A stretch of 64,000 bases of DNA. It comes from Cetorhinus maximus. Taxonomy: Eukaryota. The stretch spans positions 10,912,001 through 10,976,000 of the forward strand of contig NC_135901.1 in assembly GCF_964194155.1 (NCBI RefSeq). Direction: 5' to 3'. Below, one piece after another: positions 1 to 64,000 of this stretch. Every line of letters begins with the position of its first letter. The first letter of the stretch is position 1. The position numbers and the translations under genes were made by a program. Below the pieces are notes generated by a model, which had not been told where the DNA came from, did not search any database, and worked only from the letters and a program-made list of their open reading frames with translations.

Positions 1-429
1 TTTGTACTGGCATGGACATGATGGATCGAATGGTCTCCTTCTGGATCATAAATATTTCTGTTTCATTGTTTCAATGCTTCAATTAATGATTTTCTTTCCC
101 CTGTGCCAGTTGTGTATTTGCTCAATTAAATTTTTCCATAAGTCAATGGAAGAGAAGGAATCAGTTTCCAACGTGGAGCAGAAGAGAAATGGATCAACAG
201 TGAAACAACACATTTCCAATCAGAGCGGAAATAGGTAACAGAAACAGAATGATTCTCCACACCTTTAGTTTCTTCACTCGTCCAATTACCATTCCAATCC
301 ATTCACATTGCTTTTGTCTGGCATCCTCATCCCTGGTGTTACTTATTCTCTTCTGTCTTCCACCCAATCACAAAACTTCTCTCCTGCTATTAACGTCTTT
401 AATAATAGCTTCTAATGTTTCCCTTAACG

Positions 430-1740
430 TCTGTCAAGGTCACCATGGTTTTCTGAAAGATAAATCATGTTTAACCAAATTATTGGAGTTCTTTGTAAAG
501 GTCACATGTGCTGTGGATAAAGGGGAACCGGTGGATGTACTGTACTGAGATTTCCAGAAGGCATTTGATGAGGTACCACATCAAAGGTTATTGCTGAAAA
601 TAAAAGCTCATGATGGAGGGGGATAACATATTGACATGGATAGATGGTTGGCATGAATGGGTCATTTTCCGGTTGGCAAGATGTAACGAGTGGTGTGCCT
701 CAGGATCAGAGCCCGAGCCTCAATTTTTTACAATTTATACAAATGACTTGAATGAAGGGACGAAAGGTATGGTTGTTGAATCTGCTGATGACACAAAGAA
801 AAGTAGGAAAGTGAGGTGTGAAGAGGACATAAGGAGGCTAAAAAGGGATATAGGCAGGTAACGTGAGTGAGCAAACATCTGGCAAATGGAGCATAATGTG
901 GGCAAATGTGAACTTGCCAAATGTTGGCAGGAGGAATAAAAAAGCAGCTTATTACCTAGATGGTGAGAGATTGCAGAGCACTGAGATGCAGAGGGGTCGT
1001 GGAGTCCGAATGCATGAATCACAAAAGGTATAGCAAGTAATTAGGAAAGCTAATAGAATGTTATCGTTCATTGTAAGGGGAACTGAATACAAAAGTTGGG
1101 AGGCTATGCTTCAGTTACACAGGGCAGTGGTGAGACCATTTCTAGAGTACTGTGTCCAGCGCTGTTCCCCTTGTTTAAGAAAGGATGTAAATGCGTTGGA
1201 ATCAGTTCAGAAAATGTTTACTAGACTAATACTTTGGATGGGCAGATTGTCTTCTGAGGGAAGGGTGGACAGGCTAAGCTTGTATCTGGAGTTTAGAAGA
1301 GTAAGAAGCAACTTACTTGAAACACAAAAGATCCTGAGGGGTCTTGAGAAGGTGGATGTGAAAAGGATGTTTCCTCTTGTGGAAGAATCTTGAATTAGGA
1401 CTCACTGTTTAAAAATAAGTGTCGTTCATTTAAGACAGAGACGAGAAGTCTTTTTTTTTCTCTCAGAGAGTCTTGAGTCTTTGGAACTTCTTTTCCCGAA
1501 AAAGCGATGAAAGCAGAGTCTTTGAATATGTTTTTTCCTTTGAAACGGAGGTAAATATATTCTTGATAAGCAAGGGGATGAAAAGTTATCGGGGCTAGAC
1601 AGGAATGTGGAATGTGGAGTTGTGGTTACAATCAGATTAGCCATGATCTTATTGAATGGCAGAACAGGCTTGAGGGGCCGAATAGCCTTCTCCTGCTCCT
1701 AATTTGTATGTTTCTATGTTCGTATGTTTATATGTTCGTT
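430..1740 (+). mobile_element. CR1-type LINE, decayed 3' half of ORF2 (RT) plus 3'UTR and simple-repeat tail
   Basis: Fragments QHGFLKDKSCLTKLLEFF, VDVLY.DFQKAFD, FTIYTNDL, ADDTK, VRPFLEYCVQ..SP; ends in a (TATGTTCG)-like repeat at ~1705-1740. Confidence 0.9.
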
Positions 1741-1849
1741 CCCTCTCCTCCTTTCCCTGTCTGTGTACTTTCTTGAAATTTATAATACCTTTCTTTTTCT
1801 ACTTCATTTGATAGTTCACGGACCTGCAGAGTGAATGTTTCAGCTCACT

Positions 1850-2525
1850 GGCTTTTTGTCCAAACTGGAAGAATTCAGAGATTCAATAGTTTAGCAGTAA
1901 GGACAGAGTCAGGAGAAAGAGAGAGCGAGAGGATGGAAGAACAAACGGTCTTGTGATAGGAAGGCTGGAGAAATTAAATGACAAAGGGGGTGATGATTCA
2001 ATGTAAGATTTGGTGATAATGAGACAAATAAATAAACTAATAGGACAAATGAAGAAACAGAAAACACGTCCAGAGGGGGTTCAAACGATAACAGCAGAAC
2101 CATTACCAACACCTACTGTCTGAAAAAATTGGAGTGTGGTTATGATCTGAAATTGTTGAAATGACTATAGAGTCCATAAGGTTGTAAAGTGTCTGATCAA
2201 AGATGAGCTGCTGTTCCTCGTGCTTCCATGGAGCTTCATTGGAACAGTGCAGGAGGCCAAGGACAGAGAGGCCAGAGAATGATCAAGAGCTAGGATCACG
2301 CTTGAACACTCAATGGTGACGCTCCACAAGTCGCCCAAGCCGGATTTATTATCCTCAGTGCAAAGGAGACTGCATCATGAGCAGTGAAAACATGATAATG
2401 AATAACAAAGAGTAGCAATCACTGTGTCACCAAGAAAGTGTGTTTGGGGCCCTGGAATGTGGGAAAGGAGGAGGTGAAAGGGCGGGTTCTGCATCGGCTG
2501 TGCTTGCATGGAAATGATTCACTGT
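1850..2525 (-). mobile_element. Penelope-like element fragment (degenerate GIY-YIG endonuclease region)
   Basis: Minus strand reads CFHCS*CSLLCTEDNKSGLGD, resembling the CxxCxxCGLLYIGETKRRLGD motif; similar to the clearer copy at 49145-49490. Confidence 0.55.
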
Positions 2526-3319
2526 GATGTTCATAAGAACATGAGAAATAGGAGCAGAGGGAGACCATACGACCATCTGAACCTGCTCCACCATTAAATG
2601 ATCTTGCACATCCATTGAATCATTTAGTATGCAAAAAGAAATGGATTTCTATTTGAATATACTCAGCAAGAGTGATAGATTCAATTTATTTTCATCTGGA
2701 AAACGCAAAAGTGCACATGAATTGCAAGTGCTCCCTATCACTGCTCGGCAATAAGATTAACAACTTAATCTGGCCTCGTGAAACCGCACTGAAATCGTGT
2801 CATTCTCAGACACGCTGTTCTTCATGTAATAATTGATGGATAAACAGCTCACTGTTTCACTGTAAAGCAACTTTGTAGATGCTCCGTAGTGTTACAGACT
2901 AGCTCATTGGGTCTGCTCATACCATCCCATCTTATATTCAGCTAATGGAGAAAATGAATAAAATACTGAAACATACTGCGATTTGTGGACAGTAGTGAGT
3001 TCGGTGCTCAGATTAGCTCAGGTCTCCATATTATAACATGTATTTAGAAGCAATTCAAGAAATGAGCGATGGGGGCGATGCAAGAAAGGTTTATTGGACT
3101 AATGCTACAACTGACAGGTTATACCTATCAAGAAATATTGAACAGGCTGGAGACGTTTTATGTGGAAAAGTGAGTGAGGGGTGACTTGATCGAGGAATTT
3201 AAGATCTCATAACTGTTTCTACAGGCCAGACAACTGAAAGGTGTTTCCACTTCTGCAAGGACGAAAATAAATATAACTTAGTAATGAATCTAATGTGAAG
3301 TTCAAGAGAAGCTTCCTTA

Positions 3320-3505
3320 ACCAGAGATAAAAACGGACAATGCTGGAAATACTCAGCATATCTGGCCGTATCTGGGGATTGAGAAACAGACTCAACGTCC
3401 GTCTAATGATGCAGTGCAGTTCTAATGAAAAGTCATAGACCTGAAATGTAAGTGATGTTTCCCTTTCCACAAACACAACAGATCTGCCGAGTGTTTCGAT
3501 TCAAT
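3320..3505. repeat. Inverted pair of the short hammerhead-bearing interspersed repeat (degenerate)
   Basis: 3325-3400 is the reverse complement of the GATGCTGCCAGACCTGCTGAGT-TTTCCAGCA arm; 3417-3500 is a forward copy starting CAGTTCTAATGAAAAGTCATAGACCTGAAA. Confidence 0.6.
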
Positions 3506-3529
3506 ATCGATTCTCAATGGCTGGGTGGT

Positions 3530-3960
3530 TACCCAGCATTCTCCGCGGGGAAGAATATGTCCTATCCAGACGACAGGGGGCTTGCTGCGCAGGCGTACTA
3601 CCGAGCTGGAAATTGAGCATGCGCAGTGCGTTCCCTGATTGGGGCATGCGCAGTGCTGGTTGTGCCTGGAGTGAGACGGAGAAGGGAGAAACAATCGAGT
3701 GAGGTTGAGTAATGGGGTCGCTGGGTGGGTGGAAAGGATTAGAGCCAGGGGAGTGGGCGGGGAGGCCTCATAAACACCCGGAGAATACTTCAAACCCCCA
3801 CTTCGAAGCTCCTGATCCTGCGTTTGCACGGCATGGGGCGACAGTTGTTGGCCTGCTCTGGGTCACAGGCCTAAGTTAACGGCCGCCATCTTTCCCAGGG
3901 GCGAGATGCAGCAGGGCGCATGCGCGGTCATCCCTGTCCCTGTCAGTAGGAGGAGAGGAT
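3530..3960 (+). promoter_or_regulatory. CpG-rich promoter / first exon, probably for the ZNF at 8047
   Basis: NRF1-like TGCGCAGGCGTA (3586), TGAGCATGCGCA (3614), GGGGCATGCGCA (3641), GCGCATGCGCG (~3916); ATTGG at 3638; YY1 motif GCCGCCATCTT (3882); homologous to 54720-54900. Confidence 0.7.
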
Positions 3961-3964
3961 GTTG

Positions 3965-4625
3965 TCCATTTCTATCCTGGATGGATTTTGGAAACTCCTT
4001 TAACAGGGGGTGAGAAGGGGTGAATTTCCACACAGCAAACTCAAACGAAGAGTAATGTTTGTCTCTTCTAAATTTCTATCCTGGACTGACAATAAAGGTC
4101 TTTGTAAATGTTTTTTCCAGGGTTATTAGAAGTGGAGGATTGACAGACGGGAAACTCAAACCAAAGGTCACATCCAGATCTGACAGAGTCACTCAATTCA
4201 TCAGAACCTGAATATCATCAGCATCTGAATGTGGAATGAAAAAGGTTTGTCTGTTCTGTCTGTGGAAAAGCACCAAGACGCACAAACCCTGGTTAGACCA
4301 CACCTGGATAATACGTTCAGTTTTGTGCAACAAACTAAGGAAGCATGGAATGGTCTTGGAGAGAGTGTAGCACAGATTTACCTGAGTGATACCTGAACTC
4401 CAAGGGTTTAATTACAAAATGAGATTACAGGAAATACCCATAGAGTCACTATGGCACAGAGGAGGCCATTTGTACCATTTTCTATCCTGGACTGACAGGG
4501 ATGGAATTTGGAAACTCCTTTTACAGAGGGTGAGGAGGGGAGGATTTACAGGCAGGAAAGTCAAACCAAACATCACGTTCAGAGCAGACCTGATTCATTA
4601 GGACCTGGATATTATCGGCCTTTGA
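3965..4625 (+). repeat. Three partial copies of the ZNF splice-acceptor/5'-leader module without a finger array
   Basis: TTTCTATCCTGG...AAACTCCTTT(T)ACAG-G...AAACTCAAAC at ~3969, ~4073 and ~4478; the same module precedes each ZNF exon. Confidence 0.7.
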
Positions 4626-4629
4626 GCTT

Positions 4630-4960
4630 AAGCATTGAGTTCCAGGTCATTACCACTCACTGTATAAAAAAAAGTTATTCCTCACATTCCCTCTTAATCT
4701 CTTCCCAAAATCATAAATCCGTGTCCATAATTTTTTACAATCAAATAATGGGAAAAGCTTTTCATTATCTACCTTATCTAAACCTATTATTAACTTGTAC
4801 ACCTCTATCAAATCTCCCCTCAATCTCCTTTGCTCCAAGGAGATCAAGCCCAGTTTCTCCAACCTAACATTGCAACTAAAATCCCTCATCCCTGGAACTA
4901 TTCTGATAAACCTCCTCTGCATCCTCTCAAGGACCCTCACATCCTTCATAATGTGTGGTG
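4630..4960 (-). mobile_element. CR1 LINE 3' ORF2 fragment
   Basis: ORF 4650-4949: KDVRVLERMQRRFIR...LEQRRLRGDLIEVYK. Confidence 0.85.
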
Positions 4961-5739
4961 ATCACTGGTTTGCACAGACCCAGATGTTCTGTGTTCGTGT
5001 CTGTGATGTCATCACACACTGACAGTAGCTCAGTGACATCACCCAGCTCCCCGGGTATTTCCTCAACTGAGAGATTTTTCTCTGACTCCAGTGCTTCTGA
5101 TATCTTTCCAGCTGCAGGTTCCAGCAGGAGATTTTCAAATTGAAAACTGAAATTGTTTCAGATGTGAGTATTTTTGACCATTGCTTTTCATGAGAGATTC
5201 CATGGCTCTGGGGCTGGTCTGATTCTTCTGCTGTGGATCTGAATCCATGTCCATCCATTGCTCTGTTTCAACTCTGTCTTCCCTGATCACCTCTCTGCCA
5301 TTGTCTAACTTCCTCTGTCTCTAATAATGAACGTATTTTAGTTATGTTCAGTATTTTACTGTTCCTTCTGCTGACCATGTCTAAATGAGGTTTCCACTGC
5401 TGCCCATCCCCTGAACGTGTGCTGCTGGCTTACCAGCTCTTTCACTTTTGAGCTTATATTGATCATCAAATTCTGCGCCATTTTTATTGCCTGTAATTCA
5501 TTCTACAGACCCTGAATAATTAACTCTGTTTCTCTCTCCACCAATACCAGCATATATTGCCAGTCACCAGTTGCTTGTGGAGAAGATGATGTTTGACCTT
5601 CTTGAACCGCTGCAGTCCATGTGGTGAAGGTGCTCCCACAATGCTGTTAGGTAAGGAGTTACAGGATTCTCACCCAATGATGACGTAGGAAAGGTGATGT
5701 GTGTCCAAATCAACGGAAAGAATTTGTGTTTATCTGGCA

Positions 5740-7195
5740 GCTTTAACATAAAGCATTCAAGGGCATTTCACAAAATTTTACAAAGCTACATTTAACAACG
5801 AGCCACACGATGAGATATTAGGACATAAATTTGGTGAAAAAGGTTGGTTTAAGATATGTCTTAAAAGAGGAAAGCAAGTTAGAGAGGTTTGGGAGCAATT
5901 TCCAAAGCTTGGGCCACCAATGATGGAGCAATTAAAATCGGGAATGCTTAAGAGGGTGGATAAGTGCAGATATATTGGAGGGTTGTGTGGCTGGAGGAGA
6001 TTACAGAGATAGGGATGATAGCATCCATGGAGGAAAACCAAGGATGCTGATTTTAAGTGTTGCTGCCTCTGAATTGGGAGCCTTTGCAGATCAGCGATCA
6101 CAGGGGTGATGGATGAACAAGACTTGGTCCAAGTAAGCACAAGAGCAGCAGAGTTTTGGATGGTGGAGGTTAAATCTGGAAGGATGACCAGGAGTGCGTT
6201 AGTGTTGTTAAGGCCAGAGGTGACAAAGGATTGGATGATGGTTTCAGCAGCTGATGAGCTGAGACTGGGATGCAGTCAGGCGATGTTACTGAGGTGGAAA
6301 TAGGCGGCCTTGGTGATAATGCAGATATGTAGTTAGAAACTCATCGTGGGGTGAAATATTTCACCATGGGTGTGAACAATCAGATTCAGTGTCAGGCAGT
6401 TCCCAGGGAGAGGGATGGAATCGGTGACTAGGCAGTGGAGTTTGTAGCAGGGACTGAAGACAATGTCTTTAGTCTTCCCAATATTTACTGAGGAAAGCTT
6501 ATGTATTGAGCGATGCTTATTGAGGAAAGCGGTGATGTGGCAGATTTAAAGGAGAAAGGAACAGCACCTGGAGAGAACTGTTAACAGTATTTGTTAACAT
6601 GGGGACCAAGAGATGAAGTTGAATATTTAGCAGTTCAAGTGACAAAAGTATTGAGGAAGCAAGAGGTGGGTGTCATGGACAAGTTAAGTTCGGAGAGGGT
6701 ATTTAGGAGACAGGAGAGAAACTAGAGAAAGTTGTTCAGGGCTAGGGCAGGGGACAACTTCAGAGGAACTTTGGCCAGGTGGGCGAGTGGAAGGGAAGGA
6801 AGCAGTGGAGGCAGCTGAATGGATGATCTTGGTCTTAGTGACAAAAGTCTGTGAGCTCCTCTCTCTTACTATTGGAAGTGAGGGTGGAGGAGACAGTGGA
6901 AAAAGGTTTAAGAAAGATGATTTGCATGAGAGAAAAGAAGCCTGGGGTTATATTTGCATTCGAGGATGATCCTAGAATAGTGAACAGTAATAGGTGAGAA
7001 AAGAAACCTATAGTGCGTTATGTGCTTCAGCAAGATCTGGGGGTGGATGGTTAAACCAGTTGTCCGCCGTTCAAGTCTGCATCCCTTGGAGCTAAACGAA
7101 CGGACATGAGGGTTGTACTGGGGGGAGTGTCCAGGGTGAGAGAGAGTCAAGGCTTCACTGGGAACTAGAGCATCAAAGGTGGACATGAGGGTGTG
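5740..7195 (-). mobile_element. L2-clade LINE, decayed ORF2 and 3' end
   Basis: ITPVIADLQRLPI...YLCNLLQPHNPP...IIGGPSF matches the L2 C-terminal HITPVLxxLHWLP...GGRAF pattern; upstream fragments are consistent. Confidence 0.7.
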
Positions 7196-7196
7196 G

Positions 7197-7478
7197 GTTA
7201 CTGTTTAAAAATAAGGGGCCACTCATTTAAGACAGAGAAGAGTATTTTTTTCTTTCAGAAGGTTGTGGAATTCCCTTCCTCAAAGGGCAGTGGAAGCAGA
7301 GTCTTTGAATATCTTTGAGGCAGAGTTAGATAGATTCTTGATAAACAAGGGGGTGAAAGGTTATCGGGGGTAGGCGGGAGGTTACAATCAGACCAGCCAT
7401 GATCTTATTGAATGGCGGAGGAGGCTCGGGATTCCAAGTGGCCGACTCCTGCTCCTAAATTGTATGTTTGTATGTTAA
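7197..7478 (+). mobile_element. CR1 3' end fragment (same family as 430-1740)
   Basis: Closely matches 1405-1715, including the GTATGTT tail. Confidence 0.8.
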
Positions 7479-7699
7479 ATGGAGGAAATTTCTCCTCATG
7501 CAGTGCTAGATGTCAGATGTCAGAACGGTGTGTGAGTTGGAGAGGAACTTGCAGGTGATGGCGTTTGTATCCACCTGCTAATCTGGTCCTTCTAGGTGGT
7601 GGAGGCTGAGAGTTTGGGAGATTGTGTCAAAGTTCTGGTCGAGTTGTAGATATATAAAATCTCTCTCTCTGCCCTTTGCCCCTCACCTCTCTCTCTCTC

Positions 7700-7830
7700 T
7701 CCACCCATAGAGGCCAGAGTCTTGTGCAGGCCCAGACCGGGTGACAGGTTCCCTTCTGTGAAGGACATTGGTGATCCAATTGCATTTTCACAGCAATCCA
7801 GCAGTTTTCATGGTCACTTTTTCCTGGTGT
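7700..7830 (-). mobile_element. tRNA-derived SINE fragment in the ZNF intron
   Basis: Matches the central part of the SINE at 50830-51122 and the fragment at 48600-48700. Confidence 0.55.
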
Positions 7831-8046
7831 CGGCCCCACAAATGACCAGATTCATTCAGCTCAATTTCATAACCTGTCTTTGTGTTTTTGTGGGTTCTCT
7901 CTCACTCCCTTTTTTCTGTTGTCAATCAATTTCACAGGATATTAGAAGGGGAGAATTTGCAGTCAGGAAACTGAAATCAAACATCACATCAGGATCTGGC
8001 AAAGTTGTCCAATTAATTGTAACCTGTATATTACCAGATTTTGAAC

Positions 8047-8802
8047 ATGGAAGGAAAAAGCACCGTTCACGTTGGAGAGAAACCATACACTTGTTCTGTC
8101 CTGTCGAGACACAAGCAGAGTCACACTGGGGAGAAGCTGTGGAAATGTGGTGATTGTGGGAAGGGATTCAATTATCCAGTTAGGCTGGAAATTCATCGGC
8201 GCATTCACACTGGGGAGAGGCCGTTTACCTGCCCCAAGTGTGGGAGGGGATTCACTACCTCATCCCATCTGCTGACACACCAGCGCACTCACACTGGGGA
8301 GAGACCATTCAGCTGCTCCAAGTGTGGGAAGGGATTTACTCAGTCATCCAACCTGCTGACACACCAGCGGATGCACACTGGAGAGAGGCCCTTCACCTGC
8401 TCCGAGTGTGGGAAGGGATTCACCATTTCAGCCCACCTACTGAGACACCAGCGAGTTCACTCTGATGAGAGACCTTTCAAATGCCCAGACTGTGGGAAAT
8501 GCTATAAAAGTTCTGGGGAACTGATGTCCCATCAACGTGTTCACACTGACGAGAGACCGTTCAGATGCTCTCACTGTGGGACTGGGTTCAAGCAATCATC
8601 TGACCTCACAGTACACCAGCGCACCCACACTGGGGAGAAGCCGTACTCATGCTCCGTGTGTGGGAAGAGATTCAATCAGACATGCACCCTTCTGCGACAC
8701 CAGCAAGTTCACACTGGGGAGAGACCATTCACCTGTTCCATGTGTGGGAAGAGATTTGGTCGGTCATCCACACTGCTGAGACACCAGCAAGTTCACAAGT
8801 GA
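8047..8802 (+). CDS. Tandem C2H2 zinc-finger protein, 8 intact fingers after one internally deleted finger; no effector domain seen
   Basis: ATG 8047 (MEGKSTVH); CxxC-x12-HxxxH repeats with TGERPF linkers; acceptor TTCACAG ending at 7937. Confidence 0.9.
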
Positions 8803-8849
8803 CTATAGTGATTGGATTTTTCTGTTCATCACATCCAGGACTGAATAGA

Positions 8850-10120
8850 AGAACAGCAAGTTCAGGAGAGACAAAATCTGACCGGAGAAGCTGTTTCTTA
8901 CAGATTCTGTCTCTCACATTCAGAGGCAACTTTTTTCCTGGGTCACCCAAGTGACTGAACATTCATGGGGGTTTTGGGAGCTTTTGTGGGGAGAGTTTTC
9001 CTGCCGCCTCTGTGTATTTTGCAGTTCCTCTGATTAACATCGACAATTAGAAAGTGCTGATTAATCCTTGCCAACAATTCTTACTGACTTCCACATTCTT
9101 CACCGTGACACCTCCATCATGAAATTAAATTATCAAGGAAGGTTAAACAAAACAGTAAAATATTTTACCAGCACATCAATAAAAGCTTCATCAATCAACA
9201 TTGATATTGATGAAGTTTGGAAGTTGCTGATTCAATCATTTCTGATACAGCAGCAGCAACATCTGTTAAAGGTGGAACCCACAACAAAGGCTGGTTTGAG
9301 ACCCACTCTGCAGAGATGAATCTGTCATTGAAGCAAAAAGCAAAGCCAACCTGATGCACAACATAAAGCCGACAGCTAGAACACTGCACAACTTGAAAGT
9401 TCCAAGATGGTTGTGCAAAAGACAGGGAGGAGCTGTGTAAATAAACACTGGATCAGCCTGTGTCAAGAAATCCAAACTGCCTGTCACAACGGGAACTATG
9501 TGCCATGTATGATGGGATCAAGAGGGCGCTTGGTCCGACCATCATCAAAGTTGCCCCTCCCATGAAATGGGCAGATGGTGAAGTGCTGACTGACAGAAGT
9601 GAACAGGTTGTCACTGGGTTTAACACTGGGAGCTGTACTCCCTGTGAGACAGACATCTCCCAGTCTCTGTTTGATTCTCCCCAGCAGCTTCCTGTCAGGG
9701 CTGAGTTGGACAAGGAAACCTCATCACTTGAGCTGGAAAAGGCCATTGATTGTTCAGCAAGCAGAAAGGCACCCGGCAAGGATGGGATTCCAGCTGAACT
9801 GCTCAAGCACGGAAAGTCCCATCTGCTGCCACACCTTCATCATCTCCTCCTGTGTTGGAAGGTAGGATCCATTCCACAAGATATGTGTGAAGCAAAAATC
9901 ATCACAATAAACAAAAACAAAGGTGACAGAGGAGATTGCAACAACTACAGGGGCATCTCACTCCCTAACGTCACTGGGAAGACCTTCACTAGGGTCATGC
10001 TTAAAGACTTCATCTATTTGCAGACTGTGTGTATCCAGAAGCAGAGTGCAGTTTCTGTGCTGGCAGATCTACAGAGGACATGATCTTCTCCGTACACCAG
10101 CTCCAAGAGAAGTGCACGAT
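8850..10120 (+). mobile_element. RTE-clade non-LTR retrotransposon fragment (N-terminal RT region)
   Basis: ORF 9460-10083: KAPGKDGIPAELLK, PQDMCEAKIITINKNKGDRGDCNNYRGISL, followed by a degenerate GRST.DMIFS. Confidence 0.8.
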
Positions 10121-10459
10121 TGGTATTTAATCTAAAATGCTGCCAGTTCCTGTGCTGAGAAATGTGAAAAGTTATAATTACTGCGTGAAAGTAAACCTTT
10201 AAGTATGAATCACAATTGACTTGTACAATTGGAAAAGGCACAAAAAATGTGATTCCCTGAAGATAAGCTTCACCCTTGAGGTTATGCTTCAGAGCTCACA
10301 AGTTGTGGGAAGCCCCATCCTCTTTAACACTTTTTGGTCTAAGATGGTTGAAGCTCTGTTTACCTGTGAAAGCTCACTTCTTTAGTTTTATTTTTCTTCA
10401 GCTTTATTATAGTCATTTGGAAAGACACCTGAAGAAACACCAAAAAAAACACTAACAGA

Positions 10460-11480
10460 GAGTCATAGAGTTATACAGCACAGAAATAGGCCCTTCAGCC
10501 CATCATGTCCATGCTGGCCTCACCTATCTATTCCAGTCCCATTTTCCAGCACTTGGCCTGTGTGGGGCCACTGTATGCTCTGGCATTTCAAGTGCTCATC
10601 TAAATACTTCTTAAATGTTGTCCGGGCTCCTGCCTCTACCACCCCCTCAGGCAGCGTGTTCCAGATTCCAACCACTCTCTGGGTGAAATTTTTTTTTCCT
10701 CAAATCCTCTCTAAACCTCTTGCCCCTTACCTTAAATCTATGCCCCCTGGTTATTGACACCTCCACTAAGGGGGAAAGTTTCTTCCTTTCTACCCTATCT
10801 CTGCCCCTCATAATTTTGTACACCTCTGTCAGGTCCCCCCTCAGCCTTCTCTGCTATAAGGAAAACAACCCTAGCCTATCCAGTCTCTCTTCATAGCTGA
10901 AATCCTCCAGCCCAGGCAACATCCTGGTGAATCTCCTCTGCACCCTCTCCAGTGCAATCACATCTTTCCTCTAGTGTGGCAACCAGAACTGCACACAGTA
11001 CTCCAGCTGTGGGACCCTTGCTGTTTGTAGTGTACATTAATGATTTAGACGTGAATATAGGAGGTATGATCAGTACGTTCACAGGTGAAACGAAAAATTG
11101 GTGGTGTCATAAATAGTGAGGAGGAAAGCCTTAGATTACAGGACGATATAGATGGGCTGGTAAGATGGGCAGAGCAGTGGCAAATGGAATTTAATCCTGA
11201 GAAGTCCACTTGCATTTTATACAGCTCTAACATAACCTCCCTGCTCTTATATTCCATGCCTCAGCTAATAAAGGCAAGTATCCCATATGCCGTCTTCACC
11301 TTATCTACCTGTGCTGCTGCCTTCAGGGATCTATGGACATGTACACCAATGTCCCTCTGATCCTCTATACTTCCTAGGGTCCTACCATTTATTGTGTATT
11401 CCCTTGCCATGTTAGTCCTCCCAAAATGCAAGATTCTCAGGATTAAATTCCATTTGCCACTGCTCTGCCCATCTTACCAG
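10460..11480 (-). mobile_element. CR1 3' portion with an internal plus-strand CR1 segment (11012-11205)
   Basis: Minus-strand EYKSREVMLELYK and reversed tail AGAGTCATAGAG at ~10460; plus-strand LRLQDDIDGLVRWAEQWQMEFNPEK. Confidence 0.85.
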
Positions 11481-11679
11481 CCCAGCTGGTGGTGGTGGGT
11501 GTGGGATAATTCAGGAAAGAGTAAATTCAAAAGCAGCAAGGGAAATGTCAAGCTCCAGAGCAATGTTTTGGTAAAAGTAAGCAGAGTGGGTCGGGAAAAG
11601 ATAATGAGAATAACACAGGGAACAGGGCATAACAGGTGGATAAGGGGAAAGCAGTTTACATTTTCAAAAAGCTTTTGAT

Positions 11680-12263
11680 AAGGTGTCACAGAAGAGGTCA
11701 TTACACAAAATTAGGTCTCATGTGATGGAGACAATATCTTAGCATGTATTGAGGGTCAGTTAACAGACATAAAACAGAGGTTCGGAATAAATGGGACATT
11801 TTCAGGTTGGCAGATTATAACTGGCAGGCGCCACGAGGATCAGTAATTGGGAATCAGCTATTTGCAATCTATATTATTTACCTTGACGGTGGGACTGAGT
11901 GTAACGTATCCAGATTTGCTGACAATGCAAAGTTAGGTGGGAAAGTAAACAGTGTGGAGGACAGAGTCCGCAGAGGGATATAGACAGGTTGGGTGAGTGG
12001 GTAACAACATGGCAGATGGAATACAAGGTGGTGAAATGTGAAATTATCCACTTGGGGAGAAAAAAATAAAACAAAAGCAAAATAATTTTCAAATAGTGAA
12101 AGACTGGGAAATGGTTGTATTCAGAGGGACCTGGCTGCCCTTGTACATGAATTACGGAAGCTTAACATTCAGGTAGAGCAAGTAATTAGGAAGGCATACG
12201 GTATGTTAGCCTATATTACAAAGGGATTGGAATACAAGTGTAAATAAGTCTTATACAATTATA
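11680..12263 (+). mobile_element. CR1 ORF2 fragment cut by the Copia LTR
   Basis: KAFDKV, FADNAKLGG, WQMEYKVVKCEIIHLG motifs; stops at GGAATACAAG...CAATTATA next to the LTR. Confidence 0.8.
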
Positions 12264-12464
12264 TGTTAAGTTCCAATAGTTGTTTAGAAATGAAGACCAA
12301 AGCCAAGACTGACTCCTTCAGACAGAGTTTTATTGCTTGTCATAAAACTCTCCACAGAGCCAACTTGTCTCAACTGTTATCCCTTTTATACAACCGAATG
12401 GGTACTTAGTTAAACAACCTAATAATTAGCAATTGAACTTCTTTAACTGTTTCCTTCCCTAACA
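12264..12464 (-). repeat. 3' LTR (201 bp) of the Copia element
   Basis: TGTTA...TAACA termini; minus-strand TATAAAA and AATAAA; preceded on the minus strand by polypurine tract AAGAAGAGGGGAA (~12467-12479). Confidence 0.8.
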
Positions 12465-12545
12465 GATTCCCCTCTTCTTAAAAATAAAATAACTTTTAAG
12501 TTTATATAATCACACAAAAAAAAATAGTAATAACAAACATCAGTA

Positions 12546-12690
12546 TATAGTTCTGATGAAGAGTCATACGGACTCAAAATGTTAACTGTATTCCTCCCGC
12601 GGATGCTGTCAGACTGCTGAGTTTTACTAGCTATTTTTGTTTTTGTTTCAGATTTCCAGTATCCGCAGTAGTTTGCTTTTATTTTTGCTT
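12546..12690 (+). mobile_element. Short hammerhead-bearing interspersed repeat (Penelope-terminal-repeat-like) nested in the Copia 3' region
   Basis: TATAGTT CTGATGA A GAGTC-ATACG-GACTC AAAATGTT AACTGTA then GATGCTG...CTGCTGAGT...TTTCCAG; other copies at 22598, 58548, 62421. Confidence 0.7.
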
Positions 12691-15600
12691 TTATCAATAT
12701 ATATTGTTTCATTCAATAAATTCACCTTATTCCCCTCCTTAAAAAAAGACAACACATGTACAGATATGTCCGCAGAAAAGGAGTATATTTTTCTTAAAAA
12801 GACATCCCTCTTTAAAGATCTCTAATCACTTCTTGGAGCTCGCTTCTCTTTTGGTGAAGCAGTCAGATAACTGGTAGCTGCTATCAATCCATTTGATCTT
12901 GGCAATCTCCTTATTCTCGAGCATGTGTTTTAAGCTTGCAATCTCTTCCCATTAACGCACTTCATAGAGTGAACATTTTCCCAAAGTGACTTATTATCTA
13001 TGAGACATTCGATAGGTATCGTCCCTGAATACCCTTTTCCATTTAAAACGTCTTCCAGTATCTTTGATAGATAGAATACCATATCTATCACCTCAACAAG
13101 GGCAAGAGTCTCCGCTGCTAACGTACTTTTTACAACTCCTTGCATCTTTTTAGATTCCAATGTCAAAAGGCAGCATTTGCCTTTTTCACCATAAGAAATA
13201 TTATAAATCCTCCCATGCTTGAAAACCCATCATATAGGTGTGCATAAGGCACATCACTAAACACAATCCATTTCATTTTTCTAACATCACCCAGAGATGG
13301 AATTTCAAACACACTGCTCCATTTTTAATGTTGTCAATGATTTGTTTTCCAGAATAATCCCTTCAGCCTTGGGATCGTTCATTTTAGTGCTTAATTCCAA
13401 AATGTCAGAACTGACATCAGGCCTTGTTTGTTTGCCTAGCCAACTGAGTTGCCCAATTAGATTTCTGCATTCCTTTTTTTCAATTTCAGTAGCCGCGGTA
13501 TCTTTCTGGGAGGCCCTACCACGACTATTTGCAACGGGATTGATGTTCTCTGAGTAGGATTGCTGATGTAAAAGGATATGTGATCCTTCCTGCCTGATTT
13601 CCAATCCAATGTACTTAAATGCAACAAAAGGCTGACTTCCAATTTTTAAACTCCATTCTGAGCCCATTAATGGTAACTGTTTCAAATTCACTACTACCCT
13701 ACACAAATCATCTAGACGCATCATAAAGATGCCTGCAAGTTCCCTCCGTGGTACCAATAAAACATTGCCGGGCCTTCCAACTGAAGGCAGCCCAGCATTA
13801 ACAAAACTGACCTCACTGAGAAATACCAAACTCTGGAGGCATCATTTAAACTGTATACACATTTATTTAGCTTCCAGAGAATCCTTTCTGCGTTTGGCAC
13901 CTCTTTTGATGGACGGGGAAAAATTTCCCTTTGAAGTTGGTCTCCCTGCAAAAAAGCAGCTTTAATATCAATGGACTTGCATTCCCAAGCATTTGTAGCT
14001 AATAGAGCCAAAATGATATCCAACATAACTTTCACTGAAGTAGGTGAATCTACTCGCACACCCCTGTCACCCAGTTTTTCTTCAAACCCTCATACCACTG
14101 GTCTGGCTTTAGTTTTAGAAGTCCCATCAGGAAGCACCTTTTCCATGCATATCTGCATATGAGACAGAGCTGTTGGTCCCTATCTGACATCTCTGTGTAT
14201 ACCCCAAATTCTTTCCAACTATGTAATTCTTGCTGTTTGGCATTCTTTATTAATTTATAGTCTAATTTGTTTGAAACTAATAAGACTTCTCAATCACATG
14301 GGCTTCTGCCCCTTGTTACCAGTCTGTGCCATTTTCCTTGACCTTGTTAAGCTATACTCTCTATCTGCCTTCTATCATGCTCCGGATGTTAGGTTTGATC
14401 TCCCTCTCTCATTCATAGGTGTTCATTCAACAGTCCCACATCTCTTCTGAGAGGCATGTTCACTCCCAGGCCCACTGTCTGAACTGATACTGCATTTCCG
14501 TGCCTTCCACTTTTGTACTTCATGTTTCCAATCCATAGGCCTTTATCTCGTACATTTAACCAGTTTTAATATTTCCAGTGGCCTTCCCTGCTCTACCTAC
14601 AATCATTGCATCCCACCATTGACTGGCTCCTTCTGGCAAGTATGTAACTTTCGTGCCAGCTTTCGACATTCATCCTCTGGGACAAATCGCTTCATCTTCT
14701 TTGCCCAAAGTGCTGTCTCCATCTTCAGATACCCTGTCAACTTTAGCTACCTGGTCCTCACAATCATGCAACATATGGGTATGAGAAGCACATGGTTCCT
14801 CGTCCCTTCCTACACTTTCTGAACCCGCAAATTTGTACTCTGTGCTAACTAACCTTGATGAGTGCACCCGAATAGTGTAGTTCCCATGTTGTAAATGACT
14901 GTTCTACCATCTTTACTGATAATCTTTCCTGGGCCTTTCCTCTCATTAAGTCCTTCTCTCTTATAGTATACTATGTCTCCCCGTTTGAAAATAGTTTCCG
15001 ATGGTCGTATATTGTGTCTTAGAGCTCGCCGGATTATTTCCAAAACTTCGGCTTTAAAGAACACTCTTCTACCTATGTGCAGTGCATTTAGATGCTCAGA
15101 TAAGGTAGAGCTAATCATAGTTCCCTCCCAAACTGGGGGCTGACCATTCAGGGCTGAAGGAATTTTTGGGTTTCTACCAAAAAACAACTGATATAGACTA
15201 TAGCCCCCAACCATCTGCAATGAATTCTTGGCATGAACAGCCCATGCTAGAGCTGATGATAATTTTCAGCTTGGTCCATCCACCAATATTTTACAAAGCA
15301 TCTCATTTATTACTGCATGATTCCTTTCACACACTCCGTTACTAAGGGGGCTTTCAGCTGAGGCATTCATAACTATTATATTCATGTTTTCGTACATATC
15401 CACAAGCTCGTCACGAGCAAATTTCCACCATTATCAGTGAGGAATTTTGCTGGTGGTCCCAATCCAATCCCTATCCACTTCTCCATTATCTGATCCACAA
15501 TTATTTTCTCTTCTTCACTGTATATGATTGTCGGCTGGCTAAACTTTGTTGTCAGATCTATGAAATGTAAAATAAAAATGTTCTTTTCTTTATCCTATAC

Positions 15601-15971
15601 CTTTAAATCCATTGTCAGACCTCTATTGAAATGCCCCGCTAAAGGTGGACTCACTATCAGCCTTGACAGTGTCCTTCTGTATTTCTTACATATGTCACAT
15701 CCATTGCTTATCTGCTCTGTAATTTTAGTGTACTGTCCATCCCTTATTCCTCCATCCCTTAGAAAAATTTTTAACCTTTGCAAAGAAGGATGGACAAACT
15801 GCCGATGCAATTTTAACACAATTTGCTTTTCGTCCTCTAAATTGCTATCCCCTGACGCTAATAACACTCCTTTAATCTGCTTAATAGAAAAGTTAGGTTT
15901 CATTAAAGGAATACAGTAGTGTCCAGATTGCGTAAATCGTGAATCCACAGGTTTTCCAAATACAATGGGGG

Positions 15972-16530
15972 CAGGGAGGAGGGCGAGAGCAGAGGGCAAT
16001 AGAATCCCATCCCACAGGCCCCACATTTACATGGTTTTTCCCTGTTGTGGGTGTCCTTGAGTCTCACTGTGTTCAACAATCAGTTGAAGCCTCATATAAA
16101 AGGCCTCTCCCCGTTGTAAATGGTGCAATGCTTTGTCAGGCTGTGTAAGTAGCTGCAGCTCTTTCCAACGTCATTGCACTGGAACATTCTCACTTGGGTG
16201 TGTTTGTCTCGATGCTTTGCCAGTCACACTGATGTTAGAAATATTTGCAAACAGACAAATATTTCTCCTTCCACGTTCAATGGCCGACGACCATCTGGTC
16301 CTGATGAATCAATTAACTCTATCAAATGTTCATGGGATGTTTGATTTGATTTTCCCATCTGCAAGTCCTCCTTCTCCAATATGCTTGACAAGACGTTTAC
16401 TAAAGCCATTACAGTAAGTACACAATAGAAATTAGAAACTGATATTCCAGTTGACATAGAAAATCCTTTTCCCTCTCAAACTAGAATTCTCCTTCCCTGA
16501 AGGTGCTGATTCTCGGGTTCAGTTTCACAG
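15972..16530 (-). pseudogene. Truncated ZNF gene (leader, decayed fingers, start of first main finger) joined to Copia pol
   Basis: Minus strand ILEKEDLQMGKSNQTSH...DSSGPD..PLNVEGE, then KPCKCGACGMGF, then Copia sequence. Confidence 0.8.
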
Positions 16531-16739
16531 TCACGATTTGCCTCCCCAATATGTCACCCAGGTATCTAAATCTTTACGCCTAAAGTTAACTAACAGTTAT
16601 GTTCAAGCGATGTCAAAATCAAATCCAGTGACTTCTACATGTACTTTGTGACAGGGTGGGGTCATTGCGCCCCTCACTCCCACTTTTCATGCCAGTCCGA
16701 TGTGTTTGGAGACCGGGCTGTGGCTCAGTAATGGCAGCC

Positions 16740-17230
16740 ATAACTCCCACAAGCCCCCGCTTCAGGGAAACCGGTCTATCCACCGCGCAGGCGGGACGGC
16801 TCAGGAGTGCGCATGGGCAATGAAGAGAGGGGGTGCGCATGTGTGGAGAAGAGAGTTCACGTTGGCCAGCAATGGTGCGCGTCATGGGGTCAGTGTCTTC
16901 TTGCGGGGATTGACCAATGGGAAGAGTTGGAGGACCGGAAGGACTTTTGTCCTCCAGGCAATCAGAGCGCGGGCTTTGTGTCAACGAAGATTGAGTTTAA
17001 CACCGACGAAAACTTCCTCCTGTGCCCAATATCTGTGAGTAAAACTCTTTCTTTTCTCTCCCTTTCCATTACTTTTCTCATTCTGGGTTTAAATTGTTGA
17101 CTTGCAGGAACTGAAGGGAAAGGAAGTGAATCCAGTGAGGGTGCAGACTCTGGAAAGGTTGGCCTACTCTCTCTCTCTCTTAAAGACATTGACATCGTTT
17201 GCTCACTCATCTTGACACATTTATTTGTTT
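16740..17230. promoter_or_regulatory. CpG-rich, probably bidirectional promoter with first and second non-coding exons (cassette 1)
   Basis: CGCGCAGGCGG and two TGCGCATG, CCAAT ~16914; donor ATCT/GTGAGT at 17035; ~50-nt exon TTGCAG/GAACTG...GGAAAG/GT ~17108-17157; ZNF units diverge on both sides. Confidence 0.7.
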
Positions 17231-18340
17231 GGCTAGAAGGATGGCTGCTTTCCTAATGTTCACATTTAAATGGGTCGTTTTCCCAGGGAATGGCTGATAT
17301 TTAAGGGGACAGTAAATTAATATAGGACAGGCTTAAGTGGAGTGATGTTATATGGTACATATTAGACACATATTTATGGTTTTCCAATAAAGTACATTTA
17401 TTATTATTTCTAGTCTTGTAATATAGTACTGTAGCTATGTTATAGATTTTCAGACAGAGTCGTTATGACACAGAAGAAGTCCATTTGGCAACTAGAGTCC
17501 ATACCAACTCTGCAGAGGAATCCAGTCAGATCCACTCCTCCTTTATATCCTCCTCACCCTGCAAGTTTATTTCCTTCAAGTGCCCATCCAATTTTGAAAT
17601 AATTGATCATCTCTGCTTCCACCAACCCCATAGGCTATAGGCTGCCTAAATAAAGTTCTTCCTCACATCCTGCATGTATCTCTAATCAAGTAATACATTA
17701 CTGTATATTACATGCATCTTTAGTCCAAAAAATATATTATATGTATTAGAATCAGTGAGCATGGACCTGTCGATCAGCATGAATTATCACCTTCAGAAGA
17801 TTTGGGGCGGTGTATATTAAGTACAGCAGAGTGAGAATGGAGGGAGTGTGTGTGTGATGGAGATTTACAGCTTTTGGGGAATGAGAGAGGAAAGAATGTT
17901 TCATAGAAACTAGAATTGTTTGTTTTGAATTTCTAACCTGTACTGACTGATGATTTTTGTAAATTCCTTTCACAGGATATCTGGAGGTGAGGATTTGAAG
18001 ACTGAAATCTCAAAATAAACATCACGCCATAATCTGACAGAGTCACTCGATTCATCGGGATGTGGATGTCATTGGCATTTGAATCTAGAAGGAGAAATGT
18101 TTATCTGTTCTGTTTGTGGGAGAGGATTTCAAACATCAGTGTGACCGGGAAAGCACCAAAACACACACAACCTGAATGAGAGTGTTCCAGTGAACTGACT
18201 GTGGAAAGAGCTTTAACCAGTTACACAGCCTGAAAAAACATCACAGCATTCACATTGGGGAGAAACCGTAAATGTGTTCTGTTTGTAGATGAGTCTTCAA
18301 CTGATCGTTGAACCTGGAAAGACAGAAGGACACCCACACC

Positions 18341-18931
18341 ATGGAGAAAAGATGGAAGTGTCGGGGCTGTGGGAAGGGATTCCGTTGCCCATCTGATCTG
18401 GAAACTCATCGACGCAGTCACACTGGGGAGAGGCCATTCACCTGCTTCGTGTGTGGGGAGGGATTCAGCAAGTCATCCACTCTGCAGTCACACCAGCGAG
18501 TTCACACTGGGGAGAGGCCGTTCACCTGCTCCGAGTGTGGGAAGGGATTCACTCAGTCAACCAACCTGCTGACACACAAGCGAGTTCACACCAGGGAGAG
18601 GCCGTTCACTTGCTCTGAGTGTGGGAAAGGATTCACTCAGTCATCCAACCTGCAAACACACCAGCGAGTTCACACTGGGGAGAGGTCATTCATTTGCTCC
18701 AAGTGTGGGAAGGGATTCACCCAGTCATCCAACCTACTGACACATCAGCGAGTTCATACAGGGGAGAGGCCGTTCACCTGCTCTGTGTGTGGGAAGGGAT
18801 TTAATCGAATATCCAGCCTGCAGGAACACCAGCGCGTTCACACTGGGGAGAGGCCATTCATCTGCCCTGTATGTGGGAAGGCATTCACTTGGTCCTCCCT
18901 TCTCTTGAGACACCAGCGACTGCACCAGTGA
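18341..18931 (+). CDS. Tandem C2H2 zinc-finger protein, 7 fingers, 196 aa
   Basis: ACC-ATG-G start (MEKRWKC), 7 intact fingers, TGA; branch-point-like TACTGAC at 17941 and acceptor AG at 17975. Confidence 0.92.
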
Positions 18932-19129
18932 TTACAAGGGTTGATTCTGTTGTTATTGCTGCTGCGAATCACATCCAGGACTGAACCATGTTCATTCTTA
19001 CAGCTGGACTGGCCGGTCTCATGACCTTGCTTCCAGTGGACTGATGCACTTTGAGACTTGTTGCGAATATCCAGTTTCATCTTTCATTTGGATCACAGAA
19101 TGAAAGGGTGTTTGGAAGGAAAAAGAAAT

Positions 19130-19690
19130 TCAGTTTGCCTTCCATTTTCTCCCAAAGCATGCCTCATTGTCATGAGGGGAACATGATTCCCCTCATGTGA
19201 GGGGAAAAAGAAGCTGGAAGATTTGCCTAGTTTGAAGCTAGAGGAAGAAATCTCCAGTGGTCCTCACCGTGAAAGACAGTTGGCCCTGTGCCAGAGAGCA
19301 GTCAGCTTGGAAAGAGCTGTGAAGAAGCTGTGGGAGCTGACTGGGAAAAAGCAGTCCAAAGCCAGCTGAAGAAGGCAGTGGCATCCTCACAGAGAGAAAG
19401 AGCTCTGGATGTCTAAGTCCCAGACTGGGGAGAAATCAAAGTAAATTCCAGAGGGCTGTGGCATAACTTGGTTTGGCCCCAAAGAAAGTGAATGAAGCCT
19501 CAAGATTTCATAAGGTAAGGGAACCATTGGGGAGGGAGTGGTGCTTTCTTCATTTATTCGTTGAGATATATATACAATAAAGTTTGTTTTTGTGTAAAAG
19601 CATGAAATTTTGTGGTGTAGTTCTTTCAGTTAATCACTGGCTGTTTAGACTTATCTTTAAACATGAACAGTCCATACCGGGATTGTAACA
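19130..19690 (+). repeat. Probable LTR fragment
   Basis: AATAAA at ~19577, ends TTGTAACA at ~19690; 19570-19635 resembles 30925-30995. Confidence 0.4.
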
Positions 19691-19787
19691 TTCTAGTTTG
19701 TTGCCTGGTGAGAATAGTGACCAGAAATGGTCAGTGAGAATCTCCACAGAGAGCGAGGCAGCAGAAGCCAATCAGTGTCAGAAAGAG

Positions 19788-20030
19788 ATGCCAGCATTTA
19801 TTGTCCATCCTTAATTGCCCATGAGACGGTTGTGATGATCTTCCTTCTTCAACCGCTGCAGCCCACCTTGTCCAACTTATCTGTTGTGGTTTGGTGCAGC
19901 TGAGTTTCTTTCTCAGCCATTTCCGAGGAAGATTAAGAGTCAACCACATTGCTGTGGGTCCAGAGTCACACGTAGGCCAGACCAGGGAAGGACAGCAGAT
20001 TCCCTCCCTCCAGGGTATTGGTGAACCAGG
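19788..20030 (-). mobile_element. tRNA-derived SINE body and LINE-related tail
   Basis: Matches 50830-51000; tail GGGCAATTAAGGATGGACAATAAATGCTGG matches the LINE 3' end at 28950-28980. Confidence 0.6.
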
Positions 20031-20934
20031 TGTAAGAGAATTCCAAAGATTCACAAACCTTCTGAGTGAAAACATTTCTCCTCATCTCAGTCTGAAATGA
20101 TCGGCCCCTTATCCTGAGTCTGTGCTCCTGTGTTGTAGATTCTCCAGCTAGGAGGCAACAACCTCTCAATGTCTACCCTTCATACCCTGACACTGGCTGC
20201 ACATTGGCTCCGCCAATTGTCAATTGACCCTCTGGCATCAAAGTGAGGGAGCCACACTCATGATAAATAAATCGTGGCTGGTTGACCTTGGCAGGCTTCC
20301 TGCTGCCCCCAGTTGATGCCGCTAACCCCTCCCCTTGACACCAGGCTTCCTCCCAGCCGTGGGATCACCATGTGGAGCAGGAACACCGGCTTTGCTCCTT
20401 GTGGCACTGAAGCCCAGTCTGGTGCACACCTGCCCCCCCTCCCACCCAGACAGATACCAGGGACCTGACATTGACCTCCATGGGGCCTAAAGTCAGAAGC
20501 ATTTTCAAAGCAAATGCTGATGCTCCTTTAAATTGATGCATTTGTCACTGAAAGAAAAATCCAGTAAAAATCTAATTGTAATTTAGTACAGTGGCTATGT
20601 TATATATTTCCAGTTGGAGAGTTGTTACGTCACAAGAAATCCACTCAGTAACTTGGGTCCATGCCGACTCTCTGTAGAACAATCCAGTCAGTTCCATTCC
20701 CTCTCTCCATCCCCGTTCCCCTACAAGTTTATTTCCTTCAAATGCCCATCCAATTTCATTTTGAAATCATTTACTGTCTCTGCTTCCACCACCCTCGTAG
20801 GCAGCGAGTTCCAGGTCATGACCACACGCTGAAAATCCCCCCATATCTCTATCTTATTGAGTAGTGTATACGACACACATTTTTAGTTCAGTATATGCGT
20901 GTGTGTGTATATATATATATATATGATTTTTATC

Positions 20935-22570
20935 ACATTCCTCATACATGGTGAAGAATTCCTTCACCTTTGCAAAGACCATACAGGACTTGCACATCGA
21001 TCGCAATGCCATGTCCATGTGCTTGTTCAACATTGCGAGCCTATTCACTAATACACCGCTCAGGGAAGCCATAGAGATTTGCACCAAGTCACTATGTCAT
21101 GGCAATCTAACCCTCCACCATTGTCTGAATCTGCATTCATTGAACTTATGAACTCAGTAACTCGTGCAGTTGAGTTCTGATTTAATGACACCATGTCTGC
21201 CCAAATGGATAGTGTTGACATGAAATCCCCCCCCCAGGCCCAGCTATCATGAACATCTTTCTCAGTTTCCATGAGAAACACGTCTTTGATGGACTAACCC
21301 CTAACCTCCTACCCCTTGTGTATTCCCAAGACGTAGATGATATATTAGTTATATTTGAATCTGCAGCTGCATCTAAGGTTTTCCTTACATATCTTAATGG
21401 GTTCCAGCCGGTGCTCAAATTCCCCTTTGAAATGGAGCAGTCAAAGGAGCTCCCATTCCTCAATGTGGTGGTTGAGATACCTGCTAATGGGTTCTCTACT
21501 ACCGTCTACTGCATGCCTGCCTTCACTGGTTAATATATGTGTTGTGATTCCGACATTTCCACGCACTATAAGATTGGCCTAATCAGCAATCTCGTAAACA
21601 AGGCCCTGAGCCATTTGCTCACCATGCAAGCTTGATGCCAAATAGGCTGCATCAAAGCTATCCTGCGGGTTAATGGCTACCATGACCAGACCAGGGGTCG
21701 CTGTATAATCGCGCAAACTCATGAATGGGCCAAAGGCCTTGGGTCCTGAAAATGCCCAGTCTACCTCAGATTATCCTGGAAGCATAAGGTGTCTCAAAAA
21801 TTTAAGCAACACTGTTACTATGCAGTGGCAACATTAGTGATATTCTTCACTAACAGAATGCTGATGTGAAACCAAAAAGACATTCTGTCTACCACACAAA
21901 TGAGTAACGTGGTATATGAATTTCAGTGCTGGGGTTTTGTCAGGTATGTAGCTCGTATGTCTCAATGACTGGCGGATCATATCAAGCAGCACATCTTTTT
22001 GGCTGTTCGCAACAGGCAAAGTACTGACTGTAGTTAACCAGACAGAGCTTGCAAAACTCAGAACGTGGTGACTAACAGATATGATTCCGCAATTGGACAA
22101 CACTTACTAAACGATCCTGATTGTGCTAAGAATGAAACTAACAACCAATTTAAGATTATCAGTCAGACTCTCAGTGTGGCTCACCAAGATTCAAACACCA
22201 GGCCCCATTTTTTTCAAACAGAAAGAACATGTCCATTCATTGCACCTTTTTCAACTGAACAGAAGCTTTGGGGACAGCCATTCCCTTGTTCATTCCCCAA
22301 GGCAATGAATTGACCAATCAGAGTCAACTTGTCTGGTTTGAATTTTTAAGAAAAGCTTGGCAGTTACTGTTCCCTGGTGCATTCTCCATGGCGACAGCTC
22401 TACCAATCACAGTCCACTTGCCAACCAATCAGCACCCCTTTTTCATACCCGTTGTTCCCTTTGAGATTTGGTATTCTTGTGGATCTGTCCTGATGAGGGC
22501 AAGATGAAAAGCTTTGACATCATGTCTCTTTTCTCGGCAATACTAAAGTTCTGTACTAGCAAGTGACTAC
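20935..22570 (+). mobile_element. Penelope-like element: decayed RT, GIY-YIG endonuclease and terminal repeat with hammerhead motif
   Basis: FNIASLFTNTP (FDVxSLFTNVP), DVDDILVIF (YVDD), ELPFLNVVV, SNVVYEFQC...YVAR, SAIGQHLL; hammerhead core at 22486-22519. Confidence 0.88.
22486..22519 (+). ncRNA. Minimal type I hammerhead ribozyme motif (family A)
   Basis: UGUC CUGAUGA G-GGCAAGA-U GAAA AGCU UU GACA: stem I UGUC/GACA, core boxes present, palindromic AAGCUU stem III. Confidence 0.65.
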
Positions 22571-22597
22571 CTGTTGATATCATTAATGTAGTTAATA

Positions 22598-22735
22598 TGT
22601 TCCAAAGGAGAGTCAAATTGGACTCGAAACGTTAACTCTGTTCCCCTTTCCACAGATGCTGCCAACCTGCAGAGTTTTTCCAGCACTTTGTTTTTATTTC
22701 AGATCTCCAACATCTGCAGTATTTTGCTTTTATAT
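22598..22735 (+). mobile_element. Short hammerhead-bearing repeat (family B), first core box degenerate
   Basis: GTT CCAAAGGA GAGTC-AAATTG-GACTC GAAACGTT AAC followed by the family body. Confidence 0.65.
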
Positions 22736-23099
22736 TAATCTGACCCTTAAGCGATTTAGTTATGGCAGTTAATAACATTTATTCAAGTACAGTGCTTACT
22801 TTGTTAATTTGTTAATAAAGTGGTGTTAATTCATTGATATTTGTCTGGACTTAATTTCATTACCTTTTTTTTTACTGACTGGGGTCTCCCTCTCTCTCTC
22901 TGTGCCTTGTGTTTCCCTCAGCACACTAACTGGGCTATCCATCAAATCTTGGGACGTGCATGCTTCATACAAACAGTGAGACAGTGAGCAGGTTATTGCT
23001 GAGTAAGTGCTGCCTGATAGCATTGTTGATGAACCTTCCACTATTTTATGGCACAGTTCTAAAGAGTGAGCAGGGACAGAGGCTCCTGCGGGTCCATGT

Positions 23100-24230
23100 G
23101 CATTGATGGTGGAAATGGAAACAAGAAGTGATTTCAAAAGGAAACTGGATGGGCACTTGTGGGAAATAAACTCACAGGGCTACGGTGACAGAATGGGCAA
23201 TGGGACTGACTAGTTTGCCGTAGAGTCAGCACCATGGATTCGATGGGCCAAAAAGACCTCCTTCTCGGTCCTACTGAATCTGTGATCTAAAGAGCACAAT
23301 TTCAGCTGCTCCAGTCTCTCCAACTGACTGGAGTCCTTCATCCCCAGTGCCATTCAGATAAATCCTCTCTCCAGCCTCTCAGAGAGCTGCACATCTTTCC
23401 TAAAGAGTGGGGCCCGTATACGGGGTTCCGGTCTACAGAAATAGAATTGAAAAGCAGGGAGGTTATGTTGAGCTTGTCTAGAACCATGGTTAGACTACAC
23501 TGGGATTAATGTCAACATTAGTGATCTCCATTTATGAAAAGGAAATAGAAGCACTGGATAAGGGGCAACAAAGATTCGCAAGAATAATCCCAGAACTGAG
23601 CATTTAACCCTCAGGAAAGGAGGGGGCTGTTTTTCTCCAGAAAAGAGAAGACTGAAGGGTGACCTAATGGAAATCTTTAAGATTATGAAGGGGTTCAATA
23701 ATTCAACAGGGATTTCATGAGAAACCTCTTTACCCAGTGAGTGGTGAGGATGTGGAACTCACCACCACAGCGAGTGGTTGAGGTGAACAGCATGAATACA
23801 TTTAAGGGGAAGCTAGATACATATATGAGGGAGAAAGGAATAGAAGGATATGCTGATGGGGGGAGATGAAGAGGGGTGGGTGGAGGCTCATGTGGAGCAT
23901 AAATACTGACATAGAGCAATTGAACCAACTGGCCTGGCCCTGTGCTATAGACTCAATGGAACAGAAACAAATGTATTTATTTTAGATCTACCTGTAGTGG
24001 TAGGAAGAACACTATTTACTATCCAGGATAAAATAAATGTCCTTCATCAGCTTTTGTGGATTATTTCAGTGGAAATGTGCCCTCTCAGGCTCAAAGAGCG
24101 TCTGCCCACTGGAAGCAAAGTCATGAGACCGGCTAGTCCAGCAGAAAGAAACCCTCTGACCCTCCCACTTCACCAACTGTCAGAATGAACATGGTTCAGT
24201 CCTGGGTGTGATTAACAGCAGCAGAATCCA
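23100..24230 (-). repeat. ZNF 3' flank duplicated in inverted orientation at 36632-37780
   Basis: Near-identical non-coding translations at 23997-24188(+) and 36662-36853(-); the same mosaic of CR1 fragments in the same order. Confidence 0.85.
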
Positions 24231-24239
24231 ACTCCTGTC

Positions 24240-25165
24240 ATCACTTGTGAGCTCACTGGTGTCTCAGCAAGGTTGGATGACTGAGTGAATACCTTTCCAC
24301 ACTTGGAGCAGGTGAACAGTCTCTCCCTGGTGTGAACTCGGTGGTATGCCAGTACAGAGGATGAAACACCAAATCTCCTCCCACACGCAAGGCAGGTGAA
24401 TGGCCTTTCCCCGGTGTGAACTTGCTGGTGTCTCAGCAGGTGAGATGACTGAGTGAAGCCCATCCCACACACAGGTGAACAACATCTCCCCAGTGTGAAC
24501 CTGCTGGTGTGTCAGCAGATGGGATGCCTGAATGAATCCCTTCCTACAAAGGGAGCAGGTGAACAGCCTCACCCCAGTGTGAATTCGCTGGTGTGTCAGC
24601 AGGGTGGATGAATTACTGAATCTGTTCCCACACTCAGGGCAGGTGAACGGTCTCCCTCCTGTGTGAACTCACTGGCGTGTCAGCAGTTGGGACGAATCAC
24701 TGAACCCTTTCCCACACACAGAGCAGGTGAATGGCCTCTCCCCAGTGTCAATGTGATTCCAGTGCAGGTGGGGAAGGCAATCCCTTCCAACAGTCTATTC
24801 CATGGTTTCTCCATGGTGCGGTTGTCCTTGTGTCTCTCGAGGGTTGATGATCGGTTGAAGCCTCATCCACATACAGAACACGTGTACAGTTTCTCCCTGC
24901 TGTGAATGGTGTGATGTGTTTTCAGGCTATGTAACTGGTTAAAGGTCTTTCCACAGTCAGTGCATGGGAACACTCTCACTCGGGTGTGTAGTCACACTGA
25001 TGTTTAAAACCTTCTGATGCAGACAGACCAGAAAACAGTTTTCCTCCTAGATTCAAAACTGATGAAATTCATAGGCCAATGATATTCAGGTCCTGATGAA
25101 TCGAGTGATTCTGTCAGATGTTGACGTGACCTTTCATTTCAGATTTCTGTCTGCAATCTGTCCTG
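24240..25165 (-). pseudogene. C2H2 ZNF pseudogene (frameshifts, deletion in first main finger)
   Basis: Finger repeats split over frames (ORFs 24212-24472 and 24264-24572); leader module at 24820-25165; family 3'UTR motif at 24181-24235. Confidence 0.85.
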
Positions 25166-25529
25166 CAAAATGAGTTCGCAAAAGTCATCATTGTCAGCAT
25201 AGGATAGAAATTCAGAACAGACAATTTTAGATTCCATGGAAAACTTTTTCCTCTCTTATTCCCCAAAAGCTCTAAATCTCCACCTCACACACTCTCCATT
25301 CTCACTCTGCTGTGCCTGTTATACACCCTCCCAATTCTCCTGAAGATGGTGATTCATGCCGATAGATCCATGTCGACTGCTTCTTGTATTGGACCTTAAA
25401 ATTTTCATACAATGAAAAAAAGGTTCCACAAAATCACCAGCATTTCCCCCCTCAGCATATTTGGCACTAATTCCAGTTACAGATTCCCACAACTCTCTGT
25501 ACTTCCGAGGGAGGGTGAAGAAAGTGATT

Positions 25530-26260
25530 TACTCACAGATGTCGGTCAGAGGAGAAAGTTTTAGTGTTTGCGAAGCTAAAAAGAAATGTTGTTCTGTTTA
25601 AAATCAAACTACATGACTCGGAAGAAAATAAAGCGAAGACACTTCACAAATTCCCCTCCCCTCCCCTATTCCTGCAGCTGGCAACCCAGCGCTCAGGCGC
25701 AGAAAGCACTGCTGACCCGAGCTGCCCGGAGCAGGCGCAGTGCGGCTGCCGCCAGCGGTTACGCTCGATCTCTTTTTGGATCAGGCAGCCGCCGTAGACA
25801 GTGTGGGGGGGAAAGGTCAGTTCGCCGAGCGGCTTCTCAGTCTGTGCGGAGCCGTCAGCCGGTTACCTGGAAACCTTGTCTCGAGAAGGGGGAGGGGGGA
25901 CAAAGGGTGGGGGCAGGGCTCCCGTGTCCGCGCGCCTGGCCTGCAAGATTGGAACCCGAGGACGTCACCGCGGAGCAGAGTGATTCCCATTGGCTGGTAC
26001 AGGTAGGGTTCGATTGTGGACGTAACAATGCGGAAGTTGAACAATGAGCTTCAGGCTAAAACTTCTGTGCAACATCTGTGAGGAAATCAATGTATTTATT
26101 GTATGTCTATTTATTTTCTAATTCTGGTCTTAAATTGTTGACTTGCAGGAACTAAAAGGAAAAGAGTTAGTCCAGGGAGGGTGCAGTCTAGAAAGGTTGG
26201 CGCAATCTCTACTCTCAAAGACATTGACATCCTTTGCTCTCTCAGCTTGACACATTTATT
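25530..26260. promoter_or_regulatory. Bidirectional CpG-rich promoter with flanking non-coding exons (cassette 2)
   Basis: CAGGCGCA NRF1-like sites, X-box GTTACCTGGAAAC (25862), GACGTCAC (25961), ATTGG, CGGAAGT (26031); minus-strand donor (ACTCAC at 25531); paralogous to 33700-34350 and 63180-63935. Confidence 0.8.
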
Positions 26261-27460
26261 TGTCTGGCTAAAAGAATGGTCTCTTTCCTGATGTACAGAA
26301 TTAAAGGGATGGTTTCCCCAGAAGGCTGACATTTAAGAGGACATAGTAAGGTAGGACATGTCTTGTGTATAGATAGCGTACGTCTAGTGTCATATATTAC
26401 ATTCTAGATATTGTTGGTTCTCTAATAAAGTACATTATTTATTTCCAATTTTGTAATGTAGCACTGTATATGTCCAGCTATCGACTCATTATAGCATAGA
26501 AGGAGTCCATTTAAGGGACAGTAAATTAATATCAGACAGAGATATGTCTAGTGCTGTTATATGGTACATATTATTTATGATTCTCTAATTAGGTACATTC
26601 AGTTAATTTCTAGTCTTGTATTACAGAAATGTAGTTACATTATATATTTCCAATCACAGAGACATTACGGTACAAAAGGGTGTCCATTCAGCAACTCAAG
26701 TCCATGCCGACTCTCTGCAAAGCAATCCAATCAGTCCCATTTCCCCTCTATATCCCCGTTCCTCTGCAATTTTATTTCCTTCAAATCAATTTCATACATC
26801 CATCCAATTTCATTTTGAAATTATTGATCATCTTTTCTCCCAGTACCCTCTGCGGCAGTGAGTTGCTGTATGTCTGTGTTCGGGACAGGAAGCAGTGAGA
26901 ATGGACCTGCTGATCAGCATGAATTGGCACCTTCAGAAAAATTGGGAGGATGTTTATTAGGTCCAGCAGAGTGACAATGGAGGCAGGGTGTGTGGGACAG
27001 AAATTTACAACTCTTAGGGGAATGAGAGAAGAAAGAATGTTCCATTGGTTCTGAATTTCTATCCTGTACTGACTGATGGCTTTTGTAAACTTCTTTTACA
27101 GGATATTTGAAGGGGTGGAATTACGGATGGGAAACTCAAATGAAGCATCACGTTAAGATCTGATACAGCAACTTGATTCATCAAAATCTGAATATCATCA
27201 GTCTTTGATTCCATAAGAGAAAGGTTTGTCTGTTCTGTCTGCATCCATAATTTTTAAAAATTAGTATGACTGGAAAAGCACTGAGAGACACACACACACC
27301 CAAGTGAGAGTGTTCCAGTAAACTGACTGTGGAAAGAGCCTTAACCAGTTCCACAGCCTGTTTGCACCATTTACACTGGGGAGAGACCATATACATGTTT
27401 TGTGTGTGGACGAGGCTTCAGCTGACAGTCAAACTAGAGAGAAACAAGGACACTTGCATC

Positions 27461-28051
27461 ATGGAGAAACCGTGGAAATGTGTGGACTGTGTGAAGGCAT
27501 TCAGATCTCCATCTTTGCTGGAGATTCATCGACGCACACACACTGGGGAGAGGCCGTTCACCTGCTCTGAGTGTGGGAAGGGATTCAGCGATTCATCCAA
27601 TCTGCTGGCACACCAGCGGGTTCACACTGGGGAGAGGCCGTTCACCTGCTGTGTGTGTGGGAATGGATTCAGTCAACTATCCAACCTGTTGCGACATCAG
27701 CGAGTTCACACTGGGGAGAGGCCATTCACCTGCTCCCAGTGTAGGAAGGGATTCACTCGGTTATCCAGCCTGCAGACGCACCAGCGAGTTCACACTGGGG
27801 AGAGGCCATTCACCTGCTCCATCTGTGGGCAGGGATTCAGTGATTCATCCACCCTGCGGCAGCACCAACAACTGCACAGTGGGGAGAGGCCGTTCACCTG
27901 CTCTGAGTGTGGGATGGGATTCACTCAGTTATCCAGGCTGCTCAGACACCAGCCAGTTCATACTGGGGAGAGACCGTTCACCTGCTCCGTGTGTGGGAAG
28001 GGGTTCACTCGGTTATCCAGCATGCTCAGACACCAGCGAGTTCACAAGTGA
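27461..28051 (+). CDS. Tandem C2H2 zinc-finger protein, 7 fingers, 196 aa
   Basis: ATC-ATG-G start (MEKPWKC), 7 intact fingers; acceptor TTTTACAG ending at 27101. Confidence 0.92.
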   Translation: MEKPWKCVDCVKAFRSPSLLEIHRRTHTGERPFTCSECGKGFSDSSNLLAHQRVHTGERPFTCCVCGNGFSQLSNLLRHQRVHTGERPFTCSQCRKGFTRLSSLQTHQRVHTGERPFTCSICGQGFSDSSTLRQHQQLHSGERPFTCSECGMGFTQLSRLLRHQPVHTGERPFTCSVCGKGFTRLSSMLRHQRVHK

Positions 28052-28087
28052 TCACAGTCATTGGATTCTGTTGTTATTCACATCCAG

Positions 28088-28700
28088 TGGAAAGGTAGAC
28101 TGTATGAGAATGAAGATAGCTCTAACTATTGTGGAAAGGATAGTAGAAATTAAAAATAAAGATACTCCCCAGTGTGGTAAAGAGATTGTGTAGAGGATGG
28201 AAATGAGTCAAAAAGACTGATATGTTTTCACAGTCATAGAGTTGGACATTTGATATCAGATTATTGGAGATTAAAAAGTAAACCAGTGGCATTGGTAAAA
28301 GTGGCTGGTGTTTCTCCAGAGAAAGTTGCACCAAAAGGGGAAGCTTGTGAGAAATCAATACCTTCTAATGTATTTACCATGGGTGAAAATAGAGATTTGA
28401 GGGATTATGAAGGATTTATGTTTGAAGAGGAAGTCACTCCATTTTTGTCCAAGAAAGAACCTGGAAAGATTGTTATCCTTAGAGACACTGGCTCATCTCA
28501 GAGCTTATTGTTAACAAAAGATTTAGACTTTTCTTCAAGATGTTCACTGAACAAAAATGTATTGGTTCGGGGTGTTGATGGGGAGTGTGTGCCTATCCCA
28601 TTGTGTAAAGTCAGTTTAAACTATGCTTTCATAGAAGGTCTGTTATTGTTGGTGTTATTGATTATGTATGTAGATTTTATATTGGGGAATGATATAGGCT
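28088..28700 (+). mobile_element. Gypsy-type LTR retrotransposon fragment: gag zinc knuckle plus aspartic protease
   Basis: CFHSHRVGHLISDYW (decayed CX2CX4HX4C, from 28222), ILRDTGSSQSLL (catalytic DTG), FILGND; probably continues at 29020-29600. Confidence 0.8.
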
Positions 28701-29019
28701 CCTCTGACAGCACCTTCCAAACCCACGACCACTACCATTTAGAAGGACAAGGTCAGCAGACACATGGGAACACCACCACCTGGAAGTTCCCCTCCAAGTC
28801 ACCACCATCCTGACTTGGAAATATATCGCCGTTCCTTCACTGTCGCTGGGTCAAAATCCTGGAACTTCCTTCCTAACAGCACTGTGGGTGTACCTACACC
28901 ACATGGACTGCAGCAGTTCAAGAAGGCAGCTCACCACCACCTTCTCAAGGGCAACTAGGGATGGGCAATAAATGCTGGCCCAGCCAGCGAAGCCCACATC
29001 CCATGAATAAAAAAAAAAA
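28700..29019 (+). mobile_element. 3' end of a non-LTR retrotransposon with AATAAA and poly(A) tail
   Basis: SFTVAGSKSWNFLPNSTVG...LQQFKKAAHHHL C-terminus, AATAAA, A-tail at ~29009-29019; related pieces at 5565-5700 and 58970-59180 (minus). Confidence 0.8.
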
Positions 29020-29599
29020 TAATAGGTGATATTGTTTTTCCACTTTCTGGGACCGTGTTCACAGTTCAGAAGATGTTCCTGTGAGTAAAAAAAAAACCCT
29101 AGCCTATTCGTGACCCGGTTAAGCTACAAACTGATACAAAATAAAGATAGTGATGTGTCCACCCTAGTCACGGACAGTGCAGAGTCAGGAAAAGTGCCTG
29201 AAACATCTCAAGATAAAAGCCCACTTCAGAAGGAACTAAGATCTCAAAGATACCCTAAAGGGTTAATGACACCGAACACTGAATTATATGTAGCTGCCTG
29301 TGCTGAGACAGAACAAGATATAACAGCAGCAGGAGTTCAGGCAAAGGGACAGTTCACAGAAAAAACACTTCAAACTCCAAAATGATTGGAATGAAATAGT
29401 TTGTGAGTGACGTGGGAGACTCAAAATGTTTGAAAAAAGAATTGAAAGTCCAGAATGAAGAAGCTGTCAACATCACTGGAAAAAAATTAAATTAAGCTCG
29501 ATCTGAATGAGATTAGGTGAACCGAAAGGATAATAAATTGTTCAAAGACCAGACCACACAGGAGTATCAAACACTTTTGCTTGAACATAAAAAGCATTT

Positions 29600-30626
29600 T
29601 GTGATGAGAGATGTATATTTTTGTGATGATGTTTTCTGTGTAGAAAGCTGTGGGTGTGTGTGGAAGGTTAATTAAGCAAGGGGGAGGTTACTAGAGAAAG
29701 GTTGTCTGAGGTCTAAGAGATGAAAGGTTAAAGGTGTTAGGTTTGTGCATGTGGTGCAGAGGTTATGGTGGGTTTGAGTTACAAGTAAATAGGTTGGTTC
29801 TGAAATTTGCGTTGTGATATCAGTGGGAAATGGGTTTTTCAGCTTTGAATTTCAAAAAGGGAGTTCAGAAGTAACAGGGGACATTTACATCTAACAGGGA
29901 TTCCATGAGTAAATAGGGGAAGGCATATTAAATTTTATTGACCCAAAAGTAGAGGCAAAACAGAAAACATGAAATATTTTTATATTTGGAGAAGTTGAAT
30001 TTCAAAGAGGTGTTTCAGGACAATGGAACCTGAGATGAAAGGGGAAAAAGATATTTAAGGAAAGGGGTGTTTAACTGTTGAGGGTTGCTGTGGGGGAACC
30101 CACTGAGGTTCAGCTTCTCTGTGTGTGAGCGGCTGAGAAACTGTAAAAGTTTAGAATTGGAGGGAGCCACCCAGTGTTAAGCCAGAAGTCTTTGTTTTAG
30201 GAAACAGTTTATTTCTGAACCTCCTTTTGGAATTCCATATCAGAGTGGAAGTGCCTGAGAATCCGTGAGGTACACCTTTGGTAAAGTGAGAATAATTCCT
30301 TGACATGGGTAATGTTTACTGGGTTTTTATGGTCAAAATCTGTCAGGGGTTGCTGCCAAAAAGGTAGTGCAGTTGTCTACTTTTGACAAAGCATGTTTTT
30401 GAGGGTTGTTCTGGAAGGCTGTTTTAACTTTTATCTTGTGTGCTTAAGCTTTCCTTTTTAATAAATCCTTTAATTAAAAAAATTCTAAAGCTATGACTGG
30501 AGTTCTGTGCTTTTGAGGTCAGTTGCTCTTCCTCCTTGTTTTCGCAAAAAAAGTTTATTATCAGCAAGACAGACTTCACTCAGGAGTCTGGCTTGCTCAG
30601 CAATAACATCAGCTGTGGTCATAACA
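29600..30626 (+). repeat. Probable ~1 kb solo LTR
   Basis: TGTGATGA...TCATAACA termini, AATAAA ~30460, T-rich flanks on both sides; similar end TGTGTCATAACA at 62752-62763. Confidence 0.5.
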
Positions 30627-31019
30627 TTTTGAGTGACATTCTTAAAATGGCGAAAGAAGATTTTTTACCAGTGACCTACACAGCAGATTAGCTTGGAAGC
30701 ATTGGAAAAATAACAAGGAACTGAGCAGCCACAATCAAGAGATGATAAATGAAAGTTTAACCTCTGAGAATAGCTGGAACTGAGGAGAATTCTCCAGAGC
30801 ACTGTGACATACTTGATGTGCCTTATGAGAGAATCATGGGGAAACTAAGATGTAAACCTGAGGGCACAACATATGTAGTTATAAACCATATTAAGTTATT
30901 AGTACTTGCTTTGTTTAGTTCTTTTATGTACAATAAAGTTTGTTTTGGTAAAAAAAACAAGTGAAATCTTGTTGTGTAGCTTTATTGGTTAAAACAAGGT
31001 GTTTGGCTTTCTTTTGAGA

Positions 31020-31471
31020 GTAGTGACAATGCCAAGACCGTACCTTGTTTCCTCCTTGGTTGAGACGTAATCTGTGTCCACTTCATTCTTCCACTGGTCG
31101 TATGGCTCAGACTCCGAGAGCATTCGTGGGTAATCAGACCCTAACAATTTCCACTTGCTTTCAGCCATTTCTCACAAAAGATGCTAGGATTGTAGGACTC
31201 TGTGTGAAATCTTATTTTCCTTGAGTTTCAAACCTTCACCATTAGACAAACATTCTCTGTTAACATATTATAGTACTGACAGCCTTATGGTAAAAGAAGA
31301 AACTGCAGCCAATCTTTACTTGGTATAGATTTATTCACAGAGTGAAACATTACAGGTATAGGCCTCCTGACTCCACTCTATGTCAGTAAGTGTCTCTTAT
31401 ATGGGCTTATGTAACCATCCAATCAATGCCCTTCACCTGTAGATACTTAACCTCAATTGATACAATTAACA
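31020..31471 (-). mobile_element. 5' end of a second Copia (GalEa-like) element: 214-bp LTR, PBS remnant, gag N-terminus
   Basis: LTR 31258-31471 with TGTTAA...TTAACA and minus-strand AATAAA; then GAGAATGTTT (resembles the distal part of the iMet PBS TGGTAGCAGAGGATGGTT); then MAESKWK..SDYP...EPYDQWKNEVD...KQGTVLALSL. Confidence 0.65.
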
Positions 31472-32686
31472 CCAACGGTCAGAGCATCTAAAAGGCTCTA
31501 ATTGGTGTGACTGCCATGGTGTCTCAGCAGCTCGGATGAATGAGTGAATTCCTTCCCACAAACTGAGCAGGTGAACAAATCTCTCCATTGTGAACTCGCT
31601 GGTGCCTCAGCAGGTTGGATGAATCACTGAATCCTTTCCCACGCACGGAGCAGGTGAACGGCTTCTCTCCACTGTGAACTCGCTGATGTCTCTGCAGGTT
31701 GGATGAATCGCCGAATCCCTTCCCACAGTCAGAACAGGTGAACGGCTTCTCCCTGGTGTGAACTCGCTGATGTCTCAGTAAATCATGTGACATTCTAAAG
31801 GTCTTTGTGCAGTGACAGCAGCTGAACAGTCTCTCCTCAGTGTGAATTCCTACCTGATGGTCCACCAGCACATAATGTGTAAAGCAGTTCCCACAGTCAG
31901 AGCATTGAACAGGTTTCTCATTGGTCTGAGTACCTTGGTGCCCCAGCGGACTGGGCTGACTGAATCCCTTCCCACACATGGAGCTGGTGAATCGCCTCTG
32001 CCTGGTGAGAATACGTTGGTGTGTAAGCAGGAGGGATGAGTGAGTGAATCCCTTCCCACACTCAGAGCAGGTGAACAGCCCCTCACCAGTGTGAAATCGC
32101 TCATGCTTCCGCAGGGCAGATGACCGTGTGAATCCCTTCCCACACTCAGAGCAGGTGAATGGTCTCTCCCCAGTGTGAACTCGCTGATGTCTCTGCACGG
32201 TGGATGAATCAATGAATCCCTTTCCACACACGGAGCAGATGAACGGCCTCTCCCCGCTGTGGCTGCGGTGATGAGTTTCCAGTTCACAGCGGGGCACGGA
32301 ATCCCTTCCCATAGTCCCCACATTTCCATGGTTTCTCCATGGTGTGGGGGTCCTTGTGTCTCTCCAAGTTCTACAGTCAGTTGAAGCCTCATCCACACAC
32401 ACAACACGTGTCTGGTTTTTCCCTGCTGTGAATGTTTTTCAGCTCTGTAACTGGTTAAAGCTCCTTTCATAGTCAGTGCAGTGGCACACATTCACGAGGG
32501 TGTGTGCATCTCAGTGCTTTTCAAGTTAGATTAATGTTTAAAACCTTTTGAAACAGGCAGACATTTCTCCTTCTAAATTCATAGGCTGATGTCATTCACG
32601 TCCCAATGCGTTGGGTAACTTTGTCAAATCTTGACGTGATGTTTGGTTTGATATTTCTGTCTGTAAATCCTCCTCTTCTAATATCC
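31472..32686 (-). pseudogene. C2H2 ZNF pseudogene (~11 fingers, frameshift in finger 1, several broken fingers, 3' end cut by the LTR)
   Basis: ATG at 32340 gives MEKPWKCGDYGKGFRAPL*; the array continues in another frame (ORF 31524-32402) with lost Cys/His residues. Confidence 0.85.
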
Positions 32687-33699
32687 TGTAAAAGGAGTTT
32701 ACAAAAGTGATCACTGTCAGTAAAGGATAGAAATTCAGAATAGACAATTCTAATTTCTATGGAACATTCTTTCCTCCCTCAATCCCCAAAAGCTGTAAAC
32801 CTCAGTCCCACACTCTCCCACTATCCTCACTCTGCTGTACCGAAAACACACCCTCCCAATTCTCCTGAAGGTTCTGATTCATGCTGATCGACAAATCCAT
32901 GCTCACTGCTTCCTGTACTGGACACAGAGACCTGAAAATCTTCATGCAGGCTGTCAGCCTAATATAAATATGTTTATGTTACTAGACTAAAAATGAATAT
33001 AATGTACAGTCCCGTATCACTTGGTTAGATGTGGAGGGGGCAATGTGCGGAAAAGCTCCATTTATGCAGTGAGTGGTCATGACCTGGTGGAAGTGAAGAC
33101 AATCAATGATTCAAAATGAAATTGGATGTGCACTTGAAAAAATGAACTTGCCGGGGAACCAAGATATAAAAGGGGAATGGGGCTGACTGGATTGCTATAC
33201 AGGGAGTCGGCATGGACTTGAGTTGTCAAATAGAATCCTTCTGTGCCGCAATGACTATGTGACTGGAAATATATAATGTAGCTACAGTACTATATTAGAA
33301 GATTAAAAATAACAAAATGTGTTATAGAACCATAAATATTATACCTAATATGTAACATATAACAACACTAGACATATCTTTGTTGTTATGATTCCCATGG
33401 AGACCGATAACCTTAAAATAAACACATTCCCAGACAAACCCAATGGAATAAACCGAAGGACAAGGTTTCACTTTTTAAATTTTTACTGTAACAATCAAAC
33501 TAAAATCAACACAAATGAAACATGCATTAACAGACAAACAGGATTTGAACAGACAGGATAAATTTGACTTTAAACAGTTTATACAATAAAAAACAGGTTC
33601 CACAAAATCACCAGCATTTCCCCCCTCAGCATATTTGGCACTAATTCCAGTTACAGATTCCCACAACTCTCTGTATTTCCCAGGGGGGAAATAAAGTGT

Positions 33700-34350
33700 T
33701 TTACTCACAGATGTTGGACAGAGGAGGAAGGTTTAGTGTCTGTGTGAAGTTAATAACAAACGCTGTGCTGTTTAAAATCAAACTCAGAAATAAATGAAGG
33801 GAAGACATTTTGTAAACTCCCCCCCAGTGCGCAGACGCAGACGCAGAAAGCGCTGCTGACCCGAGCTGTCCGGAGCAGGCGCAGTGCGGCTGCCGCCAGC
33901 GGTCACTCTCGATCTATTTTTGGACCCAGCCAACCGCCGTAGACAGTGGGGGGAGGGAGAATTCGCCGTGCGGCTTCTCGTTCTGGCCGGGGCCGTCAGC
34001 TGGTTACCCGGAAACCTTGGCTCGAGGAGGTGCAGGGGGAGCGGGAACAATGGGTAGGGGTGGGACTCCCGTGTCTGCGCGCCTGGCCTGCAGACTGCAA
34101 CCCGAAGACGTCACCGCGGGGCAGAGTGATTCCCATTGGCTGATTCAGGCAAGGTTCCATGGTGGACGTCACAATGCGTCGTTGGACAATGAGCTTCGGA
34201 CTAAAACGTCCTCCTCTGGGTAACATCTGTGGGGAAATCAATGTTTCCTCATTTCTATTTATTTTCTAATTCTGGGCTTAAATTGTTGAATTGCAGGAAT
34301 TGAGGGAAGGAGGTGAATCCAGGCAGGGTGGAGACTCTAGAAAGGTTGCC
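33700..34350. promoter_or_regulatory. Bidirectional CpG-rich promoter with flanking non-coding exons (cassette 3)
   Basis: TGCGCAGACGCA (33828), GAGCAGGCGCA, X-box GTTACCCGGAAAC (34003), GACGTCAC twice, ATTGG; minus-strand donor at ~33703. Confidence 0.8.
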
Positions 34351-34434
34351 CCAGGACTCAGTAAAAAGGGTGGTTTGTCCAGGTAATGGCTGGTATTTAA
34401 CGTGACAGTACAGTAATATGAGAAAATGCTGAGC

Positions 34435-34852
34435 TGGTTAAACCTTAACTCAATGGAGTTCAGAAGAATGAGAGGTGATTTTATTGAAACAAATAGGATC
34501 CTGAGGCTGTTTGACAGGGTAGATGCTTGGAGAATGCTTCACCTCGCAGGGGATTCTAGAATTAGGGGTCACAGTATAAAAATAAGTGTTCTCTCATTTA
34601 AGGTGGGGAGGAATTTCTTCTCTCAGGGGGCATTACTCTTTGGAATTCTCTTCCACAGGGAGTACTGCAGGCTGGGTCATTGAACACATTCAAAGCTGAG
34701 TTGGACACATTTTTGATCGACAAGGGAGTCAGCATTATGGGGACAGGCAGGAATGTGCAGTTAAGGCCACATCAGATCAAGTAGGATCTTATTGAATGGT
34801 GGAGCAGGCTTGATGGGATGAATGGCCTTCTCCTTATCCATTTCTTATAATC
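34435..34852 (+). mobile_element. CR1 3' fragment in a ZNF intron
   Basis: EFRRMRGDFIETNRILR...RIRGHS motif plus CR1 3'UTR. Confidence 0.8.
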
Positions 34853-35435
34853 TCTCCAGGAAAGGAAGCAGTGAGCATGGATCTGTTCAGGAGAATTGCG
34901 ACGGTGAATATTTGGCACAGCAGAATGAGAATGGAGCGATTGTGTGTGGGATAGAGATTTACAGGTGTGAGGGAACAAGAGATGAAAGAATGTGCCGTAG
35001 TAACGAGAATTGCCTGTTCTGAATTTCTCACCTTTACTGACAGTGATGACTTTTCTAAACTCCTTTTACAGGATATTAGAAGGGGAGGATTTGTAGTCAG
35101 AAATCTCAAACCAAACATCACGTCAAGATCTGACGGAGTCACTCAATTCATCGGGACCTGAATATCATCAGCCTTTGAATCTAATGGAGAAATGTTTGTC
35201 TGTTCTGATTGCTTCATAAGGTCTTAAAGTTCAATGTGACTGGAAAAGCATCAAGATGCACACGCCCACGTGAGAGTGTTCTCGTGCACTGACTGTGGAA
35301 ACAATATTAACCATTTACACAGCTTGACAAAAACATCAGACCATTCACAGCATGGAGAGACTGTACACGTGTTCTGTTTGTGGATGAGTCCTCAACTGAT
35401 CGTCGAACCTGGAGAGTCACAAGGACACCCACACC

Positions 35436-36026
35436 ATGGAGAAACGGTGGAAATGTGGGGACTGTGGGAAGGGATTCCAGTCCCCTTCTGCACTCGAAAT
35501 TCATCGACGCATTCACACCGGGGAGAGGCCATTCACGTGCTTTCTGTGTGGGAAGGGATTCGCTCGGTCATCCAACCTGCTGACACACCAGCGAGTTCAC
35601 ACAGGGGAGAGGACATTCACTTGCTCTGTGTGTGGGAAGGGATTCACTCGGTCATCCAACCTGCTGACACACCAGCGAGTTCACACCGGGGAGAGGCCAT
35701 TCACCTGCTCTGAGTGTGGGAAGGGATTCGCTCATTTTTCCGCCCTGCAGACACACCAGCGAATCCACACTGGGGAGAGGCCATTCACCTGCTCTGTGTG
35801 TGGGAAAGGATTCACTCAGTTATCTAGCCTGCTGAGACACCAGCGAGTTCACACTGAGGAGAGACCATTCACCTGCTCTGCTTGTGGGAAGGAGTTCAGT
35901 AATTCATACAACTTGTTGACACACCAGCGAGTTCACACTGGGGAGAGGCCGTTCACGTGTTCTGACTGTGGGAAAGGATTCACTCAGTTAGCCAACCTGT
36001 TGAGACACCAGCGAGTTCACAAGTGA
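35436..36026 (+). CDS. Tandem C2H2 zinc-finger protein, 7 fingers, 196 aa
   Basis: ACC-ATG-G start (MEKRWKC), 7 intact fingers; acceptor TTTTACAG ending at 35071. Confidence 0.93.
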
Positions 36027-36059
36027 TTACAGGGGCTGGATTCTGCTGTTATTGCTACT

Positions 36060-36632
36060 GGTATAAACTACTAGTTCGACCTCAGCTGGAGTATTGTGTA
36101 CAGTTCTGGGCACCATACTATAGGAAGGATGTGAATGGATTAGAGACAGTGCAGAAGAGGTTTACGGGAATGGCTCCAGGGATCAGAAATTTCAGTTATG
36201 AGGATAGGTTGGAGAGGTTGGAACTGTTCTCCTTGGAGTAGGGAAGGCTAAGAGGAGAGTTGATAGAGGTGTCCAAAATTATGAGGGGGCTGGACAGAGC
36301 ACATGGGGAGAAACTGTTCCCACTCAAAGAAGGGTCAAGAATGAGGGGGCAAAGATTTAAAGTGAGTTGCAAAAGAAGCAAATGTGATGTGAGAGAAAAA
36401 CCTTTTCACGCAGCGAGTGGTTTGAGTCTGGAATGGACAGCCTGGGAGTGTGATGGAGGCAGGTTCAATCGAGGCATTCAAGAGGACATTGGATGATTAT
36501 TTGAATGGAAAAAATGTGCAAGGATACGGGAAAAAGGCAGGTCAATGGCACTAAGTCATAATGTTCATTCGGAGAGCCAGTGCAGACTGGATGGGCCGAG
36601 TGGCCTCTTATGCCATAACAATTCTGTGATTC
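36060..36632 (+). mobile_element. 5'-truncated CR1 inserted in the ZNF 3'UTR
   Basis: YKLLVRPQLEYCVQFWAP...; tail ATTCTGTGATTCTG; the family 3'UTR resumes at TTAACCACATCCAGG. Confidence 0.9.
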
Positions 36633-38174
36633 TGTTAACCACATCCAGGACTGAACAATGTTCATTCTGACAGTTGGTGAAGTGGGAGGGTCAGAGGGTT
36701 TCTTTCTGCTGGACTGGCTGGTCTCTCAACTTTGCTTCCAGTGGGCTGATGCTCTTTGAGCCTGGGAGTGCATATTTCCACTGAAATGATCCACAAAAGC
36801 TGATGAAGAAAATTTATTTTATCCAGGATAATAAATCGTGTTTTTCCTACCACGACAGGTAGATCTAAAATATATACATTTGTCTCTGTTCCATGGAGTC
36901 TATAGCACAGGCCAGGCCAGTCAGCACAATTGGTCTATGTCAGTACTTATGCTCCACATGGGCTTCTACCCACCCTCTTCATCTTCTCCATCAGCATATC
37001 CTTCTATTCCTGTCTCCCTCATGTATGTATCTAGCTTCCTCTTCAATGTATTCATGTTATTCAGCTCAACCACTCGCTGCGGTAGTGAGTTCCACTTTCT
37101 CACCACTTGCTGGGTAAGGAGGTTTCTCATGAAATCCCTATTGGATTATTGAACCCCTTCATAATCTTAAGGACTTCCATCAGGTCACCCTTCAGCCTTC
37201 TCTTTTCTAGAGAAAAGTCCCCCAGCCTTTCCTGAGGGTTAAATGCTCTCAGTTCTAGTATTATTCTTGTGAGTTTTTATTGCCCCTTCTCCAGTGCCTC
37301 TATTTCCTTCTTCTAAATGGAAATCACAAATATTGACACTACTCCCAGTGCAGTCTAACATGGTCCTAAACAAGTTGACCTCCCTAGTATCTAGTGAACT
37401 AGCATCTTATACCAGTAGCATAACCTCCCTGCTTCTCAATTCTGTCCCTCTAGAAAGGAACCCTATATATGGGCCAACATTTAAGGAAAGATGTGAAATT
37501 CTTTGAGAGGCTGGAAACAGGATTTACAAGATGACAGACTTCAGTTAGTTGGAGAGACTGGAGCAGCTGAAATTCCTCTCTTTATGTCATAGAATCATTA
37601 AGATAAGGAATGGGACCATTCAGCCAATCAATTGCATGACAGCTGTCCAGAGTAAACTGGTCAGTCCTATTGTCCCATTCCATCCCCACATGCCTGTAGG
37701 TTTATTTCCCACAAGTGCCCACCCAATTTCCTTTCAAAATCACTCCATCATCTCTGCTTCTATCACTCTCATTGGAAGCAGATTCCAGGTCTTTGCCACT
37801 CACTTTAAATGGCTACAAGACTCAGAGAGCAGAGATGGAGCACATTAGGCCCATCGTGCTCATGCTGGCTCTTTGAAAAACTACCCAATTAATTCAGTCG
37901 CCCTGCAGTTTACTTTTGCTTTCAAAAATCTGTCCAGTTCCCTTTTAAAAGATCGAGCTGAATCTGCTTCTCGCAAAGTTTTCAGGGAGTGAATTCTAAA
38001 TCACAACAACTTACTGTTCTAAAACAAATAATTCAGGATATAGTGTGTTTGAAGTTTCACATAGCATTCGAGATGGTATCAAAGACGTGATTATTACACA
38101 AAATTAAGGCTCAATCTTTATCAATGGTTTTGAGGAAGAGATTGAAATATATCCAAGTTTGTGGACAATCAGAA

Positions 38175-38285
38175 AAAAATGCATTTCTGTAGCACCTCTC
38201 AGGACCACAGGACTCCCTAAAGCGTTTTACAGCCAATGCAGCAGTTTTGAAGTGTAGTCAATGGTATAATGTAGGAAACTGTAGG
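38175..38285 (-). mobile_element. 3' tail fragment of a Deu-domain SINE
   Basis: Reverse complement reads TTTCCTACATTATAC...ACTACACTTCAAAA...ATTGGCTGTAAAACGCTTTAGGGAGTCCTG. Confidence 0.55.
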
Positions 38286-38569
38286 CAGGTCTGCGTAATG
38301 AAATTCAGTTTTAAAAATCAATCGCTTTCATAATATATTCACTGTTATAAGTAACAAGGTCAAGGAAGCCATCTTAACCTCTACAAGGATTGTTGCCTTT
38401 TCACATTCTGCAACTTCACTTTATTGACTATATGTTCATTTTGTATTAAAGCCCATCATAAAACATATGATTATTCAGTAATGACCCTTGATTAAGTTAT
38501 CATTAGTCACTCAATGCAAAAGACAATTATATTGTAGTGGCTGGATCTTTATTTTTAAACATTAAGACT

Positions 38570-39272
38570 GGAAAAGGAGACACGTCTAAGCTTTTCATCT
38601 TGCACTCATCAGGACACTTGCAAGAATATCAATATAAGGGTGTAACAACAATTTATACTGTATGTGAAGTGGCATTGCCATGGGGAATGCACCACTGATG
38701 GTGACTGACAGTTAGCTTCCAAGCATTGTTTGAAATTTAAACCAGGCAGCTTGACCCTGATTGGTCAAGACATTGCCCTGAGGAATGAGTCAGCGATTGG
38801 CTGTCACTTATTTTGTTTAGCTGAAACAGACACAATGTACGTACTTGTTCTTTCTGCCTGCAAAGAACAGGGACCTATGTATTAATATATGTAGCTTCCT
38901 GTACATACAAAAGTGCCACATTTCAAGCCCAACTGACAATCTTAAATTGGCTGTCAGCATAATTCTTAGCACATTGAAGGTAGGCCTGTGGTAGACCGTG
39001 GTAGATAACCCCCTGGCAGATTTCTCAACTCGTACGTCAAGGAAAGGGAGTTCATTTGACTGCTCCATTTCAAAGGTGAATTTGAGTACAGGATGGAGCC
39101 TTCATTGGTCAATATACGCATTGGGATTCTTACAGCTGCACACACTATAAGACTGGCCCTATCGACAACCTTGTAAATAGGGCGCATCAAAGGCATCCTG
39201 AGGAATAATGGCCACCCTGATCAAATCGTTTTGTGCTGTATATCATGCAAACTCATGAACGGGCCTAAGGCC
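38570..39272. mobile_element. Penelope-like element pieces: inverted terminal repeat and RT fragments
   Basis: Minus strand MEQSNELPFLDVRVEK; 38575-38960 is the reverse complement of the region at ~22140-22530; plus-strand part 39120-39272 matches 21540-21735. Confidence 0.8.
38582..38617 (-). ncRNA. Minimal type I hammerhead ribozyme motif (family A), catalytic core intact
   Basis: GUGUC CUGAUGA G-UGCAAGA-U GAAA AGCU UA GACGU. Confidence 0.7.
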
Positions 39273-40770
39273 ATATAGGGAAATTGATGTTTATTGATTA
39301 GTCTTAGTTTAGATCACATGATCAAATTATATTGATCAATTAACTTTATGGTATATTATCCTTTTAAACTGTAACCAATAGAGGACGTCAGCATTTAGTA
39401 TCATGTGACTCTGCTTAGCTTCACTTGACAGATAAAGGCACTACAGGACTTTAGACACAATGGAGGTAACATACTAATGAGTTAATTACAGAACAACTGC
39501 TGAAGAGGCCCCTGTTGTATGCATTTCCATTTCACAGAGCCACATTGTGAGAACTTGCCACTTTCAAGGTTGAACGGGCAAGCTTACATCCCCCCACATC
39601 GTAATACCTTATCGAAACCTGGTGTTATCAGCAAAGGAAAGTTAGGAAAGATTTATTGTAGAGAGGAGGGAAAGAATAACAACAGCTGTGTTCTACATTA
39701 AGCTAGTTTTAATTCATAGTGTTTTCGAAGAAAGCAATTACATTTGGCTCAATGTATTCTTTGTATTAATCTTTGTTGTTAATTTTTATAACATTGTGTT
39801 TTGTAACTGTATAATCCTTTTAGACTTTTATCACTCAAGACTATGTAATAACTGAATGTAGAAGGAGACTTTACGACCTTACATTTTAAACACTAATTAT
39901 TGATATGCACTTATATTTTATATGCACTCTTATAACTTTTAAGTATTACCTATTTTGTAATCTTCTGTAATAGGCCTACATAGTTTTAAGCAACTTTTCT
40001 ATTCTATCCTTTGTTTTAAAAGTAGAGTAACAATTACCAACAGCACAAAAAAGAAACACCTAGCAAATGGCCTCGAAAGTCACTGATAAAGGTTTTGATT
40101 TAATAACGAACCTGCACCAATTCAGCAAAGTTTGAGACAACCATCTCAAGGTATCATTCATGAGGCATGACAGCATATTGAACAAATAGCCAAGGAAGAT
40201 ATCATAAAACCTCATTTTATCTTGGTAAGAAGTTATTAAAATAACAGAAACAAACTTTAATGAGGAGGATGATCCTATAAGTAACTGGAATTTTAAGGAA
40301 CCAGTCTGGGGATACTGGTAGGTGACATCAATCGATGACAATCACCCTTGGGAACCAATCACAGATTGATCACACACCCCTTGAGCCACTTAGAAAATAG
40401 CCTCGCCTTGTTTAGGCCAATCAGAATGCAATATCATTGATCATACTGTGGATTGTGACTTGTAATGAGTTAATAAGCAGCAGCTTTCACCAAGCCGCAC
40501 TGAATTTGAAACTGAAAACTGCTTGTTGGCTGAAAGCAGAAAACCAGAAGGCTCCAGAGAGAGAAAGAAGACCAAGTGTCGACCTGCATCCAAAGCTGAA
40601 CCGGGAAGCAAGAACCGTAGTACGCCTGTAAAGTCACTGCCCTGCTGTGATAAGTATGAACTTAGAACTTATTAAAGTTTCCTGAATCACTTGTTTCCTA
40701 TTGCCTGAATGGTTAAAGTCTCAAATGAACAAAATTGGAATTTAAGTTCAAATGGTACTGAGAACTTTCT

Positions 40771-41390
40771 GCTGTCACTTTCGACCCTGAAAAGTGCCCA
40801 GTCTACCTCAGGAAGGGCAAGGTATCTGAAAAATGTATGCAACAGATGAAGCTAGCAGTTTCATGCTGCTACTATGTAGCAGCAACATGAATGGTAGTCA
40901 CCACTAACAGAATGCTGCCATCAAGCCAAAAAGACATTTTACCTATCACACAAATGAGTAATGTGGTATATAAATTTCAGTGCCAGTGTGATGCTGGGTA
41001 TGTAGGCTGTACATCCCAAAGACTGGCAGATCTTATCAAACTGCATGTCCCAGCCGCTGTTCACAACGGGCAGGGTACAGACTGTAGACAACCAGCCCGT
41101 GCTTGCAAAACTCAAAACACAGTGGCCAACATTAGATGTGATTCTACAATTGGACATTTGCTAAGTAACTCTCAATGAACTTAGAATTACACTCACAACC
41201 AATTTAAGATTGCCAGTCAGGCTTGCAATGTGGTGCATTGCGTCTACTGGAAGCTACATATATTAATACACAAGGCCCTGTTCTTTGCAGACAGAAAGAA
41301 CATGTACAAAGATTGTGTCTATTTCAATTGAACAGAATAAGTGACAGCCATTTGCTGACTCATTCCTCAGGGCAATGTCTTGACCAATCT
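40771..41390 (+). mobile_element. Penelope-like GIY-YIG endonuclease region (continuation of 39120-39272)
   Basis: ORF 40891-41178: SNVVYKFQCQCDAGYVGCTSQRLADLIKLH...STIGHLL; LRLLEATYI. Confidence 0.88.
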
Positions 41391-41394
41391 GACC

Positions 41395-42880
41395 CCATCC
41401 AATGACTTACTATTCCCTACTCTGATTCTATCAAACTCCCTAAGTATTCTATTTACCTCGGTGCTACTCTCTGATGTATCCCCCTTATCAGTTAATACTT
41501 CACTACTTCCCACTGGCAGTTTTTCTGCTCTCCAATCTGATTTTTCCTTCAGGTTCCTACCCCTCTCCCAATCTAGTTTAAACCCTCCCCAACAGCACTA
41601 GCAAACCTCCCAACAAAGACATTAGTCCCAGTCCTGTTAAGGTATAACCCGTCCTTCTTGTACAGATCCCACCTGCCACAGAACCAATCCTAATGCCTCA
41701 GAAATCTAAAGTCCTCCCTCCTACTCCATTTCTCCAGCCAAATGTTGAACAGCTCAATATTTCTATTGTTATGTTTACGAGCACATGGCACTGGGAGTAA
41801 TCCTGGGATTACTACTCTTGAGGTCCTGCTCTTTAATTCCCTCCCTAACTCCCTAAAATCTGCTTTCAGGACCTCATTCCTTTTCCTACCTATGTCATTG
41901 GTCCCAATGTGCATCATGACCTCTGGCTGTTCACCCTCTGCCAAAAGAATGTCCTGCAGCCACTCTGTGACATCCTTGACCCTGGCACCAGGGAGGCAAC
42001 ATACCATCCTGGAGTCAGGTCTATAGCTGTAGAAACAACTGTCTGCTCCCCTAACTATGGAATCCCCTACCACTATACCTTTTCCACACTTTCTGCTCTC
42101 TCTTGTGCAGCTGAGCCACAATCTTGGCTCTTGTTACAGTCCTCTGAGGGACCATCTTGCTCAGCAGTATCCAAAATAGAAAAGCGGTTAGAGAGCAAGA
42201 TAACCTCAGGGGATTTCTGCACTTCCTGCCTGTTTCTCTCAGGTACGATGGAGATCACCCATTCCCTCTCTGCCTGTGTACTTCTTAGCTGTGGTGTGAC
42301 CACCTTTCTTAACGTGCTATCCACATAATCCTCAGCCTTGTGGATGCACCACAGACTCCAGCCGCTGCTCAAGTTCCGCAACCTGCAGCTCAAGTTTCTC
42401 CAGCTGGTGATACTTCCTACAGATATAGTCATCGATGGCACTTTGTGCCTGCACAAGTTACCACATCTTGCAGGATGCACATTCCACATGGCCAAGCTGC
42501 ACTCCCATATCTTAAACTTTATATAAACTGTTTACTACAGTATGGTACAATATAATAACCAACCTGTCACTTACCAATTGTCTCTCTTCTCTGTGGTGAG
42601 TCCGGAAAGGCCTATACTTACCAACTAATCAACTTATGGGACTCCTGTCATGTCACTTTTGATTTTCTCTGTAAACTCCTGGCTCTCCCTCTCTCTGCCT
42701 TTTTGGGCTCTCTCTTTCTCACTGAACTCCTGCTGCTTTACAGGCTTCCACTGTAGCAAAGTAAGAGTCAGCTACTGCAGGCAGAGAAAAGATAGAAAAT
42801 GAAAGGATCACCTCCTTCCCTCTTCACTGAACTCCCTCAACTCACCAAACACCAACTTAAGCCCTCTAATGCAGCCCAAA
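41395..42880 (-). mobile_element. CR1 5' region: ORF1 with Cys-rich/coiled-coil N-terminus and SGNH esterase domain
   Basis: IVVGDSIVRG...CCLPGARVKDV...HIGTNDIG (SGNH blocks I-III); upstream ECASCKMW...CRKYHQLEKLELQVAELEQRLE. Confidence 0.88.
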
Positions 42881-43074
42881 GCAGAACGGCAGATCAACCG
42901 ATTCCACCTCCTGAGAGATACTGTAACCGGAGTAATTTTGTCAGTTTTGTTGGCTGTCAATGTAACTATTGTGACTTGACTGTCTATTGTAACAACTGTG
43001 ATTGGGCCATAGATGGAACTAACAGACGTTAGTAAGCTAACAGGTCAAGAAGCCATTTTGAACTAATCCAGGAG

Positions 43075-45088
43075 ACATGGATGACCAGAGATGTTCAGGT
43101 TATGATGAGAAGGAAAAGAGAGGCTTTTAGCAGGTACAAGGGAAGCAAATCAGCAGAGGCATTAGTGGCGTACAGACAGTGCAGGGTGGAGCTTAAGAAG
43201 GCAATTAGGAGAGCAAAGAGGGGATATGAGAAACCTCTGGCTGGTAAAAGTAGGGAAAATCCCAAGATATTCTATAAGTATATCAATGGGATGAGGATAA
43301 CCAGGGAAAGAGTAGGCCCCGTTAGGGACAAAGGAGGCAATCTATGGGTGGAGCCAGAGGACATCGCTCGAGTGTTGAATGAATACTTCATATCCGTCTT
43401 CACCCAAGAGAGTGAGGATGAAGGTTATTGAACTCGGGGAGAGAGACTGCAAGGTTCTTAAGCAAATTGATATGGGGAGTGACAAGGTATTGGAGGTGTT
43501 GGCAGGCTTAAAAGTGAACAAATCTTCAGGTCCGGATGATTTGTGTCCCAGACTGCTGAGGGAGGCAAGGGAGGAGATCGCAGGGGCTCTGACCCAAATT
43601 TTTAATTCCTCTCTGGCCAAGGGGGAGGTGCCAGAGGACTGGAGAAGAGCTAATGTGGTTCTACTATTTAAGAAGTGTTGTAGAGGTAAGCCAGGGAACT
43701 ACAGGCCAGTGAGTCTCACGTCAGGGAAACTATTGGAGAAATTTCTGAAGGAGAGTATCTATCTCCACTTGGAGAGGCAAGGTTTGATCAGGGATAGTCA
43801 GCATGGATTTGTCAGAGGGAGGTCATGCCTAACAAATTTGATTGAATTTTTTGAGGAGGTGACCAGGTGTGTCGATGAGGGTAGTGCAGTTGATGTAGTT
43901 TATATGGATTTCAGCAAAGCCTTTGACAAGGTCCCACATGGGAGACTTAGAAAGAAGGCAAATGTACATGGGATACAGGGTGATTTGATGAGGTGGATTC
44001 AAAATTGGCTTAGTTGTAGGAGGCAGAGGGTGATGACAGGATGCTTTAGTGACTGGAAGCCAGTGTCCAGTGGCGTACCACAGGGATCTGGGGATCTGTG
44101 CTCGGTCCCCTGTTATTTGTCATTTATATAAATGACATAGATGATGATGCGGGGGGGTAGGATTAGTTAGTTTGCGGATGACACAAAGATTGGCTGGGTG
44201 GTTAACAGTGAGGTTGAGTGTCTTGGGCTACAGGAAGATATAGACGGGATGGTCAAATGGGCCGATAAGTGGCAGATGGAATTTAACCCTGAAAAGTGTG
44301 AGGTGATACACTTTGGAAGGAGTAATTTGACAAGGAAGTATTCAATGAATGGCACGGCACTAGGAAGTTCTGAGGAACAAAGGGACCTTGGCGTGTGTGT
44401 CCATAGATCTCTGAAGGTGGAGGGGCATGTTAGTGGGGTGGTGAAAAAGGCATAAGGGACATTTGCCTTTATCAATCGAGGCATAGTTTACAAAAGTAGG
44501 GAAGTCATGTTGGAGTGGTATAGAACCTTGGTGAGGCCACAACTGGAGTACTGTGTGCAGTTCTGGTCGCCACATTATAGGAAGGATGTGATTGCACTGG
44601 AGGGGGTGCAGAGGAGATTCACCAGGATGTTGCCTGGGATGATATTCACGTTATGAAGAGAGGTTGGATAGACTTGGGTTGTTTTCATTGGAGTAGAGAA
44701 GACTGAGGGGCGACCTGATCAAGGTGTACAAGATTATGAGGGGCACGGACAGGGTGGATAGGGAGCAGCTGTTCCCCTTAGTTGAAGGGTCAATCACAAG
44801 GGGGCATAAGTTCAAGGTGAGGGGCAGGAGGTTTAGGGGGGATGTGAGGAAAAACCTTTTTACCCAGAGGGTGGTGACGGTCTGGAATGCGCTGCCTGGG
44901 AGGGTGGTGGAGGCAGGTTGCCTCACATCCTTTAAAAAGTACCTGGATGAGCACTTGGCACGTCATAACATTCAAGGCTATGGGCCAAGTGCTGGTAAAT
45001 GGGATTAGGTAGGTAGGTCAGGTGTTTCTCATGTGTCGGTGCAGACATGATGGGCCGAAGGGCCTCTTCTGCACTGTGATTCTGTGAT
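43075..45088 (+). mobile_element. CR1 LINE, 2 kb 3' part of ORF2, relatively well preserved
   Basis: ORFs 43081-43431, 43379-44131 (KSSGPD, NYRPVSLTS, QHGF, DFSKAFDKV, SGVPQGS), FADD; tail CTGTGATTCTGTGAT. Confidence 0.95.
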
Positions 45089-45949
45089 AGTAATATAAAC
45101 CAGTTACTGCATGAATGGAAACCGGCCAGGAATGATTGAACAAAGTAGTGAGACTCAACTGTGAGACAGTTGAAGGATAAGCAATTAATCAATAGATGTA
45201 TTGGTAAAGACTGGACATATAACCTGGGACAGAAAGTCTGTAATGCTTACACATAATTTTAAATGTACTAAATGTACATTATAAGACAGTGCATTGTAAA
45301 ATGATCTTTCACAGACCAATCTAAAAAGATGAGTTGTGCTAAGTCGAAGTCTTTATGTCCTTGGGGAGTAACATAAAGATGGGTAAAGAATAAGGCATTA
45401 TTCAAGAATTATTAAAAATCAGATACTGAAATATAGGGAGTAGCCCCATTTTATTACTGTGTGGAAAGATGCTCACATATGTGAGAAACAAATTATAAAT
45501 AAGCAGACAGTTAATTATTGTTTGACAGTTAGGCTAATTTGAGATAAGAAAATATGAGTTACGGGGATCAAATGAAGGTGTGGAGAAGCCATTTTGCTGG
45601 CATGTTATCCACGCACTGAGTGTTTGAGACGGGATTCTGAAAGATCGACTGTCGACGGCCAAGCAGAGGGTTAGCATCACTTCACACCTTCAGCTTGATC
45701 ACCCGAGGAAGGTGTGAGAAGTCTGCTTAGTTGTTAAGATTTTTCCTTTTACTGTTAATTGAAACTTAGTTTTCTAATTTTTTAACTTGTTACCTTTCTA
45801 CCTTTTAATTGTTAATAAATCTTTTAAATTTACCATCTGAAGTATTCAGTCTTCTCCGATGATTGAGTCTAGTGTGAACCAAATGATTTATTAGATAATA
45901 CACAATTGGGGACATCAGGTCAAATGAGTTGTACCCCATAAATTAATTG

Positions 45950-46780
45950 TAATGCCCTTTACACCATGAGCTCTAATTTTGTGCAGTAACCTTTGATGTG
46001 GCACTTTGTCAAATGCCTTCTGGAAATCGAAGTACAGCACATCCACAGGTTCCCCTTACCTTGTTGCTTGTTACTTCCCCAAAGAACACTTATAAATCAG
46101 TCAGGCATGATTTCTGTTTCACAAAACCATGTTGACGCTGCCTGATTACATTGAGACTTTTTAAGTGCCCATTAGAACCTCCTGAATAATAGATTCTAGG
46201 ATTTTGCCAATGACAGATGTTAAACTAACTAGCCTATAGTTTCCTGCTTTCTGTCTCCCTCCTTGAATAGAAGAGTCACATTCACTATTTTCCAATCTGA
46301 TGAGATCTTTCCAGAATCTAGGGAATTTTGGAAAATTAAAACCAATGCATCTACTATTTCAGCAGCCACTTCTTTTTAGACCTTAGGATGAAGTCCATCA
46401 GGACCAAGGGACTTGTCAGTTTTTAGTTCTAATAATATTCTCGGTCCCCTTTCCCTGGTGCCTGTTATAAGTTCCCTGTAATTGTTTTAAGTTCCTCTCT
46501 CTCTTTCACCTCCTGATTCACAATCATTTCTGGCAGGTTATTTGTATTCTTTGCAGTGAAGACAGGTGCTAAAATTTGTTGTGTTTGTCCGCCATTTCCT
46601 TATTTTCCATTATTAATTCCCCAGACTCACTCTCTAGAGGACCAATGCTCACTTTACTGATTCTTTTCCTTTTTAAATACTTGTCGAAACTCCACCTGTT
46701 TTTATATTTCTAGCTAGCTTTCTCTTGTAGTCTAATTTCTCCCTCTTTATTAATCTTTTAGTCATTATTTGCTGTTCCTT
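45950..46780 (-). mobile_element. CR1 ORF2 internal fragment
   Basis: Minus strand KSLGPDGLHPKVLK, NYRLVSLTS, QHGFVKQKSCLT, DFQKAFDKVPH. Confidence 0.8.
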
Positions 46781-47004
46781 TTATTCTTTATACGGTATTA
46801 TAAAAACTGCAGCATTCCAATTGTTGTTGACGGTTCCCGTGTGTTCGGCTCTCAGCTGCAGGCAGCGCCTGGTTCAGTTTTACCCAACACATCTATGTCT
46901 GTGATGTCGCATTCATCTCACATTTATAAAGCTACTTTCACGCAGTGAGAAACATCCCAAAGGGCTTCACAGGAGTGATGACCCTGAGCCACATAAGGAG
47001 ATGT

Positions 47005-47228
47005 GAGGATGTTAAACTGAGGGTCCTGTCTGCTCTCTCAGGCGGATGTGAAAGATCCCATGGCTGCTATTTTTAAGGAGAGCAGGGGCGCACTCCATGG
47101 TGAGGGCAATATTTCACCCTCAACCAATCTGACTAAAAACAGGTCATCCCTGGTCATGATCACATTGCTGTTGTGGAGGTTTGCTGCGCACAGAGATGTC
47201 CTGAGATTGTGAAAGGCACTTTACAATT
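47005..47228 (+). mobile_element. Deu-domain SINE fragment (SacSINE1/AmnSINE1-like)
   Basis: GATGTTAAACTGAGGGTCCTGTCTGCTCTCTCAGGCGGATGTGAAAGATCCCATGGC...AGAGCAGGGG...GCAATATTT.CCCTCAACCAA resembles the Deu domain as I recall it. Confidence 0.7.
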
Positions 47229-47339
47229 CTGTCAACTCCAGCCCGGATAATGTGATTAGCAACAACACTTACCCAATATCATAATTAACAAGGTTCACTC
47301 CTGAATCTAATTAACAGCAGCAGAATTTGAACAGTGCAG

Positions 47340-48377
47340 TCACGTGTGAATTCGCTGGTGTGTCAGCAGGTTAGAAGATCGATTAAATCTCTTCCCACAC
47401 ACGGAGCAGGTGAAGGGCCTCTCCCCAGTGTGAACTCGCTGGTGAGTCAGCAGGTTGGATGAATGAGTAAATCCCTTCCCACACACGGGACAGGTGAAGG
47501 GCCTCTCCCCAGTGTGAACTCGCTGGTGTCTCAGCAGGTTGGATGATCGATTAAATCCCTTCCCACACACGGAACAGGTGAATGGCCTCTCACCAGTGTG
47601 AACTCGCTGGTGTGTGAGCAAGTGGGATGGTCGTGTGAATCCCTTTCCACATTCAGAGCAGGTGAAGGGCCTCTCCCCAGTGTGAACTAGCTGGTGTGTC
47701 AGCAGGTTGGATGACTGGGTGAATCCCTTCCCACATTTGGAGCAGGTGAACGGCCTTTCCCCAGTGTGAACTCGTTCATGTACAGTAAGTTCAGATGATC
47801 GTCTGAACCCAGTCGCACAGTGAGAGCACCTGAACGGTCTCTCATCAGTGTGAATGCGTTGATGATATTGCAGATCCCCAGAACCTTTGAAGCACTTTCC
47901 ACAGTCTGGACATTTAAAAGGTCTCTCGTCAGTGTGAACCCGTTGATGTGTCAGAAGGTGGGGCGATGTCCTGAACCTCTTCCCACACTGTGAGCAGCTG
48001 AACGGTGCATACCCGGTGTGAATGCGCTGGTGCTCCCTCAGTCCATGTGGGTTTTTAAAGCTCTTTTCACAGTCAGGGCATTTAAACTCTCTCTTTTCAG
48101 CGTGGACTTGCTGGTGTTTCAGCAGGTGGGATGAGAGAGTGAATCCTTTTCCACACACGGAGCAGGTGAACGGCCTCTCCCCAGTGTGAAGTCGCTGGTG
48201 TCTCTGAAGGCAGACTAACTGAATGAATCCCTTCCCACACATGGAGCAGCTAAATGGCCTCTCCCCGGTGTGACTGCGTCGATGAGTTTCCAGATCAGAC
48301 GGGGATCTGAATCCCTTCCCACAGTCCCCACATTTCCACGGTTTATCCCTGGTGTGAACGGTACTTTTTGCTTCCAT
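47340..48377 (-). CDS. Tandem C2H2 zinc-finger protein, 12 intact fingers (345 aa from MEAKSTVH)
   Basis: Open frame 47340-48593; acceptor TTTTGTAG at 48481; shares a [13 protein letters not shown] finger pair and upstream intron with the 8047 gene. Confidence 0.93.
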
Positions 48378-48859
48378 GTTCAAAGGATGATAATATTCAG
48401 GTCCTGATGAATCAAGTGACTCTGGCTGATTTTGATGTGATAGTGGTTTGACTTTCCAAACTGAAAATCCTTCTAATACTCTACAAAATGAATTTAAAAC
48501 ATAAACAAGGAACTGTGAAACAGAACCGACAAAAACACAAGGACAGGCTGTGACATTGAGGTGAATGAATCTGGTAATTTGTGGGACCAGCACGTGGAAA
48601 ATGTGACCATGGAAGCTACCAGATTGTCATAAAAACCCAGCTGGTTCACTAATGTCCTTAAGGGAAGGGAACCTGCCTCCCAGTCTGGACCTACACAAGA
48701 TTCTGGCCTCTACGGGAGAAGAGAGAGTGAGAGGTGGAGGAGGGGAAAAGGAGACGGATTTCATAGATCTGCAATTCAACCAGAATTTGGAAATTCCAAA
48801 CCCATGGCCCCCACCACCTGGAAATACAAGAGCAGCTGGTGCATGGAGAAAACCATCGG

Positions 48860-49040
48860 CTTTAAGACGCACAGCATAGAGTTCACACTGGGGAGAGGCC
48901 AGACATCTGCTCCACATGTGAGAAGGGGTTTAATCCATCATCCATCCAGCTGACACACCAGCGAGTTCAGCAATGACTCCGGGGGTTGGATTCTGCTGTT
49001 CATCACATCCAGGACTGAACCATGTTCATTCTGATAGTGT
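48860..49040 (+). pseudogene. ZNF 3' fragment (one decayed finger plus family 3'UTR), antisense in the putative intron of the 47340 gene
   Basis: GAGTTCACACTGGGGAGAGGCC...ACACACCAGCGAGTTCA, then GGATTCTGCTG...CAGGACTGAACCATGTTCATTCTG. Confidence 0.75.
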
Positions 49041-49144
49041 GGGTTTGTTTCTGCTGATGTTAATAATCTCTGTAACCGGACTGGTGATTTAATATTCTGG
49101 AAATTGCCTTGTTTTACTTTGTAACCCTTACTCTTCAAATGAAG

Positions 49145-49490
49145 CATCTTTCTTCAGCCTACAACAAACAGTAATTTACTTGTAATTTTTTCCATTTAGT
49201 TTCTTTATTCAGTGCTCACCATATGGTCTGCTCTACGTTGGGAAGATCAAACACAGATTGGGTGATCACTTTGTGGAACAACCTCTGTTCAGTCTGTGAG
49301 CTTGACCATGAGCTTCTGGTCACTTGTCATTTTAATTCCCTGCTCCACTCCCACTCTGACCTCTCTGTCCTTGCCCCCCCCTGATCTGTTCCAATGAAGC
49401 TCAATGGGAGCTTGAGGAAAAGCAGCTCATCTTTCGATTCAACACTTTACAACCTTCCAGAACTCAACATCGAGTTCAGCAGTTTCTGCA
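49145..49490 (+). mobile_element. Penelope-like GIY-YIG fragment
   Basis: FIQCSPYGLLYVGKIKHRLGDHFVEQ and ...PELNIEFSSF C-terminus. Confidence 0.75.
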
Positions 49491-49714
49491 CCAACAGGGA
49501 GTTGTCAGGATCAGGAACTCTTGACCTGAAAAGGTGCTGGAACCTGATTCTACAGGGAATTTTAAAAGGAAATTGACAGGGACTTGAGAATGAGGAACTT
49601 ACTGATTACAAACAGAATGCATGTGTGTGGGTCTAAACATGACTGCTCTTTCAAAGAGACAGCAGAAGCACAAAGGGTTGAATGGCCTTTCTGTGCCGTA
49701 AGTTTCTATGATTC

Positions 49715-50445
49715 TAGGGGATGGCTATTTAGTCCCTCGTGCCTGTTCCACCATGAAATGAAAACGTGGCTGATCTGTGATCTAACTCTATACACTTGCC
49801 TTTGCTCCACATCCATTAATACCTTTGGTTAACAAAGATTGTTCAATGTCAGATTTAACATTAACATTGATCTTGCATCAACTGCTGTTTGTGGAACAGA
49901 GTTCCTCACTTCTACCTACCTTTGTGTGCAGAGGTGTTTGCTAACTTCACTTCTGAAAGGTTCAGCTCTCATGTTTACATTATGCCCACTATTGCGTTGA
50001 TATCCTCTTTAACCAGCAATGCAATTCCACCACCTTTTCCTTTTTGTCTGACCTTCCTAAACACTGAATACCCCTGGATGTTCAGTTCTCATCCCTGGTT
50101 GATGCAAGATCAATGTTAATGTTAAATCTGACATTGAACAATCTTTGTTAACCAAAGGTATTAATGACATTGAACAGTCCCAGATTCCCCAACTGGTGGA
50201 AATTGTTTCTCTCTATCTATCCACTCAGTTCCAATTAATATTTTGACAACTTTGATCAAATCACCCCTTAATCTTCTAAATTCCAGTGAATACAACCCAA
50301 CTTTGTGTCATGTCGCCTCACAATTTAACACTTGGAGTCCAGGTATCGTTCAGGTAAGTCTGTGCTGCACTCCCTCCAAGGAAAATGTATCCTTCCTGCC
50401 CAGAACTGAACACCGTTCTCCAGATGTCGTCTGACCAGGGCTTTG
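49715..50445 (-). mobile_element. CR1 3' fragment interrupted by a complex insertion (49988-50176)
   Basis: Minus strand LEFRRLRGDLIKVVKILIG; CR1 3'UTR at 49715-49900. Confidence 0.75.
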
Positions 50446-50829
50446 TGTATCCAGATGCTTTTCCAGTCACAGTGATACCTGAAATTAATTTATTAGGAGA
50501 GATGACTGAAACTCGGATTGTGTTTCCAGGAATTTATCCAAGATAGAGAGAAATTATTTCTGTTAACTGGGGAGTTGTGGACTAGGGGCATAGTCTAAAA
50601 ATTGTAGCCAGGTCTTTCAGATTGAAATGGGGTAACAATTGTTGACACAAAAACAAAAGTTTGGAATTCTCTCCCACAAATGACAATTCCCTCACCAATA
50701 TGGCCACCCATTTACACCCCCACCCCCCACCTTCCCCTCCCAAGATGGTGACAGGCAGTTGCCTGCATAAACCAGGCCTCTTACCAGGGTTTCCAGTCCC
50801 ACAGCCACCATGTTTTTTTTAATTCTATG

Positions 50830-51122
50830 ATGGGTTGTGGGCATTGCCCATTCCTAATAGCCCTGGAACTGAGTGGCTTGCTGGACGGTTTCAGAGTGAA
50901 CCACTTCACTGTGGGTCTGGAGTCACATGTAGGTTGGCAGATTTCCTTCCCTGAAGGGGCGCTGGTGAACCAGATGAGGTTTTAAAACAACCCATGATAG
51001 TTTTATGGTCACTATTTCCGAGACGAGGTTTATATTCCAGATTTATTCGCTGAATTGAATCCATATCCTCAGAACAGGGTCTCTGGGTTTCTAGCCCAGT
51101 GACATTACCACTAGGCCATCGT
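50830..51122 (-). mobile_element. Near full-length tRNA-derived SINE
   Basis: Minus strand A-box TGGCCTAGTGG, B-box-like GGATTCAATTC, 3' tail AGGGCTATTAGGAATGGGCAATGCCCACA matching the LINE end at 28950-29000. Confidence 0.7.
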
Positions 51123-51135
51123 CTCCCCGAGCCCC

Positions 51136-51290
51136 GAGCTCGCGCGCGGTTTCCAGGCTCTCCCCGGTTCATAATCTCCACCCGCCCTCTGAGCTCGCGC
51201 GCGGTTTCCAGGCTCCCCCCGGTTCATAATCTCCACCCGCCCTCTGAGCTCGCGCGCGGTTTCCAGGCTCCCCCCGTTCACAACCTCCAG
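51136..51290. repeat. 55-bp GC-rich tandem repeat, ~2.8 copies
   Basis: GAGCTCGCGCGCGGTTTCCAGGCTC... starts at 51136, 51191 and 51246. Confidence 0.95.
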
Positions 51291-51299
51291 CCGTCGGCT

Positions 51300-51630
51300 T
51301 CATTTCTCACCCTTTGTGATCTTAACCCGACCGCCTTCTTCCAGCTCCGATTCCAGTTCTGCGCATGCTTCAGTCGCAGCCTAGCCCCGCCCCTCCATCA
51401 CTCCGATTGGCTCGAGAACCAAACGCAGCCGCGGACACGCCCCCTCCTGCTATTGGCCTGTCGCTGCTGTCAATCAGCCGGGCATTGTGAGCTGACAGGT
51501 GGGAGGTCACTGTCGGGAGCGGGTTAATAAACCCCGGGCGGGGGGGGCGGGGTTTACAAATCCCGAATGCGGCGCCAGTTAAGCAATGAACATTCTCCAC
51601 TCTCACTATCCGCCGCTTCCGGCTTCTCTC
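51300..51630. promoter_or_regulatory. CpG-island promoter, probably driving the minus-strand 12-finger gene
   Basis: TGCGCATGC (51360), GC boxes (51385, ~51543), ATTGG at ~51406 and ~51453, CTGTCAATCA (51467), CTTCCGG (51616); minus-strand donor AGG/GTGAGA at ~51310. Confidence 0.75.
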
Positions 51631-51667
51631 TGAATCCTCCCAATATACTGAACACCAATGTGTTCAC

Positions 51668-51745
51668 TCTGTTCCAATATTCTGAATGTGAGAATACCTT
51701 TACAAAAAGCAATGACCTGCTGAGACACCAGCGTATTCACACTGC
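51668..51745 (+). pseudogene. Single degenerate C2H2 finger remnant
   Basis: FQYSECENTFTKSNDLLRHQRIHT (first Cys replaced by Tyr). Confidence 0.6.
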
Positions 51746-52359
51746 ACTCTCACTGAGACTCACAGTGATGGAAAACTGTCTCACCCCTGTACACAAACTG
51801 CCTTTGGACTGTGGCTGGGAGCTCCTGTCTGTTGGGTGTCAGATAGAAACTCGGCTTAAACTGTCACCCAACTGTCTCCAGGAGCAGCTGAGAAAACAAA
51901 CTGTAGAATCCAATCGGACAGAATGACCCATCAGACAATCAATGTACAGGTTAAACCTTCCTTCCAGCCTCTGATCAAACACTTCTCCCTTTAAAACCAG
52001 GGTTCAATGTTCAGATACACACCGAGACAGAGATTGCTGACACTCAAGAACACTTCCCAGTGTCAAATAATCAGTCTGTTGTGAGTCCTTCACACAAGGG
52101 GCTGCTTCCTGGCTCCGTCTCCATGTGTGTCAGCTCACAAGGGCGTGACTCAGCACCGTGTCAGCATCTGACCGCCCCTATATCACGCTTCAGCAGCTGG
52201 GGCCCAGGCATCCAGAGTGGGGGAAGTTCTGTATGAGAGTTTCACTGTTTTCTGTCACTGTGAGCCTCAGGGAGCAGCAGTACACTGCAGCGTCGGTCAG
52301 CTGCAGCCCCCACATAGTTAATGTGGTTAATTTAGTCCGATTTCGAGCTCTGCAATTTG

Positions 52360-53092
52360 GCAAATTGGATCCAAAATTGGCTTAGTGGCAGGAGGCAGAG
52401 GGTGATGGTCCAAAGTTGTTTTTGTGATTGGAAGGCTGTGATGAGTGGTATACCTCAGGGATACTTGCCTTTTTTAGTCGAGGCATAGAATATAAGAGCA
52501 GGGGGGTTATGTTGGAGCTGTATAAAACACTAGTTGGGCCACATCTGGAGTAATCTGTGCAATTCTGGGCGCCACACTATAGGAAGGATGTGATTGCACT
52601 GGAGAGGGTGCAGAGGAGATTCACCAGGATGTTGCCTAGGCTAGAGTGTTTCAGCTATAAAGGGAGACTGGATCGGCTAGGGCTGTTTTCCTTAGAGCAG
52701 AGAAGGCTGAGTGGGGACCTGATAGAGGTGTACAAAATTATGAGGGGCATAGATAGGGTAGATAAGAAGAAACTTTTCCCCTCAGCGGAGGTGTCAATAA
52801 CCAGGGGGCGGAGATTTAAGGTAAGGGGCAGGATCTTTAGAGGGGATTTGAGGAAAAATATTTTCACACAGGGGATGGTTGGAATCTGCAACACACTGCC
52901 TGAGGGGGTGGTAGAGGCAGGAACCCTGACAACATTTAAGAAGTATTTTGGTGAGTACTTAAAACGCCATTACATACAGGGCTGCGGGCCAAGTGCTGGA
53001 AATAGGATTAGAATAGATAGGTGCTTGATGGCCAGCATGGACGCAATGGGCCGAAGGGCCTTTTTCTGTGCTGTATAATTCTATGACTCTCT
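52360..53092 (+). mobile_element. CR1 3' portion
   Basis: ORF 52557-53078 QFWAPHYRKDVIALERVQRRFTRMLP; tail ATTCTATGACTCT. Confidence 0.92.
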
Positions 53093-54169
53093 GACCCCGA
53101 GCCTGCTCACAGGAGGGATGGTTCCACTGTTACAGACCGAGTGGGAATGACATTCTATTGTGACATTGTGAAAGTTTAATGACATTCTGACGATGCCGGC
53201 ACACATGAGGTCTACGATTTTAAGGTGCAAGATGGTGTGGCATTACTTTCCTCATCATCTGTCATAAGAGGATCCCCTCCACTATCCACTTTGTCTTGGT
53301 TATATTGACATGAAATAATAGTAATGATCGCCATCATCATCATCATTGAAACCTCTGATGAGTCTCTGGAAAGTCAGCGAGCTCTCTGCAACAGAGAAGA
53401 TTCCCCACATGTCAAACTTGAAGGTGGATGTTTGAATCTTGATAAACAACATTAAGTTCACAACCATCATGTTACCAGATATCCGTAATCACAGACAAGT
53501 GATATGTCAGTAGCACGTGTATCACTGAGCCCTCAGTGAACCACTGGGTGCATGGGCTGAAACCAAGTTCAAATAATCCCAAAGCATCTCTCTTACCGTG
53601 TTCAGTTAATGCTGAGCAGATAGACACATTCTCAGTTATAATACTGAGAGGAACTTTTCAGTCATTTCAAATTGGAGACTGATGAAAATAGAATGAAGGA
53701 ACATTTGAGAAAAAGAAACTCATCGTGACCATTGGAATGTGTTCTGTCTCGTTCACTGAAAGGCCGAATGAGTGGTCAGCAAAAGGTTCCAATGCAGCAG
53801 GTTGGTCGAGTGATTATGGTGTTGGACTTAGGTTCAGTCAACGAATGCTCAAGTGGAATTGAGCCTCCCACACCCAACCTCCTCCTGGGAGTTTTTTTGC
53901 CAGGGTTGTTCCTGCTTTTGTTGAGCGAGGAAGATGGAAGTAAGGGAACGATGCTGCTAGGCAGATCAGCAATTCTCTTAGTGAATTCAGAGTAGCGTCA
54001 AGGGGTTGAATGACACCCTCCTGTTTCTATTGAAGGACAATATATTTTCCAAAGACTGTAAAGAGTGGGATTGATGGAGAATGGAGAATGATGCAGAATG
54101 AGAAAGACAGATATATAGAAAGAGAGAAAGTTAGGTTGGCAGAGAGAAGTAATGATCAATTTATTTCCT

Positions 54170-54640
54170 AAAAAAGGCAGGTTGGGCACAGAGAGCTTTT
54201 GTAAGAATATTTTGTATCTGTCTTTACCAAGGAAGAAGATGCTATATGGCCACGGTGAAAGAGGAGGTAAGTAAAACACTAGAAGTATTTAAAATTGATA
54301 GGAAGAAGAGACTAGATAGACAGTCAATATTTAAAGTTAATAATGCACCAGGACTGGATGAGTTGCATCCATGGATAATGAGGGAAGTGAGAGTGGAAAT
54401 TTCAGAGGCACTGGCCATAATTTTCCAATTTCACTTAGACTCAGAGGTGGTTCCAGAGGACTGGAGGATTGCAAACGTTATAACTTTGTTGAAAAAAAGT
54501 AAAGATAAGCCCAATAACTACAGGCCAGTCAGTTTAACCTCCGTGGTGGGGAAAATTCTAGAAGCAATGATTCGGGATAAAATTAATAATCACATCGATA
54601 AATGTGGGTTAATTGAGGAAAACCAGCACGAATTTAATCT
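54170..54640 (+). mobile_element. CR1 ORF2 internal fragment
   Basis: APGLDELHP...VPEDWRIANV...NYRPVSLTSVVGKILE...NQHEF. Confidence 0.88.
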
Positions 54641-54714
54641 TATTTATTGGCCATCCGACCCCAGTGTGAAAGCAAAGAAAAACCTGTTCATAATTGGGGT
54701 TCTCTATGGCAGCA

Positions 54715-55030
54715 TTTTTACCCAGCATCCCCCGCGGTGGAGAATGTCCCCTGTCCATTACCACAGAGGAGCAGTGCGCAAGCGCAGTGCTGCCCAGTGT
54801 TGGGAGCATGCGCAGTGTCAGATGACCAGGGACAGACGCTTCTCTCCCGGATGCACAATGGGTAGAGGGGGGGATGGCGGGGGCGGAAAGAGCGATGGAT
54901 CCGGCGGGTGGACGGAGAGGCTCCGGAAACATGTTGTGTAAACTGCAAACCCCAAATGAGAAGCTACCGGTTCTCCGTTTGCACAGAGCGGAGCCGAGAG
55001 GAAATGTCCCGGTGACAAACCCAGAGCAGG
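54715..55030 (+). promoter_or_regulatory. CpG-rich promoter for the ZNF at 55963
   Basis: TGCGCAAGCGCA (54774), GAGCATGCGCA (~54804), GGGGCGG, CCGGAAA; homologous to 3530-3700. Confidence 0.72.
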
Positions 55031-55962
55031 AGGGGAGAATGTTGTGAATTTCTATCCTGGACTGACAGGGATGGGTTTTGGAAACTCCTTTCACAGGGGG
55101 TTAGAAGAGGAGGATTTACACACAGCAAACTCAAACCGAGAGAAATGTGTGTCTCTTCTCAATTTCTATCCTGGGCCAACTGATGAATTTTGTAAACCAA
55201 AAAAAAAATTACAGGTGTTGGGAAGGTTTGGGTTGGGGCATTTTTTCTTTAGAAAAAGGGAGAGGGAGGAGCTGATAGAGGGCTTTACAATGATCAATGG
55301 GTTGGACGGGGTAGATATGGAGACAATGTTTCCACTTGAAATGTCTTCACTCAGAGAGTGGTGAGAATATGGAACTCACAGGAAACCATTGAGGGAGAAA
55401 AATTGTGATAGTTTCAACAGGAGACTAGATGAGTACATGGAAGAAAAGGGATTAGAAAGATAAGCTGAAAGGCTGAGATGATTTGCATGAAATGGGGGGA
55501 GAAGCATAAAACTAGCAGAACAGTTGGACAGAATGGCCTGTTTGTCTGTTGCATATTTTGAGTATTTCAATTTAAACTTCATTTACAGGGTATTCGGAGG
55601 GTTGGATTTGCAGATGGGAAATTCAAACCAAACATCACATCAAGATCTGACAGAGTCACTTGATTCATCAGGATCCGAATATCATTGGCCTTTGAATGTG
55701 CAAGGAGAAATGTTTGGCTGTTCTATCTGTGGGAAAATGTTTCAAACATCAGTGTGACTGGAAAAGCACGAAGACAGACACACACACCCCGAGTGAGAGT
55801 TTTCCAGTGAACTGACTGTGGAAAGAGCTTTAACCAGTTACACAGCCTGAAAAAACATCACACTGTTCACAGCGGGAAGGGACTGTACACGTGTTGTGTG
55901 TGGGTGTGGGGCTGGGCTTCAACTGGTCGTCCAACCTGGGGACACACAAGGACACCCGCACT

Positions 55963-57111
55963 ATGGGGAAACCATGGAAATGTGGGGACTGTGGGAAGGG
56001 TTTCAATTCCCCATCTGAGGTGGAAACTCATCGACGCAGTCACACTGGGGAGAGACCGTTCACTTGCTCCGTGTGTGGGAAGGGATTCACTCAGTCATCC
56101 AGTCTCTACACACACCAGCATGTTCATACTGGCAAGAGGCCATTCACCTGCCTTGAATGTGGAAAGGGATTTAATGCTTTGTCAAACCTCCGGACTCACC
56201 ATCGTGCTCACTCTGATGAGAGACCGTTTAAATGTTCTGACTGTGAGAAGAGATTTATAAGCAGAAAGGATCTACTGACACACCAACACACTCACACTGG
56301 GGAGAGGCCATTCACCTGCAATGTGTGTAGGAAAGGATTCACTCAGTCATCCCACGTCCTGACACACCAACTTGTTCACACTGATAAGAGACCTTTTAAA
56401 TGTTCTGACTGTGAGAAGAGCTTTAAAAGTAAAAAGGATTTACTGAACCATGAACACATTCACACTGGCGAGAGGCCATTCACCTGCTCCGTGTGTGGGA
56501 AGAGATTCATTTCTTCATCCCACCTTCTGACACACCAATTTGTTCACACCGAGCAGAGACCTTTTAATTGTCCTGACTGTGAGAAAAAATTTAAAAGCAG
56601 AAAGGATCTTCTGAAACACCAACACACTCACACTGGGGAGAGGCCATTCATCTGCTCTATCTGTGGGAAGGGATTCACTCGGTTAGCCCACCTGCTGAGA
56701 CACCATCGAGTTCACACTGGGGAGAGGCCATTCACCTGCAGTGAATGTGAACAGGAATTCATTGATTCATCTGACCTTCTGATACACCAGCGAGTTCATA
56801 CTGGGGAGAGACCATATACTTGCCTTGAGTGTGGCAAAAGATTCACTCAGTCATCTCATCTCACTACACATCAACTTGTTCACACTGATCAGAGACCTTT
56901 TAAACGTTCTGACTGTGAGAAGAGATTTAAAAGTAAACAGAATCTGCTGACACACCAGCGAGTTCATACTGGGGAGAGGCTGTTCACCTACTCCGTGTGT
57001 GGGAAGAGATTCGCTCAGTCAAACAACCTGCTGAGACGCCAGCAAGTTCATATGCGACAGCAGGGGTTGGATTCTGATGTAATTGCTACATTTATTCACA
57101 TGCAGGACTGA
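55963..57111 (+). CDS. Tandem C2H2 zinc-finger protein, 11 intact plus 2 degenerate C-terminal fingers
   Basis: ACT-ATG-G start (MGKPWKC) within open frame 55891-57111; acceptor TTTACAG ending at 55588. Confidence 0.9.
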   Translation: MGKPWKCGDCGKGFNSPSEVETHRRSHTGERPFTCSVCGKGFTQSSSLYTHQHVHTGKRPFTCLECGKGFNALSNLRTHHRAHSDERPFKCSDCEKRFISRKDLLTHQHTHTGERPFTCNVCRKGFTQSSHVLTHQLVHTDKRPFKCSDCEKSFKSKKDLLNHEHIHTGERPFTCSVCGKRFISSSHLLTHQFVHTEQRPFNCPDCEKKFKSRKDLLKHQHTHTGERPFICSICGKGFTRLAHLLRHHRVHTGERPFTCSECEQEFIDSSDLLIHQRVHTGERPYTCLECGKRFTQSSHLTTHQLVHTDQRPFKRSDCEKRFKSKQNLLTHQRVHTGERLFTYSVCGKRFAQSNNLLRRQQVHMRQQGLDSDVIATFIHMQD

Positions 57112-57119
57112 ATCATGTC

Positions 57120-58960
57120 TGGATGCCTGTTTTCAGTTTTCAGTGGGGTTCCACAATTTGTAGTTTATATCAATGATTTAGACTTAAATGTAGGGGCAAT
57201 GAGCAAGAAGATTGCAGATGATGTCAACATTGCTGGTGTGGTTGACAATGAGGAAGAAAGCTGTGGACTGCAGGAAAACATCAATGGACTGGTCAGATGA
57301 GCAGAGCAGAAAATTGGTAAATGTAAATCAATCTGGAGCAGTGTGTGATAATGAAATTGGGGAGGGCAAACAAGAGAAGGGAATGAAAATAAAAGGGATG
57401 ACGCTGAGAACTACAGAGGAACAGAGAGACCTCGGAGTGCACATCCACAGATCCCTGAATGTGGCTAGACAGGTAGATCAGGTGGTCAGGAAGGCATTTG
57501 GGACACTTTCTTGCCTGAGGCCTAGAATATAAGAGCAGGGAGATTATGTTAGAATTGTGTAAAACACTTGTTAGAGCACAGCTAGAGTACTGAGTATGGC
57601 CTTGGTCACTGCATTAATCAACTATAAAGTAATCAATTAGCCTAAAACTAAAGACAAATTGATAATTTATCATAGAATTGCAGTCAGTATTCAATTAATC
57701 AAATCTAGGGGATAATGATAAAGCTAACTAACAATGGGTTGAAACAGTGAAGAAGTCTGATTTTTTCAGTAAATTAAACTCTGAGGTGTTTAGATGATAA
57801 GAGTTAAGAAAAACATTTTTGTTAATTCCCTCTAAAAAAATAAGGTGACTTTAGCACAATGGAAGAAGCTGATTGGTGGGTAGCTGATGAATCTTTATTT
57901 ATTTTAATGATTAGCTTATTTTGTTTAAATGAGTTAATAATCAGATAAATAAAGGCATGGCAGGGCATCTAATTCCTGTAGAGTGCGCATCCAGTTCCAT
58001 GTGGGAAAATCAGGATGCATCTCTGTGCTGGACAATCACAAGTGCAGGAAGTGTCATCAGCTGGAGCAGCGGGAGGCAAAGGGGAATGGTCAAGAGGTGG
58101 TTTTGGGACCACAAGGCTGTTTCCAGTGGAGTTCTGGATGGCTCAGCACAGGATTCCATGCTTCTGTGGTATATATCACTGCTTTAGACTTTAACATGGG
58201 GACATGATTAAGACATTTTCAACCTTGTCATTAACAGTGAGAAAGAAAGCTGTAGACTGTCGGAAGGTGTCAATAGAATGATCAGGTGGGCAGAAAAGTA
58301 GCAAATGGAGATCATCCTCGAGAAGTGTGAGGTAATAAATACATTTGGGGAGGGCAAACATGGCAAAGGGAAAGAATATTACTGGTATGATGGTGAGAAG
58401 TGTAGGTGAACAGAGGGACATTGGAGTGCATGTCCACAGATCCCTGAAGGGGACAGGCGAGGTAGATAAGGTGTTTAAAAAGGCAGACAGGATACTTTCT
58501 GTTATTAACTGAGACATAGAATACAAGAACAGGGAATATTTCTAGCATTTTCGGTTGATGAAAGATCACAGACCTGAAACTCCTCTCTCTCCATAGATGC
58601 TGCCAGAGCTGCTGAGTATTTCCAGCGTTTTCTGTTTTTATTATATGATCAGGGAGGTTATACTAGAGCTGAATAAACAACTAGTTGGACCACAGCTGGA
58701 CTACTGAGTACAGTTCTGGTCAGTGCATTACAGGAAGGATGTGTTCACACCAGAGAGGGTACGGAGGAGATTTATGAGGATATTGACAGGAATGGCGAAT
58801 TTTAACGATAAGGTTGGGGTTGTTTTCTTTGGAACAGAGGAGGCTGAGGGGAGATTTAACTGAGGTGTATAAAATTATGAGGGGCACAGATAGAGTGGAT
58901 AGGAAGGACTTATTTCTGTTAACAGAGATATCAATGACTAGAGGGCTTAGATTTAAACTA
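57120..58960 (+). mobile_element. Mosaic of CR1 fragments (two ORF2 3' pieces and a 5'UTR/ORF1 start at ~57620-58070)
   Basis: FVVYINDLD..IADD, EEQRDLGVHIHRSL twice; MAGHLIPVECASSSMWE...CRKCHQLE. Confidence 0.8.
58548..58642 (+). mobile_element. Short hammerhead-family-B repeat, degenerate, nested in CR1
   Basis: TTGATGAAAGATCACAGACCTGAAAC...GATGCTGCCAGAGCTGCTGAGTATTTCCAGC. Confidence 0.6.
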
Positions 58961-59183
58961 ATTAGCAGATGGTAACCCCCAGGATGTTGATAGTGGGGGA
59001 TACAGCGGTGGGCGATGGTTGGATTCTCTATTTTTGGAGATGGTCATTGCCTGACACTTGTGTGGCGTGAATGTTACTTGCCATTTGTCAGCCAAAACCT
59101 GGATATTGTCCAGGTCTTGCTGCATTTGGACATGGACTGTTTCAGTATCTGAGGAGTCACGAGTGGTGCTGAACATTGTGAAT

Positions 59184-59217
59184 TGTCCTGATGAGTGCAA
59201 GACAAAAAGCTTAGTCA
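59184..59217 (+). ncRNA. Hammerhead motif family A, GAAA box mutated (probably inactive)
   Basis: UGUC CUGAUGA G-UGCAAGA-C AAAA AGCU UA GUCA. Confidence 0.55.
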
Positions 59218-59689
59218 TGTCTCTTTTTTCACCAATCTTCTGTAATGTGGCTGGTGTTTACTATTTTAATACATCAAATAAATCAGCTTTGTTTCAAATA
59301 TACAGCGCGTCGTGTGTTTGGTCTCTCTGAGATATCACGAGCGTGTTCCCTTAAATCCACTCAGGAAATGTCTTTAACAGGAAACCAACAATTAAACACA
59401 TCACATCAAATAATTGGCAAAAATCAGGAACCACTTTTTATTCAATAAGTTATGACCTGAGACGTTCTGCCTGAAAGGGGATAGGAGCAGATTCAATAAC
59501 AACTTTCCAAAGTGAGTTAGATCTCCAGTTAAAAGGTAAAGTCTGCAGGGCTCTGGGGAAAGGGCAGGGGAGTGTGGGCTAATTGTCAGCTCTTTCAAAG
59601 GTGATCACAACCCTATAAGGCAGCTCTATGTCGACAGGAGAAAGGCTGGTGTTCAACTCTCTGAGATAACAAGGAAGTTATGAGAAATC

Positions 59690-60256
59690 AGAACAAAACA
59701 CTGGTTCAACCTCAACTGGAGTATTGTGTCCAATTCTGGATACCACACTTTAGGAAGGATGTGAAGGTATTGAAGAGGATGCAGAACAGATTATTGAGAA
59801 TGGATCCAGGGATGAGAAACTGCAGTTATGAGGATAGATTGGAAAAGATGGGGCTGATCTGTTTAGAGAAAAGAAGATTCAGAGGAGATTTGATAGAAAT
59901 GCTCAAAATCATGAGGGATCTGGACAGAGTAGACAGGGAGAAACGATTCCTAGTGGCAGAAGGGCTGAGGACCAGAGGACATGGGTTAAAGATGAATTGA
60001 AAAAGAAGCAATGGTGACATGAGGAAAACCCTGTTTATGCAGTGAGTGGTTAGAATCTGGAGTGCACTGACTGAGAGTGTGGTGGAGGAAGGTTCAATCA
60101 TGCCTTTCAAACAGAATTGGATAATTATCTGAACAGAAAAAATGTGCAGGGCCGGGGAGTGGGACTGGCTGAGTAGCTCTTTCGGAAAGCTGGCATGGGC
60201 AAGGACATGATGGGCCGAATGACCTCCTTCTATGCTGTAACCATTCTATGATTCTA
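59690..60256 (+). mobile_element. CR1 3' portion
   Basis: KTLVQPQLEYCVQFW...; tail ATTCTATGATTCT. Confidence 0.9.
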
Positions 60257-60399
60257 ATGAAGGCTGTGGGGAAAGGGCAGGGGAGTGGGACTCATTGGCA
60301 GCTCCTTCAAAGGTGGTCCCAGCCCTACAATGCAGCTCCATATTGAAAAGAGGCAGTCTGATGTCCAACTCTCCAAGAATAAAGAAAGATCTCAACTCT

Positions 60400-62420
60400 T
60401 AGCAGGAATAGGCAATTCAGCCTCTCGAGCCTGCCCCACCATTCAATACGATCTTAATTGATCTCATTTCGGCCTGAACTCCAATTTCCCGCCCTCCCCC
60501 CATAACCTTTCAACTCTTTACTAATTAAAAATCTGTCTATCTCCTCCTTAAATTTATTCAGTGTCCCGGCATCCCCTGCACTCTGAGGTAGTGAATTCCA
60601 CAGATTCACGACCCTTTGAGAAAAGTAATTCCTCCTCATCTCTGATTTAAATCTACCACCCTTTAGCCTAAAACTATGGCCTCTTGTTCTACAATGCCCC
60701 ACAAGGGGAAACATCTGCTCATGTCTACTTTGTCTATCCCCTTTAGCATCTTATATACCCCAATTAGATCTCCTCTCATCCTTCTACACTCTAGCGAGTA
60801 TAGGCCTAAACTGCTCAATCTCTCCTCATAAGACAAGCCCCGCATCTCTGGAATCAATCTAGTGAACCTCCTCTGACCTGCCTCCAATGCAACAACATCC
60901 TTCCGCAAGTAAGGGGACCAAAACTGTGCACAATACTCCAGGTGCGGTCTCACCAATGCCTTGTACAGTTGCAACAATACTTCCCTATTTTTATACTCTA
61001 TTCCTTTAGCAATAAATGCCAAAATTCCATTTGTCTTCCTTATTACCTGCTGTACCTGCATACTAGCTTTCAACGATTCATGCACGAGGACACCCAGATC
61101 CCTCTGCACTGAAGCATTCTGAAGTTTCTCTCCATTTAAATAATAAGTCGACTTTTTATTCTTCTGACCAAAGTGGATAACCTCACACTTATCCACATTC
61201 AACTCCATCTGCCAAATTTTGGCCCATTCACCTAACCTGTCCATATCCATTTGTAAATTTTTTATTTCTTCATTGCAACTTACTTTCCCACCTATTTTTG
61301 GTGTCATCTGCAAAGTTAGCTATTGTACCTTCTATCCCTGAATCCAAATCATTAATATAGATTGTAAATAGTTGGGGCCCAAGGACTGAACCCTGTGGCA
61401 CCCTACTAGTTACAGCTTGCCATCCAAGGAGCCCTTCAATTCTCTGTGAATGTCTTTCAAATGCTGACAAATTCCTTCCTTCTTTTGAAATTCCATTTCC
61501 TTATGCCTGGGATGCAGACAGTGCTGGACACAGAGGGAGCAGCAAACCTGGTTCAGAGTGGACACGCTGGGTATATCCCTCCTTAAGTAAGGAGACCAAA
61601 ACTGTACACAGTACTCTAGGTGTGGTTTCACCAATGCCCAGTACAGCTGTAGCAAAACTTCCCTACTTTTATACTCCAACCCTCTTGCAATAAATGCCAA
61701 CATTCCAGTTACCTTCCTAATTTCTTGCTGTACCTGCATGCTAACTTTTTGAGATTTATGTGCCAGGACCCCAAGGTCCCTCTGTACTACAGCATTCTGC
61801 AGTCTCTCTCTACTTAAATAATTTCTGATTTTCTATTCTTCTTGTCAAAGTGAAAACCCTCACATTTTCCCAAATAATGCACCATCTGCAAGTGTTTTCC
61901 CATTCACTTAATCTAGCTCTTTGTTTCCTCACAATTTGATTTCCTACCCATCTTTGTATTGTCAGCAAATGTGGCTGCAATACACTCGGCCCATTCAACC
62001 ACGTCATTAGTATAGGTTGTAAATGGTTGAGGTGACAGCACTGATCCCATAATACCATAAGACTTAGGAGTAGAAATTAGGCCATTCGGCCCATCGAGTC
62101 TGCTCCGCCATTCAATCATGGCTGTTAAGTTTCTCAACCCCATTCTCCCGCCTTCACCCCATAACCTTTGATCCCCTTACCACCCAAGAACCTATCTATC
62201 TCGGTCTTAAATACACTCAATGACCTGGCCTCCACAGCCTTCTGTGGCAATGAATTCCAGATTCACCACTCTCTGGCTAAAGAAGTTTCTCCTCATCTCT
62301 GTTCTAAAAGGTCTTCCCTTTACTCTGAGGCTGTGCCCTCGGGTCCTAGTCTCTCCTACTAATGGAAACATCTTCCCCACGTCCACTCTATCCAGGCCTT
62401 TCAGTATTCTGTAAGTTTCC
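60400..62420 (-). mobile_element. Three adjacent minus-strand CR1 fragments
   Basis: ORFs 60663-61313, 61270-61470 ([19 protein letters not shown]...FADDTK), 61410-61739, 62207-62443. Confidence 0.9.
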
Positions 62421-62564
62421 GTACAGTTCTGTTGAAGGGTCATGAGGACTCAAAACGTCAACTGTACTCTTCTCTGCCGATGCTGCCAGACCTGCTGAGT
62501 TTTTCCAGGTATTTCTGTTTCTGTTTTGAATTTCCAGCATCCGCAGTTTTTTGTTTTTATCTCT
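62421..62564 (+). mobile_element. Short hammerhead-family-B repeat with 8-bp stem I and GUC triplet
   Basis: GTACAGTT CTGTTGA A GGGTC-ATGAG-GACTC AAAACGTC AACTGTAC then family body. Confidence 0.7.
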
Positions 62565-63179
62565 ATGTATTTAATTTCTTGTTAAATTAATAAACATTTA
62601 TGTTAGTTTAGATTAAAAAAAACCTTTTGAGACTGCGGTTTTATTTCTTAATTCAGAGCTGCATCTCAAAACATACCAATTGAAAATATAGGTTATGACA
62701 TTTGTTCAAGTTTCTATCTGGGATTTAAACAACTCAGCCTTTACCAACTGCTGTGTCATAACATCGCTGCAGTACTACATTACACGACTAGAAATAATAA
62801 TAAATGTACTTTATTACAGAAGCATAAATAATATATCTAATTTGTACAATATTACACCACTAGACATATCTATGTTGTTACAATCCCCTTAAAAGAAACA
62901 AATTCCCAGACAATCCTCAACGGAATAAATCGAAGGACAAGGTTAACTTTTAAAACTTATACTGTAACAATCAAACTAAAATCAACAAAAATGAAGCATG
63001 CATTAAAAGACAAATATTATTTGAATAGATAGGATAAATTTGACTTTAAACAGTTTATACAATAAAAAACAGGCTCCACAAAATCACCAGCATTTCCCCC
63101 CTCAGCATATTTGGCACTAATTCCAGTTACAGATTCCCGCAACTCTCTGTACTTCCCAGGGGAAGGAAAGAAAGTGATT

Positions 63180-63935
63180 TACTCACAGATGTTGGACAGA
63201 GGAGGAAGGTTAAGTGTCTGTGTGAAGTTAATAACAAACGCTGTGCTGTTTAAAACCAAACTCTGGAGAAAATGAGGGGAAGATGCATAGTAAACTCCCC
63301 TCCCCCACTCCCTCAGCTGGCAGCCCAGCGCGCAGGCGCAGAAAGCGCTGCTGACCGTGTTGTCCGGAGCAGGCGCAGTGCGGCTGCCACGAGCAGCCGC
63401 TCTCAGTAGCTTTTTGTTTTTATCTTTCCACCGATGCTGCCAGACCTGCTGAGTTTTTCCAGGTAATTCTGTTTTTGTTCTCGATCTCCTTTTGGGCCGC
63501 CGTAGACAGCAGCCATGGCCGTGGGGGTTCGCTCCGCGGCTTCTCGCTCTGGCCGGAGCCGCCAGCCGGTTGCCTGGAAACCTTGGCTCGAGAAGGTGCA
63601 GGAGGAAGGGGAACAATGGGTGGGGGTGGGGGTGGGGGTGGGGGTGGGGCTCTCGTGTCCGCGCGCCTGGCCTGCCCTGCCGCCTGGAACCCCAGCACGT
63701 CACCGCGGAGCAGAGTGATTCCTAATTGGCTGATTCAGGCAGGGTTCCATTGTGGACATCACAATGCGGAAGTTGGACAATGAGCTTCAGACTGAAACTT
63801 CCTCCTCTGGGCAACATCTGTGAGGAAATCAGTGTTTCTCCCTTTCTAATCTAATTCTGGTCTTAAATTGTTGACTTGCAGGAACTGAAGGAAATGAAGT
63901 TAATCCCGGGAGGGTGCAGACTCTGGAAAGGTTGC
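63180..63935. promoter_or_regulatory. Bidirectional-type CpG-rich promoter (cassette 4); right-hand gene presumably beyond the window, left-hand exon absent
   Basis: CGCGCAGGCGCA (~63329), X-box GTTGCCTGGAAAC (63569), CACGTCAC, ATTGG, CGGAAGT; colinear with 33385-34410. Confidence 0.8.
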
Positions 63936-64000
63936 CCCAGTTCTCTCAATGAAAGGGGTGGTTTGCCCAGTAGTTGGCCGGTATTTAATGAGACAGTACA

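Follow-up and report, generated by a model that had tools for sequence, protein, structure and literature searches.

Several hundred finger-only C2H2 zinc-finger genes, specific to sharks, fill a chromosome-scale contig of Cetorhinus maximus from its start to about 31 Mb. The explanation we favour, at a probability of about 60%, is that of paired finger-only genes sharing CpG islands made of half-promoters, whose 5' block is homogenised by gene conversion and whose copies are gained by segmental duplication.

Divergent gene pairs in the window and along the cluster

The start motif of this shark family has 838 exact matches, a count that takes in likely haplotig scaffolds and pseudogenes; most of them lie between 0.3 and 31 Mb of a single contig. 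Back-to-back paralogs around a common CpG promoter recur over about 31 Mb. In unselected stretches, family sequence faced outward on both sides at 12 of 17 promoters. The divergent layout reaches well beyond the window. At each of the 20 type-A loci, the exon-1 motifs on either side faced outward, and 18 of these loci had divergent arrays, corresponding to about 8 independent lineages, and neighbouring arrays lay on opposite strands in 25 of 33 cases (p = 0.002). The lineage-specific expansion proposed in the original prediction is recognised as a shark tandem-ZNF family with hundreds of clustered paralogs. Both ORFs were intact at 13 of 57 promoters, including 3 of the 17 in unselected stretches but none of the three belonging to the finding in the window; two-way coding output is therefore often vestigial. 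The mirrored half of a large inverted duplication and loci L067/L068 were left out, and two homologs possibly originating from this same genome were excluded as cross-species evidence. A 200-N gap lies at about C24:11,040,100, and the inverted arrangement there may reflect either a real duplication or a mis-joined haplotype. What looked like a 'tandem domain' with all arrays on the plus strand, at 27.0-27.7 Mb, proved to be an artefact.

The window, i.e. the whole analysed stretch of 64,000 nt, contains the following features:

15972..16437, minus strand: remnant family unit with decayed acceptor and dead fingers, lacking ATG, intact finger and exon-1 motif
16600..17034, plus strand: type-B CpG promoter, with three NRF1-like sites and a CCAAT box, and predicted short non-coding exon 1 (donor after 17034); a translated form of this promoter appears in catshark gene models
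17035..17260, plus strand: homogenised 5' block, made up of intron 1 (73 nt), exon 2 (50 nt, 17108-17157) and the beginning of intron 2
17976..18340, plus strand: untranslated start of the last exon, with an old linker and three dead fingers carrying family-wide stops
18341..18931, plus strand: intact finger-only ORF, 196 aa, 7 C2H2 fingers
24190..25162, minus strand: left-arm last exon of the 25.8 kb cassette; its frameshifted ORF starts at an ATG at 24814 and encodes 44 aa without an in-frame finger
25388..25537, minus strand: left-type donor of exon 1 (after 25537) with the beginning of the left-type intron
25538..26077, unstranded: type-A CpG promoter core flanked by two outward exon-1 donors 540 bp apart, not palindromic
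26078..26195, plus strand: right-arm intron 1 and exon 2 (26149-26195)
27102..28051, plus strand: right-arm last exon; intact ORF 27461-28051, 196 aa, 7 fingers
31470..32686, minus strand: left-arm last exon of the 33.9 kb cassette; the ORF that starts at the ATG at 32340 is frameshifted after 18 aa, which leaves the fingers beyond it out of frame
33260..33709, minus strand: left-type donor of exon 1 (after 33709) with the beginning of the left-type intron, and common intron block
33710..34228, unstranded: type-A CpG promoter core, donors 519 bp apart, with an ETS-like site, two CRE-like sites and, on the minus strand, a CCAAT box
34229..34344, plus strand: right-arm intron 1 and exon 2 (34297-34344)
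35072..36026, plus strand: right-arm last exon; intact ORF 35436-36026, 196 aa, 7 fingers
62758..64000, unstranded: third type-A promoter, donors after 63187 (minus) and 63819 (plus); its left arm lacks the ZNF exon and its right arm runs beyond the window to an intact 364-aa, 13-finger ORF

Outward-pointing ZNF units on both sides, predicted for three of the promoters, were found as C2H2 arrays at 25.8 and 33.9 kb, but the left unit at 16.0 kb is a remnant. All three left arms were broken (the 16.0 kb remnant, 24814(-) and 32340(-)), and their three right arms were intact.

Each side would yield a short non-coding exon 1, a 50-nt exon 2, which is present in right arms only, and one large last exon. 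This scheme is inferred, and catshark gene models support its splice junctions: P0121 links the exon-1 end to the last exon and P0119 contains exon 2; 19 of 21 exon-2 residues match those of catshark. Among 15 listed of 1009 joints in four unstranded contig sets, whose RNA origin is a guess, no splice joint was seen. A scan of metagenomes with the exon-2 motif gave 0 matches.

The last exon holds a tandem C2H2 array with TGERP-type linkers. As predicted, no KRAB, SCAN or BTB domain was detected, Pfam analysis of the three intact ORFs giving zinc-finger-type matches only, and none of these domains was present in 41 other stop-to-stop frames (among 180 listed). Finger 1 begins at residue 7, and stops close the frame upstream, leaving no open frame to house an N-terminal FiNZ domain; the single open case among 55 was mis-anchored. 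After removal of near-identical copies (55 of 93 genes kept), leader stops at codons -70, -66 and -13 were present in 37/53, 46/54 and 47/54 genes, respectively, and the ATG in 50/55, with 2.22 stops per 100 codons before the ATG versus 0.49 after it. One stop of the dead-finger leader is common to other shark orders. As the first 363 nt of the last exon are closed by these ancient stops, translation would start at a methionine in the former finger linker and produce fingers only, whose DNA-contact residues diversify. A pN/pS of 0.97 was obtained at contact versus 0.20 at framework positions, a naive count that is not in itself positive selection.

Read-through of the common TGA codons was rejected, because the region also has a common TAA, and scattered stops and indels occur in it at 4-5 times the rate seen downstream. 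There is no support for a further conserved mini-exon with coding function some 230 nt upstream of the last acceptor, as its splice sites and ATG are often lost. Word-index protein searches with the leader returned nothing or the query alone, a profile search found homologs, and comparison of the leader alignment with Pfam gave no credible match.

Half-promoters and the homogenised 5' block

The presence of four CpG-rich blocks was confirmed (GC 0.55-0.58, CpG o/e 0.62-0.83), and those at 25.8, 33.9 and 63.5 kb are colinear with a mutual identity of 84-86%. The block at 16.9 kb, regarded in the original prediction as a more diverged colinear copy, is none: its core had no BLAST match to the other cores, to which it was 61-66% identical when global alignment was forced. 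It represents a second promoter type (B), with only its right arm in common with the other blocks. The exon-1-end motif was recovered on both strands (minus near 25537, 33709 and 63187; plus near 17034, 26077, 34228 and 63819), as was the inverted recurrence of the intron block, with 26536-26842 matching 33383-33088 (75%) and 26536-26620 matching 62875-62781 (77%).

The promoter had further been described as quasi-palindromic, which does not hold: the self-reverse-complement score of the three type-A cores was matched by 101, 86 and 85 of 200 shuffles. With the exon-1 ends included, the score exceeded that of shuffles (1, 1 and 0 of 200 as high). Mirroring of the arms is limited to some 41 bp at the exon-1 ends (34-54 bp, at 80-88%), and the first introns of left and right arms are unrelated. 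The arms would mirror each other because of conversion or recombination at the promoter, and not because of a palindromic core.

Each pair's common CpG island measures 0.5-0.7 kb, the exon-1 donors of type-A promoters lying 519-632 bp apart as predicted from sequence and catshark models. It is made of two half-promoters (A-left, A-right, B-left, B-right), which occur in four or more combinations. Some type-A promoters have exon-1/intron-1 tracts of type B (L070, L071), and truly mirrored B/B promoters are present elsewhere in the cluster, as at L069 (697 bp at 82%). The island would fire in both directions through candidate NF-Y, NRF1-like, CRE-like and ETS-like sites. Motif counts in the cores were mostly not above those in shuffles, and the ACTACA..TCCC motif was absent from all four cores. 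Promoter and intergenic DNA is covered at about 90-94% by contigs of two related organisms.

A block of approximately 370 bp, comprising promoter and 5' exons, was only 0.037-0.065 apart among 11 unselected type-B arms, versus a divergence of 0.21-0.25 in the last exons (9 arms). The high similarity continues through intron 1 and reaches 100 nt into intron 2. Distance to the block consensus had a median of 0.023 for genes with broken or absent ORFs (n = 16) and 0.036 for intact ones (n = 23), half of the loci in this comparison having been chosen by promoter similarity. That the block is equally similar with or without an intact ORF favours gene conversion. In nine independent recent pairs, the block diverged at the background rate (49/1396 versus 169/4305 sites, p = 0.52), a result that could also come from relaxed selection in young duplicates. 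The signal from common variants is modest: 12 of the 38 transversions in the block were found in at least two other families, against a background of 0.10, compared with 33 of 105 and a background of 0.22 for the leader. Type-A blocks were homogenised near the start site only; over a longer window, in which some type-B arms are mislabelled as A, no homogenisation was evident (old-pair ratios 0.6-1.0). Local homogeneity of old paralogs irrespective of gene function was found for type-B arms and more weakly for type A.

We conclude that copying from one gene to another probably maintains the likeness of the front ends. Most likely, the block is kept alike by gene conversion and non-allelic recombination focused on the open promoter, and the same processes may exchange arms and promoter halves among old paralogs, with some purifying selection added. 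Recent copy gain proceeded via large segmental, partly inverted, duplication, which left many pseudogenes.

Alternative explanations and the origin of the pairs

A birth-and-death ZNF cluster with little conversion, in which purifying selection acts on transcription-factor sites or splicing, a partner gene or a non-coding RNA, is an unlikely, though not a negligible, alternative. Exon 2, given its 19/21 match in catshark, and both promoter types, recognisable in Scyliorhinus and Chiloscyllium models and thus in other shark orders, point to selection; the protein-level likeness to catshark, as judged from sequence, leans against drift of a consensus. Exon 2 also changes least at second codon positions (0.041, 0.019, 0.061), and the block boundaries match regulatory DNA. 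Selection of this kind fits poorly, however, with conservation that extends across introns, is no weaker in dead-ORF genes and is absent in recent duplicates. Moreover, 11 of 38 exon-2 copies have length changes, and a structured RNA is not indicated by the block, which has no Rfam match and folds worse than shuffles (z +1.83). Insertion of the promoter/5'-exon block before older ZNF exons, as a mobile module or transposable element, is in our view highly improbable, even if the block looks far younger than the exons behind it, has sharp edges and includes a 24-mer with 392 exact copies. The promoter matches listed (36, 50 and 11) were all on the cluster contig or small scaffolds, and the first 100 of 392 exon-2 matches on the cluster contig, i.e. 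confinement to the cluster and not genome-wide dispersal was seen among the matches listed. In addition, a family exon nearly always follows the block, the block is missing from three off-cluster ZNF copies, and it is found in other shark orders.

The pairs had been attributed to inverted duplication of one gene about its promoter, followed by amplification of the two-gene cassette. Although every arm is a paralog in inverted orientation and the B/B promoter L069 is mirrored, we consider this origin improbable, as the core has no palindromic residue and left and right bodies do not form two clades. The left versus right gene-body distance was 0.212, compared with 0.210/0.213 within kinds (between-minus-within -0.001, p = 0.49; 38 of 62 kept after removing near-identical copies, one long-branch row dropped). 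Left arms were one-sided in 0% of 200 bootstrap trees, based on the 63 of 79 arms with full leader and type. Left and right distances co-vary over 16 cassettes (Mantel rho 0.48, p = 0.0002), yet this stems from recent near-copies. The several half-promoter combinations and one case of swapped partners, in which left arms differ by 6% and right arms by 19%, are also at odds with it. As the recent duplication unit is a block of over 100 kb, clonal spread of a cassette is not supported. The tree is star-like, and the origin may therefore lie too close to the radiation to resolve.

Relation to known zinc-finger systems

KRAB-ZNF genes have small 5' exons and one large finger exon beginning with a linker. 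The shark family resembles them in this exon plan and differs in having no KRAB, SCAN or BTB match, in 5' exons that are apparently non-coding, and in that its most homogeneous part is the promoter block and not the coding region. Going by passages of PMC2604467 and PMC11603059, tetrapod KRAB-ZNF clusters share with it birth-and-death evolution and short conversion tracts among paralogs. Cyprinid FiNZ-ZNF genes on zebrafish Chr 4q, as portrayed in parts of PMC10547256, are similar in being young C2H2 genes that lie in tandem by the hundreds on a single arm, duplicate rapidly and vary in their DNA-contact residues; in contrast to these, the shark genes have no translatable N-terminal accessory domain and stand head-to-head on common promoters. 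The words 'shark', 'bidirectional' and 'head-to-head' are absent from the main text of PMC10547256, parts of which relate zinc-finger number to transposon load across animals. Like the vertebrate bidirectional promoters described in sections of PMC3082894, the shark promoters separate divergent genes by less than 1 kb on a CpG island, and NRF1-like, CCAAT and ETS-like sites are among the motifs listed there. They differ in that both shark partners are paralogs, with halves exchanged among many copies. No account of the homogenised block, the pairing or the leader with its dead fingers turned up in the literature covered, which included few subscription papers.

Because the proteins have no effector domain, it is proposed, by analogy, that their targets may be repeat or transposon DNA and that they may act through occupancy or via a separate partner. 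More tentatively still, and at somewhat less than even odds, sharks, having lost KRAB-domain gene families, would possess an effector-less zinc-finger repertoire the size of a chromosome arm. In it, the promoter would serve as two-way switch and recombination hub, conversion would keep hundreds of genes on one program and reshuffle arms and halves while fingers diversify, and all members would be translated from behind a fossil leader of three dead fingers older than the divergence of the major shark lineages.

A defined shark family with a homogenised promoter block makes the action of KRAB-less ZNFs testable in cartilaginous fishes, which are barely covered. One conserved 5' block could allow hundreds of genes to be detected or knocked down together, and the system would be an example of a gene in which regulation evolves under one regime and DNA specificity under the opposite one. 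Shark models termed 'zinc finger protein 239-like / XlCGF-like', which are automatic names only, belong to the same family, having leader, start motif and stop in common; they derive from Heterodontus, Scyliorhinus, Pristiophorus, Chiloscyllium, Carcharodon, Mustelus and Stegostoma. This implies that many automatic shark gene models have spurious N-termini taken from promoter or leader DNA.

Head-to-head pairs and their promoters

A six-frame scan of the window (C24:10912001-10976000; C24 measures 65 Mb in a genome of 3.99 Gb) revealed C2H2 arrays alternating in orientation. The predicted head-to-head ZNF pairs were found to recur outside the window, with family sequence pointing outward on both sides at 47 of 57 promoters and two intact ORFs at 13 of the 57; in contiguous unselected stretches, the values were 12/17 and 3/17, and a third stretch was paired likewise. 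All 20 fetched loci with the type-A promoter (the class at 25.8, 33.9 and 63.5 kb), which amount to about 8 lineages, bore an outward exon-1 motif on either side, and divergent arrays lay within 4.5 kb at 18 of them. Neighbouring array pairs (n=33) were divergent in 13, convergent in 12 and tandem in 8 cases (p=0.002), with a median gap of 3.3 kb in divergent pairs. Left-type arms were intact in 11/25 and right-type arms in 39/62 cases; among those originally described, the three right arms are intact 196-aa, 7-finger ORFs and the three left arms are broken. The shared promoters would, we infer, drive transcription both ways.

Of the four promoter blocks originally predicted to be related, the three type-A blocks are indeed alike (84-86% mutual identity); the first, at 16.9 kb, is a class of its own (type B), whose core gave no BLAST match to type-A blocks and reached 61-66% identity under forced alignment. 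The mirrored motif and intron block were found where predicted, the mirror being limited to 34-54 bp surrounding the exon-1 donor. A quasi-palindromic promoter was not borne out, as type-A cores matched their own reverse complement no better than shuffles did (85-101 of 200 shuffles scored as high); significance was reached with the exon-1 ends added (0-1 of 200). Across 20 type-B loci and the type-A set, at least four half-promoter combinations occur: A-left with A-right (the window), A-left with B-right, A-right with B-right, and B-left with B-right, where the left arm is usually a remnant. Truly mirrored B/B promoters exist occasionally, and some type-A promoters bear a type-B exon-1 end and intron, with the switch point inside the shared motif.

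The labels NRF1-like, CRE-like, CCAAT, ETS, GC-box and ZNF143-associated refer to consensus motifs. The type-B core holds three NRF1-like sites (0/200 shuffles as many), and CRE-like sites exceeded shuffles in two type-A cores (1/200 and 7/200); CCAAT, ETS and GC-box counts in the cores were not above shuffles, and a search of the cores for the ZNF143-associated motif returned none. For human bidirectional promoters, PMC3082894 lists NRF-1, GABPA, YY1 and NF-Y.

Additional features were observed, among them CpG islands that belong to further promoter classes and lie close to family units (8.1 kb, plus; 47-48 kb, minus; 55.7-57 kb, plus):

Window 3450-3960: CpG island; this 3.5 kb class matches Pristiophorus and Heterodontus model N-termini
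Window 51000-51550: CpG island with three copies of a GC-rich ~55 bp unit (51136-51293)
Window 54500-55000: CpG island; this 54.7 kb class matches a Carcharodon model
Window 49814-49882 / 50098-50166: perfect 69-bp inverted repeat, ~215 bp between arms
Window 28696-29010: contig depth very high in each of the four contig sets, as a high-copy short interspersed repeat would give
L063 (a fetched locus) 4920-6360: ~1.4 kb minisatellite (21-27 bp unit) grown inside the promoter core, both ORFs still intact

Gene structure and finger-only proteins

The predicted gene has a short exon 1 and one large last exon, between which right-type arms have a 73-nt intron and a 50-nt exon 2. The catshark model P0121 runs the exon-1 end straight into the last exon, with the junction where it was predicted; in P0119 and four relatives, the translated type-B promoter is found together with exon 2 (19/21 residues) and the leader, i.e., the start of the last exon before the ATG; and the type-A core has a match in Chiloscyllium P0147 (E 5.5e-5). 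These automatic shark models lend indirect support to the predicted splicing.

In 55 non-redundant genes out of 93, the leader was found to consist of an old linker plus three fingers, with the frame closed by stops at codon -70 in 37/53, -66 in 46/54 and -13 in 47/54 genes. Stops and gaps are 4-5 times commoner upstream of the ATG than downstream, and the ATG is retained in 50/55 genes in a strong start context. The -66 stop is old, because Pristiophorus and Heterodontus models terminate at the same position; in some models from catshark and zebra shark, the leader is shorter and is read through. From the ATG, 17/32 unselected units encode 4-23 fingers, after which the median tail is 1 residue long. 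Pfam searches (one with all matches at E 1e-5 for 13 proteins, two with the top 5 families per protein) returned no KRAB, SCAN or BTB domain, in line with the original observation. The pN/pS ratio was 0.97 at contact and 0.20 at framework positions, against an intron baseline of 0.83.

By analogy with PMC10547256, repeat targeting would be the likeliest role; since the proteins are without an effector domain, this would need occupancy or a partner. An upstream ATG lies at codon -81 in 29/51 genes, and one may speculate that the long leader with upstream ATGs limits protein output. In zebrafish, translation of tandem fingers stalls ribosomes, as reported in PMC11620358.

Homogeneity of the 5' block

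Pairwise divergence among 11 unselected type-B arms was 0.065 at the exon-1 end, 0.058 in intron 1, 0.037 in exon 2 and 0.052 over the initial 100 nt of intron 2, past which it climbed to 0.26; for 9 of these arms, the last-exon leader, dead fingers and live fingers diverged by 0.21-0.25. We consider conversion with some selection the most probable cause of this likeness (probability about 0.6), and the pattern fits conversion. In some old pairs, the ~370 bp block of promoter and 5' exons differs by 1.2% and the leader by 21%; recent independent pairs (n=9) diverge equally in both (3.5% vs 3.9%, p=0.52); and blocks of broken or absent ORFs lie no further from consensus than those of intact ones (0.023 vs 0.036), whereas their leaders do (0.136 vs 0.113, p=0.007). 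In the unselected subset, block values pointed in the same direction: ~0.03 for 6 broken or absent ORFs, of which one lies at the edge of a stretch, and 0.042 for 11 intact ones. However, the block's likeness to catshark suggests selection, the excess of shared variants is modest, and the effect in type-A arms is confined to the vicinity of the start site. Selection alone appears rather unlikely. Conversion among paralogs is on record in PMC2604467.

Extent and duplication history of the family

The paired layout belongs to a real shark family, broader than originally described. For the ORF at 35436, the named homologs of highest identity come from sharks and rays (65-72%), and a profile search with the non-finger leader retrieved 42 proteins; of 20 looked up, 15 were named, every one from shark, and 5 had no name. 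The start-motif pattern had 838 exact matches and the exon-2 donor pattern 392, pseudogenes and probably haplotigs included; among the first 100 listed of each, 97 and 100, respectively, lay on C24. Complete promoter searches gave 36, 50 and 11 matches, exclusively on C24 at 0.3-31.3 Mb or on small scaffolds, and 12/16 finger-motif matches fell on C24. Lineage-specific ZNF clusters, CpG promoters that are bidirectional, and paralog conversion are each already known; literature searches returned no description of the shark family and layout, including term searches of the accessible text of PMC10547256, PMC11603059, PMC8455134 and 10.1101/2025.03.13.642935, and supplements may list shark ZNF counts.

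An inverted gene duplication followed by spread of a two-gene cassette had been proposed; the mechanism differs in part. From ~19 kb on, the window lies in one arm of an inverted duplication (window 19193-64000 plus fetched loci L031-L048, C24 ~10.93-11.15 Mb), with arms of >100 kb and 94-99% identity, which makes the unit of recent duplication much bigger than a gene pair. Identity peaks near a 200-N gap at the centre, and the structure may be a real palindrome or a mis-joined haplotype. Among 38 representatives, the left-right distance of 0.212 equalled that among left arms (0.210) and that among right arms (0.213; p=0.49). A tree built from 63 leaders has a star shape with ~20% divergence; left arms require 6 changes in it and fall on one side in 0% of the bootstrap trees. 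The data thus do not support clonal descent from a single fold-back event, although a star-shaped tree offers little power near its root. In recent events, the two arms duplicated together (Mantel rho 0.48), and one partner swap was seen.

Three off-cluster copies are lone last exons on large contigs (L113 on C11, L114 on C22, L115 on C1); no promoter of type A or B was found within 9 kb of them, and no exon 2 in their vicinity. The last-exon acceptor and leader also occur as two stranded copies without a finger array at window 3945-4625. At locus L092 (C24 ~29.031-29.034 Mb), a 735-aa ORF with 23 fingers is preceded by two tandem dead-finger leaders.
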